A DNA stretch of 64,000 nucleotides, taken from NCBI GenBank assembly GCA_964600045.1, contig CAZRHS010000001.1, positions 11,046 through 75,045 on the forward strand, given 5' to 3'. The stretch comes from an uncultured Clostridium sp. (GTDB lineage Bacteria > Bacillota > Clostridia > Christensenellales > CAG-138). Below the pieces are notes generated by a model. It was given only the letters and a program-made list of their open reading frames with translations, searched no databases and had not been told where the DNA came from. This document shows, one piece after another, positions 1-64,000 of the stretch; the first letter of the stretch is position 1, and each line of letters begins with the position of its first letter. A program made the translations under genes and the position numbers.

Positions 1-290
1 GCAAGGTTTAGCCCGAGCATAAGGCAAATAGGCGCCGCAATGTCCAGCACTATCATGCCTATGGTATAAGGAAGCTCCTTTTTGGTAAGCCTTGCCTCCC
101 CGCGCAGGCTTTTGCTTGCGGCGCTCATTATAAGCATGCCTATGCCGGCGCCAAGATAAAGAAACGCCGCCATGAATACCGCGCCCACGCTTGAAAGCAA
201 AAGCTTTGATAAAGGTATATTTATGGCGTAAAGCGCCGCCGCGAGAAGCGCGGACAGAATCGCCCCCACATGCTTGCTTTTTGAATCCAT
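1..290 (-). CDS. EamA/DMT-family permease, N-terminal fragment (gene runs off the window start)
   Basis: Not in the ORF track because it is truncated. Manual minus-strand translation from ATG 290-288 gives MDSKSKHVGAILSALLAAALYAINIPLSKLLLSSVGA..., a run of hydrophobic TM segments. A GAGGTG RBS lies just upstream at about 296-301. Confidence 0.5.
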   Translation of the reverse strand, partial: MDSKSKHVGAILSALLAAALYAINIPLSKLLLSSVGAVFMAAFLYLGAGIGMLIMSAASKSLRGEARLTKKELPYTIGMIVLDIAAPICLMLGLNL

Positions 291-461
291 TTTTCACCTC
301 ATAAAAGAAAATACAGCATTAAAAGTATACTTTACTTAGCCCTAAAAATCCACAGCGGATTGCAATGCGGCCGCTTTTTTATTAAAATAGCCTAAGACTG
401 AATTAAAGGCAGGTGCGTTCGCCTGAAAAAACTTACAAAACGGCTTGGCAAAATACTTGAT

Positions 462-1109
462 GTGCTAAGCCCCACGGATGAAATTATAGACATAGGCTCG
501 GACCACGGGCTTCTTTGCGCATACGCCGTTACTTGCGGCAAGGCAAAGCACGCCATAGCCGCGGACATAAGCGCGGAGTCCCTTAACAAGGCGCGGCGGC
601 TTATAGGGGAGCTTTCGCTTGAAGACAAGGTCAGCTTCTTTGTGTCCGACGGGTTTTTGAGCATAGATATAGATTGCGATAAATACAGCGCCGTTATGGC
701 CGGCATGGGTGGGGAGCTTATTGCGGGCATACTCGAAAGCGGCGGCGATAAGCCAAGACGGGCCGCGCAGATAGCCATGCAGCCCATGGGCGGCGAAAAA
801 GAGCTGAGAGAATATCTTTATAAATCGGGCTACAATATAGTTGACGAAAGCGTGGTGGAGGAAGGCGGCAGGTTTTACCAGATTATACTTGCCTTCTTTG
901 ACGGCGTGTCCCGCCCTCTGCCCGAAGGGGGACTGCTTAACTACGGCGAAAAAGCCTACGAAAAGCGGGAAGCGGCGCTTAAGAAAAAGCTTGACCGCGC
1001 CTACAATACCCTTTCAAGAAAGGTTGATGCCGCAAAGCGCGGCGGGGCTGAACCCGAGGAGCTTATAAAAGAACTGCGCGAAGCCGAAAAACTCCGCGCA
1101 GAATGGTAA
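462..1109 (+). CDS. trmK: tRNA (adenine22-N1)-methyltransferase TrmK
   Basis: 215-aa ORF with IDIGSDHGLL and AGMGGELI motifs, colinear with B. subtilis TrmK (YqfN) as recalled. Homology continues in frame upstream of GTG 462 (..RLKKLTKRLGKILDV..) back to the stop at 399-401, so the true start is probably non-canonical (CTG 423 or ATT 402). Confidence 0.8.
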   Translation: MLSPTDEIIDIGSDHGLLCAYAVTCGKAKHAIAADISAESLNKARRLIGELSLEDKVSFFVSDGFLSIDIDCDKYSAVMAGMGGELIAGILESGGDKPRRAAQIAMQPMGGEKELREYLYKSGYNIVDESVVEEGGRFYQIILAFFDGVSRPLPEGGLLNYGEKAYEKREAALKKKLDRAYNTLSRKVDAAKRGGAEPEELIKELREAEKLRAEW

Positions 1110-1124
1110 ATATAGCTTGAATTT

Positions 1125-2297
1125 TTAATCCTCCAGCAGCTCCACGCCCATGGACGTAAGGTCGCTTTCGCTGTATGTTCTGCTGGTGTGGCTGAGTGCC
1201 CTTCCGCGGCGGGAGGATGACGATGCCGCGGCGGCGTGCTGCTCAATATCGCGCTTTGCGCTTTCCATGTCGCTTATGCCCTGCTCATGCCAGCGACTTA
1301 GAGTACGCTTTATGGCGCCCCAGGGTTTATCGCTTTGGCGGCAGCTTTCGGCGCAAAGCAGCAGCAGCTCCGGTGCCATGCAGTAGCGCGTGCGCCATGT
1401 TTCGGCGTCCGATTGCTGCGCGGCGGTGGGGCTTTTATTTATGCCCGCGCGGGCAAGCATGGCCCTCGCAAGCTCCCTGTCCGCATCGCGCTCGTGCTTA
1501 AGGGCGGTTATGGCCTCGGGCGTTATGGCGCCGCTTGTGCGGAATGTTGCAAGCACGGAATCAAGATACTTAAAGCTTGGCTGAGAGGCGCTCGTAAGTT
1601 CCGTTAACGCAAGCGATATAACCTCGTCGCTCATGCCCCAGGTTTCCGTCCATTTGATATAAAGTTCAAGCTCGTCCTCGGTTGCCGCGCGCCTGAGCTT
1701 CCAGCGTGAAAGTATCTTCTGCGCGCCGGATATGCGCTCATCGCGCTTGGCTATGTATTCAAGCGCGCTTTCCTTTGAACTAACCCCCGCGTCGGCCCAC
1801 TTTTTAGCCTCCGCATTCATTTGCCATATCTTAACCCTGTTCCCGCGCCTTCTTGCGCAGTCGCTTACAAGAAGCGCCGCAGTTTCCTCGCTGAAGCCGA
1901 AAACCTCAACCCAGTCGCATATCGCGCTAAGCTCGCTGCCGGTAAATATTCTGCCGGGTATGGCGGAGCTGAGGCTTTCTATAAGCGCGGCGTAGCGCCT
2001 TGTGTGCGCGGCGGGGGATACGGGTTCCACGCGAAGAAGCTCAACCGTAAGCGGGTCCGTGTCCGCTATTCTGACCAATCCCATGCGCTGCCAGTAAGCG
2101 AATGCGTCGCTTAGCTGCTCTTCACTAAGCCCCAGCGCATCCGAAATGTCCGGCGCGTCGGCGCGGGCGGATGCCATAAGCGCGTAAAGGTAGGCCTTAA
2201 CCGCGTTTTCCGGGGCATTGGGCATATAGTTCAGTATAAATGAATTGTCAACGGCGGTAATGCCCGTTTGCGCTCCGCCGGATATAAATCGTGCCAA
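1125..2297 (-). CDS. DnaD/DnaB_2 domain replication initiation/restart helper protein
   Basis: 390-aa ORF with repeated helical DnaD-type modules (..YIKWTETWGMSDEVISLALTE.., ..FKYLDSVLATFRTSGAIT..). This architecture is typical of Firmicute DnaD/DnaB helicase-loader accessory proteins. Confidence 0.65.
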   Translation of the reverse strand: MARFISGGAQTGITAVDNSFILNYMPNAPENAVKAYLYALMASARADAPDISDALGLSEEQLSDAFAYWQRMGLVRIADTDPLTVELLRVEPVSPAAHTRRYAALIESLSSAIPGRIFTGSELSAICDWVEVFGFSEETAALLVSDCARRRGNRVKIWQMNAEAKKWADAGVSSKESALEYIAKRDERISGAQKILSRWKLRRAATEDELELYIKWTETWGMSDEVISLALTELTSASQPSFKYLDSVLATFRTSGAITPEAITALKHERDADRELARAMLARAGINKSPTAAQQSDAETWRTRYCMAPELLLLCAESCRQSDKPWGAIKRTLSRWHEQGISDMESAKRDIEQHAAAASSSSRRGRALSHTSRTYSESDLTSMGVELLED

Positions 2298-2324
2298 TCA
2301 AGGCTCCTTTCCCGTAAAAGAGAA

Positions 2325-3821
2325 TTAAAGCTTATAAAGCTCGCTGAACTTATTTGTAAGGTAGTTTGTGTAGTGCGCGGGATCAAACTCGCCGCAAAGC
2401 ACGCTCTTTGAAAGCTCCGCGGGTGTCTTAAGCCTGCCGAAGCGATAAAGCCTTTCGGTAAGCCATTCAACTATGGGCTTCACTCCGCCGGCACTTACAA
2501 CCTTAGCTATGTCTATATCCTTAGCAATATTGTCGTAAATCTGGGCTGAATAGGCACTGCCTACGCAGTATGAAGGGAAGTAGCCTATGCTGCCGCCGGA
2601 CCAGTGGCTGTCCTGCAGCACGCCGTGCGTATCGTCCGGCACGTCTATGCCAAGGTATTCCTTATAAAGCCTGTTCCACTCATGGGGCAGATCGTCGGTG
2701 CTGAGCGTGCCCGCGATAAGCTTTTTCTCTATTTCGTAGCGCACCATTATGTGCAGCGGGTAAGTAAGCTCGTCAGCCTCGGTGCGGATAAGAGAGGGCA
2801 TGGATTTGTTCGCCGCGCGGTATAAAAGCTCTTCACTTATGCCGCTCATCTCGGCGGGGAAAATCTCCTTCATCTTGGGATAAAGCAGGGATATGAATTC
2901 ACGGCTGCGGCAGATCATGTTTTCAAAAAGCCTGCTCTGGCTTTCGTGCAGCGTCATGGTTGAGCCGCCGGTGAGGGGAGAGCCTATAAGCTCATCGCCT
3001 ACATTAAGCTCATAAAGGCAGTGCCCGCCCTCGTGAGCCACGCTGAACATGTTTGAAAGAACGTCGTTTTCGTAATAATGCGTTGTAAGGCGCACGTCGT
3101 GCTTATTAAAGTTTGTGGTAAAGGGATGCTCAACCTCGCCCAGAACGCAGCTGTTTCGGTCTATGCCGAGGAAATCCATAACAAAGGACGAAAGCTTGCG
3201 CTGACCCTCTATCGCGAACGGCTTTTTGAAGGGAGAATCGTCAACCTGATTGCCCGATTCGCAAACGGCGTGTATAACGGGCACAAGCTTTGCCCTTACG
3301 TCCGCAAAGAACGGATCAAGCATTTTTACGCTCAGCCCTTCGGAAAATTCCTCAAGCAGCGCGTCGTATGTGTCCATGCCGGGGTGCATGTGGCCCATCA
3401 TGGATTTGGAAATGGCTATTATCCTGTCAAGATAGGGCTGGAAAAGCTTATAGTTGTTGGTCTGTTTTGCCTCGCGCCAAACAACGCTCGCCTCGCTTAT
3501 AAGCCTGCTGTGCTCGGAATATTCCTCTATGGGCACATTTTCAAGCTTTTTAAGCTGCTTTACCTCCTCCTCAACCTCGCGGCGGGTAATTTCGTCAAGC
3601 TCGTCACTATTTTCGCTAAGCTTGTCAAGAAGGGTGCGAACCTCGTCATTTACCTGAAGATTATAGCTTTCCTCGCTAAGCGTGGCTATGGTTTCCGCAA
3701 GGTGCGGCGCGCCGTTTTTGGGCATTGCCGTTTCGCTGTCGTATTCCAGCACGCCTATCGCGTGGTTAAGCGCCCCGCGCTTTTTCAAAATCTGTTTGTA
3801 CTGTTTTACCGCGTTCTGCAT
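2325..3821 (-). CDS. M32 family carboxypeptidase (Taq-type metallocarboxypeptidase)
   Basis: 498 aa. HEGGHCLYE (HExxH) zinc motif plus the downstream HESQSR motif, and a length typical of peptidase M32. Confidence 0.9.
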   Translation of the reverse strand: MQNAVKQYKQILKKRGALNHAIGVLEYDSETAMPKNGAPHLAETIATLSEESYNLQVNDEVRTLLDKLSENSDELDEITRREVEEEVKQLKKLENVPIEEYSEHSRLISEASVVWREAKQTNNYKLFQPYLDRIIAISKSMMGHMHPGMDTYDALLEEFSEGLSVKMLDPFFADVRAKLVPVIHAVCESGNQVDDSPFKKPFAIEGQRKLSSFVMDFLGIDRNSCVLGEVEHPFTTNFNKHDVRLTTHYYENDVLSNMFSVAHEGGHCLYELNVGDELIGSPLTGGSTMTLHESQSRLFENMICRSREFISLLYPKMKEIFPAEMSGISEELLYRAANKSMPSLIRTEADELTYPLHIMVRYEIEKKLIAGTLSTDDLPHEWNRLYKEYLGIDVPDDTHGVLQDSHWSGGSIGYFPSYCVGSAYSAQIYDNIAKDIDIAKVVSAGGVKPIVEWLTERLYRFGRLKTPAELSKSVLCGEFDPAHYTNYLTNKFSELYKL

Positions 3822-3842
3822 GGTCCGTTTATCTCCTTTATG

Positions 3843-4322
3843 TTATTTCATGAATATAAATCGGGAATATACGCTGTGCTCCGGCTCTCCGCCCTCAATG
3901 TAGCGCGCGCCGGCGCATTTTTCATAGAATTTCGCCGCGTCGCCAACCCAGCCTATTATGGCGTAGCCGTAGCCCGCCTCTCGCATTGCCAAAAGCGTGC
4001 GCATAAGAAGAGCCCTGCCGGTGCCGCGGCCCCGTTCCGATTCGCTAAGTCCCGTAGGCCCAAAAAACCCCTTTGCGCTCGCGTCGTAGCAGGCAAAGCC
4101 TATCATCTCGCCGTCTCGCGTTGCTATAAAGCAGGCGGGCGGGTTCTGCGTAAGCGCGTATTCCGTTTCGTTCACCCAGTTTTGGCTGAAGTGCTTCCCC
4201 ACAAATTCAAGTATTCTCGATTTGTCCGCCGGGAACGCCCGCTTAAGCTTTACTCCCTCATCGGGGGTTGCCGAATAATCAAGCGTTGTAAGGTTTACTA
4301 TCATGTCTCCGGAGTATGCCAT
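3843..4322 (-). CDS. GNAT family N-acetyltransferase
   Basis: 159 aa. The acetyl-CoA loop RGRGTGRALL (R-x-x-G-x-G) sits in a GNAT-sized protein. Confidence 0.75.
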   Translation of the reverse strand: MAYSGDMIVNLTTLDYSATPDEGVKLKRAFPADKSRILEFVGKHFSQNWVNETEYALTQNPPACFIATRDGEMIGFACYDASAKGFFGPTGLSESERGRGTGRALLMRTLLAMREAGYGYAIIGWVGDAAKFYEKCAGARYIEGGEPEHSVYSRFIFMK

Positions 4323-4326
4323 AAGC

Positions 4327-5190
4327 TTATTCCTCCCCGTTTCGTATGCGGCTTACAAGCGCGTATGCCTCGTTTTTAGCTATGCCGCACAGCGCGCTTA
4401 TCTGCTTAGATGCGTCCTTAACGCTTACTCCCTTGGCAATAAGCTCACGGGCAAGCTTTTCCGCCTTTTCCTCATCGGCCGCGTCATCGTCCTCCGCTCC
4501 CGCCACAAGCAGCACGCATTCGCCCTTTGGCGGGGTTTCTGAATACATTTCGCTTAATTCATCAAGCGTTGAGCGCACGGCCTGCTCAAATTTTTTTGTA
4601 AGCTCGCGCACAAGCACGCATTGCCTGTTGCCTAAAAGCAGGCTTAGCTCCTTAGCCGTTGCGGATACCCTTAGAGGACTTTCGTAAAATATAACCGTTC
4701 CCTTGTGGGAAGCCAATTTTGCTATTTCCTCGCGCCTCTGCTTGCCCTCCCGCGGCAAAAACCCGGCAAAGCAGGCGTTCTTTGTGGGCAGTCCGCTCAT
4801 AACAAGGGCGGTTAGGGGCGCGCTCGCCCCGGGCAAAACGGTGTATTTCGCGCCAAGCTCTATGCAGCCCTGCACAAGGGCCTCGCCCGGGTCGCTTATG
4901 CCCGGCATGCCGGCATCGCTTACGAACGCTATCGCCTCGCCACCGAGTACCCTTGCCGCTATTTCTTCAGCGCGCTGCTTTTCATTGTGCTCATGGCAGG
5001 ATATAAGGGGCTTTTTTATGCCCAGGTGATTCATAAGCTCCCGCGTGTGCCTTGTGTCCTCGCAATAAACCGCGCTTACGCCCTTAAGCGTTTCTATAAC
5101 CCGCAGCGTAATGTCCGAAAGGTTGCCTATGGGCGTTGCGCAAAGATAGAGCATGGGTTCAAGCGCGATTGTGTTTTCCGTTTCGCTCAT
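4327..5190 (-). CDS. rsmI: 16S rRNA (cytidine1402-2'-O)-methyltransferase RsmI
   Basis: 287 aa. N-terminus LYLCATPIGNLSDITLR and the CEDTRHT motif, with a tetrapyrrole-methylase-like layout. Its start overlaps the stop of the upstream methyltransferase gene by 4 nt. Confidence 0.9.
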   Translation of the reverse strand: MSETENTIALEPMLYLCATPIGNLSDITLRVIETLKGVSAVYCEDTRHTRELMNHLGIKKPLISCHEHNEKQRAEEIAARVLGGEAIAFVSDAGMPGISDPGEALVQGCIELGAKYTVLPGASAPLTALVMSGLPTKNACFAGFLPREGKQRREEIAKLASHKGTVIFYESPLRVSATAKELSLLLGNRQCVLVRELTKKFEQAVRSTLDELSEMYSETPPKGECVLLVAGAEDDDAADEEKAEKLARELIAKGVSVKDASKQISALCGIAKNEAYALVSRIRNGEE

Positions 5191-5849
5191 TGCTTTTCCT
5201 CCAATACAAGGCTTTGTATATCCGTTCCCGCTCCGCCGCCTTTTCTCCCTTCCGCAAGCACAAGGTACGGCGGCTTTTCGTCGGTGGATTTAACGAACGT
5301 AAGCCGCTTTAGGGCAAATCCCGCCTGAGAAAGGGCGCAGCAGAGCTGCTGAATGTATTTAGCGGGGTAGCATATAAAAAGCTTGCCCCCGTTTTTAACA
5401 ACCCTGCCCGCGCAGGCCGCCGCCTCGAATACATTAAGCGTTTCGTCAAACGCGCTTGTAAGGCGGCTTTGGTTGGGGCTTTTCGTGCCCGATGAAAAAT
5501 ACGGCGGGTTGCACACCGCCCCGTCAAAGCGGCCGAATGTAGCTTCGCTTATTTCCCGCGCGTCAGCGGATTCAACCTTAATCGAATCTTCAAGCGAGTT
5601 CAGCTGAACGCTCTTTTTCGCCATGCGCACGCATTCGGGGTCTATATCCGCGGCGACAAAGCTTGCCCCCGTTTTAGCATGGGTAAGTATGCTAAGTATT
5701 CCCGTGCCGGTGCCTATGTCTAAATACCTTTCGCCGGGCTTTGCGCGAACAAAGTCCGTAAGCAGCACCGCGTCGTGCCCGTAAGCAAAGCGGGAATCGC
5801 TTCGAACTATAACCAGTCCGTCCCGCTGAAGGTCGTCTATAATATCCAT
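5187..5849 (-). CDS. SAM-dependent methyltransferase, tRNA1(Val) m6A37 (TrmN6/YfiC)-like
   Basis: 220 aa. SAM motif I DIGTGTGILS and N6-adenine methyltransferase motif IV NPPY (VCNPPYF). Confidence 0.7.
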   Translation of the reverse strand: MDIIDDLQRDGLVIVRSDSRFAYGHDAVLLTDFVRAKPGERYLDIGTGTGILSILTHAKTGASFVAADIDPECVRMAKKSVQLNSLEDSIKVESADAREISEATFGRFDGAVCNPPYFSSGTKSPNQSRLTSAFDETLNVFEAAACAGRVVKNGGKLFICYPAKYIQQLCCALSQAGFALKRLTFVKSTDEKPPYLVLAEGRKGGGAGTDIQSLVLEEKQ

Positions 5850-5854
5850 GCTTT

Positions 5855-7654
5855 TCAGCTAAGCTTGCGCTTTATGGCGCTGTACTCGGCCATAAACGCG
5901 GTTGACACCATGTCCGAAGGCATGCTCCAAACGGCGGGCGCAACCGATAAGCACACTATGGGTGCCTCGGGCGCGCAGTTTCGCTTGAACTGCTGCGAGA
6001 AGAAGCGCCTTATAAATATGCCGAGCGTGCGGTAAACCTCATCCTCCGGGAAATCAAGGTTATTAAGGGCAATTTCGTAAAGCTCCTTCGGGCCTTTTCC
6101 TTTAAGAAAATAATATATAAACAGGTCATGAAGCTCGTAGCTGCCCACAAGCTCCTCGGTTTTCTGGCTTATCTCGCCATCGTTTGCCGGAAGAAGCTCC
6201 GGACTTACGGGCGTGGCAAGTATATCCTTAAGTACGCTGTCCGCCGCCTCGCCAAAGTCCTTGCCCACGGTTGCCACAACGCGGCGTATTATTGTTTTCG
6301 GTACGGAGGCGTTAACGCCGTATTGCGCCAGATGGTCGCCGCCAAACGTTGTCCAGCCCAAGGCCGCTTCGCTCAAGTCGCCCGTGCCTACGTCAAGAAG
6401 ACCGTCTTCATTCGCAATGTCAAGCAGAATCTGGGTGCGCTCGCGTGCCTGCGCGTTTTCATAAACAGAATTGCGAACGTTCTCGTCGTGACCTATATCG
6501 GCAAAATGCCCGCGGCAGGCGTTGGCAACGGAAATTTCCCTGTATTTGCAGCCGAGCGCCTCAACAAGTGAGCGGCTGTTGTTCTTGGTGCGGCCGGTTG
6601 TGCCGAAGCCCGGCATGGATATGCCCGTAATCATGTTTCGGCTTATGCCCATTTCATCCGCGGCGGCCGCCGCAACAAGAAGCGCAAGCGCGCTGTCAAG
6701 CCCTCCGCTTACGCCTATCACAAAGCCCTTGGCGCCTATATGCTCCGCGCGGCGAACAAGGCCCGCGCTTTGCAGCGCGAAAAGCCTTCTAAGCTGCTCT
6801 TCGGCCTTTTCGGGATTCTTTGAAACATAGCCGTCCTCCTCGCCCTCGGTAAACGGCTCAAAGGAGCTTAGCTTATCTATGCACACATCCGCGCATACAA
6901 ACGCATCTGAATCAAGCGGCTTCGATTCCGCAAGTATCTCGCCGTTCGCGGCTATGGCACAATATGAATCGAACACAAACGATGTTGTGCTTTCACCCCT
7001 TCCGGGGAGAGCGAGCGCAACCGCCATGCCCGTGCGGGCGCTGTATGCCGCAAGGCGGTTCTTTACTATTCCGTAGCTTTTTGCCGTTGCGTTAAGCGAG
7101 CCTGAAAGCAGCATTATGTGGCCTTCTCTCGGTTCGGGCTTTTCCAAGAATATAGCACCCGCGAAGCCCGCGCTTAGGCGGGGGATGGGGGTAAGGGTGG
7201 AGCGGGATGATGATCCGCCCGGTACGTGCGGAATAAAGCCAAAGGGGTTCGCCGCCCCACGGGAGGCGGGAATAACGGCGCAAACCCTGCCGCAGCGGAT
7301 AAGGGCGATGCAGCTCCTTACCCTGCCGTCTATTCTATAGGGAAGGCCTATTGATACAAGAAGCTGATTATGCTTAGTGGCCTCCGCAACAAGGCTCAGC
7401 GCCTCGCGGCATTGGCTTAATATAAGCGGATGCTCCGTTAAAGAACCAAGCGTTGCCCCGCAAAGGAAAAGCTCCGGCAGCACAAGATAATCCGCCTCCG
7501 CTTTTTCGGCGCGCTTTATGGCGCTTACGGCGGCGGAAGCGTTGGCTATCGGGTCGCCAAGCTTTATTTCGGGAGAGGCGGCCGCAAGGCGCACAGGCGC
7601 ATCGGCCTGAAAAGCAAGCATACATTCGCTCATAACAATACCTCCGTATTTCAA
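5855..7654 (-). CDS. nadE: Two-domain NAD+ synthetase (CN-hydrolase-like N-domain + PP-loop synthetase domain)
   Basis: 599 aa. The C-terminal half carries the PP-loop GVSGGLDSALAL. The N-terminal half resembles the nitrilase-type glutaminase domain (LPELF..), but its Lys and Cys positions look substituted (see findings). Confidence 0.85.
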   Translation of the reverse strand: MKYGGIVMSECMLAFQADAPVRLAAASPEIKLGDPIANASAAVSAIKRAEKAEADYLVLPELFLCGATLGSLTEHPLILSQCREALSLVAEATKHNQLLVSIGLPYRIDGRVRSCIALIRCGRVCAVIPASRGAANPFGFIPHVPGGSSSRSTLTPIPRLSAGFAGAIFLEKPEPREGHIMLLSGSLNATAKSYGIVKNRLAAYSARTGMAVALALPGRGESTTSFVFDSYCAIAANGEILAESKPLDSDAFVCADVCIDKLSSFEPFTEGEEDGYVSKNPEKAEEQLRRLFALQSAGLVRRAEHIGAKGFVIGVSGGLDSALALLVAAAAADEMGISRNMITGISMPGFGTTGRTKNNSRSLVEALGCKYREISVANACRGHFADIGHDENVRNSVYENAQARERTQILLDIANEDGLLDVGTGDLSEAALGWTTFGGDHLAQYGVNASVPKTIIRRVVATVGKDFGEAADSVLKDILATPVSPELLPANDGEISQKTEELVGSYELHDLFIYYFLKGKGPKELYEIALNNLDFPEDEVYRTLGIFIRRFFSQQFKRNCAPEAPIVCLSVAPAVWSMPSDMVSTAFMAEYSAIKRKLS

Positions 7655-7756
7655 TACATACTCAATTTATTATACACCACCGATAACGGTAGGGAAAAGC
7701 ATAATATAAAAAACGCGCCCGCATTTGATACGGACGCGCCTGAATAAGACTAAAAC

Positions 7757-8224
7757 TCAAAATCTATAGCGCATATCGGTTTCATCGCTTTGGCGAACCG
7801 TAAAGCCCAGGCTTTCGTAAAGCGGCCTAGCCTTGGGCGTGGCCGAAAGCTCTATATAGGATGCGCCGTTTTCCCTTGCCTTAAGTATCAAAAGGCTTAC
7901 GGTAAGCGCCGCGTAGCCGCGCCTGCGGTATTCGGGATATGTCCATATTCCGGCCATGCTTGCCGTTATGCCGTTTATCCGGGCAGGGCTTGGCGGAACT
8001 TCCTGAATGGTAAGCAGCCCCATTGACACGGCCTTGCCGTCCTCTTCAACTATCGCGGCGAAGCAATCCTTATTAAGGTGCCGTTCAAAGTAGCCCTTTG
8101 TGCTTTCCTTTCGCGCCTCGTATGATTCGGGGTACGATCCGTGCAGCTCAAGCGAATAATCCATGCGCATACGCACAAGCGTGTCTATATCCTTGCTGTT
8201 TGCAAGCCTGACTGAGTATGCCAT
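7757..8224 (-). CDS. GNAT family N-acetyltransferase
   Basis: 155 aa. RRRGYAALTV acetyl-CoA loop. Its ATG immediately follows the stop of the upstream UPF0316 gene. Confidence 0.75.
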   Translation of the reverse strand: MAYSVRLANSKDIDTLVRMRMDYSLELHGSYPESYEARKESTKGYFERHLNKDCFAAIVEEDGKAVSMGLLTIQEVPPSPARINGITASMAGIWTYPEYRRRGYAALTVSLLILKARENGASYIELSATPKARPLYESLGFTVRQSDETDMRYRF

Positions 8225-8815
8225 TTATTTGTCCTTCCTTATCCTTCTGCCGGTGCTCTGGCGCATATAGCCGCCGCGCTGGCTTTTAACGTCGCTTACG
8301 GTTATCACGGCGTTTGGCGCAACGGAGTTTATAATGTCCATGGCCTCGGGGGCAAGCTTGCGCCTAAGGGTGGAAAGGAGCACGTATCTGTCCGTATCGT
8401 CGCGGCCCTGCGCCTTCATTTCGCTTAAGCCAAAGCCGTGCGAACGCAGAGCTGAGCCTATTTTGTCCGCAGTTTCCGCATCCATTACAACGCACTGTAT
8501 GGAGCAAAGCCCGAACGCGAGCCGCTCCTCAAGCCAGCTGCCCGCGTAATTTCCCAGGGAATAAGCAAGCGCGTAGGCAACCATTTTCCAAGGGTCGCTT
8601 TGATAATTGCTGAGCACGTTGCCCGCTATTATAAGCCAAAGCGTTATCTCAACAAGCGCAAGCAGCGCGCCTATCAGCCGCTCGCCGCGGTTTATAAGCA
8701 CAATTCTGAGGGTGCTCAGCGAAACCTCAAGTATTTTTCCAAGGAATATGCAAATATAAACAATCAGCGTGGTTCCGGCAAAAAAGTTGCCGAGCACCTC
8801 AAACAATTCTGTCAT
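8225..8815 (-). CDS. UPF0316 family membrane protein (DUF2179 C-terminal domain)
   Basis: 196 aa. Three N-terminal TM helices (..EVSLSTLRIVLINRGERLIGALLALVEITLWL..) and a soluble C-domain match the recalled UPF0316 pattern. Confidence 0.7.
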   Translation of the reverse strand: MTELFEVLGNFFAGTTLIVYICIFLGKILEVSLSTLRIVLINRGERLIGALLALVEITLWLIIAGNVLSNYQSDPWKMVAYALAYSLGNYAGSWLEERLAFGLCSIQCVVMDAETADKIGSALRSHGFGLSEMKAQGRDDTDRYVLLSTLRRKLAPEAMDIINSVAPNAVITVSDVKSQRGGYMRQSTGRRIRKDK

Positions 8816-8903
8816 ACCGTACCTCCTTAATTCGTTTTTGCCCGATTAAATCGGGCTGTATCAAAAAAGAGCCGAAAGGCCCTTTTTGAATAAGAGTTAA
8901 TTC

Positions 8904-9332
8904 TTATTTCTCCAGCTGGCTGGTGCAGTGCGGGCAGCGGGTGGCGTCTATTGCTATCTCGCTCTTGCAGTAAGGGCACTGCTTGGTGGTGGGGGCGGCG
9001 GGAGCGGCGGGCTCCTCGTGCTTGTGGTGGCCAATGCCCTTAAGAGCGTTGAGCGCCTTTACCACAAAGAACAGAACAAGCGCCACTATAAGGAAATTGA
9101 TTATGGCCATTATGAATGCGCCGTACTGAACGTCCACACCGCTTATGGTCACTACAAGGTCCGAAAAATCAACCTTAACGAGCAGGCCGATCAGCGGGGA
9201 GATAATGTTGTTCACCAGTGAGTTCACAATGCTTGTGAACGCGGCGCCAACCATCATGCCTACGGCCAGGTCCATCGCGTTGCCCTTTATGGCAAACGCC
9301 TTGAATTCCTCAAAAAACTTCTTCATTCTCAA
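8904..9332 (-). CDS. mscL: Large-conductance mechanosensitive channel MscL with a C-terminal CxxC..CxxC zinc-ribbon tail
   Basis: 142 aa. MscL signature FKAFAIKGNAMDLAVGMMVGAAF and two TM helices. The C-terminus reads CPYCKSEIAIDATRCPHCTSQL. Confidence 0.9.
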   Translation of the reverse strand: MRMKKFFEEFKAFAIKGNAMDLAVGMMVGAAFTSIVNSLVNNIISPLIGLLVKVDFSDLVVTISGVDVQYGAFIMAIINFLIVALVLFFVVKALNALKGIGHHKHEEPAAPAAPTTKQCPYCKSEIAIDATRCPHCTSQLEK

Positions 9333-9359
9333 TACCGTCCCTTTTATATTTATTGTTTA

Positions 9360-10643
9360 TTAAAACACTCGTTTGGCGTAAAGGAAGTTCCTGTCGCTCC
9401 AACTTCCCCACGACGTTATGCATACGCAGCCGGCACTCGCGGAGGCGTGAATAAGCTTGTTTCCGCCAAGCCATATTGCAACGTGCGTTATGCGCGTGTC
9501 CGATCCTTCGGATTTATAGAAAAGCAAATCGCCGGTCTGCAGGTTTTCCTTGCCGTATATGGTGGGCCAGGAGTCTATCTGCCCCATGCCCGCGGAGTTA
9601 TAATACCTGCTCATTTTGCCCAAAGCTTTAAGACAATAGTACACAAAGCCGGAGCAATCGAACTTGTCCGGTCCCTTGCCGCCAAGCACGTATTTAATGC
9701 CTATCTGCTCCTTGGCAAGCGCTATAAAGTCCGAAACATCCCCGCCCGGTATGGAGGGCGCATTTGTGGGAGTTGTGGTCTTCTGCGGCTCTGCCGTTTG
9801 CGAAGAGGATGATGAGCCGCTTGTAGCCTTTGGCGTGGCCGTGGGCTTAGGCGTTGCTGTGGGCTTGGGCGTTTTTGTGGGCGTAGGCGTGGGGGTAGGG
9901 TCTATAAGCGGCTTTGCCTTGGGTGAATACAGGAGCGAAAGCGTGGTATAGTCGGCCTCGCCCGTAATATCAAGGCTGTTCTTTTTCTGGAATGCGGCTG
10001 TTGCCCTGCTTGTGGCCGTGCCGAAATAGCCGTTTAGCTTGCTGTCGTAATAGCCAAGCTCCTTAAGCTCGTTTTGCAGGGTAAGCACGTCCTCGCCGGA
10101 GCAGCCCTCGTTCAGAATGTAGCTCTGCGCCGCGTCGCTGAAAAGTATCTGCTGCGTCTGCTCGTCCGCGTCGCCGGTTTCCTTCAGGTGGTGCGCCCGC
10201 TGAAAGCTCATAACGGCGTCCCTTGTAACGGGGCCGTAGTAGTCGGTCGTTTCGTCGCTTTCCATGTAGTAAAGGTCCATAAGCCGCTGCTGCAGAGCCT
10301 TAACGCTTTCGTCAGTGGTTTCGTAGGTCAAGGGAGTATACTCTGTGACCGTTTCGGCGGTTTCTTCAAGCGCGGATTCGGTGCTCTCGGGCTCCTCGGT
10401 TACGGCGGGTTCATTTGCCTGCGGCTGAATATCGCCCACTATGGGCGTAGGCTCCGCCGTTTTTGCCGGGGCCTCAACCTGCACGCTGTCCGCCCGCGCC
10501 TCGTAAGCGCCGAGCGCCAAGGGTATAACAATGAACGCGGTCAGAAAAGTGCCGCCCACGGTGAGCAGGGGCAGCCTGATCCGCTTGAAAAACATCTTTA
10601 TGCGGGCGCTTCTTTCGCGCCGTTTCTGCCATTTCTTTTCCAT
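9360..10643 (-). CDS. Secreted/membrane-anchored cell-wall hydrolase: 2x peptidoglycan-binding repeats + PT-rich linker + NlpC/P60 domain
   Basis: 427 aa. N-terminal TM/signal anchor, PG_binding_1-like repeats (..VKALQQRLMDLYYM.., ..VLTLQNELKELGYY..), a TPTPTPTKTPKPTATPKPTATPKAT linker, and a C-terminal NlpC/P60 catalytic Cys context FDCSGFVYYC with a downstream His. Confidence 0.85.
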   Translation of the reverse strand: MEKKWQKRRERSARIKMFFKRIRLPLLTVGGTFLTAFIVIPLALGAYEARADSVQVEAPAKTAEPTPIVGDIQPQANEPAVTEEPESTESALEETAETVTEYTPLTYETTDESVKALQQRLMDLYYMESDETTDYYGPVTRDAVMSFQRAHHLKETGDADEQTQQILFSDAAQSYILNEGCSGEDVLTLQNELKELGYYDSKLNGYFGTATSRATAAFQKKNSLDITGEADYTTLSLLYSPKAKPLIDPTPTPTPTKTPKPTATPKPTATPKATSGSSSSSQTAEPQKTTTPTNAPSIPGGDVSDFIALAKEQIGIKYVLGGKGPDKFDCSGFVYYCLKALGKMSRYYNSAGMGQIDSWPTIYGKENLQTGDLLFYKSEGSDTRITHVAIWLGGNKLIHASASAGCVCITSWGSWSDRNFLYAKRVF

Positions 10644-10777
10644 GGTTAAATTATAACTTTTATATCGCCGTTTGTCGAGAAGCTACATGCTTTGTTAACA
10701 ATTTTGCTTTCTCGCCCGTTGCTATGGCGGGGAAAAACGCTTATACTTATTATTACATAATCGGGGAGGTATTGCCC

Positions 10778-11794
10778 ATGCAACACGAGATAGTTAAAAG
10801 CGCGCCGCTGCTTGATAAAAACGGCTGCGTTGCGGAGCCGGGCTGGGCGCGGGGGCTTATAAGCCGGTATTCGCGCGCGGACATAAAGGCGAGCCCTATC
10901 CGCATAAAGGAATGGGACTACTATCTTATTTCAAATAACAGCTTCGCCCTTGCGCTCACCGTGGCGGACAATGGCTATATGGGGCTTATTTCGGCGAGCG
11001 TGCTTGAATTTGAAAAGCCGTGGGAAAAGACAACCTCTATAATAACCCCGTTCCCCATGGGCAAATATAAGCTGCCGGAAACTTCTGCCAAGGGTGAAAC
11101 CGCCTACTCGGACAGCCGCGTGAACATGCGCTTTACGGCCGGGAATGGCACAAGACGCATAGAATGCGTATTCCATAAATTCCTGAATGATGAAACACTT
11201 GAAGCGGAGCTTACGCTAACTGATGAACCCAAGGAAAGCATGGTAATAGCAACTCCCTTTGAAAAGCCGAAGGCATTTTATTATAACCAGAAGATAAACT
11301 GCATGCGCGCTAATGGCTATATGCGCTTAGGCAAGCGGGTTTACGACTTTGGAACAAAGGATAGCTACGCAACCCTCGACTGGGGCAGGGGCGTTTGGAC
11401 ATACGATAACACGTGGTACTGGGGCAACGGCAACGGCACCGTGAACGGCCACAGGGTGGGCTTTAATATAGGCTATGGCTTTGGCGACACATCGGCCGCT
11501 ACGGAGAACGTTATAATATACGATGGAATTGTGCACAAGCTTTCAAACGTAAGCTTTAATATACCCGCGGACAGCTTTATGAAGCCCTGGACATTTTCAA
11601 GCGACGACGGGCGCTTTGAAATGGACTTTGTGCCGGTGATAGACCGCGCGGCGCGCACGAGCGCCCTTATAATAGAAAGCGATCAGCATCAGGTTTTCGG
11701 CCGCTTTACGGGCAAAATGATACTTGACGGCGGGGAAACGATTGAGCTTAATAACTTTATGGGATTCGCGGAAAAGGTCCGCAACCGCTATTGA
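10778..11794 (+). CDS. DUF2804 domain-containing protein
   Basis: The track ORF begins at 10724. I prefer ATG 10778 (MQHEIVKS..), which is preceded by GGGGAGG at 10763-10769. IRIKEWDYYLI and the following beta-rich sequence match the recalled DUF2804 family. Confidence 0.65.
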   Translation: MQHEIVKSAPLLDKNGCVAEPGWARGLISRYSRADIKASPIRIKEWDYYLISNNSFALALTVADNGYMGLISASVLEFEKPWEKTTSIITPFPMGKYKLPETSAKGETAYSDSRVNMRFTAGNGTRRIECVFHKFLNDETLEAELTLTDEPKESMVIATPFEKPKAFYYNQKINCMRANGYMRLGKRVYDFGTKDSYATLDWGRGVWTYDNTWYWGNGNGTVNGHRVGFNIGYGFGDTSAATENVIIYDGIVHKLSNVSFNIPADSFMKPWTFSSDDGRFEMDFVPVIDRAARTSALIIESDQHQVFGRFTGKMILDGGETIELNNFMGFAEKVRNRY

Positions 11795-11795
11795 T

Positions 11796-12293
11796 ATGCA
11801 AAAGGAAATTTCGGCCTGCTTCACGGGCTACAGACCGCAGAAGCTGCCCTGGGGATTTAACGAGGCGGACAAGGGATGCCTTATACTTAAAGGGGAGCTT
11901 AGAAAAATTATAAAATGCGCCTACGATACCGGCTATACTCACTTTATATCCGGCGGGGCGATGGGCGTTGACCTTTATGCCGCGGAGGAGGTTATAAGGC
12001 TTAAGCGGTCAGCAAATGATGTAACGCTTGAGCTTGCTATGCCGTTCCCAACGCTTAACCCGGCCATGCCCGGCGACATAAAGGAAAGATACGAGGGAAT
12101 TTTGCTTAAAGCGGACAAGGTTACCGTTTGCTCGGAGCATTACAGCCCCGCGTCATATATGAAAAGAAACGCGTACATGGTTGATTCAAGCTCGCTTGTT
12201 ATAGCCGTGTACGACGGGCAGAACGGCGGAACGAAAAACACCGTTGATTACGCCCGCAAAAAGGGAAAAACCGTTTGGCTGGTGCATCCGTAA
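11796..12293 (+). CDS. SLOG-family DUF1273 protein (YpsA-like)
   Basis: The track ORF begins at 11724, inside the previous gene. ATG 11796 lies 1 nt after the DUF2804 stop. FTGYRPQKLP, FISGGAMGVDLYAAE and GGTKNTVDYARKKG are colinear with B. subtilis YpsA as recalled. Confidence 0.7.
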   Translation: MQKEISACFTGYRPQKLPWGFNEADKGCLILKGELRKIIKCAYDTGYTHFISGGAMGVDLYAAEEVIRLKRSANDVTLELAMPFPTLNPAMPGDIKERYEGILLKADKVTVCSEHYSPASYMKRNAYMVDSSSLVIAVYDGQNGGTKNTVDYARKKGKTVWLVHP

Positions 12294-12323
12294 CCGGCGC
12301 GGCAATGGAGAGGACACGGCATT

Positions 12324-14246
12324 ATGCCTATAATATCTGCGCACGATCTTAAAAAAGAATTTGTTGAAAGGCTGCTTTTCGACGGCGTTTCGTTTGAAAT
12401 AGGCGAAAAGGACAGGGTTGGGCTGGTTGGCGTTAACGGCTGCGGCAAAACAACCCTTTTCCGCATACTGCTTGGGGAGGAAAGCTACGACTCGGGCGAG
12501 CTTTTCCGCGCCAAAAACGCGCGCATAATGAGCATGACCCAAACGATTGCGGATACGGAGCAAACGGTTTACGATGCTACGCTTGAAGCATTCAGGCCCC
12601 TTATGGACGCGGAGCAGGAGCTTAACGAAATATCGTCCCTTCTGGCCGATGCCAAAGAAGAAAAGCTTGATTCGCTAATAAAGCGGCAGCATACGTTAAG
12701 GGAGCAATACGAGTTTAACGGCGGCATGACATTCAGAAGCCGCACCCGCTCCGCGCTTATGGGGCTTGGCTTCACCGAGGAGGAGCTTACAAAACGGCTT
12801 AGCGACATGAGCGGCGGGCAGAGAAACAAGGCTCAGCTTGCCAAGGTCCTTCTTTCAGGCGCGCAGCTTCTGCTTCTTGACGAGCCGACAAACCATCTGG
12901 ACATGGATTCGATAGCGTGGCTTGAGGACTTTTTGAAGGCCTATCAGGGCGCGTTTATAGTAATATCTCACGACAGGTATTTTCTTGATGCCGTAACCCG
13001 CCGCACAATGGAGATTAAGAACACCCGCTTCTTTGTGAGCGAGGGCAACTATACCCGCCACCGTGAGCTTATGGCGGACGAGCAGGAGATGCTGCGCCGC
13101 CGCTACGTTAATACGCAAAAGGAAATCCGCCGCATAGAGGGCATTGTGGAGCAGCAGCGCCGCTGGGGTCAGGAGCACAACTTCATCACCGCCGCCAGCA
13201 AGCAGAAGCAGGCCGATAAGCTTAGGGCAACGCTTGTCGCGCCCGAGCGGAGCACGGACAGCATACATTTCCATTTTCATGCCGATGCTGTAAGCGGAAA
13301 CGACGTTGTTGTGGCAAAAGGCCTTGCGAAAAGCTATGACAAGAGCGTTTTCAAAAACGCGGACATGCTTATAAAAAAGGGAGAAAGGGTATTCCTGCTT
13401 GGGCCTAACGGCTGCGGCAAAACAACCCTTCTTAAAATACTTATGGGCAAGCTTAGGCCGGACGCGGGCAGCTTCTACCTGGGCGCGAACGTGCACCCGG
13501 GCTACTATGAGCAGAACGCGGAGAGCTTAACGGGCGAGGTTACCGCAATAGAGGAAATAAGAAACAGCTACCCACGCATGAGCGATACGGAGATACGCTG
13601 CGCGCTTGCGGCGTTCCTTTTCAGGGGGGACGACGTGTTTAAGCCCCTTGAAAAACTTTCCGGCGGAGAGGTGGCAAGGGTTAAGCTGCTTAAGCTTATG
13701 CTCAGCGGATCGAACCTGCTTCTTTTGGACGAGCCCACCAACCACCTTGATATAGACTCACGCGAGGCGCTTGAGGGCGCGCTTGAGGAATACGAGGGCA
13801 CAATGCTTATCGTAACGCACGACCGTTATTTGGTTGAGCGCCTTGCGGACAGGGTGCTTTGCATGACGGAAAACGGCATAGAAAGCTACATTGGCGGATA
13901 CGAGGACTACCTTGCCGCCAAGCAGGAGCGGGACGCGGCGGCCACGGCGCAGAAAACAAACCAGCGCTCCGCGGCGGGTGAGGATTACAGGGCGAAAAAG
14001 GAACTGCAAAGCGCCATAAACCGCGCAAGCGGTGAGCTGAAGCGCGCGGAGGACAGGGTTAACGCGGCGGAAGAGGAGCTTAGCACACTTGAAGAGAAGC
14101 TTGCCTCCCCCGAAATAGCCACGGATTATATTAAGGCGGCGGAGCTTAGCCGCACGATAGAGCAAAAGAAGGCCGCCCTTGACGAGCTCTACTCCCGCTG
14201 GGAGCAGGCGCAGGAAGCGCTTGAGGAGCTTGAGAAGAAGGGGTAA
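12324..14246 (+). CDS. ABC-F family ATPase (Uup-like, no transmembrane domain)
   Basis: 640 aa. Two cassettes: Walker A GVNGCGKTT / GPNGCGKTT, signatures LSGGQRNK / LSGGEVAR, and Walker B LLLLDEPTNHLD twice. There is an inter-domain linker and a C-terminal coiled-coil extension. Confidence 0.9.
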   Translation: MPIISAHDLKKEFVERLLFDGVSFEIGEKDRVGLVGVNGCGKTTLFRILLGEESYDSGELFRAKNARIMSMTQTIADTEQTVYDATLEAFRPLMDAEQELNEISSLLADAKEEKLDSLIKRQHTLREQYEFNGGMTFRSRTRSALMGLGFTEEELTKRLSDMSGGQRNKAQLAKVLLSGAQLLLLDEPTNHLDMDSIAWLEDFLKAYQGAFIVISHDRYFLDAVTRRTMEIKNTRFFVSEGNYTRHRELMADEQEMLRRRYVNTQKEIRRIEGIVEQQRRWGQEHNFITAASKQKQADKLRATLVAPERSTDSIHFHFHADAVSGNDVVVAKGLAKSYDKSVFKNADMLIKKGERVFLLGPNGCGKTTLLKILMGKLRPDAGSFYLGANVHPGYYEQNAESLTGEVTAIEEIRNSYPRMSDTEIRCALAAFLFRGDDVFKPLEKLSGGEVARVKLLKLMLSGSNLLLLDEPTNHLDIDSREALEGALEEYEGTMLIVTHDRYLVERLADRVLCMTENGIESYIGGYEDYLAAKQERDAAATAQKTNQRSAAGEDYRAKKELQSAINRASGELKRAEDRVNAAEEELSTLEEKLASPEIATDYIKAAELSRTIEQKKAALDELYSRWEQAQEALEELEKKG

Positions 14247-14270
14247 ATAATAACAGAAAGGGAGAGAAAT

Positions 14271-14552
14271 ATGAGCATAGACGCTATAAAGGCGGCGGTA
14301 ACGGAGCTTGCGCGCAGGTATCCGATAAGCAGAATAACTCTGTTCGGCTCAAGAGCCGGCGGAACGAACCGCGAGGACAGCGACGTGGATTTGATAATTG
14401 AGTTCACGGCGCCCGTAACGCTTATTACGCTTGCCGCGATAAAAAACGAGCTTGAGGAAGCTCTCTCACTTGATGTGGATGTTATACACGGTCCTATAAG
14501 GGACGGCGATATGATAGAAATAGGTAAAAGGGTGGTGCTGTATGCAGCGTAG
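14271..14552 (+). CDS. mntA: MntA-type nucleotidyltransferase antitoxin (type VII TA)
   Basis: 93 aa. Minimal nucleotidyltransferase motif LFGSRAGGTNREDSDVDLIIEF (GS..DxD). It overlaps the downstream HepT gene by 11 nt. Confidence 0.85.
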   Translation: MSIDAIKAAVTELARRYPISRITLFGSRAGGTNREDSDVDLIIEFTAPVTLITLAAIKNELEEALSLDVDVIHGPIRDGDMIEIGKRVVLYAA

Positions 14553-14877
14553 AGACAGAATTGTACTGCAAAAGGTTGTTGCGGAAATAAATGTGGGTAT
14601 TGAACTGCTTGGACAAAGCACGATGGAGGAATTTCTTTCTTCAGAAATGCAAAAGCGCGCTCTCGGAATGACCACCATAAACGTGGGGGAACTGGTAAAG
14701 AACGTTTCAAGCAAACTAAAAGAACAATATACTGAAATTCCATGGAAGGCTATAGCCGGAATGCGTGATATAACTGCGCATAAATATCAAACACTCCGCA
14801 TGGAGGATGTTTACAATACCGTTAAAATGGATTTTCCAGTGCTGAAAAGGCAAATTGAAAGCATCTTGAATGATTAA
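14542..14877 (+). CDS. hepT: HepT (DUF86/HEPN) RNase toxin
   Basis: 111 aa. HEPN R-x4-H-x-Y motif in AGMRDITAHKYQTL. The gene is paired with and overlaps mntA. It looks visibly AT-richer than its flanks. Confidence 0.85.
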   Translation: MQRRDRIVLQKVVAEINVGIELLGQSTMEEFLSSEMQKRALGMTTINVGELVKNVSSKLKEQYTEIPWKAIAGMRDITAHKYQTLRMEDVYNTVKMDFPVLKRQIESILND

Positions 14878-14888
14878 CCATACTATCA

Positions 14889-14927
14889 AAAATCTGCGTT
14901 CCCTGCGGCTCGGGGACGCAGATTTTC
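14889..14927 (+). terminator. Rho-independent terminator after hepT
   Basis: Stem AAATCTGCGTTCCC / GGGGACGCAGATTT followed by TTTCT. Confidence 0.6.
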
Positions 14928-14945
14928 TATAATTCGTCAATTCGT

Positions 14946-14990
14946 CAAAACAAAAAACTCGGGAGCTTCCGCAAAGGGAAACTCCCGAGA
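14946..14990 (-). terminator. Rho-independent terminator after leuS
   Basis: On the minus strand, stem CTCGGGAG..CTCCCGAG (14958-14965 / 14982-14989) is followed by TTTTTTGTTTTG. Confidence 0.65.
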
Positions 14991-15005
14991 ATGCTTTGGT
15001 GAGGC

Positions 15006-17417
15006 TTAGCCCACCACTATGTTTACTATGTTCTTAACGGCTATAACCTTGCGCACGGTCTTGCCCTCTATAAAGGGCTTCACGTCCTCGCTCTCAAGCG
15101 CAAGCTTTTCGGTTTCCTCCTTGGCGGCGTTCGCGGGCACGTTTATGCGGGCGCGAACCTTGCCGTTTACCTGCACTGCTATCTCAACCGTGTCCGCCAC
15201 AAGCGCGCTTTCGTCATATTCGGGCCAGTGCGCCTCGTAAAGCGGGGTGCCCAGCTTGGCGGCTTCGTTTATCTCCTCAGAGATGTGCGGCGCGAAGGGG
15301 GAGAGCAGTATAAGCAGCGTCCTCAGCTCTTCCTTGGTTATGCTGCCGGTTGCGTAAACGTCGTTTACAAAGCTCATTATGGCGGCTATGGCCGTGTTGA
15401 ACTTCATGCGCTCTATGTCCTCGCCAACCTTCTTTATGGTGGCGTGGTAGCTTGCCTTTACGCTGTCGCGAATGCCGGTTTCGTCGCTTATCATGTCCTG
15501 CAGGCGCCATACGCGCTCAAGGAACTTGCGGCAGCCCTTAACGCCCTGAGTGTTCCAGGGTATGGGCTGATCAAACGCGCCCATGAACATTATGTACATA
15601 CGGAAGGCATCCGCACCGTATTCCTTAATATAGTCGTCCGGGTTAACAACGTTTCCGCGGGACTTGCTCATCTTTTCGCCGTTCTCGCCCAGAACCATGC
15701 CGTGGCTTGTGCGCTTCATGTAAGGCTCTGCCGTGGGCACAACGCCTATATCATAAAGGAACTTGTGCCAGAAGCGGGAATAGAGCAGGTGCAGCGTGGT
15801 GTGCTCCATGCCGCCGTTGTACCAGTCAACGGGCAGCCAGTATTTAAGCGCCTCGGGGGAGGCAAGCGCCTTGTCGTTGTGGGGATCGGTATAGCGCAGG
15901 AAGTACCAGCTTGAACCGGCCCAGTTGGGCATGGTGTCCGCCTCGCGCATGGCAGGGCCGCCGCAGTGCGGGCAGGTGGTGTGCAGCCAATCCTTGGCGC
16001 GGGCAAGGCAGGAACTGCCGTCGTCCGTGGGGGTAAAGTTATCAAGCATGGGCAGCTCAAGCGGCAGCTCGCTTTCGGGCAGGGGAACCCAGCCGCACTT
16101 TTCGCACTTTACAAGGGGAATGGGCTCGCCCCAGTAACGCTGGCGGGCAAATACCCAGTCGCGCAGCTTGTAGTTTACCTTCCTGTGGCCTATGCCTTCC
16201 TTTTCAAGGTAGTCGGCAATGGCCTTCTTGGCCTCGCTAACCTCCATGCCGTTAAGGAAGCCGGAGTTCACAAGGCGGCCGTGTTCGCACTCGGTATAAG
16301 CTTCTTTTGTAATATCGCCGCCGGCAACAACCTCTACTATGGGCAGGTTGAACGTTTTGGCGAATTCATAGTCCCTGGTGTCGTGCGCGGGAACGGCCAT
16401 TATGGCGCCCGTGCCGTAGCTCATAAGCACATAGTCGGAAACCCAGATGGGTATTTCCTTCTTTGTAACGGGGTTTATGGCGCTTACGCCTTCAAGCACA
16501 ACGCCGGTTTTTTCTTTGTTAAGCTCGCCGCGCTCAAAGTCGCTCTTGTGGGCGGCCTCGTCGCGGTATTTGGCAACGGCGTCCCAGTTCTTTATGCGGT
16601 CCTTATATTTGTCTATGTAAGGATGCTCGGGGCTTATTACCATGTACGTCGCGCCAAAGAGCGTATCCGGGCGGGTGGTGTAAACGGTAAGCTTGTCGTC
16701 CGTGCCGGCTATGTCAAAATTGACCTCCGCGCCCTCGCTCCTGCCTATCCAGTTGCGCTGCTGAATCTTTACGCGGTCTATGTAGTCAACCTTATCAAGG
16801 TCGTCTATAAGCTTCTGGGCATAGTCGGTTATCTTAAGCATCCACTGGCTGCGCACCATCTGCACAACCTGGCCGCCGCAGCGCTCGCAAACGCCGTCCA
16901 CAACCTCTTCATTGGCAAGGCCAACCTTGCAGGAGGTGCAGAAGTTTATGGGTATTTCCGCCTTGTAGGCAAGGCCGTGCTCATAAAGCTTAAGGAATAT
17001 CCACTGGGTCCACTTGTAGTACTCCGGATCCGCCGTGCTTATCTCCCTTGACCAGTCAAAGGAGTAGCCCAGCCTTTTAAGCTGCGCGCGGAAGCGGGCA
17101 ATGTTCGTTTCGGTAACCTTGGTGGGGTGAATGCCGGTTTTTATGGCGTAGTTCTCCGTGGGCAGGCCAAACGCGTCGTACCCAATCGGGAACAGCACAT
17201 TGTAGCCCTCCAGGCGCCTTTTGCGGCAGATAATATCCATGGCGGTAAACGGACGGGGATGGCCCACGTGCAGACCCTGCCCGGAGGGGTAGGGGAATTC
17301 GATAAGCCCGTAAAACTTGGGCTTGGTGTAGTCCGTGCTGGCCTCGTTGCAATGCGCCTCTTCCCAGCGCTTTTGCCATTTCAGCTCAATAGGATCGTGT
17401 TCATAGCGCTCTGACAT
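15006..17417 (-). CDS. leuS: Leucyl-tRNA synthetase
   Basis: 803 aa. Class I HIGH-type motif GLHVGHPR and a KMSKS motif (EKMSKSRGN), with full-length LeuRS colinearity including the CP1 editing region. Confidence 0.97.
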
Positions 17418-17681
17418 CAGCTTTTTATCCTTTCATGCTTTATATACTTCGGTATAAAAATAAAGCCGCCTCTTATCGCAAGAGACGGAACATTTTCCGC
17501 GGTACCACTCCGCTTGGCGGCATACACCGCCCGCTTTAGCCCCCTGTAACGCGAGGAACGCGCCGCGCATTGCCGCGGCAGACTCCGCGGCGAGCTTCAC
17601 CGCACCGCGGCTCCCCCCTTTCAGCATACGGGAGGCTCTCTTTGCCCGCGGGAAACGATTACTGTTCCGCTTCTCAGTCCA
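17418..17681 (-). promoter_or_regulatory. T-box riboswitch leader of leuS (specifier CUC, Leu)
   Basis: Minus-strand features: AGAGAG box; GGTGAAG-CUC-G with the CUC codon at 17594-17592; conserved T-box GGAGTGGTACCGCGG (17511-17497); terminator stem CCGTCTCTT-GCGA-TAAGAGGCGG (17488-17466) followed by CTTTATTTTT. Confidence 0.85.
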
Positions 17682-17687
17682 TAGCAC

Positions 17688-17716
17688 ATTCTATTGGAAA
17701 AAGTCCCGCTTGTCAA
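17688..17716 (-). promoter_or_regulatory. Putative sigma-A promoter of the leuS leader
   Basis: Minus strand: TTGACA (17716-17711), a 17-nt spacer, then TAGAAT (17693-17688). Confidence 0.5.
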
Positions 17717-17842
17717 TACTGACGGGGCTTTGAGCAAACATTTTTGCGCGGGCGTTATTGCGAATACAGCCTAAAATTTATATAATATGATGTAGTAAAT
17801 AAAGCTTTATGCTTAATTATATTTTCAGAAAGGAAAAATCAG

Positions 17843-19462
17843 ATGAAAACTGCACTTGTAAACGGCAAAATATACATTGAGCGCGGCGTGTTCAAAAGCG
17901 CGGTACTCAGCGAGGACGGCATTATAAAGGCCACCGGCACAGACGAGGAAATACTCGCCGCGGCTGGCAAGGACGCTAAGGTTATAGATTGCGAGGGGCG
18001 CACCGTTATCCCCGGCATTAACGATAGCCATATGCACCTGCTGCTCATAGGCTCCGGCCTTTATCAGGCGGATACCACGGGCGTAAAATCAATAGAGGAT
18101 CTTATCGAAAAAACCAAGGCTTTCGCCGAAAAGTATCCCGAAAGGTGCGTTGGCGGCATACACAGCATAGGCTGGAATCAGGACCTGTTTACCGAAGGCG
18201 AAAAGCGCATCCCCACAAGGCACGACCTTGACAAGATTTCAACCGAGGTTCCGGTTGTGCTTGAGCGTATATGCAGCCACGTTGTAAGCGCGAACACAAA
18301 GGCAATAGAAATGCGCGGTCTTGGCATCGGCTCAGCCCAGTTCTCCGGCGGCACTTTTGAGCTGGAGGAAGACGGCTATCCCAGCGGCGTATTCACCGAA
18401 AACGCTTGCGCGGAAATACTTAAGGTTATTCCGCCCTACACCGCCGAGCAGCGCGAGGATATGTTTATAAACGCCATGAACTACGCCGTTGAGCACGGCA
18501 TTACGAGCGTGCAGTCCAACGACGCCGGCTGCGCGGAGTCTATGGATCTGGTGTTCCCGCTTGTGCACCGCGTGTATGATTCGGGCAAGGCCAAGTTCAG
18601 GTACCATCATCAGGTTTGCTGCCACACCGTTGAAGAATACAAGGAATATCTTGCGGGCGAATATAAGCACGGCGATTATTCACACCCCTGGCTTACGCTT
18701 GGGCCCTTAAAGCTGTTCCGCGACGGCTCCCTTGGCGGCAGAACCGCTACCATGCGCCACGAGTATCTGGACGATCCCGGAAACTACGGCGTAGAAGCCA
18801 CGCATGACGAAGAGATGATGGAGCTTTGCCGCATGGCGGACGAAGTTGGCATGCAGGTTGTTACCCACGTTATAGGCGACAAGGCGATAGAGGATACCGT
18901 AAGGTGCTACGAATCCGTTCTGCACAACGGCAAGAACCCCCTGCGCCACGGCCTTGTGCATTGCCAGATAACCGATATGCCGCTGCTTGAGCGCATAGCC
19001 AAGGACGATATACTTACGCTTTATCAGCCCATATTCCTTGATTACGATATGCATGCCGTAATATCCCGCTGCGGCGAGCAGCTTTCCTCCACCTCATACG
19101 CCTTCGGCACCATGAACAGGCTTAACCACAAGGCCGTATCCTACGGCACGGACAGCCCGGTTGAGGACTGCAACCCCTTCCCGAACATATACTCCGCCGT
19201 TACCCGCAAGGACAAAAACGGCTACCCCGAGGGCGGCTTCTTCCCCAACGAGTGCGTTGATGTTTATGACGCGGTTGACGCTTATACCGAGGGCAGCGCT
19301 TATGCCCAGTTTATGGAAAACGAAAAGGGCCGCATAAAGCCCGGCTACATGGCGGATATGACCGTGCTTGACAAGGATATATTCACCTGCGACCCCATGG
19401 AGATTCGCTCCATCCTGCCCGTTATGACAATAGTGGGCGGCAAAGTGGTATACGAAAAATAA
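17843..19462 (+). CDS. Amidohydrolase family protein (YtcJ-like, Amidohydro_3)
   Basis: 539 aa. N-terminal metal motif GINDSHMHLL (HxH) and a long TIM-barrel amidohydrolase layout with a C-terminal ..MTIVGGKVVYE beta-sandwich. Confidence 0.8.
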   Translation: MKTALVNGKIYIERGVFKSAVLSEDGIIKATGTDEEILAAAGKDAKVIDCEGRTVIPGINDSHMHLLLIGSGLYQADTTGVKSIEDLIEKTKAFAEKYPERCVGGIHSIGWNQDLFTEGEKRIPTRHDLDKISTEVPVVLERICSHVVSANTKAIEMRGLGIGSAQFSGGTFELEEDGYPSGVFTENACAEILKVIPPYTAEQREDMFINAMNYAVEHGITSVQSNDAGCAESMDLVFPLVHRVYDSGKAKFRYHHQVCCHTVEEYKEYLAGEYKHGDYSHPWLTLGPLKLFRDGSLGGRTATMRHEYLDDPGNYGVEATHDEEMMELCRMADEVGMQVVTHVIGDKAIEDTVRCYESVLHNGKNPLRHGLVHCQITDMPLLERIAKDDILTLYQPIFLDYDMHAVISRCGEQLSSTSYAFGTMNRLNHKAVSYGTDSPVEDCNPFPNIYSAVTRKDKNGYPEGGFFPNECVDVYDAVDAYTEGSAYAQFMENEKGRIKPGYMADMTVLDKDIFTCDPMEIRSILPVMTIVGGKVVYEK

Positions 19463-19486
19463 AATATAAATAAGGAGGGCTTCAAT

Positions 19487-21001
19487 ATGCTGGACCTTGT
19501 TATTAAAAACGCCAGAGTTATAGACGGCACGGACTCCCCCTGGTTCAGGGCGGACGTTGGCATTAAAGACGGATTCATAGCGGCGGTTGGCAAAATAAGC
19601 GAGGATGCCAAGGAATATGTTGACGCGGAGGACAATTACCTTACCCCCGGCTTTATAGACATTCATTCCCATAGCGACGACGGCATTTTGGAGCACCCCC
19701 AAAACGAGAGCAGAATACTGCAGGGCGTAACAACGGAGCTTTGCGGAAACTGCGGCGACTCTTTGGCGCCAAACGAAAAGGGCCTTACAATGGCCGAGTT
19801 TCTTGACACGGTTGAAAAAGCGCAGCCCTCAACCAACTTTGCCATGCTTGTCGGCCACGGCACCGTTCGCGCGATAGCCATGGGCTATGACGACAGGGAA
19901 CCGAGCGAGGAAGAGCTTGAAAAAATGCGCTCCCTTGTCCGCGAATCCATGCAGGGCGGAGCCTACGGCATAAGCACAGGCCTTATTTATCCCCCGGGAA
20001 GCTACGCCAAAACCGATGAGCTTATAGAGGTTGTTAAGGCCGTTCGCGATTACGATGGATTTTACGCTACCCATATGCGCGGCGAAGGCAAGCCCGTTAT
20101 ATCCTCAACCAAGGAAGCGATAGAGATTGCCACAAAGGCGGGCGTACCGCTTGAAATATCGCACCACAAGGTTACATATAAGCCCGACTGGCAGGTTAGC
20201 TGCTTTATGACAACCGCGCTTATAGAGCGCGCAAGGCGAAACGGGCTTGAGGTTACCTGCGACCAGTATCCTTACAGAGCCTCCGCCACAAGCCTTTCAA
20301 TAGATATTCCCGCATGGGCGTTCAACGGCGGCGTAAGTGCGCTTATGGAGCGGCTTAAAAACGAGGAAACAAGGGCATTGATACGGGACCAGATGAACGC
20401 ATCCCATATCGGCCGCTGGGGAGACATAGTCGTTTCCTATGTTTCAACGGAGAAAAACGCCTGGATGGCGGGCATGAGCATAGAGGCAATAGCCGAAAAG
20501 CTGGGCAAGGACCCGGCGGACACGCTTATGGATGCCGTTATAGAGGAAAACAACCACATAGGCGAGCTGGACTTTGATATGTGCGAAGAGGACATAGAGC
20601 ATATTATGAAGCGGCCGTACACCATGACCGGTTCCGACGGCTCCGCCATGAGCCTTAACCGCAAGGGCAAGCCGCATCCCAGGAACTACGGCACGTTTGT
20701 GCGCGTGCTCAGCCACTATTGCCGCGACAGGCAGCTTTTCCCAATAGAAACCGCCGTGCATAAAATGACGTCCCTTCCCGCATCAAGGCTGAGGTTATCC
20801 GACCGCGGCATAATCAAGCAGGGCATGAGGGCGGATTTGGTGCTGTTTAACCTTAATAAGCTTAACGACAATCCTTCCTTTACCAATCCTCAGCAGGCGT
20901 GCGATGGCATAATGAGGGTTTACGTAAACGGAGTGCTTACCGCTAAGGACGGCGCGCATACCGGCGCAAGGGCCGGCATGGTACTGCGCCATAAGGCATA
21001 A
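19487..21001 (+). CDS. N-acyl-D-amino-acid deacylase (D-aminoacylase) family amidohydrolase
   Basis: 504 aa. The N-terminus VIKNARVIDGT..PGFIDIHSHSD and the overall length resemble D-aminoacylases. Confidence 0.75.
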   Translation: MLDLVIKNARVIDGTDSPWFRADVGIKDGFIAAVGKISEDAKEYVDAEDNYLTPGFIDIHSHSDDGILEHPQNESRILQGVTTELCGNCGDSLAPNEKGLTMAEFLDTVEKAQPSTNFAMLVGHGTVRAIAMGYDDREPSEEELEKMRSLVRESMQGGAYGISTGLIYPPGSYAKTDELIEVVKAVRDYDGFYATHMRGEGKPVISSTKEAIEIATKAGVPLEISHHKVTYKPDWQVSCFMTTALIERARRNGLEVTCDQYPYRASATSLSIDIPAWAFNGGVSALMERLKNEETRALIRDQMNASHIGRWGDIVVSYVSTEKNAWMAGMSIEAIAEKLGKDPADTLMDAVIEENNHIGELDFDMCEEDIEHIMKRPYTMTGSDGSAMSLNRKGKPHPRNYGTFVRVLSHYCRDRQLFPIETAVHKMTSLPASRLRLSDRGIIKQGMRADLVLFNLNKLNDNPSFTNPQQACDGIMRVYVNGVLTAKDGAHTGARAGMVLRHKA

Positions 21002-21028
21002 AAATTTAAGCCAAAGGAGGCAGAAGGC

Positions 21029-22009
21029 ATGATAATCAATACCGAAAAGCTCATAAGCGGAGTTGAACTCGCAAAGCAAAAGATGAATGAAAACAAGGTG
21101 CCCGGGCTTGCCATGGCCATTATAAAAAACGGCAAGATTATATATACCCAGTGCCTTGGCGTGGCGGACACATTAACCCTGGCGCCCATAACGAGGGACA
21201 CTTATTTTGAGGCGGCGTCGCTTACAAAGCCGTTTTTCGGCAGGCTTGTTTTCGAGCTTGAGGACGAGGGCATAATAGACCTTGATAAGCCCTTGAGCGA
21301 ATATGACGCGCCCTGGATTCCCTGCAACGATGAGAGATTTGCCGGTGCAACCGCAAAACACGTTTTAAGCCACGGCACGGGCCTTCCCAACTGGGGCAAG
21401 CTGCCGATGGAGCTTTATTTCGCGCCGGGCGAGGGCTTCAGCTATTCCGGCATGGGCTATTATTATCTTCAGTCCATAATAGAGCAGCGCATGGGCACGC
21501 GCCTTGACGACCTTATGCAAAAGCGCATGCTTGATCCCTACGGCATGGATAAGGCCTCCCTTGTATGGACGGGAGCCATGCGCCGTTCGCTTGCGCATAC
21601 CGTTGATGAAAACGGCTTAAGCGAGCCCCCCAGAGCCACCGCAAGGCATTCCATGGGCATGGAGCCTAACTGCGCGTTCTCACTTTATGTAACAATAGAC
21701 GATTACTATAAGTTCCTTGAAAAGGTGCTGAGCGAGCCGGACTTCGCCGCTCGTGTGCGTTCGCACAGAAATCCCGCCGACCACGGCGTGGAGTGGGGCC
21801 TCGGCTGGGGACTTTACAACGAGCGTATATGGCACTGGGGCGATAACGGCGGCTTTAAGTCGCTGGTGTGCCTTGATCCCGAAACGAAGGACGCCTTCCT
21901 TATCCATACAAACGGCTTCAACGGCCTTAACGTTTGCTACGCTGTAGCCGAGCACATTACGGGAGACAGCTTCCGGGGCATTGCCGATATGGTAGCGGGC
22001 GCTGAATAA
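21029..22009 (+). CDS. Serine hydrolase, beta-lactamase/transpeptidase-like fold (class C / esterase-like)
   Basis: 326 aa. SxxK motif in EAASLTKPFFG and a Y-S-G(Y-x-N-like) motif in FSYSGMGYYYL. No signal peptide is evident. Confidence 0.75.
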   Translation: MIINTEKLISGVELAKQKMNENKVPGLAMAIIKNGKIIYTQCLGVADTLTLAPITRDTYFEAASLTKPFFGRLVFELEDEGIIDLDKPLSEYDAPWIPCNDERFAGATAKHVLSHGTGLPNWGKLPMELYFAPGEGFSYSGMGYYYLQSIIEQRMGTRLDDLMQKRMLDPYGMDKASLVWTGAMRRSLAHTVDENGLSEPPRATARHSMGMEPNCAFSLYVTIDDYYKFLEKVLSEPDFAARVRSHRNPADHGVEWGLGWGLYNERIWHWGDNGGFKSLVCLDPETKDAFLIHTNGFNGLNVCYAVAEHITGDSFRGIADMVAGAE

Positions 22010-22025
22010 AACAAAAGACCAAATC

Positions 22026-22052
22026 AAAAAGGACGGTTGCCCGTCCTTTTTT
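22026..22052. terminator. Bidirectional terminator between the serine hydrolase gene and the GGGtGRT gene
   Basis: AAAAAGGACGG-TTGC-CCGTCCTTTTTT: a 7-bp stem flanked by an A-run and a T-run. Confidence 0.7.
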
Positions 22053-22073
22053 AGTGCTTGAAATTAAGTTAGC

Positions 22074-23075
22074 TTATTTAGCCATTGCTTCTTCGCAGGC
22101 AACGGCCACGGCAACGGTTGCGCCGACCATGGGGTTGTTGCCCATTCCGATAAGGCCCATCATTTCAACGTGGGCGGGAACGGAGGAGGAGCCTGCGAAC
22201 TGAGCGTCCGAATGCATACGGCCCATTGTATCGGTCATGCCGTAGCTTGCGGGGCCTGCCGCCATATTATCGGGATGCAGGGTACGGCCGGTGCCGCCGC
22301 CGGAAGCGACGGAGAAATACTTCTTGCCGTTCTCGTTGCACCACTTTTTGTAGGTGCCCGCAACGGGGTGCTGGAAACGGGTGGGGTTGGTGGAGTTGCC
22401 GGTTATGGAAACATCCACGTTCTCGTGGCGCATTATGGCAACGCCCTCGTTTACATCGTCCGCACCGTAGCAAAGAACCTTAGCGCGGTCGCCCTCGCTG
22501 AACGGAGTAACCTTGGTTATGGTAAGCTCGCCGGTATACTGATTGTATTCGGTTTCAACGTGGGTAAAGCCGTTTATGCGGCTGATAATGTATGCGGCAT
22601 CCTTGCCGAGGCCGTTAAGTATAACCTTAAGGGGCTCCTTGCGAACCTTGTTGGCGGTGCGGGCTATGCCTATTGCGCCTTCCGCGGCGGCAAAGCTTTC
22701 GTGACCGGCCAGGAACGCGAAGCAGTGAGTTGATTCGGAAAGCAGCATCGCGCCCAGATTGCCGTGGCCCAGGCCAACCTTCCTCTGGTCGGCAACGGAG
22801 CCGGGAATGCAGAACGCCTGCAGGCCCTCGCCTATGCACTCGGCAGCCTCAGCCGCGCTCTTAACGCCCTTCTTAAGCGCTATCGCCGCGCCAAGGGTAT
22901 ATGCCCAAACGGCGTTTTCAAAGGCTATGGGCTGAATGCCGTGAACTATGCTTCTTACGTCTATGCCCTTTTCCTTGGTGTAAGCCTCGCAGGCCTCAAA
23001 CCCGTCGAACCCATACTTGGCGAGCACGGGGCGCAGGGTGTCTATTCTTCTTTCGTATCCTTCAAAAGTAACCAT
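22074..23075 (-). CDS. GGGtGRT family protein (function unknown)
   Basis: 333 aa. The family-defining motif SGGGTGRTLHPDNMAAGPASYGMTD is present, with GGGTGRT encoded at 22301-22281. Confidence 0.75.
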   Translation of the reverse strand: MVTFEGYERRIDTLRPVLAKYGFDGFEACEAYTKEKGIDVRSIVHGIQPIAFENAVWAYTLGAAIALKKGVKSAAEAAECIGEGLQAFCIPGSVADQRKVGLGHGNLGAMLLSESTHCFAFLAGHESFAAAEGAIGIARTANKVRKEPLKVILNGLGKDAAYIISRINGFTHVETEYNQYTGELTITKVTPFSEGDRAKVLCYGADDVNEGVAIMRHENVDVSITGNSTNPTRFQHPVAGTYKKWCNENGKKYFSVASGGGTGRTLHPDNMAAGPASYGMTDTMGRMHSDAQFAGSSSVPAHVEMMGLIGMGNNPMVGATVAVAVACEEAMAK

Positions 23076-23092
23076 CTTTACGCCTCCTTATA

Positions 23093-23785
23093 TTACTGCT
23101 TGCGCGGGTCTATAACGGTTACGGCTTCCGCGAAGCGGCCGTATGTGCTTATGTTTGAATTAAACGCCTCGTTGGGCTCCATGCCCTTCTTTATGGCGTC
23201 CATCATCTTGCCAAGGTTTACGAACTTGTAGCCTATTATCTCGTTGTTCTTGTCAAGGCCAACGTTAAGCACGTATCCTTCCGCCATTTCAAGATAGCGG
23301 GGACCCTTCTTCTTGGTGCCGTACATGGTGCCTATCTGGCTCCTAAGGCCCTTGCCCAGGTCTTCAAGGCCGGCGCCTATGGGCAGACCGTCGTCAGAGA
23401 AAGCGCTCTGGCTGCGGCCGTAAACAATCTGCAAGAAAAGCTCACGCATGGCGGTGTTTATGGCATCGCACACAAGGTCCGAATTAAGCGCCTCAAGTAT
23501 GGTCTTGCCGGGCAGAATTTCCGAGGCCATAGCCGCGGAATGCGTCATGCCGGAGCAGCCTATTGTTTCAACAAGCGCCTCTTCTATTACGCCGCCCTTT
23601 ATATTAAGCGTAAGCTTGCACGCGCCCTGCTGCGGTGCGCACCAGCCTATGCCGTGGGTCAGGCCGAATATGTCCGTAATCTCCTTTGCCTTAACCCATT
23701 TTCCCTCCTCGGGTATGGGTGCAGGGTCGTGCTTCGCGCCTTTTGCAACGCAAAACATCTCTTCAACCTCACGCGAATACTGCAT
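23093..23785 (-). CDS. NifU/IscU-N-terminal-like Fe-S scaffold-related protein, partner of the GGGtGRT protein
   Basis: 230 aa. IscU-like segment GIGWCAPQQGACKLTLNIKGGVIEEALVETIGCSGMTHSAAMASE..LVCDAI with three spaced Cys. It lies 17 nt upstream of the GGGtGRT gene on the same strand. Confidence 0.6.
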   Translation of the reverse strand: MQYSREVEEMFCVAKGAKHDPAPIPEEGKWVKAKEITDIFGLTHGIGWCAPQQGACKLTLNIKGGVIEEALVETIGCSGMTHSAAMASEILPGKTILEALNSDLVCDAINTAMRELFLQIVYGRSQSAFSDDGLPIGAGLEDLGKGLRSQIGTMYGTKKKGPRYLEMAEGYVLNVGLDKNNEIIGYKFVNLGKMMDAIKKGMEPNEAFNSNISTYGRFAEAVTVIDPRKQ

Positions 23786-24000
23786 GGAATATCTCCTCCT
23801 TCAAATGCTGAATACATGGTAGTATAGCATAAGTATATCATAAATACGGAAGTAAATCCCCCAAAATAGAATTTTTAACTTCATCTTTTCAAAAAATGCC
23901 GTATATTGCCGATTTGGCTTTACGAATATATTGATAGTGGTGTAATATATCCATCATAAAAAACGCCGCCTGTGTGCGGCTTGTCGGGAGAAACGGCCGT

Positions 24001-24678
24001 ATGGCAGGCTTTATTGTTTATTTCGCTCTTTTAAGCGTTGTTCATTTATTCTTTTGCTATTTTGAAATGCGCCCTTACAGGGTTATAACAAAGCCGCTTA
24101 TAATGCTTTCGCTCGCCGTGTTTTATGCCCTTGCCGCAAAGCCCATGGACTTTGTTGTACTTGCGGCGCTTGTATGCGGGCTTTTGGGCGATGTGCTGCT
24201 TATCCCCGAAAAGGACGGCAGGTTCTTTATACCGGGCGCGCTTTCGTTCACGCTTGGCCACGCGCTCTATTGCCTTGCGATTTTCAGGCGAACCGAGGGC
24301 ACCACAAAGGAGCATTTGCTTACGGCGGCCGTATTTATTGCGCTGTATCTTATAGTTGTGGCCTACGCAAGCTTCAGACTGGAAAAGCACGTGGACGATA
24401 AAAAGATGCGCGTGCTTATGCCCACATACCTTGGCATAGTTGGGGCGGTAAACGTTTTCGCGTGGGTAAACCTCGCTTCAAAAATAAACGTAGGCAGCGG
24501 CATATTCGCCTCTTCTCTTATAACGCTCGGCAGCATGCTCTTTTTAGCATCGGATACAATACTTGCCCGCAGCATGTTCGTTAAGGACGTGAAAAGGCCG
24601 AACTTTCCCGTTATGCTTACGTATATACCCGCGCAGCTGCTCCTTTGCCTGGGCTTTGTGCTTATGGGCGCCAAATAA
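24001..24678 (+). CDS. YhhN family membrane protein (lysoplasmalogenase family)
   Basis: The track ORF starts at GTG 23974. I prefer ATG 24001 (MAGFIVYF..), which follows GGGAGA. It is a polytopic membrane protein with YhhN-like ..LLGDVLLI.. and ..FTLGHALY.. segments. Confidence 0.65.
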   Translation: MAGFIVYFALLSVVHLFFCYFEMRPYRVITKPLIMLSLAVFYALAAKPMDFVVLAALVCGLLGDVLLIPEKDGRFFIPGALSFTLGHALYCLAIFRRTEGTTKEHLLTAAVFIALYLIVVAYASFRLEKHVDDKKMRVLMPTYLGIVGAVNVFAWVNLASKINVGSGIFASSLITLGSMLFLASDTILARSMFVKDVKRPNFPVMLTYIPAQLLLCLGFVLMGAK

Positions 24679-24729
24679 AAAATAAACGCGTGTTTGCCCC
24701 GCGCCAAACTAGGTGGTATAATTAAACCA

Positions 24730-25902
24730 ATGAAGATCGGAATATTGGGGGGCAGCTTTAATCCCCCGCACAAAGGACATATTTATATAGCTAAGCAGGC
24801 AAAGCAAAGCTTTGGCCTTGATAAGGTGTTGCTTATGGTGGCGGGAGATCCGCCGCATAAAAGCATTGCTTTCGGCGTAAGCGCGAATGAAAGGCTTGCT
24901 CTTACTCAAGCCGCCATAGACGGCGAGGAGGGGCTTTTCGCCTGCGATTATGAAATAAGGCGCGGCGGCGTGAGCTACATGGCGGATACGCTTATGGGGC
25001 TCTATAACGGCGCCGATGAGCTGTACCTTATTGTTGGCACGGATATGCTGAAAACCCTGCACAGCTGGCGTAAACCCGAAACAATATTCGCCCTTGCCGG
25101 CATTATAGCCGTTGGTAGACCGGACAGCGGGGGCGGGGACGAGCGCGCCGCCGAGGAGCTTAGGAAAAAGTACGGCGCAAGGGTATATATTGCCGATTTT
25201 GAAGGGCCTCAGATATCCTCAACCGATATACGAAAAAGGGTTTATGAGGCTCGTGGCATAGCTGGGCTTGTGAGCTACAAAACCATGCAGAGAATATATT
25301 CAGAGCTTCTTTATCAGGATGAGAATGTTCTATCATACGCCGAAAAGCTTAAGCATGCCGTTAAGCCAAGCAGGTTCGCGCACTCGATAGGCACCATGGG
25401 CTGCGCCGTGGAGCTTGCCTCAATATGGGGTGCGGACGGCAAAAAGGCGAGAATCGCAGGCCTTCTGCACGACTGCGCAAAGCTTGGCGACAGCGAAGCG
25501 CTTGAGCTTGCAAATCAATACGGCTACACGCCAAACGATGAGGAGCGGCGCGCTCCCGGCCTTTTGCACGGCCCCTTGGGGGCGATAAGGGTGCAAAGGG
25601 ACTACGGCATAGAGGATAAGGACATTATAAACGCCATTGCCTGCCACGTGTTCGGCAAAAAGGGCATGAGCCTGCTCGATAAGATTTTATACGTTGCGGA
25701 CAAGGCGGAGTTCACTCGAACCTATGACGGGGTTGAAAACCTAAGGCGCGCGGCAAGGGAGGATATAAACCGGGCCGTGCTTATGACAATGGATAATTCA
25801 ATAAGCCACCTGCTTAAAAAAGGCGTTGAGCCTTCCGCGCGATCGCTTGAAATAAGGCAGGAGATAAAAAGACAAATTGAAAACAAAGGAGAAAACACAT
25901 GA
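24730..25902 (+). CDS. nadD: Fusion protein: nicotinate-nucleotide adenylyltransferase NadD + YqeK HD-domain phosphohydrolase
   Basis: The track ORF starts at 24694. MKIGILGGSFNPPHKGH begins at ATG 24730. The N-terminal half is NadD (HxGH motif, ISSTDIR). From about aa 200 the sequence is YqeK-like HD domain (RFAHSIG..AGLLHDCAK..YVADK). Confidence 0.85.
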   Translation: MKIGILGGSFNPPHKGHIYIAKQAKQSFGLDKVLLMVAGDPPHKSIAFGVSANERLALTQAAIDGEEGLFACDYEIRRGGVSYMADTLMGLYNGADELYLIVGTDMLKTLHSWRKPETIFALAGIIAVGRPDSGGGDERAAEELRKKYGARVYIADFEGPQISSTDIRKRVYEARGIAGLVSYKTMQRIYSELLYQDENVLSYAEKLKHAVKPSRFAHSIGTMGCAVELASIWGADGKKARIAGLLHDCAKLGDSEALELANQYGYTPNDEERRAPGLLHGPLGAIRVQRDYGIEDKDIINAIACHVFGKKGMSLLDKILYVADKAEFTRTYDGVENLRRAAREDINRAVLMTMDNSISHLLKKGVEPSARSLEIRQEIKRQIENKGENT

Positions 25903-26348
25903 GCGAATTCTTTAACGCGGCAAACGCACAGGAAGAGGAAACCATACGGAATAAGGCACTTATGATCTGCGACGCGCTATATAATAAGAAAGCGCAGGAT
26001 ATAACAGCCATTCATGTGGGCGATAAAACGATTATAGCGGACTGGTTCGTTATATGCTCCGGCCGTGCCGTGGCGCAGGTAAAGGCGCTTGCGGACGAAA
26101 TAGACGAAAAGGCGGAAAGCTTCGGGCTTGAGCTCAGGCGAATTGAGGGATACAGCGAGGGCCGCTGGATTGTTATGGACTTTGGCTCCATACTTGTGCA
26201 CGTGTTCCATCCGGAGGAAAGGGAATACTATAATATGGAACGCTTGTGGGTGGATGACCCGAGGGGCTATGTTGATTACTCAAAGCTTATGCTTGAACGC
26301 GAGCGCGAGGAGGAGCTTAAGCGCCGCAGCGGGGAAAAGAGCGAATAA
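25899..26348 (+). CDS. rsfS: Ribosome silencing factor RsfS (iojap/YbeB)
   Basis: 149 aa. ADWFVICSGRAVAQVKALADEI..WIVMDFGSILVHVFHPEEREYYNMERLW. ATGA overlap with the nadD-yqeK stop. Confidence 0.85.
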   Translation: MSEFFNAANAQEEETIRNKALMICDALYNKKAQDITAIHVGDKTIIADWFVICSGRAVAQVKALADEIDEKAESFGLELRRIEGYSEGRWIVMDFGSILVHVFHPEEREYYNMERLWVDDPRGYVDYSKLMLEREREEELKRRSGEKSE

Positions 26349-26386
26349 CGGGCGAAAAAACAGCGAAACGCATGGCATTCTCCGCA

Positions 26387-26415
26387 TTGACAATCACGCT
26401 GCAGGATGCTATTAT
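26387..26415 (+). promoter_or_regulatory. Putative promoter of the hisS-aspS leader
   Basis: TTGACA (26387-26392), a 17-nt spacer, then an extended -10 TGcTATTAT (26407-26415). Confidence 0.5.
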
Positions 26416-26421
26416 ACGCTT

Positions 26422-26682
26422 TGACAGGCAAGGAATAAGGATGTAGCCTGGGAGCTATCGCACAAGAGAAGGCAGGCCATGGCTGGAAGCCGCCGCGAAC
26501 AAAAGCACCGGGTGAAGGACGCCTTATGAGCCTTCCGCAGGAAATGGCGGACGGTTTGCCCTGCGTTATGGGGCAAGAGTGGAGCGATGTTCTCGCTCAA
26601 TTAGGGTGGTACCGCGGGTTCTCCGTCCCTGTTATAAAGGATGGAGAACCCTATTTTTTTAAGAATACGAAAGAGGTGTATT
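26422..26682 (+). promoter_or_regulatory. T-box riboswitch leader of the hisS-aspS operon
   Basis: AGAGAA box at about 26465. GGTGAAG-GAC-G, with GAC at 26518-26520. T-box AGGGTGGTACCGCGG at 26603-26617. Terminator GGGTTCTCCGTCC (26616-26628) / GGATGGAGAACCC (26639-26651) followed by TATTTTTTT. Confidence 0.85.
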
Positions 26683-27945
26683 ATGCAGATTCAGGCGCCT
26701 AAGGGCATGAAGGACGTAACCCCTAAGGACAGCTACAAGTGGCAGTACATAGAAAAGCTTATGCGCGCCCGCTGCGCGGAGTTCGGCTGCCGCGAGGTAC
26801 GCACGCCGGTGCTGGAGCATACGGAGCTGTTCGCCAGAGGTGTTGGCGATACAACGGATATAGTTCAAAAGGAAATGTATACCTTTACCGATAAGGGAGA
26901 CCGTTCGGTTACGCTTAAGCCCGAGGGCACCGCGGGCACGGTGCGCATGTTCCTTGAAAACAAGATTTTCGCGGACGCTCAGCCCACGAAGATGTTTTAT
27001 GTATACTGCCCCGTTTTCCGTTACGAAAAGCCGCAGGCGGGCAGATTGAGGGAGCATCACCAGTTTGGTGTGGAGGTTTTCGGCGCGCCCAAGGCAAGCG
27101 CGGACGCGGAGGTAATTTCCCTTGCGATAAGCATACTTAACGACCTTGGCATAAAGAGCGTTAAGGCCAAAATAAACAGCATAGGCTGCCCGGAGTGCAG
27201 GCCCAAGTACAACGCCGCCCTTAAGGAATATCTTAAGGCGAATTATGACGAGCTTTGCGAAACCTGCAAAACGCGCTACGAGAAGAACCCGCTCAGGATC
27301 CTTGACTGCAAGGAAAAGCACTGCGGCGAAATAGCAAAGGCCGCGCCCAAGGTGCTTGATTATCTTTGCCCGGACTGCAAGGCGCATTTTGAGGAGCTTC
27401 AGGCATCCCTTGACGCGCTGGGCATTGAATACGAGGTTGACCCCATGATAGTCCGCGGCCTTGATTACTATACAAAGACCGTGTTCGAGCTTGTGTCCAC
27501 AGAGGGCGCGTATACCGGCACCGTTTGCGGCGGCGGCAGGTACGATGGGCTTATAGAGGAGCTTGGCGGCCCCAAGATGAACGCGGTTGGCTTCGGCATG
27601 GGCATGGAGAGGCTGCTGCTTGTGGCGGAAAGCTTTAACCCAATCCCCGAACCGAACCTTGTGGACGTATACATTGCACCCGTTGGCGAAAAGGCAAGGC
27701 TTACCGGGCTTAAGCTTGCGGGAGACCTTAGAAAGCAGGGCGTTAAAACGGAATATGACCACGTTGGCCGCAGTTTTAAGGCCCAGTTTAAGTACGCTGA
27801 CAAGCTGAACGCCCGCTTCGTTGCCGTTATAGGCGAGGACGAGGTTGCAAACGGCATAATAAAGCTTAAAAACATGGCGGACGGCACGGAAACCCCGATA
27901 GCCATAGATGGCTTTGCCGAAAAAGCGGCTGAAATAGTTAAATAA
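26683..27945 (+). CDS. hisS: Histidyl-tRNA synthetase
   Basis: The track ORF starts at 26641, inside the T-box terminator. [12 protein letters not shown] begins at ATG 26683, after AAGAGG. Class II HisRS colinearity is seen throughout (..[20 protein letters not shown].., ..GGGRYDGL..). Confidence 0.95.
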
Positions 27946-27991
27946 GCTGAAAAGCACAGCACATAAATATTAAGTAAGGAGTATACCGAAT

Positions 27992-29767
27992 ATGATACAG
28001 TCTAGAACCCATACCTGCGGCGAACTTAGGCTCAGCAACGTAAATGAGCACGTAACGCTTGTGGGCTGGATGGAAAACGTTCGTATAGTGGGCAACAACT
28101 TTGCGTTTGTGGTTCTGCGCGATTTTTACGGCACAACCCAGATAGTTGTTGAAACCGAGGAAATGATGAACGTTGTAAAGGGCATCAATAAGGAATCCAC
28201 CATTTCCGTAACCGGTACCGTGCGCGAGCGCGCCAGCAAGAACGCAAAGCTTGCCACCGGCGAAATAGAAATAGTGCCCGAAAAGATAGAGGTGCTCGGC
28301 CGCTGCATTTATAATGAGCTGCCCTTTGAAATTAACCGCAGCCGCGAGGCGGACGAAACGCAAAGGCTTAAATACCGCTACCTTGACCTGAGGAATCCCG
28401 AGGTTAAGAACAACATAATCCTTCGCTGCAACGTTATAGCCGCCATAAGGAAGGCAATGCTTGCGCACAACTTCCTTGAAATAACAACGCCTATACTTAC
28501 CGCGTCAAGCCCCGAGGGCGCGAGGGACTATCTTGTTCCCGCAAGGAAGCACCCCGGCAAGTTCTATGCCCTGCCCCAGGCGCCGCAGCAGTTTAAGCAG
28601 CTGCTCATGACCTCCGGTTTCGACAGGTATTTCCAGATAGCCCCCTGCTTCCGCGACGAGGACGCGCGCGGAGACAGGAGCCCCGGCGAATTCTATCAGC
28701 TGGATATGGAAATGGCGTTTGCCACCCAGGAGGACGTATTCTCAATTATAGAGGATGTGTTCCCGCCCATATTCGCCGAGTACGGCACATACAGCATAGC
28801 TTCCAAAGCTCCCTTTAACCGCATAACCTACAACGATGCCCTTGAGCAGTTCGGTTCCGATAAGCCGGACTACCGCATAGACCTTAGGGTAAACGACATA
28901 ACCGAGCTTGTGGCGGGCAGCGAGTTCGCTCCCTTTGCCGAGGGCAACACCGTAAAGGCAATACCCTGCAGCGGCTGCGAGCTTACAAGAAAGCAGATAG
29001 ACAAGCTCTGCGCGGACGTAGAGGTTCAGGCGGGTGCCAAGCCCTACTGGTTTAAGGTTGAGGCGGACGGCAGCTTCGCCGGCGGCGTTGCCAAGTTCAT
29101 GACCCCGCATCACGACGCCGTAACAAAGGCCCTTGGCCTTACCCCCGGAACGCTTGTCGGCATAACCGCGGGCAAGAAGTCCGCCGCTCAGAAGACCGCC
29201 GGCGTTATGCGCAAAATGCTCGGCGCGGCCGTTCCCGGTCACATGGACAAGGAACGCTACGAGTTCTGCTGGGTTGTAGACTTCCCCATGTACGAAATCG
29301 GCGAGGAGTCCGGCGAGCTTGAGTTCTGCCATAACCCGTTCTCAATGCCCGGCGGCGGCGCGGAAACGCTTAAAAAGGCCATCGCGGGTGAGATTGATCC
29401 GCTTACCATCACCGCTCAGCAGTACGACTTGGTCTGCAACGGCGTGGAGCTTTCCTCCGGTGCCGTAAGAAATCACGACCCCGAAATTATGATAGAGGCG
29501 TTCCGCCTTGTTCGCCTTGGCGAAGAGGATGTTAAGAAAAAGTTCCCCGCCATGTATAACGCCTTCTGCTACGGTGCGCCACCTCATGCCGGCATAGCCC
29601 CGGGCGTGGACAGAATAGTTATGCTGCTCGCGGGAGAGGAAAGCATAAGGGAGATTATACCGTTCCCCATGAACAAGAACGCGCAGGATATACTGATGGG
29701 CGCGCCGAGCCCGGTTACGGACAAGCAGCTTGAGGAGCTGCACATAAAGGTGGATATTGATGAGTGA
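27992..29767 (+). CDS. aspS: Aspartyl-tRNA synthetase
   Basis: 591 aa. N-terminal OB fold, class IIb motifs (CFRDEDARGDRSPGEFYQLD; GGGAETL..; PPHAGIAPGVDR) and a bacterial-type insertion domain. Confidence 0.95.
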   Translation: MIQSRTHTCGELRLSNVNEHVTLVGWMENVRIVGNNFAFVVLRDFYGTTQIVVETEEMMNVVKGINKESTISVTGTVRERASKNAKLATGEIEIVPEKIEVLGRCIYNELPFEINRSREADETQRLKYRYLDLRNPEVKNNIILRCNVIAAIRKAMLAHNFLEITTPILTASSPEGARDYLVPARKHPGKFYALPQAPQQFKQLLMTSGFDRYFQIAPCFRDEDARGDRSPGEFYQLDMEMAFATQEDVFSIIEDVFPPIFAEYGTYSIASKAPFNRITYNDALEQFGSDKPDYRIDLRVNDITELVAGSEFAPFAEGNTVKAIPCSGCELTRKQIDKLCADVEVQAGAKPYWFKVEADGSFAGGVAKFMTPHHDAVTKALGLTPGTLVGITAGKKSAAQKTAGVMRKMLGAAVPGHMDKERYEFCWVVDFPMYEIGEESGELEFCHNPFSMPGGGAETLKKAIAGEIDPLTITAQQYDLVCNGVELSSGAVRNHDPEIMIEAFRLVRLGEEDVKKKFPAMYNAFCYGAPPHAGIAPGVDRIVMLLAGEESIREIIPFPMNKNAQDILMGAPSPVTDKQLEELHIKVDIDE

Positions 29768-30182
29768 GGAAGTAAGGCAGAAGGGCACGGTTGTTGAGAC
29801 AAAGGGCAAAAAGGCTACGGTACGCTTTATGAAAACCGATGCCTGCGGCCACTGCAACGCCTGCTTTCGCTTCGGCTCAAACGAGGCGGACATAGAAATG
29901 GACAATACCCTGGGCGCGAAGAAGGGCGACGAGGTATTTATAGACATGCATGCCACAACGGTGCTTAAAGCCAGCGCCATAGTTTACGGCATTCCCATAA
30001 TCGGCCTTATAATAGGCGTTCTTGTGGGATCCCGCTTTGGCGATATATACGCGGCCGCGGGCGGCGTTGGGCTTTGCCTTGTAAGCTTTCTGGTGCTTAA
30101 AAAGCTTGAACCCAAGTTTGCCAAAATGAACGAGTTCAAGCCCAGAATGACGGCCTTTGTAAACGCGAAGGACGGCGAATAA
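29757..30182 (+). CDS. RseC/MucC (SoxR-reducing system) family protein
   Basis: 141 aa. N-terminus KGTVVETKGKKATVRFMKTDACGHCNAC followed by two TM helices. It overlaps the aspS stop by 11 nt. Confidence 0.65.
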   Translation: MMSEEVRQKGTVVETKGKKATVRFMKTDACGHCNACFRFGSNEADIEMDNTLGAKKGDEVFIDMHATTVLKASAIVYGIPIIGLIIGVLVGSRFGDIYAAAGGVGLCLVSFLVLKKLEPKFAKMNEFKPRMTAFVNAKDGE

Positions 30183-30212
30183 AGTTTTTTTAACCAAAGG
30201 AGAATACCAAAG

Positions 30213-30530
30213 ATGGTAAAGCATCTTACAACGGCTGATTTCGATTCGGCTGTAGAGGCGTCAAAGCCCGTACTTGTGGATTTCTGGGCAACCTGGTGCG
30301 GCCCCTGCCGCATGATAGGGCCGATCATGGAGGAACTTGGCGAGGATTATGACGGCCGCGCCGACATTTGCAAGGTGAATGTTGACGAGGAAGTAGAGCT
30401 TGCGAAGCGCTTCCGCGTAATGAGCATCCCCTGCGTTATACTCTTTAAGGACGGCCAGGAAATAAACCGCCTTATAGGCGCCAGGGACAAGGAAGAGTAC
30501 GCCGACGCTATCGAAGAGATAATGGGCTGA
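30213..30530 (+). CDS. trxA: Thioredoxin
   Basis: 105 aa. WATWCGPCRMI active site. Confidence 0.92.
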   Translation: MVKHLTTADFDSAVEASKPVLVDFWATWCGPCRMIGPIMEELGEDYDGRADICKVNVDEEVELAKRFRVMSIPCVILFKDGQEINRLIGARDKEEYADAIEEIMG

Positions 30531-30543
30531 AGAAGAGCATAAC

Positions 30544-30575
30544 AAAAGGAGCGGTCATTGCGGCCGCTCCTTTTT
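30544..30575. terminator. Bidirectional terminator between trxA and the dipeptidase gene
   Basis: AAAAGGAGCGG-TCATTGCGG-CCGCTCCTTTTT. Confidence 0.65.
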
Positions 30576-30584
30576 CGTGCTTAA

Positions 30585-31229
30585 TTACTTAATGGGGAAA
30601 TTGAAATAGGTGTCCGGATAGGGCTCGGGGTTAACATTGTAGTGCCACCATTCGCCCTCATAAAGCGTCATGCCCGCGCCGAGCATGGCATCCCTCAGTA
30701 TTGCGCGGTTCTTTTCCTGCTCAGGCGTAAGCCCTGCGGCGCCGTGGTTTGAGCGGGGGTCCATATAGTCGAATATAGAGCCCATGTCAAGCTCCTGATG
30801 GGTGTTCATGTCAACTATCGTAAGGTCAACGGCTTTGGCCCTTGTGTGGCCGGAGCGGCGGGCAATGTAGCCCTGGCTGAAAACTTCCGCCTTGTCAAGG
30901 TTGGGGTACTGTATGCTCTTGCGGCGAATGTCCGAAATGTCCTCGCCCCAGCGGCAGAAGTCGTCCACCGCGCTCTGGGGACGGTAAGCGTCAAAGAATT
31001 TCATAATGTAGCCCTGCTTGCGCAGTGTTTCCGCGGCCTTTACGCAGCAATCCGCAAGGGCCTTGCTCATAACAACCAGCGGCTGCTCGTAGCCCGCGGC
31101 GGGGCGGCCCATAAAGTTATCGGTTCCGGCGTATTTAGCGTCTATTATGCAGTCCTCAATCAGCTCGTCTATGTATACAAAGCCTTCGGGCAGTCCGGCC
31201 TTGGGTATGCCGGCGGTACTTGTGTTCAT
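30585..31229 (-). CDS. ddpX: D-alanyl-D-alanine dipeptidase (M15D, VanX/DdpX family)
   Basis: 214 aa. Colinear with VanX as recalled: DAKYAGTDNF, YRPQSAV, SGHTRAKAVDLT (SxHxxGxAxD), EWWHY, PYPDTYFNFP. Confidence 0.85.
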   Translation of the reverse strand: MNTSTAGIPKAGLPEGFVYIDELIEDCIIDAKYAGTDNFMGRPAAGYEQPLVVMSKALADCCVKAAETLRKQGYIMKFFDAYRPQSAVDDFCRWGEDISDIRRKSIQYPNLDKAEVFSQGYIARRSGHTRAKAVDLTIVDMNTHQELDMGSIFDYMDPRSNHGAAGLTPEQEKNRAILRDAMLGAGMTLYEGEWWHYNVNPEPYPDTYFNFPIK

Positions 31230-31252
31230 TGTGTTCGCCTCTCTTTTCTTTT

Positions 31253-32344
31253 TTAGAAGGATTTTATAATGTCCGCGTTCAGGCCGGTGGCTATCGCGCA
31301 GGCAAGCTTAACGGTTGCGGAATAATCAGCAAACGTTGTTATGCAGTTTGGACCGTGTATATAGCGCACGGGAACGCCCATAACTATGCTGGGCGCGCCT
31401 ATAAGCTGCGCCTGTATAACGGCGGCGTTGTTGCCGCCGCCCTCCCTTACGCTCGCTTGAACCGCAAGTGAGTTTTTCTCCGCCGTGTCAAGCGCAAAGC
31501 GCTGAAAGCGGGGGTTGCATATAACGGATTTGTCCATAAAGCGGAGCATGGGGCCTTTTTTAAGCAAAGTCTGCATGGCGTATGCTTCGCCGAACGTATC
31601 GTCCGCGGGGCAGCCCTCAAAAACAAGCGCGGCATCCGGCTTAACGCGGTTTACCGCAACCTTGCAGCCGCGTTCGCCAACCTCTTCCTGGGATGAAAGC
31701 ACGCCCACTATATCAACATCAAGCTCAACCGAGCTTAAAACGCGCATCGTTTCAACCAGCGCGGCGCAGCCTATGCGGCAGTCGAATCCCTTGCCGAACA
31801 TTATATCGCGCTTTTCGTCATATTCAAAGGGGGTGGCCGGCACGGCGGGTTCGCCTATGCGTATGCCGAATTCGTCCTTTGCTTCGTCCGCGCTGCGTGC
31901 GCCTATGTCTATAACCAGGCTTGATACGCTCTGCACCTTGTTCTGCGCGCGCTCCTCGTCGCTTAAAAAGTGCGGCGGCTTTGCGGCTATCATTCCGCGT
32001 ACCCATTCGCCAAAGTGGTTGCGCACAAGCACGCGCGTGCCGGGCAGGGTGTTTTTGCTCCAGCCGCCAAGCTCAAGGAACCTGAGCGTGCCGTTAGGCT
32101 TTATGGAGTGAATTATAAAGCCCACCTCGTCGCTGTGCGCGTCAAGCATAAGCGTGGGCTTATTGCCGCTGTTTTTGCGGCGGTAAATATAAAGGTTGCG
32201 CAGGCTGTCCTCTTCAAAGTCGCAAATGTCGCCAAGAATTTGGCGTACCGCGGCAACGGTTTCGTCCTCAAAGCCGCTCGGGCCCTTGGCCTCGGCAAGC
32301 GTCCTTATAACATTAAGCTCTCTTTCGTTGGCAATAACCATCAA
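31253..32344 (-). CDS. M42 family metallopeptidase (glutamyl aminopeptidase / FrvX-CelM type)
   Basis: 363 aa. MLDAHSDEVGFII, SSQEEVGERG and the overall M42 layout. Confidence 0.85.
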   Translation of the reverse strand: MMVIANERELNVIRTLAEAKGPSGFEDETVAAVRQILGDICDFEEDSLRNLYIYRRKNSGNKPTLMLDAHSDEVGFIIHSIKPNGTLRFLELGGWSKNTLPGTRVLVRNHFGEWVRGMIAAKPPHFLSDEERAQNKVQSVSSLVIDIGARSADEAKDEFGIRIGEPAVPATPFEYDEKRDIMFGKGFDCRIGCAALVETMRVLSSVELDVDIVGVLSSQEEVGERGCKVAVNRVKPDAALVFEGCPADDTFGEAYAMQTLLKKGPMLRFMDKSVICNPRFQRFALDTAEKNSLAVQASVREGGGNNAAVIQAQLIGAPSIVMGVPVRYIHGPNCITTFADYSATVKLACAIATGLNADIIKSF

Positions 32345-32462
32345 AGCGTGCTCCCTTCACTTAATTCTGTTTGCTGCGTCATTTTTCAATAAAAAGTATA
32401 TATTGATTGTACCCCGCTGAAAGGCCTGTGTAAAGCTGAAAGTTGGGGGAGGGGAAAAGACA

Positions 32463-32753
32463 TTATTTATACAGCAAATCGCTGTGCGTGCCCGTGCGGG
32501 CAAGGGTCAGCACGAGAACATCGGATTCAATGTAATAGATAAGCAGCCAGTCCGGCATTATGTGGCATTCTCTGTATCCTATCCAGTTTCCGGTTAACGC
32601 GTGGTCGCGGCAGGAAGGGGGCAGGGGAATGCCCATAGCAAGCAATTTAATCGTTTCCTTAAGAAGAGAAACATTCAATCCCCGCTTTAAGGCAAGCTTA
32701 TAATCCTTTTTGAATGCCGATGTCCATTTAACGGTGTATTTAACATCGCTCAT
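32463..32753 (-). CDS. yafQ: YafQ family type II toxin (RelE-fold mRNA interferase)
   Basis: 96 aa. Colinear with E. coli YafQ as recalled: FKKDYKLALKRG..LPPSCRDHALTGNWIGYRECHIMPDWLLIY..ARTGTHSDL. Confidence 0.85.
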   Translation of the reverse strand: MSDVKYTVKWTSAFKKDYKLALKRGLNVSLLKETIKLLAMGIPLPPSCRDHALTGNWIGYRECHIMPDWLLIYYIESDVLVLTLARTGTHSDLLYK

Positions 32754-33028
32754 TTATTAAGATTCTCAAAAAGCTCGTCTATATCGGTATAGCCCTTAAC
32801 GGCGGGGTCTTTCGCTATGCGCTGTGCCTCAAGCATTGCGGCAATTGTTTCCTTGTTGGGCTGGTTCAGCGTTATTTGAAAAGGAATGCCGCCCTCGCGC
32901 AGAGACTGCCGCACAAATATATTGAACGCCGTTGAAAGATTCATGCCAAGCTCGCCGAACAGTTCCTCGGCCTGCGCCTTAAGCTTTGTATCCATGCGTA
33001 TGCTTATATTCGTGGTAGTGGATTCCAT
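32750..33028 (-). CDS. dinJ: DinJ/RelB family antitoxin
   Basis: 92 aa. ISIRMDTKLKAQAEELFGELGMNLSTAFNIFVRQSLREGGIPF (ribbon-helix-helix DinJ pattern). 4-nt overlap with yafQ. Confidence 0.85.
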   Translation of the reverse strand: MESTTTNISIRMDTKLKAQAEELFGELGMNLSTAFNIFVRQSLREGGIPFQITLNQPNKETIAAMLEAQRIAKDPAVKGYTDIDELFENLNK

Positions 33029-33070
33029 TGTATTGCTCCTTTCGTATGTTTTAACGCATTATACATTATT

Positions 33071-33102
33071 TGCACGAAAAATACAATACTATGCACGAAA
33101 AA
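33071..33102. promoter_or_regulatory. Direct repeat TGCACGAAAAA x2 upstream of dinJ (candidate operator/promoter region)
   Basis: Identical 11-mers at 33071-33081 and 33092-33102, 21 nt apart. They lie 43-74 nt upstream of the dinJ start, in the divergent dinJ/degV intergenic region. Confidence 0.35.
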
Positions 33103-33221
33103 CACTTAAAACGTTAGGGCTGCTTTATCCCAAAGATTTTGCATGGATATGTTTATATTAAGTTAACATTCGCCCTGTATAGTAAAGCTATATTATTATG
33201 CAATCATAGCGGAGGTCTTAA

Positions 33222-34067
33222 ATGACTATCAAAATCACGTCGGACAGCACATGCGATCTGACAAAGGAAATGCTTGAAGAGCACGGCATAGAGCTGTTTC
33301 CGCTTTATGTTACGCTTGGCGGCAAAACGCTTAAGGATGGGCTTGAGGTAACGCCGGACGATATATTTGCCCACGTTGCCGCGGGCGGCTCGCTTGCCCG
33401 CACCGCCGCCGTTACGCCCAATGATTACGAGGCAAGGTTTGATGAGCTCAGCCGCGAGTACGACGCGGTTATACACGTTAATATTTCAAGCGACTTTTCG
33501 GCCTGCTGCCAAAACGCGCGCATAGCGGCGGAAAAGTTCAAAAACGTGTATGTTGTTGACTCAAGAAATCTTTCAACCGGGCACGGCCATGTTGTGCTGG
33601 AGGCGGCAAAACGCTCCGAAGCAGGCATGAACGCTAAAGAAATAGTTGATGAGCTTGAGCGGGACATAGTGCCAAACGTGGACGCCAGCTTTATAATAGA
33701 CAGGCTTGATTATCTTGCCAAGGGCGGCCGCTGCTCAACCGTTACAATGCTCGGCGCGAACATGCTTCAGCTTAAACCCTGCATAGAGGTTGTGGACGGC
33801 AAAATGCGCGTGGGTACAAAGTACCGCGGTTCCTTTGAAAAGTGCGTTCATAAATACGTTAAGGAGCGCCTTGAAGGAAAAAACGACATTCGCCCGGGCA
33901 GAATATTCATAACCCATTCCGGCTGCCCCGAGGGGGATATAGCCGCCGCGCGCGAGGAAATAGAAAGGTATCAGTCCTTTGACGAAATAAGCGTAACCCG
34001 CGCGGGCTGCACCGTTTCATCCCATTGCGGCCCGAGAACGCTCGGCGTGCTTTACATTAAAAAATAA
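33222..34067 (+). CDS. DegV family fatty-acid-binding protein
   Basis: 281 aa. IKITSDSTCDL N-terminus and a typical DegV/EDD fold (..VVDSRNLSTGHG..). Confidence 0.9.
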   Translation: MTIKITSDSTCDLTKEMLEEHGIELFPLYVTLGGKTLKDGLEVTPDDIFAHVAAGGSLARTAAVTPNDYEARFDELSREYDAVIHVNISSDFSACCQNARIAAEKFKNVYVVDSRNLSTGHGHVVLEAAKRSEAGMNAKEIVDELERDIVPNVDASFIIDRLDYLAKGGRCSTVTMLGANMLQLKPCIEVVDGKMRVGTKYRGSFEKCVHKYVKERLEGKNDIRPGRIFITHSGCPEGDIAAAREEIERYQSFDEISVTRAGCTVSSHCGPRTLGVLYIKK

Positions 34068-34082
34068 ACAGTCAGCAGATGT

Positions 34083-34109
34083 GGGGGCGGTGATACACCG
34101 CTCCTTTTT
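34083..34109 (+). terminator. Rho-independent terminator after degV
   Basis: GGGGCGGTG-ATA-CACCGCTCC followed by TTTTT. Confidence 0.6.
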
Positions 34110-34187
34110 GCTTGTATTGGGGATTGAACGCGGGATTAACAGAAGGTATAATAATACAATATAGCTTAAAACAAAGGAGGGTTGCCG

Positions 34188-35372
34188 ATGAGCCGAAGGC
34201 GAGTAAGGATTAAACCCAAATTTTATCTTATATTAACTCTTTTTGTGGGCATAATAGTAACCGTGCTTGTGCTTGCGCTGCAGGACAGCGCGGGCGGAAC
34301 GCTTAAACAGGGCAGCATGGAGGCCACAATAACCGGAAAGGCCGTGCTTATACGCGACGAGATGAGCATTAGCGTTGATAGGTACGACAGGGTTGAGTTC
34401 AGCGTTGGCGAGGGCGAAACCGTATACGAGGGCATGCCGATAGCAACCGTTTATAAATGGGGCTATACGGACGACATGGCGCAAACGCTTCTGAATACCG
34501 AAACCGAAATATACAACGCCCAGAAATCGCAGCTTAGCGGGGTTGAAAACGCGGAGTTTTCAAGCATAGAGCTTCAGATAGAGCAAAAGCGCGCCGCTAT
34601 AAGGGCGGCGGTAAGCGGAACGGGCGAGGGCGATACGCTTACGCTTCAAAACGAGCTTAAAACCCTTATGGAGCAGCGCACGACTTTTCTTAAAAATACC
34701 GTTCAGCCGACGGAGGAGCTGACCAGGCTTTATAACACAAGGGAGGAAAAGCTTTCTCAGCTTGCCTCCTACAAAACCGAGATTACAGCCGCAAAGGACG
34801 GCCGGGTAAGCTTTTATTTTGACGGCTTTGAGCAGATACTGAATAAAGATAAGCTTGATACGATAAACGCGGCCCTTGTGAACACAACCGTTTCCGGCAC
34901 CGTGGATTCGCTTGGCGGATCGGGCGACAATTTGCTTTACAGGCTTGTTAACACCCGCCTTTGGTACGCCGCGTTTGTAACGGACGGCGAGGAAGAGGCA
35001 GGCCTGCTTGAAGGGCAAACATATACCGTAACGTTTGATGGCTACGAGGATCAGGCCTTTACCGCAACCGCCAACGAGCTTGTGCATTCCGAGGCCGGCG
35101 TGCTGAACATGCTTGAGTTTACGGAGGACATGGGAGCGCTGCTGAACAGCCGCGTTATTACTCTTACGGCAAACGCAACCCTAAGCGGTATTGTTGTTCC
35201 GCTTGATGCCATAGGCAATAAGGACGGGGCAAGCATTATAACAATAGAGAACGGGGACAATGACTACGACGTGCAGATAGACATTATAGCCACAAACGGC
35301 GAGAACGCGCTTATAAAGGCTCGCGACGGGGAAACAACCCTTAGCGAAGGAATGAGGTATAAAAAGCAGTGA
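34188..35372 (+). CDS. Membrane-anchored HlyD/membrane-fusion-protein-like protein (orphan)
   Basis: ATG 34188 follows AAGGAGG (the track start at 34182 is TTG). N-terminal TM helix, a lipoyl-like hairpin (..GEGETVYEGMPIATV.. / ..ITAAKDGRVSF..) flanking a coiled-coil segment, and a C-terminal beta domain. Confidence 0.5.
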   Translation: MSRRRVRIKPKFYLILTLFVGIIVTVLVLALQDSAGGTLKQGSMEATITGKAVLIRDEMSISVDRYDRVEFSVGEGETVYEGMPIATVYKWGYTDDMAQTLLNTETEIYNAQKSQLSGVENAEFSSIELQIEQKRAAIRAAVSGTGEGDTLTLQNELKTLMEQRTTFLKNTVQPTEELTRLYNTREEKLSQLASYKTEITAAKDGRVSFYFDGFEQILNKDKLDTINAALVNTTVSGTVDSLGGSGDNLLYRLVNTRLWYAAFVTDGEEEAGLLEGQTYTVTFDGYEDQAFTATANELVHSEAGVLNMLEFTEDMGALLNSRVITLTANATLSGIVVPLDAIGNKDGASIITIENGDNDYDVQIDIIATNGENALIKARDGETTLSEGMRYKKQ

Positions 35373-36073
35373 GCATAGCCGAGAATTATATTGAGATAAA
35401 GCAGGGCATAGCCGATGCCGCGAAAAACAGCGGCAGAAGCGCCGAGGATATAACGCTTGTTGCCGTAAGTAAATTCGTTGACGAGGACCGCATACGGCAG
35501 GCGCACGCCGCGGGAGCGAACACATTCGGCGAAAGCCGCGCGCAGGAGCTTGGCGACAAGCTGCCCATGTTTGAGGAATTCGGCGCAAACGTTCATTTTA
35601 TTGGACAATTGCAGACCAATAAGGTAAAATACGTTATAGGCCGCGTGAAAACAATACAATCCGTGGACAGGATAGAGCTTGCGGAGGAAATTTCGCGCCT
35701 GGCCGTTAAAAAAGGCATCGTTCAGAATGTATTGATAGAGGTAAACATAGGGTCGGAGCCGCAGAAGGGCGGAGCCGAGCCGGACAAGCTGAACGAGTTT
35801 CTTTCAAGTATTTCCCGCCTGCCCGGCATAAGGACAGATGGGTTAATGTGCATTCCCCCCGCGGTGGGCGAGGAGGAAGCGCGTAAATATTTTGCCCGAA
35901 TGAGGGAGCTGTTTGAAAAGGCAAAGGGCTATGACCTGCCCAATGTTTTTATGAACACGCTTTCCATGGGCATGAGCGGGGATTACAGGGCCGCCGTGGC
36001 TGAAGGCGCAACAATGGTGCGCGTAGGCCGCGCGCTGTTCGGGGAGCGGATGCGGCCCGGCCAGAAGGCGTAA
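35369..36073 (+). CDS. yggS: YggS/YlmE family pyridoxal-phosphate homeostasis protein
   Basis: 234 aa. The PLP lysine sits in LVAVSKF, with HFIGQLQTNKVKY and MGMSGDY motifs. The GTG start overlaps the upstream stop (GTGA). Confidence 0.9.
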   Translation: MSIAENYIEIKQGIADAAKNSGRSAEDITLVAVSKFVDEDRIRQAHAAGANTFGESRAQELGDKLPMFEEFGANVHFIGQLQTNKVKYVIGRVKTIQSVDRIELAEEISRLAVKKGIVQNVLIEVNIGSEPQKGGAEPDKLNEFLSSISRLPGIRTDGLMCIPPAVGEEEARKYFARMRELFEKAKGYDLPNVFMNTLSMGMSGDYRAAVAEGATMVRVGRALFGERMRPGQKA

Positions 36074-36167
36074 ACACATATCAGCCCCAAGGCGATAAAT
36101 ACGCCCGAAAACAAGGAACTATTTCTCCAAGCGCCAAAAAGAATATTTTTATTGGAGGAATAACAAA

Positions 36168-36617
36168 ATGGCAGGAGTATTGGGCAAATTTCTCGAGTAC
36201 ATCGGTATAGAGGAAAATGACGCCGAAGATGAGGTCTACGAAGACATGAACTACGAAGATGAAACCAGGGACAACAACGTTGTGAATTTCGGCAACCGCG
36301 CGAAGAAGAACGTGCAGAACGAGTCTAACGTGGTAAACCTTCCCAACGCCGCTCAGCTGAAGATGATAGTGTATCATCCCGTAAGCTACGAGGATACCCA
36401 GAACATCATCGACAATCTCAAGAGCCGCAAACCTGTTATTGTCAACATGGAAGAGCTGGATCTTGAGTGCGCTCAGCGCATACTGGACTTCATGGCGGGC
36501 GCCATCTATGCGCTCAACGGAACCATTTACAAGATCTCTCGCGGCATATTCGTTGTGGCCCCCACCAACTACGACGTTATAGGCAACGAGGAAAACGACG
36601 CGGACGGCATTATCTGA
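36168..36617 (+). CDS. sepF: Cell division protein SepF
   Basis: 149 aa. Conserved C-domain ..IVYHPVSYEDTQNIIDNLKSRKPVIVNMEELDLECAQRILDFMAGAIYALNGTIYKIS.. Confidence 0.9.
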   Translation: MAGVLGKFLEYIGIEENDAEDEVYEDMNYEDETRDNNVVNFGNRAKKNVQNESNVVNLPNAAQLKMIVYHPVSYEDTQNIIDNLKSRKPVIVNMEELDLECAQRILDFMAGAIYALNGTIYKISRGIFVVAPTNYDVIGNEENDADGII

Positions 36618-36628
36618 TCCGTGCCATC

Positions 36629-36661
36629 GGCCGCCGCAGCGCTGCGGCGGCCGTAATTTTT
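36629..36661 (+). terminator. Perfect 24-nt GC palindrome plus T-run after sepF (terminator/attenuator)
   Basis: GGCCGCCGCAGC|GCTGCGGCGGCC (36629-36652) followed by GTAATTTTTA. Confidence 0.55.
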
Positions 36662-36682
36662 ATGTAAGGATGTTCGGCTTAT

Positions 36683-37180
36683 ATGACAAGAGACGTAATT
36701 ATAAACAAGGTTTTTACCCGCGCGTTCATGGGCTACGATGCGGCGGAGGTAGACAACTTTCTTGATGAGGTAATACGCGAGTTTGACCGCATGAAGCAGG
36801 AGCTTGACGTGGCAAGGCTTAGGAACAAAATGCTGCTTGACGAGCTTGAACGCTACCGCGCCGATGCAGCCGCCAAGACCGAAAGCGAGAAGGCCGAGCC
36901 TAAGGAAGGCGAAGAACCCGCCGAAAGCACGCAAACCGTTGAAACGACCGAGAGCGAAGCCGCGAAAGAGGAAGAAAATAAGCCTGCGGAAAGCGAAGAA
37001 CCGGCCGAGGAGCAGAGCGAGGAATCTGAAGAACAGCCGAGCGAAGAACAGACAGCGGAGCAGGCGGAGGAGCAAACCGGGGATAATACGGCGGAAAGCG
37101 AAAGCGCTGAGAACGCCGAAGAAAAGACCGAATCCGATCAGGAGAAACCGGCGGAGGAAAACGGCGCCGATAAGGAATGA
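36683..37180 (+). CDS. divIVA: DivIVA domain-containing protein with an acidic low-complexity tail
   Basis: 165 aa. N-terminal DivIVA motif [31 protein letters not shown] and a coiled coil. The C-terminal approximately 100 aa are E/A/S/T-rich. Confidence 0.85.
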
Positions 37181-39120
37181 ATAAAGAAGCAGTTAAAGAA
37201 GAAAATACGGCCATGCCCCTGCCCATGTCCATGCGCGAAATGAAGGCGCGCGGGCTGGACAGCGTGGATTTTGTATACATAATAGGGGATGCGTATATAG
37301 ACCATCCTTCCTTTGGCCCTGCAATAATAAGCCGAGTGCTTGAAAGCCATGGCTATACCGTGGGGATAATATCCCAGCCCGATTGGCACAGCGCGGATGC
37401 TTTCCGTGCCCTTGGCAGGCCGAATCTGGGCTTTTTGGTGAGCGCCGGAAACATGGACTCCATGGTTAACCACTATACCTCCGCCAAAAAGCGCAGGAGC
37501 GAGGACGCCTATACAGAGGGCGGAGTTTCCGGCAAAAGGCCGGACAGGGCGGTTATAGTCTATTCAAACCGCTGTAGAGAGGCATATAAAAACGTGCCCG
37601 TGATAATAGGCGGCATAGAGGCAAGCCTAAGGCGGTTCGCGCACTACGATTATTGGGACGATAAGGTTCGCCGCAGCGTGCTTTGCGATTCGGGCGCAGA
37701 CATATTGCTTTACGGCATGGGCGAGCGCAGCATAGTGGAGGTTGCGGACGCGTTGAGCGGCGGGCTTGACGTGAAGGACATAACGTATATTCCAGGCAGC
37801 TGCTATATGACAAGCTCACTTGACAGGGTTTATGATTACGAGCTTATAGAAAGCTATGAGGAGGTTGCCTCGGACAAGAAAAAGTACGCCTCCGCTTTTA
37901 TGAAGCAGTATCGTGAGCAGGACGCGATACGCGGCAAAAGGCTTGTTCAGCCGCACGGAAACGCCTATATTGTCGTAAATCCGCCCAGCATGCCGCTTAG
38001 CGAGGAAGAGCTTGATTCCGTATATGAGCTTCCCTATACACGCGCGCCGCACCCAAGTTATAAGGGCGAGATTCCCGCGCTTAAAGAGGTTAAGTTTTCG
38101 CTTGCCTCCTGCCGCGGGTGCTTCGGCGGCTGCTCATTCTGCGCGCTTACGTTCCACCAGGGAAGAATTGTGCAGGCAAGGAGCCATGATTCGCTTGTAA
38201 GAGAGGCCGAGCTTATGACTCATGACAGCGAGTTTAAGGGCTATATACACGATGTTGGCGGCCCAACGGCGGACTTCCGCTTCCCCGCCTGCAAAAAGCA
38301 GCTTAAATTCGGCGTTTGCCCGGACAGACAATGCTTAGGCTATGAGCCCTGCAGCCAGATGCGCGCGGATCATACGGATTATGTGGAGCTTTTAGGCAAG
38401 CTTCGAAAAGTGCCCGGCGTTAAAAAGGTTTTTGTGCGCTCCGGTATCCGCTATGACTACGTTATGTATGATAAAAACGACGAGTTTTTGAATACGCTTA
38501 TAAAATATCATATCAGCGGCAGGCTTAAGGTTGCGCCGGAGCACGTGAGCGACAAGGTGCTTAAGCTTATGGGAAAGCCGCGGCATCAGCTTTACGATGC
38601 TTTTACCGCCCGCTACAATGCCCTTAACAAAAAGGCGGGGCAGGAGCAGTTCATAGTGCCCTATTTTATGAGCAGCCACCCGGGCAGCGACCTTAACGCG
38701 GCAATAGAGCTTGCGCTTTATCTTAAGCAAAGCGGGCAGAGGCCGGAGCAGGTGCAGGATTTTTACCCAACCCCCGGCACGCTTTCAACCTGCATGTATT
38801 ATACCGGCACCGATCCCCGCACGGGTGAGAAGGTGTACGTTGCGCGCGACCCGGAGGAAAAGGCCATGCAGCGCGCGCTTATGCAGTATTTTATGCCGAA
38901 TTATGCGCCCCTTGCGAGAAAAGCGCTTAAGAAGGCGCACAGGGAGGACCTGATAGGCTTTTCAAAGGATGCGCTTGTGCCGCCGAGAGACATACATAAG
39001 CCGCAGGAAAAACCGCAAGGGAAGCCGCAAAAAAGCGGCGCACCCAAGCCGAACACAGGCCGGCATGAGCGCGGCGGAAACGAGAAAAACCAAAGAAAAA
39101 CAGCCAAAAGAGGCAGATGA
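37177..39120 (+). CDS. ygiQ: YgiQ family (UPF0313) radical SAM protein
   Basis: 647 aa. N-terminal YgiQ-type domain ([17 protein letters not shown]), a radical SAM cluster motif [11 protein letters not shown] (CxxxCxxC), and a basic K/R/Q/P-rich C-terminal tail. ATGA overlap with the divIVA stop. Confidence 0.9.
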
Positions 39121-39273
39121 GTAAAATCGGCTCCGGATTTTCCGGGGCCGAAACCGTATAAAAACATTGCCTGTTCACACCATGGGTGCTTTCCCTTGCC
39201 TATTGAACAAGTGTTAAGATAATGATAAAATATACAAAATGCCAATCGCAAATGCAGGAGGAAAATCAAAAAA

Positions 39274-40995
39274 ATGAAGAGAATTGGGGCGATTATTTTG
39301 GCGCTTACGATGGCGCTTGTCAGCGTGCCGGCTCTTGCCGAAAAGGCGGACCGGGAAATTGAAGGCAACCTTGCCGTTATAACAACCGCCGAGGAATTCG
39401 CGGCGGGTACACTTGAAAACGTGGTTACCGACGAAACCATAGGCGATGGCGCGATAGTGCTTGCCGAGGGCGCAACTGAGGGCGTATACACGAGCGAGGT
39501 GCTCGGTACCGTTCCCTTTGAATACATGGTAGCCTTCTGGGGCGCGGATACTCCCGACGGCACTTCAATAGACGTTTCCGCCCGCGCTTATGTGGACATG
39601 AATAAAGAATGGACCGAGTGGCTCAGCTGGGGCACCTGGAGCAGCAGCATAAAGCGCTGCTCTGTTTCAGAGGATACCACGGCCGCCTATATGGATACCG
39701 ATACGTTTACAATTCGCGGCAGCTCCGGCGAAACCGCCAGCAAGGTTCAGATAAAGGTTACCCTGCGCGCGAACGAGGACGGCGTATCCCCCACCGTAAG
39801 GCAGGTTGGCGTAACGTATAAGAATACGCTTGAAGGCCAGGAAATAACCCCGCTCTATTACGGCGAAGAGGTTGAGCTGCCCGAAAAGGTTGTGCTCGAT
39901 ACCCCCGCTTATTCCCAGACGGTGCGTGAGCCCGGCATCGGCAGCGTAATGTGCAGCGCGACCACCATCTGCGTTATGCTTAACGACCGCGGCGAGGATC
40001 TGCTCCCCGAGGAAATAGCCCTTATTGACTACGATTGCGATTACGACGGCTTTGGCAACTGGTCCTTCAGCGTTGGCGCCGCGGGCAGCATGGGCTACGA
40101 GGTATATCTTCAGTACGCCGATCTTAACATACTCCGTCAGGAGCTTGCGCACGGCTACAGCGTGGGCATAAACGTTAAGTATTCTTCCAGCCCCAACGGC
40201 CAGTATCCTTATCTTGAGGGCGGTGCTTCCAGCAGCACCGGCGGCCACCTTATAACCATAACCGGTTATGAAACGATAGACGGCGTTGAATACTTCTATT
40301 CAAGCGACTCCGCCGCCGGCAGCGACCCGTCCTGCGTAAAGTGCTATAAGGCCGATCAGCTTGATGCCGCCTGGACAAAGAAGCTTGCCTATATAATCCA
40401 CGATAAGGAAGAAAACGTAAATTCCATCAACCCCAACCGCATCGCGGCGGAGCTTGTGAGCGCAGGCGAGAATGAATACACCCTTACCGTAAACGGCGAG
40501 GCGGTTCAGATAAACAAGAGCTTCACCGCCGCCAAGTGGAACAAGGACGGCTGCGGCATAATCGCCTACTATCTTGAGGGTGAGGACGCAAGCACCGTTA
40601 CAATGCCCGAAAAGGTAAAGACCACAACGGCCAACAACGTGTTCCGCTATACAATAAAGGGCAACGAGAACGGAAACCTTACGATTAAGTCCTCCTCCAT
40701 AATGGGCGGCCTTACCAAGCCCGCAACGCTGCACCTGTTCGTAATGACCAACAACGGCACTACCTACACCGCAAGCCTTGAGCTGCAGCCCAACCCCGTT
40801 GAGGAAACCCCCGCTCCTACCGAGGAACCCACCGCTACCGAAGAAGTAACGGCAACCGAGGAGCCCACCGCTACCGAAGCCCCCGCCGAGGAAACCTCAG
40901 GCGGCCTTAGCACCGGAGGAATAGTGGCGATAATCTGCGCCGTTGTTGCCGCGCTGTGCGGCGCGTTCGTTGCGCTTAAAAAGAAGAAGCAGTAA
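39274..40995 (+). CDS. Secreted, C-terminally membrane-anchored protein with a C39-like (papain-fold) peptidase domain
   Basis: 573 aa. Signal peptide MKRIGAIILALTMALVSVPALA. Candidate Cys in GIGSVMCSATTICVML and His in STGGHLITITGYE. TEEPTATEE repeat linker and a final TM helix followed by KKKKQ. Confidence 0.55.
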   Translation: MKRIGAIILALTMALVSVPALAEKADREIEGNLAVITTAEEFAAGTLENVVTDETIGDGAIVLAEGATEGVYTSEVLGTVPFEYMVAFWGADTPDGTSIDVSARAYVDMNKEWTEWLSWGTWSSSIKRCSVSEDTTAAYMDTDTFTIRGSSGETASKVQIKVTLRANEDGVSPTVRQVGVTYKNTLEGQEITPLYYGEEVELPEKVVLDTPAYSQTVREPGIGSVMCSATTICVMLNDRGEDLLPEEIALIDYDCDYDGFGNWSFSVGAAGSMGYEVYLQYADLNILRQELAHGYSVGINVKYSSSPNGQYPYLEGGASSSTGGHLITITGYETIDGVEYFYSSDSAAGSDPSCVKCYKADQLDAAWTKKLAYIIHDKEENVNSINPNRIAAELVSAGENEYTLTVNGEAVQINKSFTAAKWNKDGCGIIAYYLEGEDASTVTMPEKVKTTTANNVFRYTIKGNENGNLTIKSSSIMGGLTKPATLHLFVMTNNGTTYTASLELQPNPVEETPAPTEEPTATEEVTATEEPTATEAPAEETSGGLSTGGIVAIICAVVAALCGAFVALKKKKQ

Positions 40996-41074
40996 GAGCG
41001 AATAAATAAGGCAAAGTGAATCAAAGGGGCGACCGGCAGGCCGCCCCATACTTGTTAAAAAGGGAGAGGTGCTT

Positions 41075-43234
41075 ATGAGTGACGATTTACTGAAAGGGCT
41101 TAACGATGCTCAGCGGCAGGCCGTAACAACAACCGAGGGCTTTGTGCGCGTTATGGCGGGCGCGGGCAGCGGCAAAACCGGCGCGCTCGCCAAACGGTTC
41201 GCCTATCTTGTGAATGATGTTGGCATACTGCCCTCAAACATACTTTGTGTAACCTTCACCAATAAGTCCGCAAACGAAATGCGCCGGCGCATACGCTCCT
41301 TAACCGGCGATAACGATACCGGCTTTATAAGCACGTTCCACGGCTTCTGCGTATCCGTACTTCAGGAGGAAAGCCACTTTGTGCAGTACCCGAAAAGCTT
41401 TCTTGTGCTGGACAATTCGGACATAGATTCAATGCTTGGCGTAATATACGAGGAGCGCGGCCTTACGCTTAGGGATATGACGTTCTCCAAGGCGCGGGAC
41501 ATGATAGAGATGGAAAAATGCGTGCACCGCCCGCAGTATTATCTGGACGTTATAGCAATGGACCTTGATGTGCTTAAGGCCAAATACGATAAAGCCAATG
41601 AAGCGAAGGACATTATATTCTACGGCTATCTTTATCTTCAGAAGAAGTGCTTCGGCCTTGATTATAACGACCTTATAAAGTTCACTCTGTATATATTCTC
41701 AAAATCCGAAGAGATAAGGCTTAAATGGCAGCAGCGGCTTGAATACATTATGATAGACGAGTTTCAGGATATAGACCCGCTGCAGTATGAGCTTATGCAG
41801 GCACTGTGCGCCTACCACAAAAACCTTTTCATAGTGGGCGACCCGGACCAGACGATATACACCTGGCGCGGGGCAAACGTTAAATACCTGCTTGATTTTG
41901 ACAAAAACTTCCCCGGCACGCAAACGATAATGATGATGAAAAACTATCGCTCCACGCCGGAGATTTTAAGCGCGGCAAACTCGCTTATAGATAAAAACAA
42001 AATTCGCGCGAAAAAGAGCCTTGAACCCACATTGCCAAGCGGCATAAGGCCCGTGTATACCCACAGCAAAACGGCCGCCGCCGAGGCGGAGGACATAGCC
42101 GCGCGCATGAAGCGGCTTCATGACGAGTGCGTTCCATACGGGGACATGGCCGTGCTTTACCGCGCGCATTATTCATCAAGACTGGTTGAGGAGGGGCTTA
42201 TAAAGGCCGAAATACCCTATACCATATACAGCGGCGTGCAGTTCTTTGACAGGCTTGAAATAAAGGACGCTTTAAGCTACCTTAGAATGGTTGTGTATAA
42301 GGACGACCTTTCGTTTGAAAGGATAGTTAATACCCCCAGGCGAAACATAGGCGATAAGCGCATGCGCGCCATAAAGGAATACGCCGAGAAGAATTCCTGC
42401 TCTCTTTACGATGCCCTTAAGGCCTGCGCCGACGAGCCGCTTTTCGCAAGCACCCACGCCAAGCGCTTCATAAAGCTGATAGAGCATTTTTCCTCAACAT
42501 ATAAAAACATTCCCGCAAGCGAAACGCTGAGCGCGATACTTAATGAAAGCGGCTATGAAGCGATGCTTAGAACCGAGGGCGCGCAGGACAGGCTTGATAA
42601 CCTGGCCGAGCTTAAACAGGCTGTGTATGAATATGAATCGGCCTGCGGCGAGGAAAACGCGGCGGAGGATTTCCTTTCGCACGCGGCGCTGCTTTCAAAC
42701 CTTGACGCCGGCACAAAGAGCGATGCCGTAAAGCTTATGACGGTTCATACCGCAAAGGGCCTTGAATTTCCGTATGTGTTTATATGCTCCGCGTGCGAGG
42801 GCATTTTCCCATCTAAGCGCACCTCAAGCCTTGAGGGCATGGAGGAGGAGCGGCGGCTTATGTTCGTTGCCATGACCCGCGCCGAAAAGGGCCTTTTCAT
42901 AAGCGATTCGGAGGGCAGGGGTATAGACGGATCGTATCGCTATCCGTCCCGCTTTGTTTTTGATATAGACAGGGAATTTATTGATTATACATTGGAACTT
43001 AACGAAAGCCTTAAAGCGGAAGCCGAGCGGTATATATCCTCCGTTCAGATAAGACTTGGCGGAAACGCGCAGCCGCTGCGCTTTTCAATTGGCCAGCGAA
43101 TACGCCACGATATAATGGGTCCGGGCGTTATAGAGGATATTGACCGCGAAAGAATGGCCTACGTTATCCGCTTTGACTCCATACCGACCCCACGAAAGAT
43201 AAACTTCAGGGCAACAAGCCTGAGCGAGGAATAA
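41075..43234 (+). CDS. UvrD/PcrA/Rep-family ATP-dependent DNA helicase
   Basis: ATG 41075 follows GGGAGAGG (track start TTG 41069). Walker A AGAGSGKTG, motif II MIDEFQDID, and VGDPDQTIYTWRGA, NYRST, VHTAKGLEFPYVF. Confidence 0.9.
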   Translation: MSDDLLKGLNDAQRQAVTTTEGFVRVMAGAGSGKTGALAKRFAYLVNDVGILPSNILCVTFTNKSANEMRRRIRSLTGDNDTGFISTFHGFCVSVLQEESHFVQYPKSFLVLDNSDIDSMLGVIYEERGLTLRDMTFSKARDMIEMEKCVHRPQYYLDVIAMDLDVLKAKYDKANEAKDIIFYGYLYLQKKCFGLDYNDLIKFTLYIFSKSEEIRLKWQQRLEYIMIDEFQDIDPLQYELMQALCAYHKNLFIVGDPDQTIYTWRGANVKYLLDFDKNFPGTQTIMMMKNYRSTPEILSAANSLIDKNKIRAKKSLEPTLPSGIRPVYTHSKTAAAEAEDIAARMKRLHDECVPYGDMAVLYRAHYSSRLVEEGLIKAEIPYTIYSGVQFFDRLEIKDALSYLRMVVYKDDLSFERIVNTPRRNIGDKRMRAIKEYAEKNSCSLYDALKACADEPLFASTHAKRFIKLIEHFSSTYKNIPASETLSAILNESGYEAMLRTEGAQDRLDNLAELKQAVYEYESACGEENAAEDFLSHAALLSNLDAGTKSDAVKLMTVHTAKGLEFPYVFICSACEGIFPSKRTSSLEGMEEERRLMFVAMTRAEKGLFISDSEGRGIDGSYRYPSRFVFDIDREFIDYTLELNESLKAEAERYISSVQIRLGGNAQPLRFSIGQRIRHDIMGPGVIEDIDRERMAYVIRFDSIPTPRKINFRATSLSEE

Positions 43235-43238
43235 AAAA

Positions 43239-43278
43239 CAGCGTGTCCTAAAAATAAGGGCACGCTGAATCTTTTTTG
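43239..43278. terminator. Bidirectional terminator between the helicase and coaW
   Basis: AAAAAA-CAGCGTGTCC-TAAAAATAA-GGGCACGCTG-AATCTTTTTT. Confidence 0.55.
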
Positions 43279-43285
43279 GTGGAAA

Positions 43286-44119
43286 TTAAATTTTTGCGTT
43301 GTTTACAAACGGCAGCGCCGCGCCTATGGCCGTGGCGAAGGTGGCATTTTGCGGGATGAAGAATTTAACGTCCGATATTTCCTCAACAACGCTCATAACC
43401 TTGGGGGCAAGGCTCATGTTCGCAAGGCTGCCCGTAAGTATAACGTCCTTTACGGTGTCGTTCCTAAGCGCGAACACGCTAAGCATGCCGACGGTTTGGA
43501 AAACCATGTTCACAAGGCCGAAGGCAATGTCGCTCTTCTCCGTGCCGCTCGATATTTTGCCGAAGTTAGAGGCGGTTATGTGGGAAGGCAGCATGCCCAC
43601 GTCGTTTGTGCATATATCCGATATCATAAGGTCAACCTTGTCAAGCCGACCTTTTTCGGCAAGCTGTGCCATGGCATCGTGATCGTTTTCGTGGAACAGG
43701 TGGAAAGAAAGCCCGGCAAGAGTACCCCCGCCAACGCCGCTGCCGCCTATATGCACGCACCCGAGTTTTCCCGCGCGCACAAACGCCGTGCCGGTGCCGA
43801 GGCTTACAACAAGCGCTTCCTCCTTGCCGCTTAAAGCAAGGCCGCCTTTGCCTATGGCTACGAACTCATCTATGCGCTCGGTATGGATGCCATATATGTC
43901 GCCCTTTACAAGCGCCGCGCCAACGCCGGTTATAACAAAGCACGAAACATCGTTCAGCGATATGCCGCGCGTGCTTAAAAAGTTTCCTATGGCGCCGTAA
44001 AGAGAGGTAAGCCTGTCGGATGCCTCTACCCTAAGCGTACCAATATGCTGCCCGGATTCCTGGAAACCGGCAATCTTGGTGGTGGAGCCGCCTATGTCTA
44101 TTCCCAGTACAACGCCCAT
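43286..44119 (-). CDS. coaW: Type II pantothenate kinase (CoaW-like, ASKHA fold)
   Basis: 277 aa. GIDIGGSTTKIAGF, LGTGTAF, IGGSGVGGGTLAGL and ITASNFGK are colinear with S. aureus CoaW as recalled. Confidence 0.7.
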   Translation of the reverse strand: MGVVLGIDIGGSTTKIAGFQESGQHIGTLRVEASDRLTSLYGAIGNFLSTRGISLNDVSCFVITGVGAALVKGDIYGIHTERIDEFVAIGKGGLALSGKEEALVVSLGTGTAFVRAGKLGCVHIGGSGVGGGTLAGLSFHLFHENDHDAMAQLAEKGRLDKVDLMISDICTNDVGMLPSHITASNFGKISSGTEKSDIAFGLVNMVFQTVGMLSVFALRNDTVKDVILTGSLANMSLAPKVMSVVEEISDVKFFIPQNATFATAIGAALPFVNNAKI

Positions 44120-44120
44120 A

Positions 44121-44747
44121 TCAGTTCGCTCCGCTCATGTTCTGCTGCTTAAGCCACACGGGGGCGGCAACCTTATATACCAGCGGGGTTACTATGGCCG
44201 CGGCAACAAGCTCTATAACGCCGTTAAGGCTTATTAGGGTTGTGAATATGGTCTTAAAGAGTTCAAAGAAAGCGGCGTAGCTTTCAAACATTCCGCCGAA
44301 TATGTACATGGCGCTTAGAACAAGCACGGTGTTCGTAAGCGTGCCGGCAACGGCCGCTATAAGCGCGCAAACCCAGCTGTTTAAGCTTTTGTTCTTGCTG
44401 AGTGCCTCAAAGACAATACCAGCCACAAGACCCACAAGAATTCTGGGCAAAACGGATATGAGCGGGTTTGTAAACATTACCCAAAGAGGATTGGTAAACG
44501 CGCGTATCATGCAGGTTAAGCCCCAAACAAGGCCCAGGAACGCGCCGTATTTCCAGCCGAGCAGGGTCGCGCCAATGGCTACGACTATATGCAGCGTTGT
44601 TATTTCAACCACGCCTGCGGTGATGTAGCCGGTATAGGGAACAACAGTCATAACGATTATGAGTGCGGAAAACATTGCGGCAAGAACAAAGTTGCGAAGA
44701 TCCTTGCGCTTCATGGGTTTGATGGCTTTAGTCGTGTCCATTGCCAA
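44121..44747 (-). CDS. ECF transporter S-component (candidate pantothenate-specific PanT)
   Basis: 208 aa. Six-TM S-component pattern (..TTLHIVVAIGATLLGWKYGA.., ..FTNPLISVLPRILVGL..). Its stop lies 1 nt before the coaW start. Confidence 0.65.
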   Translation of the reverse strand: MAMDTTKAIKPMKRKDLRNFVLAAMFSALIIVMTVVPYTGYITAGVVEITTLHIVVAIGATLLGWKYGAFLGLVWGLTCMIRAFTNPLWVMFTNPLISVLPRILVGLVAGIVFEALSKNKSLNSWVCALIAAVAGTLTNTVLVLSAMYIFGGMFESYAAFFELFKTIFTTLISLNGVIELVAAAIVTPLVYKVAAPVWLKQQNMSGAN

Positions 44748-44985
44748 ATCTCCTTTTTTAGCAAATGATTTCTGTTAATGCGGGGAACTCCCCCCAATAA
44801 CACGGAGATTATACTTTGAAATTAAAAAATAATCAAGGGAAACGACCCCCAAATGAGCAAAAATTGTCCTGAAAACCGAATAAGCTTTGGTATGCGAGCG
44901 GTCAAATATTGTCTTTACATGTCAGGCGATTGCTAATATAATGACTTTGTATGACTTTTTAGAACTAATATAGAGGTAACTGCTT

Positions 44986-46575
44986 ATGGAAAACAGCGTG
45001 GCTGAAAAGCCGGCTAAGAACAAAAAGAAAACGCTTACAATCGTCCTGCTGTCGCTGCTGGCGGCGGTAATAGTGCTGGGCGGAATATTTCTTGCGCTTA
45101 AAATAAAGGCGGACAAAGAGGAAGAGGAAAGGCAGAGCCTGCTCAACTCCGGCGTGTTCTATACGGGCATAACCGTAGGCGGCGTGGACGTGAGCGGCAT
45201 GAGCATGGATCAGGCCAAGGAAGCCCTTAAAGAGGCTGAGGAGAAGCTGACCGAGAACGTGGGCTTTACCGTAACCGACGGCGAGCATACCTATACGATA
45301 GACAAAAGCTTTTTTGACATATCATATAATACCGAAGAGAAGCTTGCCGAGGCCATGGCCGAGGGTCGTGACGACTCGCTTACGCTTGAAGAGCTTAAAA
45401 ACGGACTTAGCGACATAGCCGCAAACGGCCGCAGCTTTGATATTGAGTATACCATTGCCGCGCCGGACTTTACTGAATTCGCGGCAGGCATAGCGGCCGA
45501 AATAAACGTTGCTCCCGTGGATGCCACGTTCAGCGTGAAGCAGCTTGAAATGAACGAGGATACGGACGCGCTCAACGCCGTTAATATAGGCATTGCCGAT
45601 GACGATACCGTAACCGACATTAGGGATTTGAGGTTCGATTTTGTTGAGGGCGTACCCGGAAGCGGCCTTAACGAGCAGGCGCTTATAGAGGAGCTTACCT
45701 CCCGTACCGAGGCGCGCGATTTCGGCACCGTTGAATTCACAAGCGAAACGATAGAGCCTGAGGTTACCATAGCCACCATTAAGGAAACGCTTGTCCTGCG
45801 CTCAAAGGCTTATACAAGCTATGCCAAGGGTCACTACGGCCGGGCGGAGCGCGTGCACAACATGACCAAGGCCTGCGGCCTTATGTACGGCACCGTTCTT
45901 CAGCCGGGCGAGGTTTTCTCCTGCAACACCCTTCTTGGCGACAGGTATGAAAAATACGGCTGGCAGCTTGCCCCCGCGGTTATAGAGGGCGGCGCAAGCA
46001 CGGAGGATCAGCCGGGCGGCGGCGTTTGCCAGGTTAGCACAACGGTTTATAACGCCGTGCTTATGGGAGATTACGAGGTTGTATACCGCCAGGCCCATTC
46101 AAGCAGACTAAGCTACGTTCCCGGCGGACTGGACGCGACCATAAATACCGGCACCATAGACTTTAAGTGGAGCAACAATACCTCTTCACCCATTTACGTA
46201 TTCACCTGGATAGATACCGAGCAGAAGCGTGTATGGTGCGAAATATACGGCGAGCCCTTCGGCGAGGATGCGGGCTTTGACGAAATAGAGCTTATAAGCG
46301 AAAGATTGCCCGATATAGAGCCCACCGCCGATGAATACATAACCTATTCCGGCCTTATCGAGCCCTATTGGATGCTTAAGAACGAGGCTAAGACCGGATA
46401 CGTATACGATACGTATAAATCCTATAAGCTTAACGGCGTTGAGGTAAAGCGCGAGAAGATAGCCAATACCATTTATCGCATGCATCCCAGGCGCTACTAT
46501 GTGTGGCCCGGCTACGTTGCGGGCACTGCGCTGCAGGCCGAGTATCAGCTGCCCCTGCCGGAAAAGACCAACTGA
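44986..46575 (+). CDS. VanW family protein (N-terminal TM anchor, PG-binding-like region, VanW domain)
   Basis: 529 aa. VanW core ..PGEVFSCNTLLG..QPGGGVCQVSTTVYNAVL..YRQAHS.. Confidence 0.8.
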   Translation: MENSVAEKPAKNKKKTLTIVLLSLLAAVIVLGGIFLALKIKADKEEEERQSLLNSGVFYTGITVGGVDVSGMSMDQAKEALKEAEEKLTENVGFTVTDGEHTYTIDKSFFDISYNTEEKLAEAMAEGRDDSLTLEELKNGLSDIAANGRSFDIEYTIAAPDFTEFAAGIAAEINVAPVDATFSVKQLEMNEDTDALNAVNIGIADDDTVTDIRDLRFDFVEGVPGSGLNEQALIEELTSRTEARDFGTVEFTSETIEPEVTIATIKETLVLRSKAYTSYAKGHYGRAERVHNMTKACGLMYGTVLQPGEVFSCNTLLGDRYEKYGWQLAPAVIEGGASTEDQPGGGVCQVSTTVYNAVLMGDYEVVYRQAHSSRLSYVPGGLDATINTGTIDFKWSNNTSSPIYVFTWIDTEQKRVWCEIYGEPFGEDAGFDEIELISERLPDIEPTADEYITYSGLIEPYWMLKNEAKTGYVYDTYKSYKLNGVEVKREKIANTIYRMHPRRYYVWPGYVAGTALQAEYQLPLPEKTN

Positions 46576-46594
46576 CAGCATAACGAACCCATTT

Positions 46595-46627
46595 TCCCCT
46601 GCCAAAAAACGGCGGGGGATTTTTTTG
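46595..46627 (+). terminator. Rho-independent terminator after the VanW gene
   Basis: TCCCCTGCC-AAAAAAC-GGCGGGGGA followed by TTTTTTT. Confidence 0.55.
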
Positions 46628-46673
46628 CACAAAATCTGGCATGTTTTCGCAAAAATTATCAGTTTTTAGCATA

Positions 46674-46709
46674 AAAGTGGTGACAAATGTCACAAAGTGG
46701 TGATATAAT
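46674..46709 (+). promoter_or_regulatory. dcw promoter with candidate MraZ operator repeats
   Basis: AAAGTGGTGA at 46674-46683 and 46694-46703, with a degenerate copy AAATGTCACA (46685-46694) between them. These overlap GTGACA (-35-like, 46680-46685) and an extended -10 TGaTATAAT (46701-46709), 67 nt upstream of mraZ. Confidence 0.5.
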
Positions 46710-46775
46710 CAGACTACATAAATGGGGTGGAGGGACATCTATACCCATTTATAGAAAATCCGGAGGCTGTAACGA

Positions 46776-47228
46776 GTGCTGATTGGCTGCTTCGAACATA
46801 ATATGGACAGCAAGGGCAGGATAATAATTCCCGCCAAATGGCGCTTGGATCTGGGGGCGCGGATAATCGTAACCTGCGGCTTTGCGCGTAAGGGCGAATA
46901 TCAGTGCCTTATGGGTATGTCCGAAGAAAGATGGATGGCCTTCGTAAACGCCCTTCAAAACGTGTCTCTTGCGGATGTGGTTGTTCAGAAGGCGATAAGA
47001 AAGGTTTCGGCATACGCGTGCGAGTGCGAGCTTGATAAGCAGGGCCGCGTGCTGATATCCCCCAAGCTTAGGGAAATGGCATTGCTTGATGGGGACATAA
47101 TGCTTGCCGGCGCCAATAACCGCATAGAAATCTGGAACCGCGACAAGTGGAACGCCGAGATGGACGATGAAACCGGCTTTGATGACGAAACGCTGCTTGC
47201 GCTTACAAGGATACAGAACGGTATATGA
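46776..47228 (+). CDS. mraZ: Transcriptional regulator MraZ
   Basis: 150 aa from a GTG start. Two MraZ/SpoVT-AbrB repeats: DSKGRIIIPAKWR and DKQGRVLISPKLR. Confidence 0.9.
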   Translation: MLIGCFEHNMDSKGRIIIPAKWRLDLGARIIVTCGFARKGEYQCLMGMSEERWMAFVNALQNVSLADVVVQKAIRKVSAYACECELDKQGRVLISPKLREMALLDGDIMLAGANNRIEIWNRDKWNAEMDDETGFDDETLLALTRIQNGI

Positions 47229-48163
47229 GCGAGTTTAAGCACATTCCGATAATGCTTAATGAGGTTATGAGCCTAATTAAGCCCGAGCGCGGCGGAATAT
47301 ACGCGGACGGCACCTTAGGCGGCGGAGGGCACAGCGAAGCGATACTGAAAGCATTGCCCGAGAACGGAAAGCTTTACGGCATAGACCGGGACATGGACGC
47401 CATAAGCGCCGCAACAAAGCGGCTTGAGCCATTCGGCGATAAGTTCACGGCTCTTCACGGCAACTTCTTTGATATGAAGCGGCTTATGCAGGAGCAGGGC
47501 GTTGATAAGCTTGACGGGATACTGATGGACCTTGGCGTTTCATCGTATCAGCTGGACGCGCCGGAGCGGGGCTTTTCCTATAAAGAGGACGCGCCGCTTG
47601 ACATGAGAATGGATAAGAGCGCGCCGTTTAGTGCCTATGACGTTGTGAACGGATACACGAGCGAGCAGCTTTTCATAATAATAAAGGACTACGGCGAGGA
47701 GCGCTACGCATCAAGAATAGCGAACGCCATAGTTCGAACCAGGCAGGAAAAGCCGATTGAAACAACGCTTGAGCTTGCTAACATAATTGCCCGCAGCATG
47801 CCGGGCGCGGCAAGGCGGGAAGCACAGCACCCCGCGAAGCGAACGTTTCAGGCGATACGCATAGAGGTAAACAACGAGCTTGGCGGGCTTGAAAAGGCGA
47901 TAGAGGACGCGCACGACCTGCTTGCTCCCGGCGGAGTGATGGCGGTTATAACGTTCCATTCGCTGGAGGATAGGATTATAAAGCAGGCGTTCAGGCGGTT
48001 TGAAAAGCCCTGCACCTGCGATCCGCACGCCCCGGTTTGCACCTGCGGCAAGGTGCCCACGGCAAGGATACTTACAAAAAAGCCCCTTACGGCGGGCGAG
48101 GATGAGCTTGAATACAATCCCCGCGCCAGAAGCGCAAAGCTTAGGGCAATAGAGAAGATTTAA
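47225..48163 (+). CDS. rsmH: 16S rRNA (cytosine1402-N4)-methyltransferase RsmH
   Basis: 312 aa. HIPIMLNEV, DGTLGGGGHS, DLGVSSYQLD, ITFHSLEDR. ATGA overlap with mraZ. Confidence 0.95.
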   Translation: MSEFKHIPIMLNEVMSLIKPERGGIYADGTLGGGGHSEAILKALPENGKLYGIDRDMDAISAATKRLEPFGDKFTALHGNFFDMKRLMQEQGVDKLDGILMDLGVSSYQLDAPERGFSYKEDAPLDMRMDKSAPFSAYDVVNGYTSEQLFIIIKDYGEERYASRIANAIVRTRQEKPIETTLELANIIARSMPGAARREAQHPAKRTFQAIRIEVNNELGGLEKAIEDAHDLLAPGGVMAVITFHSLEDRIIKQAFRRFEKPCTCDPHAPVCTCGKVPTARILTKKPLTAGEDELEYNPRARSAKLRAIEKI

Positions 48164-48175
48164 TTTTTTAGGACG

Positions 48176-48742
48176 GTGAAAGCAATGGAGGCAGCTGCAA
48201 AGAAAAAACAGAATGTATACGCACCATCAAGGGTGTATTCATATTCAAACGCGGCTACCGCGGAAAAGCTTAACTACGGCGAAGAGGAATACATTCCCGC
48301 GCAGATACCGCGCACGGAGCCTAAGCGCCACGCCGCCCCGCAAACCCGCATTATAAGGGAAGCAACGCCCGCGGCCAAGCGAAAGCAAAGGCTGCTGCCA
48401 AAGCTTGTGAGCGTGGTTGGCGTGCTTACGATAGCGGCGATAATGATAGGCCTTGTTTTCAGGTACGCGACAATAGCAAGCGCGTATAAGGCCATAAACA
48501 GTACCGAAAGCAGCATAAAGGAAAGCCAAAGAAGAATTACGGAGCTTGAGGTTCAGCTTGACGAGGCGGTAACGCTTGAGGAGGCTAAACTGGCGGCGGC
48601 CGAGGCGGGGCTTAATTACCCCACGGCGGATCAGATAGTAACCGTTAACGGAACGGTAGGCAAATATATGAACGATACGGCAACGACCGAAACGGAAAGC
48701 GAAACCGAGCCGGACGGGGGTACGGCAGGCAGCGAGTCATAA
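48176..48742 (+). CDS. ftsL: FtsL-like cell division protein (single TM + coiled coil)
   Basis: 188 aa. The dcw position after rsmH, a TM helix LVSVVGVLTIAAIMIGLVF, and then a short coiled coil (IKESQRRITELEVQLDEA). An alternative start is ATG 48185. Confidence 0.55.
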   Translation: MKAMEAAAKKKQNVYAPSRVYSYSNAATAEKLNYGEEEYIPAQIPRTEPKRHAAPQTRIIREATPAAKRKQRLLPKLVSVVGVLTIAAIMIGLVFRYATIASAYKAINSTESSIKESQRRITELEVQLDEAVTLEEAKLAAAEAGLNYPTADQIVTVNGTVGKYMNDTATTETESETEPDGGTAGSES

Positions 48743-48796
48743 GTGGCTTGAGCGCGGAGTGCGACGGCTGATAAAACAAAAAAGGAGGGCGCAGCC

Positions 48797-50914
48797 TTGG
48801 ACGCACCGGATGCTTCTGAAAAAAAACGGCTTAAAATAATGCTGTGTATAATACTGGGCCTGTTCCTCCTTCTTTGCGCAAGGCTTGTGAAGATAATGGT
48901 GATAGACGGCGAGGAAATGACGGAGAAGGCCGAATCACAGCAAACGAGAAACACGCTTTTAAGCGCCACCAGGGGAAAGATAATAGATTCAACCGGAACG
49001 GTGCTCGCAAGGAACGCCACGGCATATAAAATAGTGGTTTGGCCCCAAAGCATAAAGGCGGACGAACGCGAAAGGGTAGCGAGGGAGCTATCCAATCTGC
49101 TCGATATGGATTACGCCAAGGTGCTTGAGCGAATAAGCTCGGATAAACAGGAAATTATACTTGCCCGCCAGGTAGAGCGGGAGATTGTTGATAAAATAGA
49201 TTCCATGAAGCTTGGCAGCGGCGTAGGCACGGCCATAGACACAAAGCGATACTATAGCTCCGGCGCGCTTTTCGCTCAGCTTTTGGGATTCACCACCGTG
49301 GACGGCGAAGGCCAGGCGGGACTTGAGCAGAAATACGACGAGTATCTTGCCGGCACACAGGGCCGCACAATAGCGGAAACGGACGCCAAGGGCAACGCGC
49401 TTGCTTACGGCGTGGAGGAAACGATAGAGGCTACGGACGGCGACGATATAATACTTACTACCGATGCCGTAATGCAGAGCGCGCTTGAAGAAGCGTGCGC
49501 CGAGATGCTGGAGGTTAACAACGCCGAAACCGTGCAGGGCATTATAATGGACTGCACCACGGGAGAAATAAAGGCCATAACCACCCAGCCGGACTTTGAC
49601 CCCAACTCCCCGCCAAGAAGCGACATGACGCTTTTAAGCTCCGTTATGAGAAACCGCGTTGTGGCGGATTCGTTCGAACCGGGAAGCGCGTTTGAGCTTA
49701 TAACCCTGGCGGCGGCGCTGGACAGCGGCACCGTAAATACGGAAACGAACCTTACTTGCACCGGAAGCTCAGACAAGAGCGGAAACGACGTAACCTGCTC
49801 AAAGCGCGGAGGGCACGGCGCCCAAACGCTTGAACAGGCCCTGCAGAACGGCTGCGATACCTGCCTTGCGGACATTGCGCTGGACATAGGAACGGAAACG
49901 TTTTATGACTATTTGTACTCCTTCGGGTTCGGCTCCTCAACGGGCAGCGGAATAAACGGGGAGAGCGCGGGCAACGTAACCCACCAGAAATACGTTACAA
50001 AAAGCGTGCTTGCCCGCATAGGAATAGGCGAAGACATAGAGATAACGCCCATTCAGCTTGCCTCGGCCGTATGTGCCGCGGTAAACGGCGGAAACCTTAT
50101 GCAGCCCTATGTGGTTGATAGAATTGTCGCGCAGGACGGCACGGTGGTGCTGCAGAATAGCCCCACGGTTGTAAGAAGGGTTATAAGTCAGGGAACCTCC
50201 GCGCTTGTAAGGCAGATAGCCCAAAGCATGGTAAGTGACGGCAGCTGCAAAAACGCGGCCGTACCGGGATATGACGTTGGCGGCATGAGCGGCGTTTCGT
50301 ATTCATCCGATGATGCCGGCCTTACCGTTTCATTTATAGGCTTTGCCCCCGCGGACGATCCGAAGTACGTTTGCCTTATATTGGCGGACGGGGCGCAGGT
50401 TGGCGAAAAGCTTGGCAATTACGCCGCGGCGCCTTACTTCAGGCAGGTTACGGAAGAAGTGCTTATGTATTCAGCCTATCTTCCCGAGTCAACCGTAGGC
50501 AGTGTGCTTTTGAGCGACGTTACCGGAACAACCGTAGCCGAGGCCAAGAGCGCGCTTAAGGAGCTTGGGCTTGAGGTAATAACTCAGGACGATGAAAACG
50601 AGCTTGTAACGGCCCAGGTGCCTGCCGCAGGTTCATCGGTTAAGGCGGGAAGCCCGGTGCTGCTATATACGGTTATGACATCCGCCCAAACCTCAAATGG
50701 GGTAAGCGAAGAGGACGAAACCGTAACGGTTCCCGATGTTCTTGGCAAAACAAGGCTTGCCGCGAGCGACGCGCTCAAGGCGGCAGGGCTTACTATTAAA
50801 ATAGATCCGCCGGATCAATCCGGCAAAGCTATAAGGCAGTCCCCCGCAGCGGGGGAATCGGTACTTAAGGGTACCGAGGTGCTTGTTGAATTTTCTGATA
50901 CGGGAATAGGCTGA
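48797..50914 (+). CDS. Class B penicillin-binding protein homologue (PBP2B/SpoVD/FtsI-like, 2 PASTA) with degenerate catalytic motifs
   Basis: 705 aa from TTG, after AAGGAGG. TM anchor, PBP dimerisation domain, transpeptidase fold and two C-terminal PASTA repeats. The motif positions read SAFE / GCD / MSG instead of SxxK / SxN / KTG (see findings). Confidence 0.85.
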   Translation: MDAPDASEKKRLKIMLCIILGLFLLLCARLVKIMVIDGEEMTEKAESQQTRNTLLSATRGKIIDSTGTVLARNATAYKIVVWPQSIKADERERVARELSNLLDMDYAKVLERISSDKQEIILARQVEREIVDKIDSMKLGSGVGTAIDTKRYYSSGALFAQLLGFTTVDGEGQAGLEQKYDEYLAGTQGRTIAETDAKGNALAYGVEETIEATDGDDIILTTDAVMQSALEEACAEMLEVNNAETVQGIIMDCTTGEIKAITTQPDFDPNSPPRSDMTLLSSVMRNRVVADSFEPGSAFELITLAAALDSGTVNTETNLTCTGSSDKSGNDVTCSKRGGHGAQTLEQALQNGCDTCLADIALDIGTETFYDYLYSFGFGSSTGSGINGESAGNVTHQKYVTKSVLARIGIGEDIEITPIQLASAVCAAVNGGNLMQPYVVDRIVAQDGTVVLQNSPTVVRRVISQGTSALVRQIAQSMVSDGSCKNAAVPGYDVGGMSGVSYSSDDAGLTVSFIGFAPADDPKYVCLILADGAQVGEKLGNYAAAPYFRQVTEEVLMYSAYLPESTVGSVLLSDVTGTTVAEAKSALKELGLEVITQDDENELVTAQVPAAGSSVKAGSPVLLYTVMTSAQTSNGVSEEDETVTVPDVLGKTRLAASDALKAAGLTIKIDPPDQSGKAIRQSPAAGESVLKGTEVLVEFSDTGIG

Positions 50915-50938
50915 TGCCTCTTCCGGGAAAGGCGAAAG

Positions 50939-52381
50939 ATGCTGCTTAGTCAACTGGCCAAAGCCACCGAGTGCACGCTTGTTGGTGAGGATATAGAGAT
51001 AGCAAACATAGAATATGATTCACGCAGGGTGCATGAAGGCGATCTTTTCTGCTGCGTAACCGGAACATTTTCGGATGGCCACGCTTACGCGCCCATGGCG
51101 AAGGAGCTTGGCGCGGCGGCGCTCGTGGTTGAGCACAGGCTTGATATAGACCTGCCGCAGGTGATAGTTCCAAATACCCGCGTGGCAATGGCGGAAATGG
51201 CGGCGGCGTACTACGGCTACCCCTCAAGGGATATGAAGATGGTTGGCGTAACCGGCACAAACGGCAAAACCAGCACCACATACATGATAAAAAGAATAGC
51301 GGAGGAAGCGGGGCTTAAGGTTGGCCTTATAGGCACGATACACAACCTGATAGGCGACAGAATAATAGAAACCGAGCGCACCACCCCCGCCAGCGTGGAT
51401 CTTCAGAAAATACTGAGGGACATGAAAAACTCCGGCGTGGAGCTTGTGGTAATGGAGGTTTCGTCCCACGCTTTGGACCAGGCAAGGGTACACGGGGTGG
51501 AATTCGATATAGGCATATTCACCAACCTTACCCAGGACCATCTGGACTACCACAAAACGTTTGAAAACTACCTTGCCGCGAAAAAGAAGCTGTTTACGCA
51601 GTCCAAGCGCGCGATAGTGAACGCGGACGATCCGCACTACAAGGCCATTACCGAAGGCCTCGGCATCCCCGTAACCACATTCGGCATCAGGGAAAAGGCC
51701 GATTTTACCGCAAGCGATATAGAGATTACAACGGCCGGCGCGCAGTTCACCATGAACTCCCCCGAAGGCAGCTTGAACCTAAAGGTTAATATACCGGGAC
51801 TTTTCAGCGTGTTTAACGCGCTTGGCGCCGCGGCGGCGTGTACGCTGCTTGGGTTCGATGCGGACGACATAAAAGAAGGCTTAGCTAAGCTTAAGTCCGT
51901 ATCGGGCAGGCTTGAGCCCCTGCCCACGGATGGGGATTACAGCGTTTTGCTGGACTATGCCCATACCCCGGATGCCCTTGAAAACGTGCTGCGCACGGTG
52001 CGCGGCTTTGCCCGCGGCAGGGTTGTTACCCTGTTTGGCTGCGGCGGCAATCGCGACAAGGCAAAGCGCCCCATAATGGGCGAAATAGCCGGCAGGTTCT
52101 CGGATTTCCTTGTTGTAACAAGCGACAACCCGCGCGATGAGGAGCCAATGAGCATTATAAACAGCGTGCTTGAGGGCGTGAATAAATCCGGCTGCCCCCA
52201 CGTTGTTATAGAGGATAGGCGCGCCGCCATAAAATATGCCCTTGAAAACGCGAAGGAGAAGGACGTTATAGTTCTTGCCGGCAAGGGGCACGAGAATTAT
52301 CAGGAAATAGGCGGCGGAAAGCGCCACTTTGACGAAAAGGAAATTGTGGCCGAGCTTTTGGAAGAGCTGGGCAGAAAATAA
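50939..52381 (+). CDS. murE: UDP-MurNAc-L-Ala-D-Glu:meso-diaminopimelate ligase MurE
   Basis: 480 aa. GVTGTNGKTST P-loop, LDYAHTPDAL, and the DNPR motif (TSDNPRDE) typical of DAP-adding MurE. Confidence 0.95.
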   Translation: MLLSQLAKATECTLVGEDIEIANIEYDSRRVHEGDLFCCVTGTFSDGHAYAPMAKELGAAALVVEHRLDIDLPQVIVPNTRVAMAEMAAAYYGYPSRDMKMVGVTGTNGKTSTTYMIKRIAEEAGLKVGLIGTIHNLIGDRIIETERTTPASVDLQKILRDMKNSGVELVVMEVSSHALDQARVHGVEFDIGIFTNLTQDHLDYHKTFENYLAAKKKLFTQSKRAIVNADDPHYKAITEGLGIPVTTFGIREKADFTASDIEITTAGAQFTMNSPEGSLNLKVNIPGLFSVFNALGAAAACTLLGFDADDIKEGLAKLKSVSGRLEPLPTDGDYSVLLDYAHTPDALENVLRTVRGFARGRVVTLFGCGGNRDKAKRPIMGEIAGRFSDFLVVTSDNPRDEEPMSIINSVLEGVNKSGCPHVVIEDRRAAIKYALENAKEKDVIVLAGKGHENYQEIGGGKRHFDEKEIVAELLEELGRK

Positions 52382-52418
52382 ATCGAACGGGCTAAGCACC
52401 CTTTATCGGAGGAGATAA

Positions 52419-53426
52419 ATGAAGTTTGCTGTATTGGCGTTTTTAGTTTCGGCGGCCGTGACAATGCTTCTGGCGCCGGTTATCATACCGATGCTCAGGC
52501 GGCTTAAATTCGGCCAGAACGAGCGCAGCGACGGCCCGCAGAGCCACCTTACCAAGGCCGGCACCCCCACCATGGGCGGCATGATGTTCATAGCGGGCAT
52601 AATCGTGGGCACAATAGCGTTTTCGCTTAACGCAACGGAGCTTGTGCTCCCCGCGCTTTTAGGCATGGCGGCGTTCGCGGTTATAGGCTTCCTTGATGAT
52701 TTTCTTAAGGTTAAACGCAAAAATACCGTTGGCTTAAGGCCTTATCAGAAGATTATAGCGCAGTTTGTGGTTGCATTCGTGCTTGCGCTTTATGCTTACA
52801 GCTCCCCCTTCGTGGGCTCAAAGATATACCTCGCGTTCTTCAAAACCGAGTGGGATCTTGGCATATTCTATATACCGGTGATGATGTTCATCATAATCGG
52901 CACCGTTAATTCCGTAAACCTTACCGATGGCCTCGACGGCCTCTGCTCAAGCGTTTCGCTTGTATATTCCCTCAGCATGACGGCCATGTTCCTTCTTATG
53001 GCGTCCACGGCGCTTACCGTTTCAAACGCGGTGCAGTCCCAGTACGCGGCGGAGCTTGACTCAATGGCCATATTCGCGGCCTCGGTTGCCGGCGGCTGCA
53101 TGGGCTTTTTGAAAAACAATACCTATCCCGCCCGCGTGTTTATGGGCGACACGGGTTCCATGGCGCTTGGCGGGGCGATAGCCGTAATGGCCATGTTCAG
53201 CCGCAGCGTGCTGCTGCTTGCCATAATGGGCGGCTGCTTCGTAGCCAGCAGCGTTTCCTGCATACTGCAGGTTGGCTCCTATAAGCTGAGAAAAAAGCGT
53301 ATATTCAAAATGGCCCCGCTGCATCATCATTTTGAGCTTCTGGGCTGCACCGAAACCCATATAGTTTCGGCGTATACGATAGTAACCGTATTCCTTTGCT
53401 TAGTGTGCCTTCTGGCATATCTATAA
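52419..53426 (+). CDS. mraY: Phospho-N-acetylmuramoyl-pentapeptide transferase MraY
   Basis: 335 aa. Polytopic membrane protein with GTPTMGG, NLTDGLDGL, FMGDTGSMALGG, APLHHHFE. Confidence 0.95.
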   Translation: MKFAVLAFLVSAAVTMLLAPVIIPMLRRLKFGQNERSDGPQSHLTKAGTPTMGGMMFIAGIIVGTIAFSLNATELVLPALLGMAAFAVIGFLDDFLKVKRKNTVGLRPYQKIIAQFVVAFVLALYAYSSPFVGSKIYLAFFKTEWDLGIFYIPVMMFIIIGTVNSVNLTDGLDGLCSSVSLVYSLSMTAMFLLMASTALTVSNAVQSQYAAELDSMAIFAASVAGGCMGFLKNNTYPARVFMGDTGSMALGGAIAVMAMFSRSVLLLAIMGGCFVASSVSCILQVGSYKLRKKRIFKMAPLHHHFELLGCTETHIVSAYTIVTVFLCLVCLLAYL

Positions 53427-53436
53427 ATTTTTTATT

Positions 53437-53575
53437 AGGTCGTTCGGTGCGTGCGGGCGAAGCCGTGGTTCCTTGGCGCTTGGCACGGCGTGCGCTTAAA
53501 GGTTAAGACGCTTGAGACAGAGCGCGGCTCTTTTGTCTCAAGCCTCCTGACCGGCATCGAACGGCCTCTTTTTTT
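53437..53575 (+). promoter_or_regulatory. Branched structured RNA element ending in a U-tract (terminator/attenuator or small RNA candidate)
   Basis: A 13-bp closing helix, 53437-53449 AGGTCGTTCGGTG / 53555-53567 CATCGAACGGCCT (2 G-U pairs), encloses three hairpins: 53462-67/53484-89; 53495-53507; 53511-53542. It is followed by CTTTTTTT (53568-53575). Confidence 0.4.
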
Positions 53576-53603
53576 GAATTAAACGCTAAAAGCGTATATA
53601 ATA
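53574..53603 (+). promoter_or_regulatory. Possible internal promoter for murD-ftsW
   Basis: TTGAAT (53574-53579), an 18-nt spacer, then TATAAT (53598-53603), 43 nt upstream of the murD ATG. Confidence 0.35.
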
Positions 53604-53645
53604 AGATTTAATACTGACTTCAACCATAAGGGGGAGGTAAAACAG

Positions 53646-55010
53646 ATGAAAAAGAACGGAAAAAAGGCCGTGGTAATAGGCATGGCCAAAAGCGGTATCG
53701 CGGGCGCGAGGCTGCTTTATAACCTTGGGTACGATGTTACGATTAACGATATGAAAACGGATATTCCGGGCCTTGAGGAAGCGCTTAGCGGCGTTGAGTA
53801 CACCAATGCCCTGGGCGTTGACCACGCGGAGGCCGTAAAGGGCGCGGACCTTGTTATGCTAAGCCCCGTTGTGCCTATATTCAGCCCATTTGTTGAGCAG
53901 GCACGCGCGGCGGGCGCGGAGGTTATAGGCGAAATAGAGCTTGGCTACCGCTGCTCAAACCGCGGAACAAAGTTTATATGCATAAGCGGCACAAACGGCA
54001 AAACCACAACCACAGCCCTTACCGGAGAGCTTTTCAAGGCGGCCGGGAAGCACACATTCGTGCTTGGCAACATAGGCGTTCCCATAACGGCGCACGCGCT
54101 TGAAACAAAGGAAGGGGACTACGTTGTGGCGGAAACGGCGGCGCTTCAGCTTGAGAGCATACAAAGCTTCCACGCAAACGCATTCGGCATGCTGAACATA
54201 ACCGAGGACCATCTGAACCGCTTCCAGTACAAGATGGAGAATTACATTGCCGCCAAATGCCGCGGCTTTGAGAACCAGACTGAGGACGACTTCGCCGCGC
54301 TCAATTACGATGACCCGATAGTGAGGGACATGGCAAAGCTTACCCGCGCGCGCGTACTCTATTTTTCGCAGGAAATCGAGCCTGAAAACGGCGCGTTCAT
54401 ACGCTCCGGCAGGATTATATTCCGCCTGGACGGCAAGGAAACCGACCTTATTGCCACGGACGAGCTTAGAATACCCGGCAAGCATAATATAGAAAACGCG
54501 CTTTGTGCCGTTTGCCTCGCTATGTGCCAGGGACTTGACGCGGATGCCGTAAGACGCGGGCTTAAGGAGTTCCCCGGCGTTGAGCACAGGATTGAGTTTG
54601 TTCGCGAAAAGGACGGCGTGGCCTGGATTAACGATTCCAAGGGCACAAACCCGGATTCAACCATAAAGGCCGTGCAGGCCATGACAAGGCCCACAATACT
54701 TCTCTTAGGCGTTGGCAACTACGATAAGAAGAGCGACTTCACGCCGCTGTTTGAGGCCTTTGACGGCAAGATAAAGGCCGTTATAGCAAGCGGGCTCAAC
54801 GTGCCCGCCATACAGCGCGCGGCGGAGAAAACGGGCTATTCCCCCGTTTATGTAAACGACGGCCCCATGATAGATATGCTTAAGCAGGCGCAGAGCCTTG
54901 CCGAAAGCGGGGACGCCGTGCTGCTTTCCCCTGCGGCCGCAAGCTGGGGCATATACGATAACTATGAGCAGCGCGGTGAAATATTCAAGGATCTTGTAAA
55001 TAAGCTTTAA
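53646..55010 (+). CDS. murD: UDP-MurNAc-L-alanine:D-glutamate ligase MurD
   Basis: 454 aa. N-terminal Rossmann VIGMAKSGIA and the P-loop ISGTNGKTTTT. Strong RBS GGGGGAGG. Confidence 0.95.
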   Translation: MKKNGKKAVVIGMAKSGIAGARLLYNLGYDVTINDMKTDIPGLEEALSGVEYTNALGVDHAEAVKGADLVMLSPVVPIFSPFVEQARAAGAEVIGEIELGYRCSNRGTKFICISGTNGKTTTTALTGELFKAAGKHTFVLGNIGVPITAHALETKEGDYVVAETAALQLESIQSFHANAFGMLNITEDHLNRFQYKMENYIAAKCRGFENQTEDDFAALNYDDPIVRDMAKLTRARVLYFSQEIEPENGAFIRSGRIIFRLDGKETDLIATDELRIPGKHNIENALCAVCLAMCQGLDADAVRRGLKEFPGVEHRIEFVREKDGVAWINDSKGTNPDSTIKAVQAMTRPTILLLGVGNYDKKSDFTPLFEAFDGKIKAVIASGLNVPAIQRAAEKTGYSPVYVNDGPMIDMLKQAQSLAESGDAVLLSPAAASWGIYDNYEQRGEIFKDLVNKL

Positions 55011-55038
55011 TTAAGCAAAGTAGGCTAAGGAGAGAAAT

Positions 55039-56214
55039 TTGGAGCAGGTAAGCAGCACCCCGGCGCTCAACTCCCGGGGAAAAGTACAGAATACAAGGAT
55101 GAGGCCGCTGGTTTCAAGAACAGGGCCCCTTGATTTTCCGCTGCTTATAACGGTTGTCATTCTCTGCGCCTTCGGCCTTGTTATGGTATTTTCCGCCAGC
55201 TATTATTACGCCCAGAACAAGAATATGGACAACGGCTTTTATTATCTTAAAAACCAAAGCATGTTCTTCGCGATAGGCTTCGTGTTTATGATAGGCATAA
55301 GTTTTTTTGACTACCATATTCTTGAAAAGCTTAAAACGTTTGCGCTTGTGGCAATGGTTGCGCTTATGCTGGCGGTTGTTTTCTGGGGCGTTGAAAGAAA
55401 CGGCGCCAAGCGCTGGCTGGACTTTTCAAAGCTTGGCATATCCCTTTCCTTCCAGCCTTCGGAGATGGCAAAGTTCGTGCTGGCGCTGTATATGGCCTCC
55501 TTTATGGCAAAGCGGCAGCAGCTTATGACCAGCTTCAGCCGCGGCATTATGCCCATGCTTATGATAATGGGCCTGTTCGCGGTGCTCCTGCTTGCGCAGA
55601 AAAACATGTCCATGATGGTTATAATGCTTATGACCGGCGCCGTAATGCTGTTTTTCGGCGGGGCAAGGATAAAGCACCTGCTGATACTTGCGGCCATTGG
55701 TGTTCCGGTTCTTGTAATAGCCGTTTTGATGGAGGATTACAGAGTTCAAAGGGTTACCATGTTCTGGGACCCCTGGACAAGCACGGCAAACGGCGCGTAT
55801 CAGCTGCGCCAGTCGCTTATAGCTTTGGGCTCGGGCGGCATATTCGGCAAGGGACTTAACTTCAGCCGGCAAAAGCTACTGTTTCTGCCTTACGGCGAGA
55901 GCGACTTTATATTCGCCATAATAGGCGAGGAGCTTGGGCTTGTGGGCAGCGTGCTGCTTCTTGGCGCGTACGCGTTCCTTGTATACAGGGGCATACGCAT
56001 AGCGATGCGGTGCAAGGATCGCTTCGGCAGCCTTCTTGCCGCGGGCATAACAAGCGTTATAGGCATGCAGGCGATAGTTAATATTGCCGTTGCGACAAGC
56101 AGCGTGCCTACCACGGGCCAGACGCTGCCGTTTATAAGCGCGGGCGGCACAAGCCTTGTTATATTCCTGTGCGCCGTGGGCATATTGCTTAATATTTCAA
56201 GAAACACGCAGTAG
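55039..56214 (+). CDS. ftsW: SEDS-family peptidoglycan polymerase FtsW/SpoVE
   Basis: 391 aa from TTG, after AAGGAGAG. Ten-TM SEDS pattern with QPSEMAKF, LPYGESDFIFAIIGEELG, PFISAGGTS. Confidence 0.9.
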   Translation: MEQVSSTPALNSRGKVQNTRMRPLVSRTGPLDFPLLITVVILCAFGLVMVFSASYYYAQNKNMDNGFYYLKNQSMFFAIGFVFMIGISFFDYHILEKLKTFALVAMVALMLAVVFWGVERNGAKRWLDFSKLGISLSFQPSEMAKFVLALYMASFMAKRQQLMTSFSRGIMPMLMIMGLFAVLLLAQKNMSMMVIMLMTGAVMLFFGGARIKHLLILAAIGVPVLVIAVLMEDYRVQRVTMFWDPWTSTANGAYQLRQSLIALGSGGIFGKGLNFSRQKLLFLPYGESDFIFAIIGEELGLVGSVLLLGAYAFLVYRGIRIAMRCKDRFGSLLAAGITSVIGMQAIVNIAVATSSVPTTGQTLPFISAGGTSLVIFLCAVGILLNISRNTQ

Positions 56215-56275
56215 TATATTAAATCAAATTCCGCGGCCGGCGGAGCAAGAATAAATTTGAAGGGAAAGCAAAACC

Positions 56276-57628
56276 GTGAACGGAGAAGGGAAAGAGCCAT
56301 GGCGTGATGACGAGGCCGAAATTAGGCGCCGGCTGAATCTTAGGCCCTTCAAACGCGCGGAAGAAAGCGAAGACGAGGCCTGTGAGGCCGACGAAACCGA
56401 AGACAATACCGAATATACGGACAATACGGAAGATACATTTGACGAAGCCGAAGCCGCCGAGAGCAGCGAGGAGAGCGGCGAAGACGAAGAAGAAAACGGC
56501 ACAGACGAAGAAAGCGAAGAGAATAACCAGGACGAGGAGGACGCCGAAGCGGACGGGGAGAATACCGATCCGTTTGAGGACGAGCCTTTTTTCGCGCCCG
56601 ATGAGGAAGAAGAGGAAGAACCGAAGAAAAAGAAGCGCACCGTTGGCGATGCCCGGCGCGATGACATAAAGCGCAAAAGAAAGCTTACCGAAAAGGAAAA
56701 GCGCAGAAGGCAAAGAAAGAAAAAGATAATAAAAATTGCCCTGTTCGCAACCGTGTCTGCGGCGCTTATCGCGGCCGCGGCGGTTACGTATTTTACGCTT
56801 ATTGTGGACAGCATAGAGGTATACGGCTGCACGCATTACAATGCGGAAGAGCTTATTAAGGCCTCCGGCTTAAGCGTTGGCAAGCACATGTGGCTTGAGC
56901 GGGTGAGCGAGGCTGAAAGCCGAATGGAGCAGAACGCGTATATAGCCACGGCGGACGTTATAAGGGTTTATCCGAATAAGCTTGTTGTAAACATAACCGA
57001 GCGCGAGGAGGCGGCGGTGCTTGTGGGCATGAACACGCAGGCCGTTATAGATAAGGACGGATATGTGCTGTATATAGGCGCGCGCGCCGATTACTCCGGC
57101 CTTATTCAAATATCCGGCATGGGCAGCAGCGGCTACCACGTTAACCAGAGGCTTGGCGAGGAATCGGACTTTAACTCCCGCACCATGATAACCCTGCTTG
57201 AGGCCGTGTATTCCGCGGGCCTTGAAAACGAGATAACCTGCATAGAGCTTGGCAACCCTTTGAGCATAAATATGGAAACCGCGTCCGGCGTTACAATACA
57301 CCTTGGCCAGAGCGACAACGCGGAGGAGAAGCTTGCTTCATTCAAAACCGTTTTGCCTACCCTTAAATCAATGGGCTACGCGTCGGACGGCACGCTTGAC
57401 CTGTCCGCCCAGGGAGACCCCGTATATTCACCTGAGAAAACGCCCGAGCCCATTATGACGGCTGAGCCTACAACTGCCGTTACGGATAATGCGACCACCA
57501 CGGAGGACCCGAGCGCAACGCCTACACCCACGCCGGAAGCGAACTCAACGCCCGCCGCGAGCAATTCCGCCTCGCCCGAGACTACGCCTGCGCGCACTCC
57601 GTCTCCCACGGACGCGTTCTCCGGATGA
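56276..57628 (+). CDS. ftsQ: FtsQ/DivIB-type cell division protein (POTRA) with long charged N-terminal and PT-rich C-terminal extensions
   Basis: 450 aa from GTG. An acidic then basic cytoplasmic tail, a TM helix IALFATVSAALIAAAAVTYF, a POTRA-like segment IVDSIEVYGCTHYNAEELIKASGLSVG, an FtsQ beta domain and a P/T/A-rich tail. Confidence 0.7.
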   Translation: MNGEGKEPWRDDEAEIRRRLNLRPFKRAEESEDEACEADETEDNTEYTDNTEDTFDEAEAAESSEESGEDEEENGTDEESEENNQDEEDAEADGENTDPFEDEPFFAPDEEEEEEPKKKKRTVGDARRDDIKRKRKLTEKEKRRRQRKKKIIKIALFATVSAALIAAAAVTYFTLIVDSIEVYGCTHYNAEELIKASGLSVGKHMWLERVSEAESRMEQNAYIATADVIRVYPNKLVVNITEREEAAVLVGMNTQAVIDKDGYVLYIGARADYSGLIQISGMGSSGYHVNQRLGEESDFNSRTMITLLEAVYSAGLENEITCIELGNPLSINMETASGVTIHLGQSDNAEEKLASFKTVLPTLKSMGYASDGTLDLSAQGDPVYSPEKTPEPIMTAEPTTAVTDNATTTEDPSATPTPTPEANSTPAASNSASPETTPARTPSPTDAFSG

Positions 57629-57712
57629 TAAAAATAATCAAACTTTTGTAAACGGCGTTTTGGTTTGAAATTGAAAATAAGATTGCGTTACCTGTTGCGA
57701 AATAGGTCTTAT

Positions 57713-57741
57713 TTGTGGTATGCTTTAATCAGCTATATAAT
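57713..57741 (+). promoter_or_regulatory. Possible promoter for ftsA-ftsZ
   Basis: TTGTGG (57713-57718), a 17-nt spacer, then TATAAT (57736-57741), 33 nt upstream of ftsA. Confidence 0.4.
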
Positions 57742-57773
57742 GCGCCCGGCGAATACGGCAAAGGAGGGGCACG

Positions 57774-58970
57774 ATGGGTCAGAGCACGGCAATACTCGAT
57801 ATCGGCAGTTCCAAAATCATCTGCCTCATCTGCGGCACGGACGGCCGGGGCGGTATACTGGTTCAGGGCGCGGGTATAAAGGAATACCCGGGCTATAAGC
57901 GCGGCGCGTTTGAGGACGAGCAGCAGCTTGCGGACGCGGTGCTTGATGCTTTAAGCGTTGCGGAAACCGAGGCAAGGCACAGGGTTAGGGACATTTCAGT
58001 TGGCGTTCCCGCCCCGTTTACCAAGCTTATAATGCAGCGCGGAGAGGTTGACTTTCGCGGCAAGCAGCGGCGCATAACGCACCGGGATATAGACAATGTT
58101 ATAAACGCTTCGCTTGATTTTGATGCACCGGATGGATATTCGCTTATCCATTCAACGCCCGTTGAGTTCACCGTGCAGGACGCTGTCCGTTCGGATATGC
58201 CCATAGGCGTTATGGCGGCGGGCTTTAGCGCAACGGTTTCGCATCTTTATGTTGAAGACCATTTTAAGCAGCTTATAAGCGATGCTTTGCTTAGGGTTGG
58301 GCTTGATGCGGATATGTACATTGCCGTTCCCTTGAGCGAAGGGGTGTTCGTGATTCCCGAAAAGGAGCGCGGAGAACGGGCGGTGCTTATAGATTCGGGC
58401 TTTACACATACGGATGTATGCGTTGTTAAAAACGCGGCGCTTGTGGATATGCGCACCATACCCGTGGGCGGCATGCACTTCACCTCCGATCTGGGCTACG
58501 GCATAGGCATAAAGGAAACGGTTGCCGAAAACGTAAAACGCAGGTATGTTTATTCCCTTGATTATCAGGACAGTATAGATACCATTCGCGTGCCGGGCGG
58601 CGGAACAATGTATGTTGAGCACGAGGCGATACAGTATATTATAGAAGAGCGTACAAGGGAGCTTTGCCGCCTTATAAAAGAGGCGTTTAAGGAGATGGGC
58701 GTTGAGATTACGCCAACGCTTCCCGTGTATATGAGCGGCGGCGGGGTAACGCTTATGCGCGGCTGCTGCGAATTTATGGAGAAGGAACTCGGTACGGCGG
58801 TTCAGGTGCGCATGCCCTGGATGCCCAGGCTGTCCTCACCGAACTACGCAAGCGCGTTTTCGGTAATGGACTTTGTAATGCACGCGTCCGATGAGGACAA
58901 TGCCGGCAGGCTTGAGGGCGCCGGCACCAACAAAAACGTATTAAAAAAGCTGATAGACTTATTCAAATAA
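57774..58970 (+). CDS. ftsA: Cell division protein FtsA (actin-like ATPase)
   Basis: 398 aa. [12 protein letters not shown] phosphate-1 motif, [19 protein letters not shown], and a C-terminal amphipathic helix [12 protein letters not shown]. Confidence 0.85.
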
Positions 58971-58986
58971 CGAGGAGGACATTAAA

Positions 58987-60186
<1,200 letters not shown>

Positions 60187-60202
60187 AAGATAAGTAAACG
60201 GA

Positions 60203-60231
60203 AGAGAGCCTTATACGGGCTCTCTTTTTTG
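60203..60231 (+). terminator. Rho-independent terminator after ftsZ
   Basis: AGAGAGCC-TTATACG-GGCTCTCT followed by TTTTT. Confidence 0.7.
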
Positions 60232-60291
60232 TGTGCAGGGGACGCAGAATTTATATAATTAGTTGGATATATTAACTGACTTTGATTTTAC

Positions 60292-60328
60292 CCAAAAAGA
60301 ACCGAACTCCCTCTTTATTGAGGGAGCT
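60292..60328 (-). terminator. Rho-independent terminator after glgP
   Basis: Minus strand: CTCCCTC-AATAAA-GAGGGAG followed by TTCGGTTCTTTTTGG. Confidence 0.5.
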
Positions 60329-60343
60329 CGTGTACACTATCAA

Positions 60344-62734
60344 TTAAAGCTTAATCGTGGGTATGTGCCAAATCTCGGCGGCGTATTCCTTAAGCGCGCG
60401 GTCGGAGGAGAACTTGCCCGCGCCCGCGGTATTCATAAGGCACTTGCGGCCAAAGGCCTCGCGGTCGCGATAGTCGCGGTTTGCCCTAAGCTTTGCATCC
60501 ATGTAGCTTGGCATATCCTTAAGCAGGAAATACTGGTCGGGCGCGTGCCAGGAGGCACCGTAAAGCAGGGAATCGTAAAGCTCCTTGAAGCCGCCCATGC
60601 CGCCGTCGTTAAATGTGCCGTTCACAAGCGCGTCAACCGCCCTCTTTATGCGGGGATTGGATTCATATATTTCCTTGGGGTTGTAGTTGGGCCTCAAGGC
60701 ATTAAGCTCCTCTACGGTTGCGCCGAATATATAGTTGTTCTCAAGGCCCGCCTGCTCGGCTATTTCTATGTTCGCTCCGTCATACGTGCCCAGGGTAACC
60801 GCGCCGTTAAGCATAAGCTTCATGTTGCCCGTGCCGCTCGCTTCCTTGCCGGCGGGGGAGATCTGCTCGGATATATCGGCCGCGGGAATTATCATTTCGG
60901 CATAGGAGCAATTGTAGTTCTGCACGAACACAACCCGCATCAGGTCCTTCATGGCGGGGTCCGAATTGACCATGTTCGCTATTTCGTTTATGAACTTGAT
61001 AACGTTCTTTGCCCTTATGTAGCCGGGCGCGGCCTTTGCGCCGAATATGAAGGCGGTGGGGGTAAAGTCGCGAAGCGTGCCGTCTTTCAGGCAGTAGTAT
61101 ATATCAAGCACCGAAAACGCGTTCATAAGCTGGCGCTTGTATTCATGCATGCGCTTTATCTGCACGTCGTAAACAAAGTCCGTGGGCAGCAGAACCCCTT
61201 CCTTTTCGCTTATGTAGGAAGAAAGCCTGCGCTTGTTTTTGGCCTTAATGTCGTTAAAGCGGGCAATCGTATCGCCGTCTATATGCTCCTTAAGCGCGCT
61301 TATTTGGCTAAGATCGGATATAAAGCCGTATGAACCGATTTTTTCGGCTATAAGCTCGGCGTAGCTCGGGTTGCAAAGGCCAAGGAAGCGGCGGGGAGTT
61401 ATGCCGTTTGTCTTGTTCTGAAATCTTTCGGGATAAAGGGCGTACCAGTCCGCGAAAAGATCGTTTTTCAGTATGTCCGTATGAATCTTGGCAACGCCGT
61501 TTACAACGCTTGATGCGTACACGGCAAGGCGCGCCATGTGTATGGTGCCGTTTTCTATAATCTGCATTCTGCCGCGGCGAGCGTCATCCGCTCCGCGCGC
61601 GCGAAGCTCGTCATTAAGGCGATCGTTAATGCGGTATATAATGCCCGTAAGCTCCGGCACAACGCTTGAGAAAAGCCCCTCGTCCCAGCGCTCAAGCGCC
61701 TCGCTCATAACGGTGTGGTTGGTATAATTAAATGTGTTCCTCGCGGTTTCAAAGGCGGTGTTGAAGTCCATGCCCTCAAGCATAAGCAGCCTTATAAGCT
61801 CCGGTATGCTCACCACGGGGTGGGTATCGTTAAGCTGAATTGAGCAATGGGAGGCAAACATGCTCATGTCCGTTCCGCGGGTGCGCTTATAGCGGCGCAC
61901 AATGTCCTGCAGGCTTGCGCTTGAAAGGAAATACTGCTGCTTAAGCCTGAGCCGCTTGCCGGCATACGTGCTGTCGTTAGGATAAAGCACGCGGGTAATA
62001 TCCTCCACCATGTTCTTTTCGCGCACGGCAAGGGCATATTCCTGATCGTTAAAAAGATTGAAGTTGAATTCCTCTATCGGCTCGCTCTGCCAAAGGCGAA
62101 GGGTGGAGCTGTGCGCCGTGCCGTAGCCGAAAACGGGCATATCGTAGGGCACTGCAAGCACCTTTTGATCGGCAAACTCAACCGTTACAGTTTTATCGTC
62201 CCTGCGCTTGCTCCAGGGGTCGCCGTATTTAAGCCAGTCGTCCGCCTTCTCAACCTGAAAACCATCGGAGAAGGACTGCTTGAAAAGGCCGAATTTATAC
62301 CTTAATCCGTATCCGTCAAGGGGTATAGAGTGCGTTGCGGCGCTGTCCAGATAGCAGGCGGCAAGCCTGCCAAGGCCTCCGTTGCCCAGTGCCGCGTCGT
62401 CTATTTCTTCCATTGCGGAAAGGTTTGCCCCGCGCTCACGAAGAAGCGAGCGTATCTCCTCCAATATGCCCAAATTGTACAGGTTTGAAAAAACAGCCCT
62501 GCCCATAAGATATTCCGCGCTGAAATAATACGCCCTGCGTACGCGCTCGTGGGAGCGGCGGCTTTCGCGGCATTCCCTGGCGGTAACGGCCATTACGGCC
62601 TCCGCAAGAGCATTGTGCAGCTGAACTGTTGATGCTTCGTGCAGCTCTATCTGGTAGTCCGCGCCAAGGCGCTCCTCCATGCGCTTAACTATATCCTCGC
62701 AATTGATACGGCCCATACTTCCTCCGTAAGACAA
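60344..62734 (-). CDS. glgP: Alpha-glucan (glycogen/maltodextrin) phosphorylase
   Basis: 796 aa. GNGGLGRLAAC and the PLP-lysine motif EASGTGNMKLMLNGA, with full-length GT35 colinearity. Confidence 0.95.
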   Translation of the reverse strand: MSYGGSMGRINCEDIVKRMEERLGADYQIELHEASTVQLHNALAEAVMAVTARECRESRRSHERVRRAYYFSAEYLMGRAVFSNLYNLGILEEIRSLLRERGANLSAMEEIDDAALGNGGLGRLAACYLDSAATHSIPLDGYGLRYKFGLFKQSFSDGFQVEKADDWLKYGDPWSKRRDDKTVTVEFADQKVLAVPYDMPVFGYGTAHSSTLRLWQSEPIEEFNFNLFNDQEYALAVREKNMVEDITRVLYPNDSTYAGKRLRLKQQYFLSSASLQDIVRRYKRTRGTDMSMFASHCSIQLNDTHPVVSIPELIRLLMLEGMDFNTAFETARNTFNYTNHTVMSEALERWDEGLFSSVVPELTGIIYRINDRLNDELRARGADDARRGRMQIIENGTIHMARLAVYASSVVNGVAKIHTDILKNDLFADWYALYPERFQNKTNGITPRRFLGLCNPSYAELIAEKIGSYGFISDLSQISALKEHIDGDTIARFNDIKAKNKRRLSSYISEKEGVLLPTDFVYDVQIKRMHEYKRQLMNAFSVLDIYYCLKDGTLRDFTPTAFIFGAKAAPGYIRAKNVIKFINEIANMVNSDPAMKDLMRVVFVQNYNCSYAEMIIPAADISEQISPAGKEASGTGNMKLMLNGAVTLGTYDGANIEIAEQAGLENNYIFGATVEELNALRPNYNPKEIYESNPRIKRAVDALVNGTFNDGGMGGFKELYDSLLYGASWHAPDQYFLLKDMPSYMDAKLRANRDYRDREAFGRKCLMNTAGAGKFSSDRALKEYAAEIWHIPTIKL

Positions 62735-62791
62735 AAATCATATCAGCTTACATCATACCATAAATATACAGCCGCGGCAAATACTTTAAGC

Positions 62792-62820
62792 TTGACTAAG
62801 CGCGCGTTTTACAGCATAAT
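62792..62820 (+). promoter_or_regulatory. Possible promoter of the MarR gene
   Basis: TTGACT (62792-62797), a 17-nt spacer, then CATAAT (62815-62820). Confidence 0.4.
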
Positions 62821-62852
62821 AATGGCAAAAATTACCCAAACGGAGGCAAACG

Positions 62853-63299
62853 GTGAACGCTCCAACTCAATCGGCAAGCGAGGCCTTTACCGGCTTAGTA
62901 AGAATATATACGGCATGTATGCAGAAAACGCTGAGCAAATACGGGCTCTATCCCGGCCAGCCGCAGGTGCTTTTCGCTATAAGCGAGCTTGGCACGCCAA
63001 CGCAGATAGAGCTTGCGGAACGCCTTGGCGTTACAAAGGCAAGCGCGGGGGTTTCATTAAGGCGGCTTGAGGCGGCGGGCTTCGTTAAAAGAATAAGGGA
63101 TAAAAAGGATACGCGCTGCGTTAGAATAAAGCTTACGCAAAAGGGCGCGGATTACGCCCGCTGGTGCGACATAGATTTTGAAATGATATACACCACCATG
63201 ATGGAAACATTTACCGCCGAGGAACGGGAAGAGGCGATAAGGATACTGAACGAAATGAACAAAAGCTTAACGGGCTTAAAGGAGCGGCTGGACGGTTGA
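62853..63299 (+). CDS. MarR family transcriptional regulator
   Basis: 148 aa from GTG, 6 nt after GGAGG. Winged-helix segment ..PGQPQVLFAISELGTPTQIELAERLGVTKASAGVSLRRLEAAGFVKRIRDKKDTRCVRIKLT.. Confidence 0.8.
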   Translation: MNAPTQSASEAFTGLVRIYTACMQKTLSKYGLYPGQPQVLFAISELGTPTQIELAERLGVTKASAGVSLRRLEAAGFVKRIRDKKDTRCVRIKLTQKGADYARWCDIDFEMIYTTMMETFTAEEREEAIRILNEMNKSLTGLKERLDG

Positions 63300-63336
63300 C
63301 CGGCCGTTCTTTTTTATGCTTAGACTAACTTAACTG

Positions 63337-63365
63337 TTGACAAAAAAAGCCTTTGGTAGTACATT
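63337..63365 (+). promoter_or_regulatory. Possible promoter of the Rrf2-cysteine desulfurase operon
   Basis: TTGACA (63337-63342), a 17-nt spacer, then TACATT (63360-63365). Confidence 0.4.
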
Positions 63366-63411
63366 ATATCCGAAATCACACCGGATTGGTGGGAATTGAG
63401 GTGACGCGGCT

Positions 63412-63879
63412 ATGTACTTCTCCACAAAAGGGCGCTACGGGCTTAAAGCAATGGTTGATCTGGCCATTGAATACGGCAAGGGACCGGTGAGCGCGCTTAC
63501 CCTTTCGCGGCAGCAGGGCATAAGCCCCTCATATCTTGAGCAAATAGTGGTGCTGCTTAAAAAAGCGGGGCTTATAAAGGGCTCGCGCGGCGCCTGCGGG
63601 GGATATGAGCTGAGCCGCCCGCCGGAGGAAATAGACGTAGGCACGGTGCTCCGCGCTCTTGAGGGCGGAACGGACATAGTGGACTGCGTTGGCACGGAAA
63701 ACGATGCGGAGTGCACAAACGCCTGCCGCTGCTCCGCAAGGCCGCTTTGGATTAAGCTGCAGAGCAAAATAAACGAGGTTCTTTCCACCACAACCCTGAA
63801 GGACATGGCGGAGGATCATCTGTCCCAGCTTGAACGCTGCGGCGGCGCACCGGAAGAGTGCGAAAAGAGCGACGAATAA
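63412..63879 (+). CDS. Rrf2 family transcriptional regulator (IscR/CymR-like)
   Basis: 155 aa. STKGRYGLKAMVDLA N-terminus and the GISPSYLEQIVVLLKKAGLIKGSRGACGGYEL wHTH. A Cys cluster (..DCVG..ECTNACRCS..) suggests Fe-S ligation. Confidence 0.85.
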   Translation: MYFSTKGRYGLKAMVDLAIEYGKGPVSALTLSRQQGISPSYLEQIVVLLKKAGLIKGSRGACGGYELSRPPEEIDVGTVLRALEGGTDIVDCVGTENDAECTNACRCSARPLWIKLQSKINEVLSTTTLKDMAEDHLSQLERCGGAPEECEKSDE

Positions 63880-63910
63880 ACACTTTATATACATTCAGGA
63901 GAGATACGCA

Positions 63911-64000
63911 ATGAGAAAGGTTTATCTTGACAACGCGGCCACTACGGCCCTTTCACCCAAGGTGCTTGAAAAGATGATGCCCTACCTTACCGAGGTTTAC
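63911..64000 (+). CDS. Cysteine desulfurase (NifS/IscS family), N-terminal fragment running off the window end
   Basis: Manual translation from ATG 63911 gives MRKVYLDNAATTALSPKVLEKMMPYLTEVY. YLDNAATT is the typical class V aminotransferase/NifS N-terminus, and the gene follows an Rrf2 regulator. Confidence 0.7.
   Translation, partial: MRKVYLDNAATTALSPKVLEKMMPYLTEVY

Follow-up and report, generated by a model that had tools for sequence, protein, structure and literature searches.

A class B penicillin-binding protein with a degenerate transpeptidase site in the dcw cluster of Christensenellaceae-like gut Clostridia

A class B PBP (bPBP) of a gut Clostridium has lost the canonical residues of all three transpeptidase (TP) motifs, yet its gene, located in the dcw cluster, is open and under strong purifying selection. 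The protein is probably a pseudo-transpeptidase that is itself still needed, kept as a scaffold and activator of FtsW. An ancestor shared by one species-level clade of Christensenellaceae-like gut Clostridia would have lost the D,D-transpeptidase site. The dead bPBP would bind and allosterically activate the SEDS glycan polymerase FtsW, encoded 4 kb downstream, and scaffold the FtsL/FtsQ complex, with its PASTA repeats aiding localisation. Cross-linking of the glycan strands from FtsW would then fall to another enzyme, with a further PBP encoded elsewhere or a VanW-type L,D-transpeptidase as candidates. The original prediction had read the protein as a naturally inactivated partner of FtsW, and this interpretation is supported overall.

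Architecture and active-site motifs of the degenerate protein

The gene lies in a 64-kb window (the whole stretch of DNA that was analysed), to which all coordinates refer, and has the following features:

48784..48788, + strand: Shine-Dalgarno sequence GGAGG, 8 nt 5′ of the TTG start (direct sequence reading)
48797..50914, + strand: class B PBP gene, 705 aa, with a predicted dead TP active site (ORF and translation, Pfam)
48833..48901, + strand: N-terminal membrane anchor, approximately aa 13-35 (hydrophobic stretch in the translation, within modelled helix 6-36)
48962..49402, + strand: pedestal or PBP dimerisation domain, aa 56-202, conserved (Pfam PF03717, E = 6e-24)
49541..50452, + strand: TP-fold domain, aa 249-552, catalytically degenerate yet constrained (Pfam PF00905)
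49685..49696, + strand: motif 1, S297-A-F-E300 in place of S-T-F-K, the general-base Lys replaced by Glu; Ser codon AGC
49757..49816, + strand: ligands C321, C334, and H340 of the predicted Zn site, all kept, with C353 at 49853-49855 (codons verified)
49850..49858, + strand: motif 2, G352-C-D354 in place of S-C-N, with the middle Cys (Zn ligand) kept
50285..50296, + strand: motif 3, M497-S-G-V in place of K-T-G-T, with the loop behind it 6 residues shorter than in relatives
50513..50671, + strand: PASTA repeat 1, aa 573-625 (best stretch of Pfam PF03793)
50720..50896, + strand: PASTA repeat 2, approximately aa 642-700 (second Pfam PASTA stretch; approximate limits from the AF2 secondary structure)

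The frame at 48797-50914 runs without an internal stop from its TTG codon, a start site supported by the homologous MDAPG, which is the start in relatives too. The PF00905 match spans profile positions 4-298 of 299 (E = 3e-58), and PF03793 matches in two stretches (E = 1.7e-25). Pfam and the translation agree on the originally proposed architecture of a transmembrane anchor, dimerisation domain, transpeptidase fold, and two PASTA repeats. Judged by its anchor, pedestal, and PF00905 fold, the protein belongs to the class B PBPs of PBP2B/PBP2x/FtsI/SpoVD type, and the position of its gene between ftsL and murE, the SEDS gene in the same dcw cluster, and the C-terminal PASTA repeats are those of a divisome bPBP. 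The best NCBIfam match is the SpoVD model TIGR02214, with 492.6 bits against a curated cut-off of 688 bits. That it is the sole bPBP of the cluster, as first proposed, agrees with the single TP-domain match in a six-frame HMM search of the whole window; each of 91 sources searched (approximately 10 kb either side of the match) likewise holds one TP-domain ORF.

The motif columns were placed by the Pfam profile and by residue-by-residue alignment to C. difficile SpoVD (PDB 7rcz), whose gsTfK, nSCNp, and ggKTGta face gsAfE, nGCDt, and ggMSGvs of the window protein. The degenerate residues sit at the catalytic columns of PF00905, which bears out the claim that all three motifs are degenerate, and the codon positions originally assigned to SAFE, GCD, and MSGV proved exact on re-reading. 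None of the class B PBP motifs S-x-x-K, S-x-N, and K-T/S-G is present at its column, and no canonical SxxK, SxN, or KTG was found anywhere else in the TP domain. The sister sublineage has NAFE as motif 1, an AAC codon (S297N) having removed the nucleophile. In the window protein Ser297 is encoded by AGC versus TCN in 80 of 81 intact relatives, so this position appears to have already drifted through a non-serine state. The cleft-lining GFGQS and GSTVAAP elements are also altered, and new cysteines occupy positions 356 and 484, C484 being a lineage-specific G-to-C change. From its sequence, the protein is predicted to be capable of neither acylation by beta-lactams nor D,D-transpeptidation.

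The penicilloyl-serine transferase fold appears to be retained. An AF2 model built from 97 diverse sequences has a pLDDT of 91.4 (a shallow input of 11 sequences with at least 70% identity gave an unusable pLDDT of 41) and target-normalised TM-scores of 0.85-0.91 to SpoVD, P. aeruginosa PBP3, and FtsI in the FtsWIQBL complex, those to SpoVD and PBP3 being 0.87-0.91. The Zn-binding bPBPs of anaerobic Firmicutes are defined by four ligands, namely two Cys/Asp, an invariant His, and the Cys at X of SXN (Sacco et al. 2022, PMC9334274). The window protein matches this definition, its C321, C334, H340, and C353 lining up with the ligands of SpoVD, and is predicted to bind metal; 79 of the best 80 species representatives have the CCHC ligands, as do most degenerate homologues.

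Selection on the gene and alternative explanations

Compared with L001, which carries identical degenerate codons, the whole gene has a dN of 0.023, a dS of 0.232, and an omega of 0.10, and the TP domain an omega of 0.11 (21 non-synonymous and 49 synonymous differences); all dN/dS values are pairwise Nei-Gojobori estimates from few genomes. The N-terminal pedestal region has a dN/dS of 0.077 inside the degenerate clade. The omega of the bPBP is similar to that of ftsW (0.12) and ftsA (0.13); murE, mraY, and murD lie at 0.03-0.07 inside the clade. Since the split of the two degenerate sublineages, 101 synonymous and 37 non-synonymous differences have accumulated, as opposed to a neutral ratio of approximately 1:3. 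A dN/dS of 0.10 within the degenerate clade is the pattern that a retained non-catalytic role predicts, and it upholds the earlier proposal that the protein is kept with a dead site.

A different regime preceded this constraint. TP-domain dN from the window clade to intact relatives is 0.22-0.24 versus 0.06-0.09 between intact proteins, although stem-branch rates are rough because dS to intact relatives is near saturation. Otherwise invariant columns are altered at 57 of 246 positions of the TP domain (23%) versus 23 of 269 in the other domains (8-9%; Fisher p = 5e-6), with 15 of 178 altered in the N-terminal region. Within the TP domain the changes are concentrated no more than 6 residues from the three motifs (17 of 39 versus 40 of 207, p = 0.002), with nearness scored along the primary sequence. 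In total, the window-clade bPBP has 80 lineage-specific amino-acid changes and a 6-codon deletion, and the changes in the TP domain bring a net charge change of -6. On the stem, substitutions accumulated in a burst around the active site, after which strong purifying selection acted on the whole gene, the dead domain included.

The constraint on the dead domain (omega 0.11) is about as tight as that on the rest of the protein, and may go beyond what a passive spacer needs, leaving room for a new binding function. It is conceivable, if unlikely, that the domain now has a regulatory job as a ligand-binding module, which might hold a peptidoglycan stem peptide or another divisome protein without turnover or be locked in a conformation signalling to FtsW, such that selection now preserves a new surface and not the fold alone. 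Strong constraint after the burst is what this reading expects, as are directional lineage-specific changes (the net charge change of -6) and partial convergence with independent lineages at motif 1, motif 3, KTGT-A, and GFGQS. However, the replacements in other degenerate lineages are quite different, as plain relaxation would give, no candidate ligand is known, and an omega of 0.11 could, with no new function, simply reflect the need of a domain placed between pedestal and PASTA repeats to remain folded.

Residual enzymatic activity by non-canonical chemistry is very improbable. With Ser297 kept beside a Glu at the Lys position in the window sublineage, Ser/Glu chemistry with Glu300 as the base may be imagined, as may the use of the new C356 or C484, for transpeptidation or a related reaction in a domain that is under purifying selection. 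Against this, the sister sublineage has Asn297, yet its protein is otherwise constrained to the same degree, and the window Ser297 is itself a secondary AGC codon. Furthermore, the three motifs, which supply the proton relay and the site for the substrate carboxylate, are lost together, with GFGQS and GSTVAAP of the cleft altered as well. No serine PBP of the penicilloyl-serine transferase family is known to function without both lysines.

It is likewise very improbable that the gene is a relic about to be lost, such as the sporulation SpoVD orthologue of a lineage that no longer sporulates, with a frame still open because inactivation was recent. The SpoVD model is the best, albeit sub-cut-off, NCBIfam match (492.6 versus 688 bits), the whole protein is somewhat accelerated on the window lineage, the murA copy of the cluster has been lost too, and the dcw SEDS-bPBP pair of C. 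difficile is sporulation-specific, with an aPBP driving division (PMC12539705). Nevertheless, the frame is open in every assembly, the 101 synonymous and 37 non-synonymous differences do not remotely fit the neutral ratio, the gene has persisted in a second degenerate clade over a dS of approximately 1.3, and the intact orthologues of close relatives occupy the same single-bPBP dcw position.

The observation of a degenerate dcw bPBP is confirmed by sequences from several sources. Degenerate motifs occur in at least 15 independent assemblies; the codons are identical in L001, L002, L008, L009, L091, and all 14 cluster members read (NCBI, JGI, ENA, and Logan), with synonymous differences around them. 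STFK/SCN/KTGT is present in 119 of the 119 other best homologues listed (69-74% identity), with motif 1 as EPGSTFK, and in 77 of the best 80 GTDB species representatives, which have all seven key residues, a contrast with the window protein well outside what chance would give. These 80 were found via a 12-sequence alignment and lean to conserved sequences, so the remaining 3 of 80 give no estimate of prevalence. The orthologue alignment suggested at the outset accordingly places intact motifs in close relatives and fixed degenerate ones in the window clade. Apparent internal stops in L023 and L025 are natural stop codons at the match end. Although every genome is metagenome-assembled, the reading of the substitutions as sequencing, assembly, or binning artefacts is effectively refuted, in line with the earlier argument from the open frame, by identical motif codons from four sources amid synonymous differences and by 80 lineage-specific changes and a 6-codon deletion, which are beyond base-calling error.

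Genomic context and comparison with known systems

The neighbouring genes are:

44986..46575, + strand: VanW-domain protein with a membrane anchor, candidate L,D-transpeptidase (Pfam PF04294, E = 1e-39)
46776..48163, + strand: mraZ and rsmH, start of the dcw cluster (Pfam)
48176..48742, + strand: ftsL-like gene, 188 aa, membrane anchor and coiled coil, directly 5′ of the bPBP gene (position, shared ESQRRITELEVQLDEAV segment)
50939..55010, + strand: murE, mraY, and murD, all intact (Pfam)
55039..56214, + strand: SEDS glycosyltransferase FtsW/SpoVE, presumed partner, intact (Pfam PF01098, E = 7e-103)
56276..60186, + strand: ftsQ/divIB, ftsA, and ftsZ (Pfam)

The gene order, mraZ-rsmH-ftsL-like-PBP-murE-mraY-murD-ftsW-ftsQ-ftsA-ftsZ, and the place of the bPBP between the ftsL-like gene and murE are, by Pfam, as originally described, and the window and its relatives share this bPBP position. 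The ftsL-like product has no Pfam match; its position and its ESQRRITELEVQLDEAV segment are common to all relatives. In the close intact relatives, murA invariably lies between ftsW and ftsQ and is missing in the window clade, but its loss was rejected as a general correlate of TP loss, given that several distant intact species also lack it there. MraY seems accelerated, with 27 of 267 otherwise invariant columns altered, but these are conservative membrane-helix changes and a 3-residue loop deletion, and the catalytic motifs are intact.

FtsW itself is not accelerated, with 10 of 253 otherwise invariant columns altered and an extracellular-loop region that is the same as in relatives. Its ESDFIF lines up with the catalytic HTDFVF of P. 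aeruginosa FtsW, and the catalytic Asp is kept. Synteny, the intact FtsW, the conserved anchor and pedestal of the bPBP, and published laboratory catalytic mutants together suggest that partnership with FtsW is the role retained by the dead bPBP. For the missing cross-links, the VanW-type L,D-transpeptidase encoded directly 5′ of mraZ would be a candidate equally good as another PBP. VanW domains have been shown to be L,D-transpeptidases (LDTs) and 3-3 cross-links to be indispensable to C. difficile (PMC11348318), which makes the adjacent protein an obvious candidate. It contains GGGVCQVST, Cys included, and its gene adjoins mraZ only in the window clade and its closest relatives.

Several characterized proteins are instructive in this respect. 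B. subtilis PBP2B resembles the window bPBP in its anchor, pedestal, TP domain, two PASTA repeats, and dcw place after ftsL. Work cited in PMC12516126 shows the PBP2B protein to be required and its catalytic activity dispensable, with another bPBP providing the cross-links, and division is still supported by catalysis-dead PBP2B (B. subtilis) and SpoVD (C. difficile) (PMC12516126, PMC12713402). The dead PBP2B, however, was made by an engineered point mutation in a site that is otherwise canonical, whereas the loss in the window clade is natural, clade-fixed, spread over three motifs and the cleft, and maintained under selection.

Among solved structures, C. difficile SpoVD (PDB 7rcz) comes closest (E = 1.4e-90, TM-score 0.87); it shares the Cys-Cys-His-Cys Zn site, including the X of SXN, and a dcw location next to a SEDS gene. 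Catalytically inactive SpoVD supports asymmetric division given SpoVE (PMC12713402). SpoVD differs in being catalytically competent, needed for cortex synthesis, and equipped with one PASTA repeat, as opposed to a window protein with two PASTA repeats, no catalytic residues, and a score below the SpoVD equivalog cut-off. Streptococcus PBP2x and Pseudomonas PBP3 (FtsI) share the fold (PBP3 TM-score 0.85-0.91, including FtsI in 8bh1), and PBP2x also has two C-terminal PASTA repeats; both are, unlike the window bPBP, active beta-lactam targets with canonical motifs. A conceptual parallel is found in the degenerate LytM factors EnvC, NlpD, and DipM, cell-wall enzymes in which the catalytic residues are gone and which now regulate or activate other peptidoglycan enzymes (PMC10336132). 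These have an unrelated fold and act on hydrolases rather than a synthase, and no homology is implied.

No described natural pseudo-transpeptidase bPBP was found in a literature search conducted mostly outside subscription journals, and a prior description is possible. The main text of a 2025 global bPBP survey reports frameshift pseudogenes and domain variants and, within that text, no motif degeneracy (PMC12516126).

Recurrent losses in other lineages

The original prediction treated the degenerate bPBP as a single case; it is instead one of several independent occurrences. By their sequences, similar dead dcw bPBPs arose separately in other Christensenellales-like lineages, two of them confirmed in dcw context, and approximately 10 further degenerate bPBPs are known only as unplaced cluster representatives. 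P0181 and P0303 each lie within a full dcw cluster with ftsW. In the SxxD/ITGV clade, L068 and L070 differ with an omega of 0.13 at a dS of approximately 1.3, and their ftsW does not adjoin the bPBP, as the cluster stops after murD. This arrangement is uninformative on the partnership, since a split after murD also occurs in some intact species.

The replacements are partly convergent. The motif-1 Lys has become Glu or Asp in the window clade, the SxxD clade, P0162, P0166, and P0303, and the motif-3 Lys has become Met, Ile, Val, Phe, or Leu in most degenerate lineages. In both the window and the SxxD clades, KTGT-A is replaced by xxGV-S and the Gln of GFGQS by Glu. The remaining degenerate lineages have Gly, Asn, His, or Ser at motif 1, and motif 2 takes many states.

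A broader reading, which is tentative and on balance doubtful, is that loss of catalysis is recurrent, in some lineages long-lived, and partly convergent across Christensenellales-like Clostridia, with at least 3 clades in genomic context and approximately 10 more as cluster representatives only. The core job of the bPBP order-wide would then be allosteric activation of FtsW and scaffolding, with septal cross-links routinely made by VanW- or YkuD-type LDTs or a class A PBP, and the dead domain may represent a selected signalling or ligand-binding state.

That a divisome bPBP is essential for something other than its cross-linking chemistry was suggested by laboratory mutants of B. subtilis, S. 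aureus, and C. difficile. The proteins described here would be their natural counterpart, with the chemistry removed completely and the protein kept, independently in several lineages. Because selection conserves the window protein after the loss of its catalytic residues, it represents a natural case of a division protein with a non-enzymatic job. Dead and intact orthologues (60-74% identity) provide sets with which residues for SEDS activation or scaffolding may be parted from catalytic ones, and the system opens to experiment the question of what enzyme cross-links the products of FtsW once its cognate bPBP is unable to. It also predicts that some gut commensals, belonging to a family that features regularly in host-health studies, have a septal bPBP that beta-lactams do not target. 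Public records name such proteins “penicillin-binding transpeptidase” or “SpoVD”, and caution in annotation is warranted where dead bPBPs carry the names of active enzymes.

A class B PBP with degenerate catalytic motifs

As judged from its sequence, the class B PBP (bPBP) of the window's dcw cluster has lost canonical catalysis but has kept its fold and domains, under purifying selection and beside an intact SEDS polymerase (the glycan polymerase family of FtsW). The original prediction that all three transpeptidase (TP) motifs are degenerate is borne out by alignment to SpoVD, in which SAFE, GCD, and MSGV stand opposite STFK, SCN, and KTGT, and the codon coordinates it assigned to these motifs are exact on re-reading. 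EPGSTFK is present in all 119 other best database matches (69-74% identity; MAGs of Christensenellales or "Clostridia bacterium"), and all seven key residues are found in 77 of the 80 GTDB species-representative genomes recovered. Further changes line the cleft, namely GFGQS to GIGED and GSTVAAP to GNYAAAP, and the loop following motif 3 is six residues shorter. The gene and the domains assigned by Pfam are as follows:

48797-50914, + strand: bPBP open reading frame, TTG start with GGAGG 8 nt upstream, 705 residues, frame unbroken
Residues 56-202: pedestal domain (PBP_dimer)
Residues 249-552: transpeptidase domain (profile positions 4-298 of 299, E = 3e-58)
Two PASTA repeats

Homology, fold, domain order, and gene position all place the protein in the PBP2B/PBP2x/FtsI/SpoVD group of class B PBPs. 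The closest solved structure is C. difficile SpoVD (7rcz, E = 1.4e-90), and the top NCBIfam model is likewise SpoVD, at 492.6 bits and thus under the model's 688-bit cut-off. The gene order is mraZ, rsmH, ftsL-like, bPBP, murE, mraY, murD, ftsW/spoVE, ftsQ/divIB, ftsA, ftsZ. Because the protein lacks all three catalytic features of the group, it is a pseudoenzyme member. No second PBP occurs among the window's large ORFs, and the bPBP ORF is the sole match to a TP-domain HMM in six frames of the 64-kb window. The organism is known from MAGs alone, its nearest named relatives being Christensenellaceae/Christensenellales.

A zinc site is described for C. difficile PBP2, PBP3, and SpoVD (PMC9334274), its ligands being a His, two residues that are Cys or Asp, and the Cys at the X of SXN. 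The window protein has all four as predicted ligands (C321, C334, H340, C353), a set shared by 79 of the 80 species representatives and by most degenerate homologues. The AlphaFold2 model, built on a 97-sequence alignment, has a pLDDT of 91.4 (mostly >95 in the TP domain) and a pTM of 0.80. In Foldseek, its target-normalised TM-score is 0.87 against SpoVD, 0.87-0.91 against P. aeruginosa PBP3, and 0.85 against FtsI of the FtsWIQBL complex. FtsW, encoded 4 kb downstream, is a SEDS protein of full length; in alignment with P. aeruginosa FtsW, its ESDFIF falls on the catalytic HTDFVF. Only 10 of its 253 otherwise invariant columns are changed, and its long extracellular-loop region is identical to that of its relatives. 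In all close intact relatives, murA (EPSP_synthase family) lies between ftsW and ftsQ (L003 17223-18482; L005 17494-18750; L006 17466-18755; L007 17503-18759), while the corresponding intergenic region of the window (56215-56275) and of every degenerate-clade genome lacks it. Absence of murA as a general correlate of a dead PBP is ruled out, as some distant intact species also lack the gene.

Persistence and rate of change

The degenerate codons are not an assembly artefact, as they are identical in five independent assemblies (loci L001, L002, L008, L009, and L091) that carry synonymous differences nearby. Of the 25 proteins in the window protein's 90%-identity cluster, drawn from NCBI, JGI, ENA, and Logan, 14 were read, and all carry GCD and MSGV. 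Five of these 14 form a sublineage ~95.5% identical to the window protein and have Asn (AAC) at position 297, so that the nucleophile is lost there as well. The Ser297 codon of the window (49685-49687) is AGC, whereas the catalytic serine of intact relatives is encoded by TCN in 80 of 81. A switch between serine codon families needs a non-serine intermediate or a double hit; the AGC codon thus implies passage through a non-serine intermediate, unless a double hit occurred. Together with the Asn of the sublineage, this switch means that position 297 is best read as now drifting between Ser and Asn, and Ser297 as one of its states rather than a conserved nucleophile.

The gene is not decaying. 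Between the window and L001, which represent two degenerate sublineages, the bPBP has a dN of 0.023, a dS of 0.232, and an omega of 0.10 (37 non-synonymous versus 101 synonymous differences; pairwise Nei-Gojobori estimates from few genomes), similar to ftsW (0.12), ftsA (0.13), and vanW (0.12). Within the degenerate clade, omega is 0.08 for the N-terminal part, 0.11 for the dead TP domain, and 0.10 for the PASTA region.

When the degenerate clade is compared with four intact relatives, the TP-domain dN is 0.22-0.24, versus 0.06-0.09 among the latter, at similar dS. In a three-taxon decomposition, non-synonymous change in the TP domain is ~9x greater on the window branch than on the L003 (intact) branch, and 2-3x greater in the other bPBP domains, figures that are rough because dS is near saturation.

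Columns invariant in four intact genomes and altered in all three degenerate genomes (changed/invariant)
bPBP, whole: 80/515 (15.5%)
bPBP, TP domain: 57/246 (23%)
bPBP, N-terminal region: 15/178 (8%)
bPBP, C-terminal region: 8/91 (9%)
Other cluster genes: 2-11%

The TP domain differs from the rest of the protein in its share of changed columns (Fisher p = 5e-6), and its changes concentrate within 6 residues of the three motifs (17/39 vs 40/207, p = 0.002); together they shift the net charge by -6. The pattern in these comparisons is that of a substitution burst centred on the active site, followed by restored constraint. In MraY (52419-53426, + strand), too, the share of lineage-specific columns is elevated (27 of 267 otherwise invariant), and a loop lacks 3 residues present in intact relatives; its changes are conservative and its catalytic motifs are intact.

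Proposed role and candidate cross-linkers

Most likely, the bPBP retains a non-catalytic divisome role: it would bind and activate FtsW, a predicted interaction, and would bridge to FtsL/FtsQ, with cross-linking performed by another enzyme. Such a role is plausible in light of published experiments. In B. subtilis and C. difficile, cells still divide when the canonical bPBP is catalytically inactive, as long as both it and its SEDS partner are there (PMC12516126, PMC12713402); septal synthesis in Clostridia can run through a class A PBP, as in C. difficile (PMC12539705); and L,D-transpeptidases, among them the VanW-domain family, form 3-3 cross-links that can be essential (PMC11348318). The closest functional precedents are laboratory catalytic mutants; in the literature searched, mostly outside subscription journals, no divisome bPBP with naturally degenerate motifs is described, and an earlier account may exist.

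One candidate alternative cross-linker lies in the window:

44986-46575, + strand: VanW-domain protein, 529 aa, membrane anchor, Cys motif GGGVCQVST, directly upstream of mraZ

Recent work has established VanW domains as L,D-transpeptidases (PMC11348318), and orthologues of this protein give a weak PG_binding_4 signal. Its placement directly before mraZ is confined to the window clade and its closest relatives (at least 69% identity), and the protein is also present in sisters with an intact bPBP.

Other dead dcw homologues and neighbouring genes

Most of the seven key residues are also missing from 12 others among the best 150 representatives of clusters at 50% identity, a count in which dead lineages are over-represented because they evolve fast and form their own clusters. 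The nearest neighbour of each is intact, and the 12 fall in the window-proximal part of the tree. Two further dead groupings are confirmed in genomic context: (i) an SxxD clade and (ii) the proteins P0181 and P0303.

The SxxD clade has lost both lysines, its motifs being (S/T)-M-F-(D/E), SCN, and (I/V/F)-(T/S)-G-V. Proteins P0306-P0339 belong to this clade, whose members fall into 28 clusters at 90% identity, 70-99% identical to one another and ~60% identical to their nearest intact relatives, on contigs of up to 1 Mb from NCBI, JGI, ENA, and Logan; one source annotates them as SpoVD. In its species representatives L068 (9968-12166) and L070 (9986-12187), the order is mraZ-rsmH-ftsL-PBP-murE-mraY-murD and the dcw cluster stops after murD; their bPBPs differ with a dS of ~1.3 and an omega of 0.13.

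P0181 (KLMG/GCK/MTDI) and P0303 (QLMD/SCN/LSNT) are only 45% identical, and each lies inside a dcw cluster with ftsW, ftsA, and ftsZ; the P0303 locus has no called MraZ-family gene. The deeply diverged bPBPs at L089 (10001-12271) and L090 (9464-11752), apparently this same pair (45% identity, dcw clusters with ftsW, ftsA, and ftsZ), are known from one contig each and have all three motifs obliterated, including the Ser nucleophile.

Convergence on a new functional state would account for the replacements shared by several lineages (motif-1 Lys to acidic, motif-3 Lys to hydrophobic, KTGT-A to xxGV-S), and simple relaxation for the others, which do not recur; the mixture does not choose between the two.

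Four other genes were noted in the window:

9360-10643, - strand: candidate peptidoglycan hydrolase with two PG_binding_1 repeats and an NlpC/P60 domain
21029-22009, + strand: PF00144 "beta-lactamase" family protein, 326 aa, S-L-T-K motif, no obvious signal peptide; probably a cytoplasmic esterase or aminopeptidase rather than a wall transpeptidase
30585-31229, - strand: VanX-like D-Ala-D-Ala dipeptidase (Peptidase_M15, E = 1e-42)
39274-40995, + strand: 573-aa Peptidase_C39_2-domain protein upstream of uvrD/pcrA, conserved in all relatives
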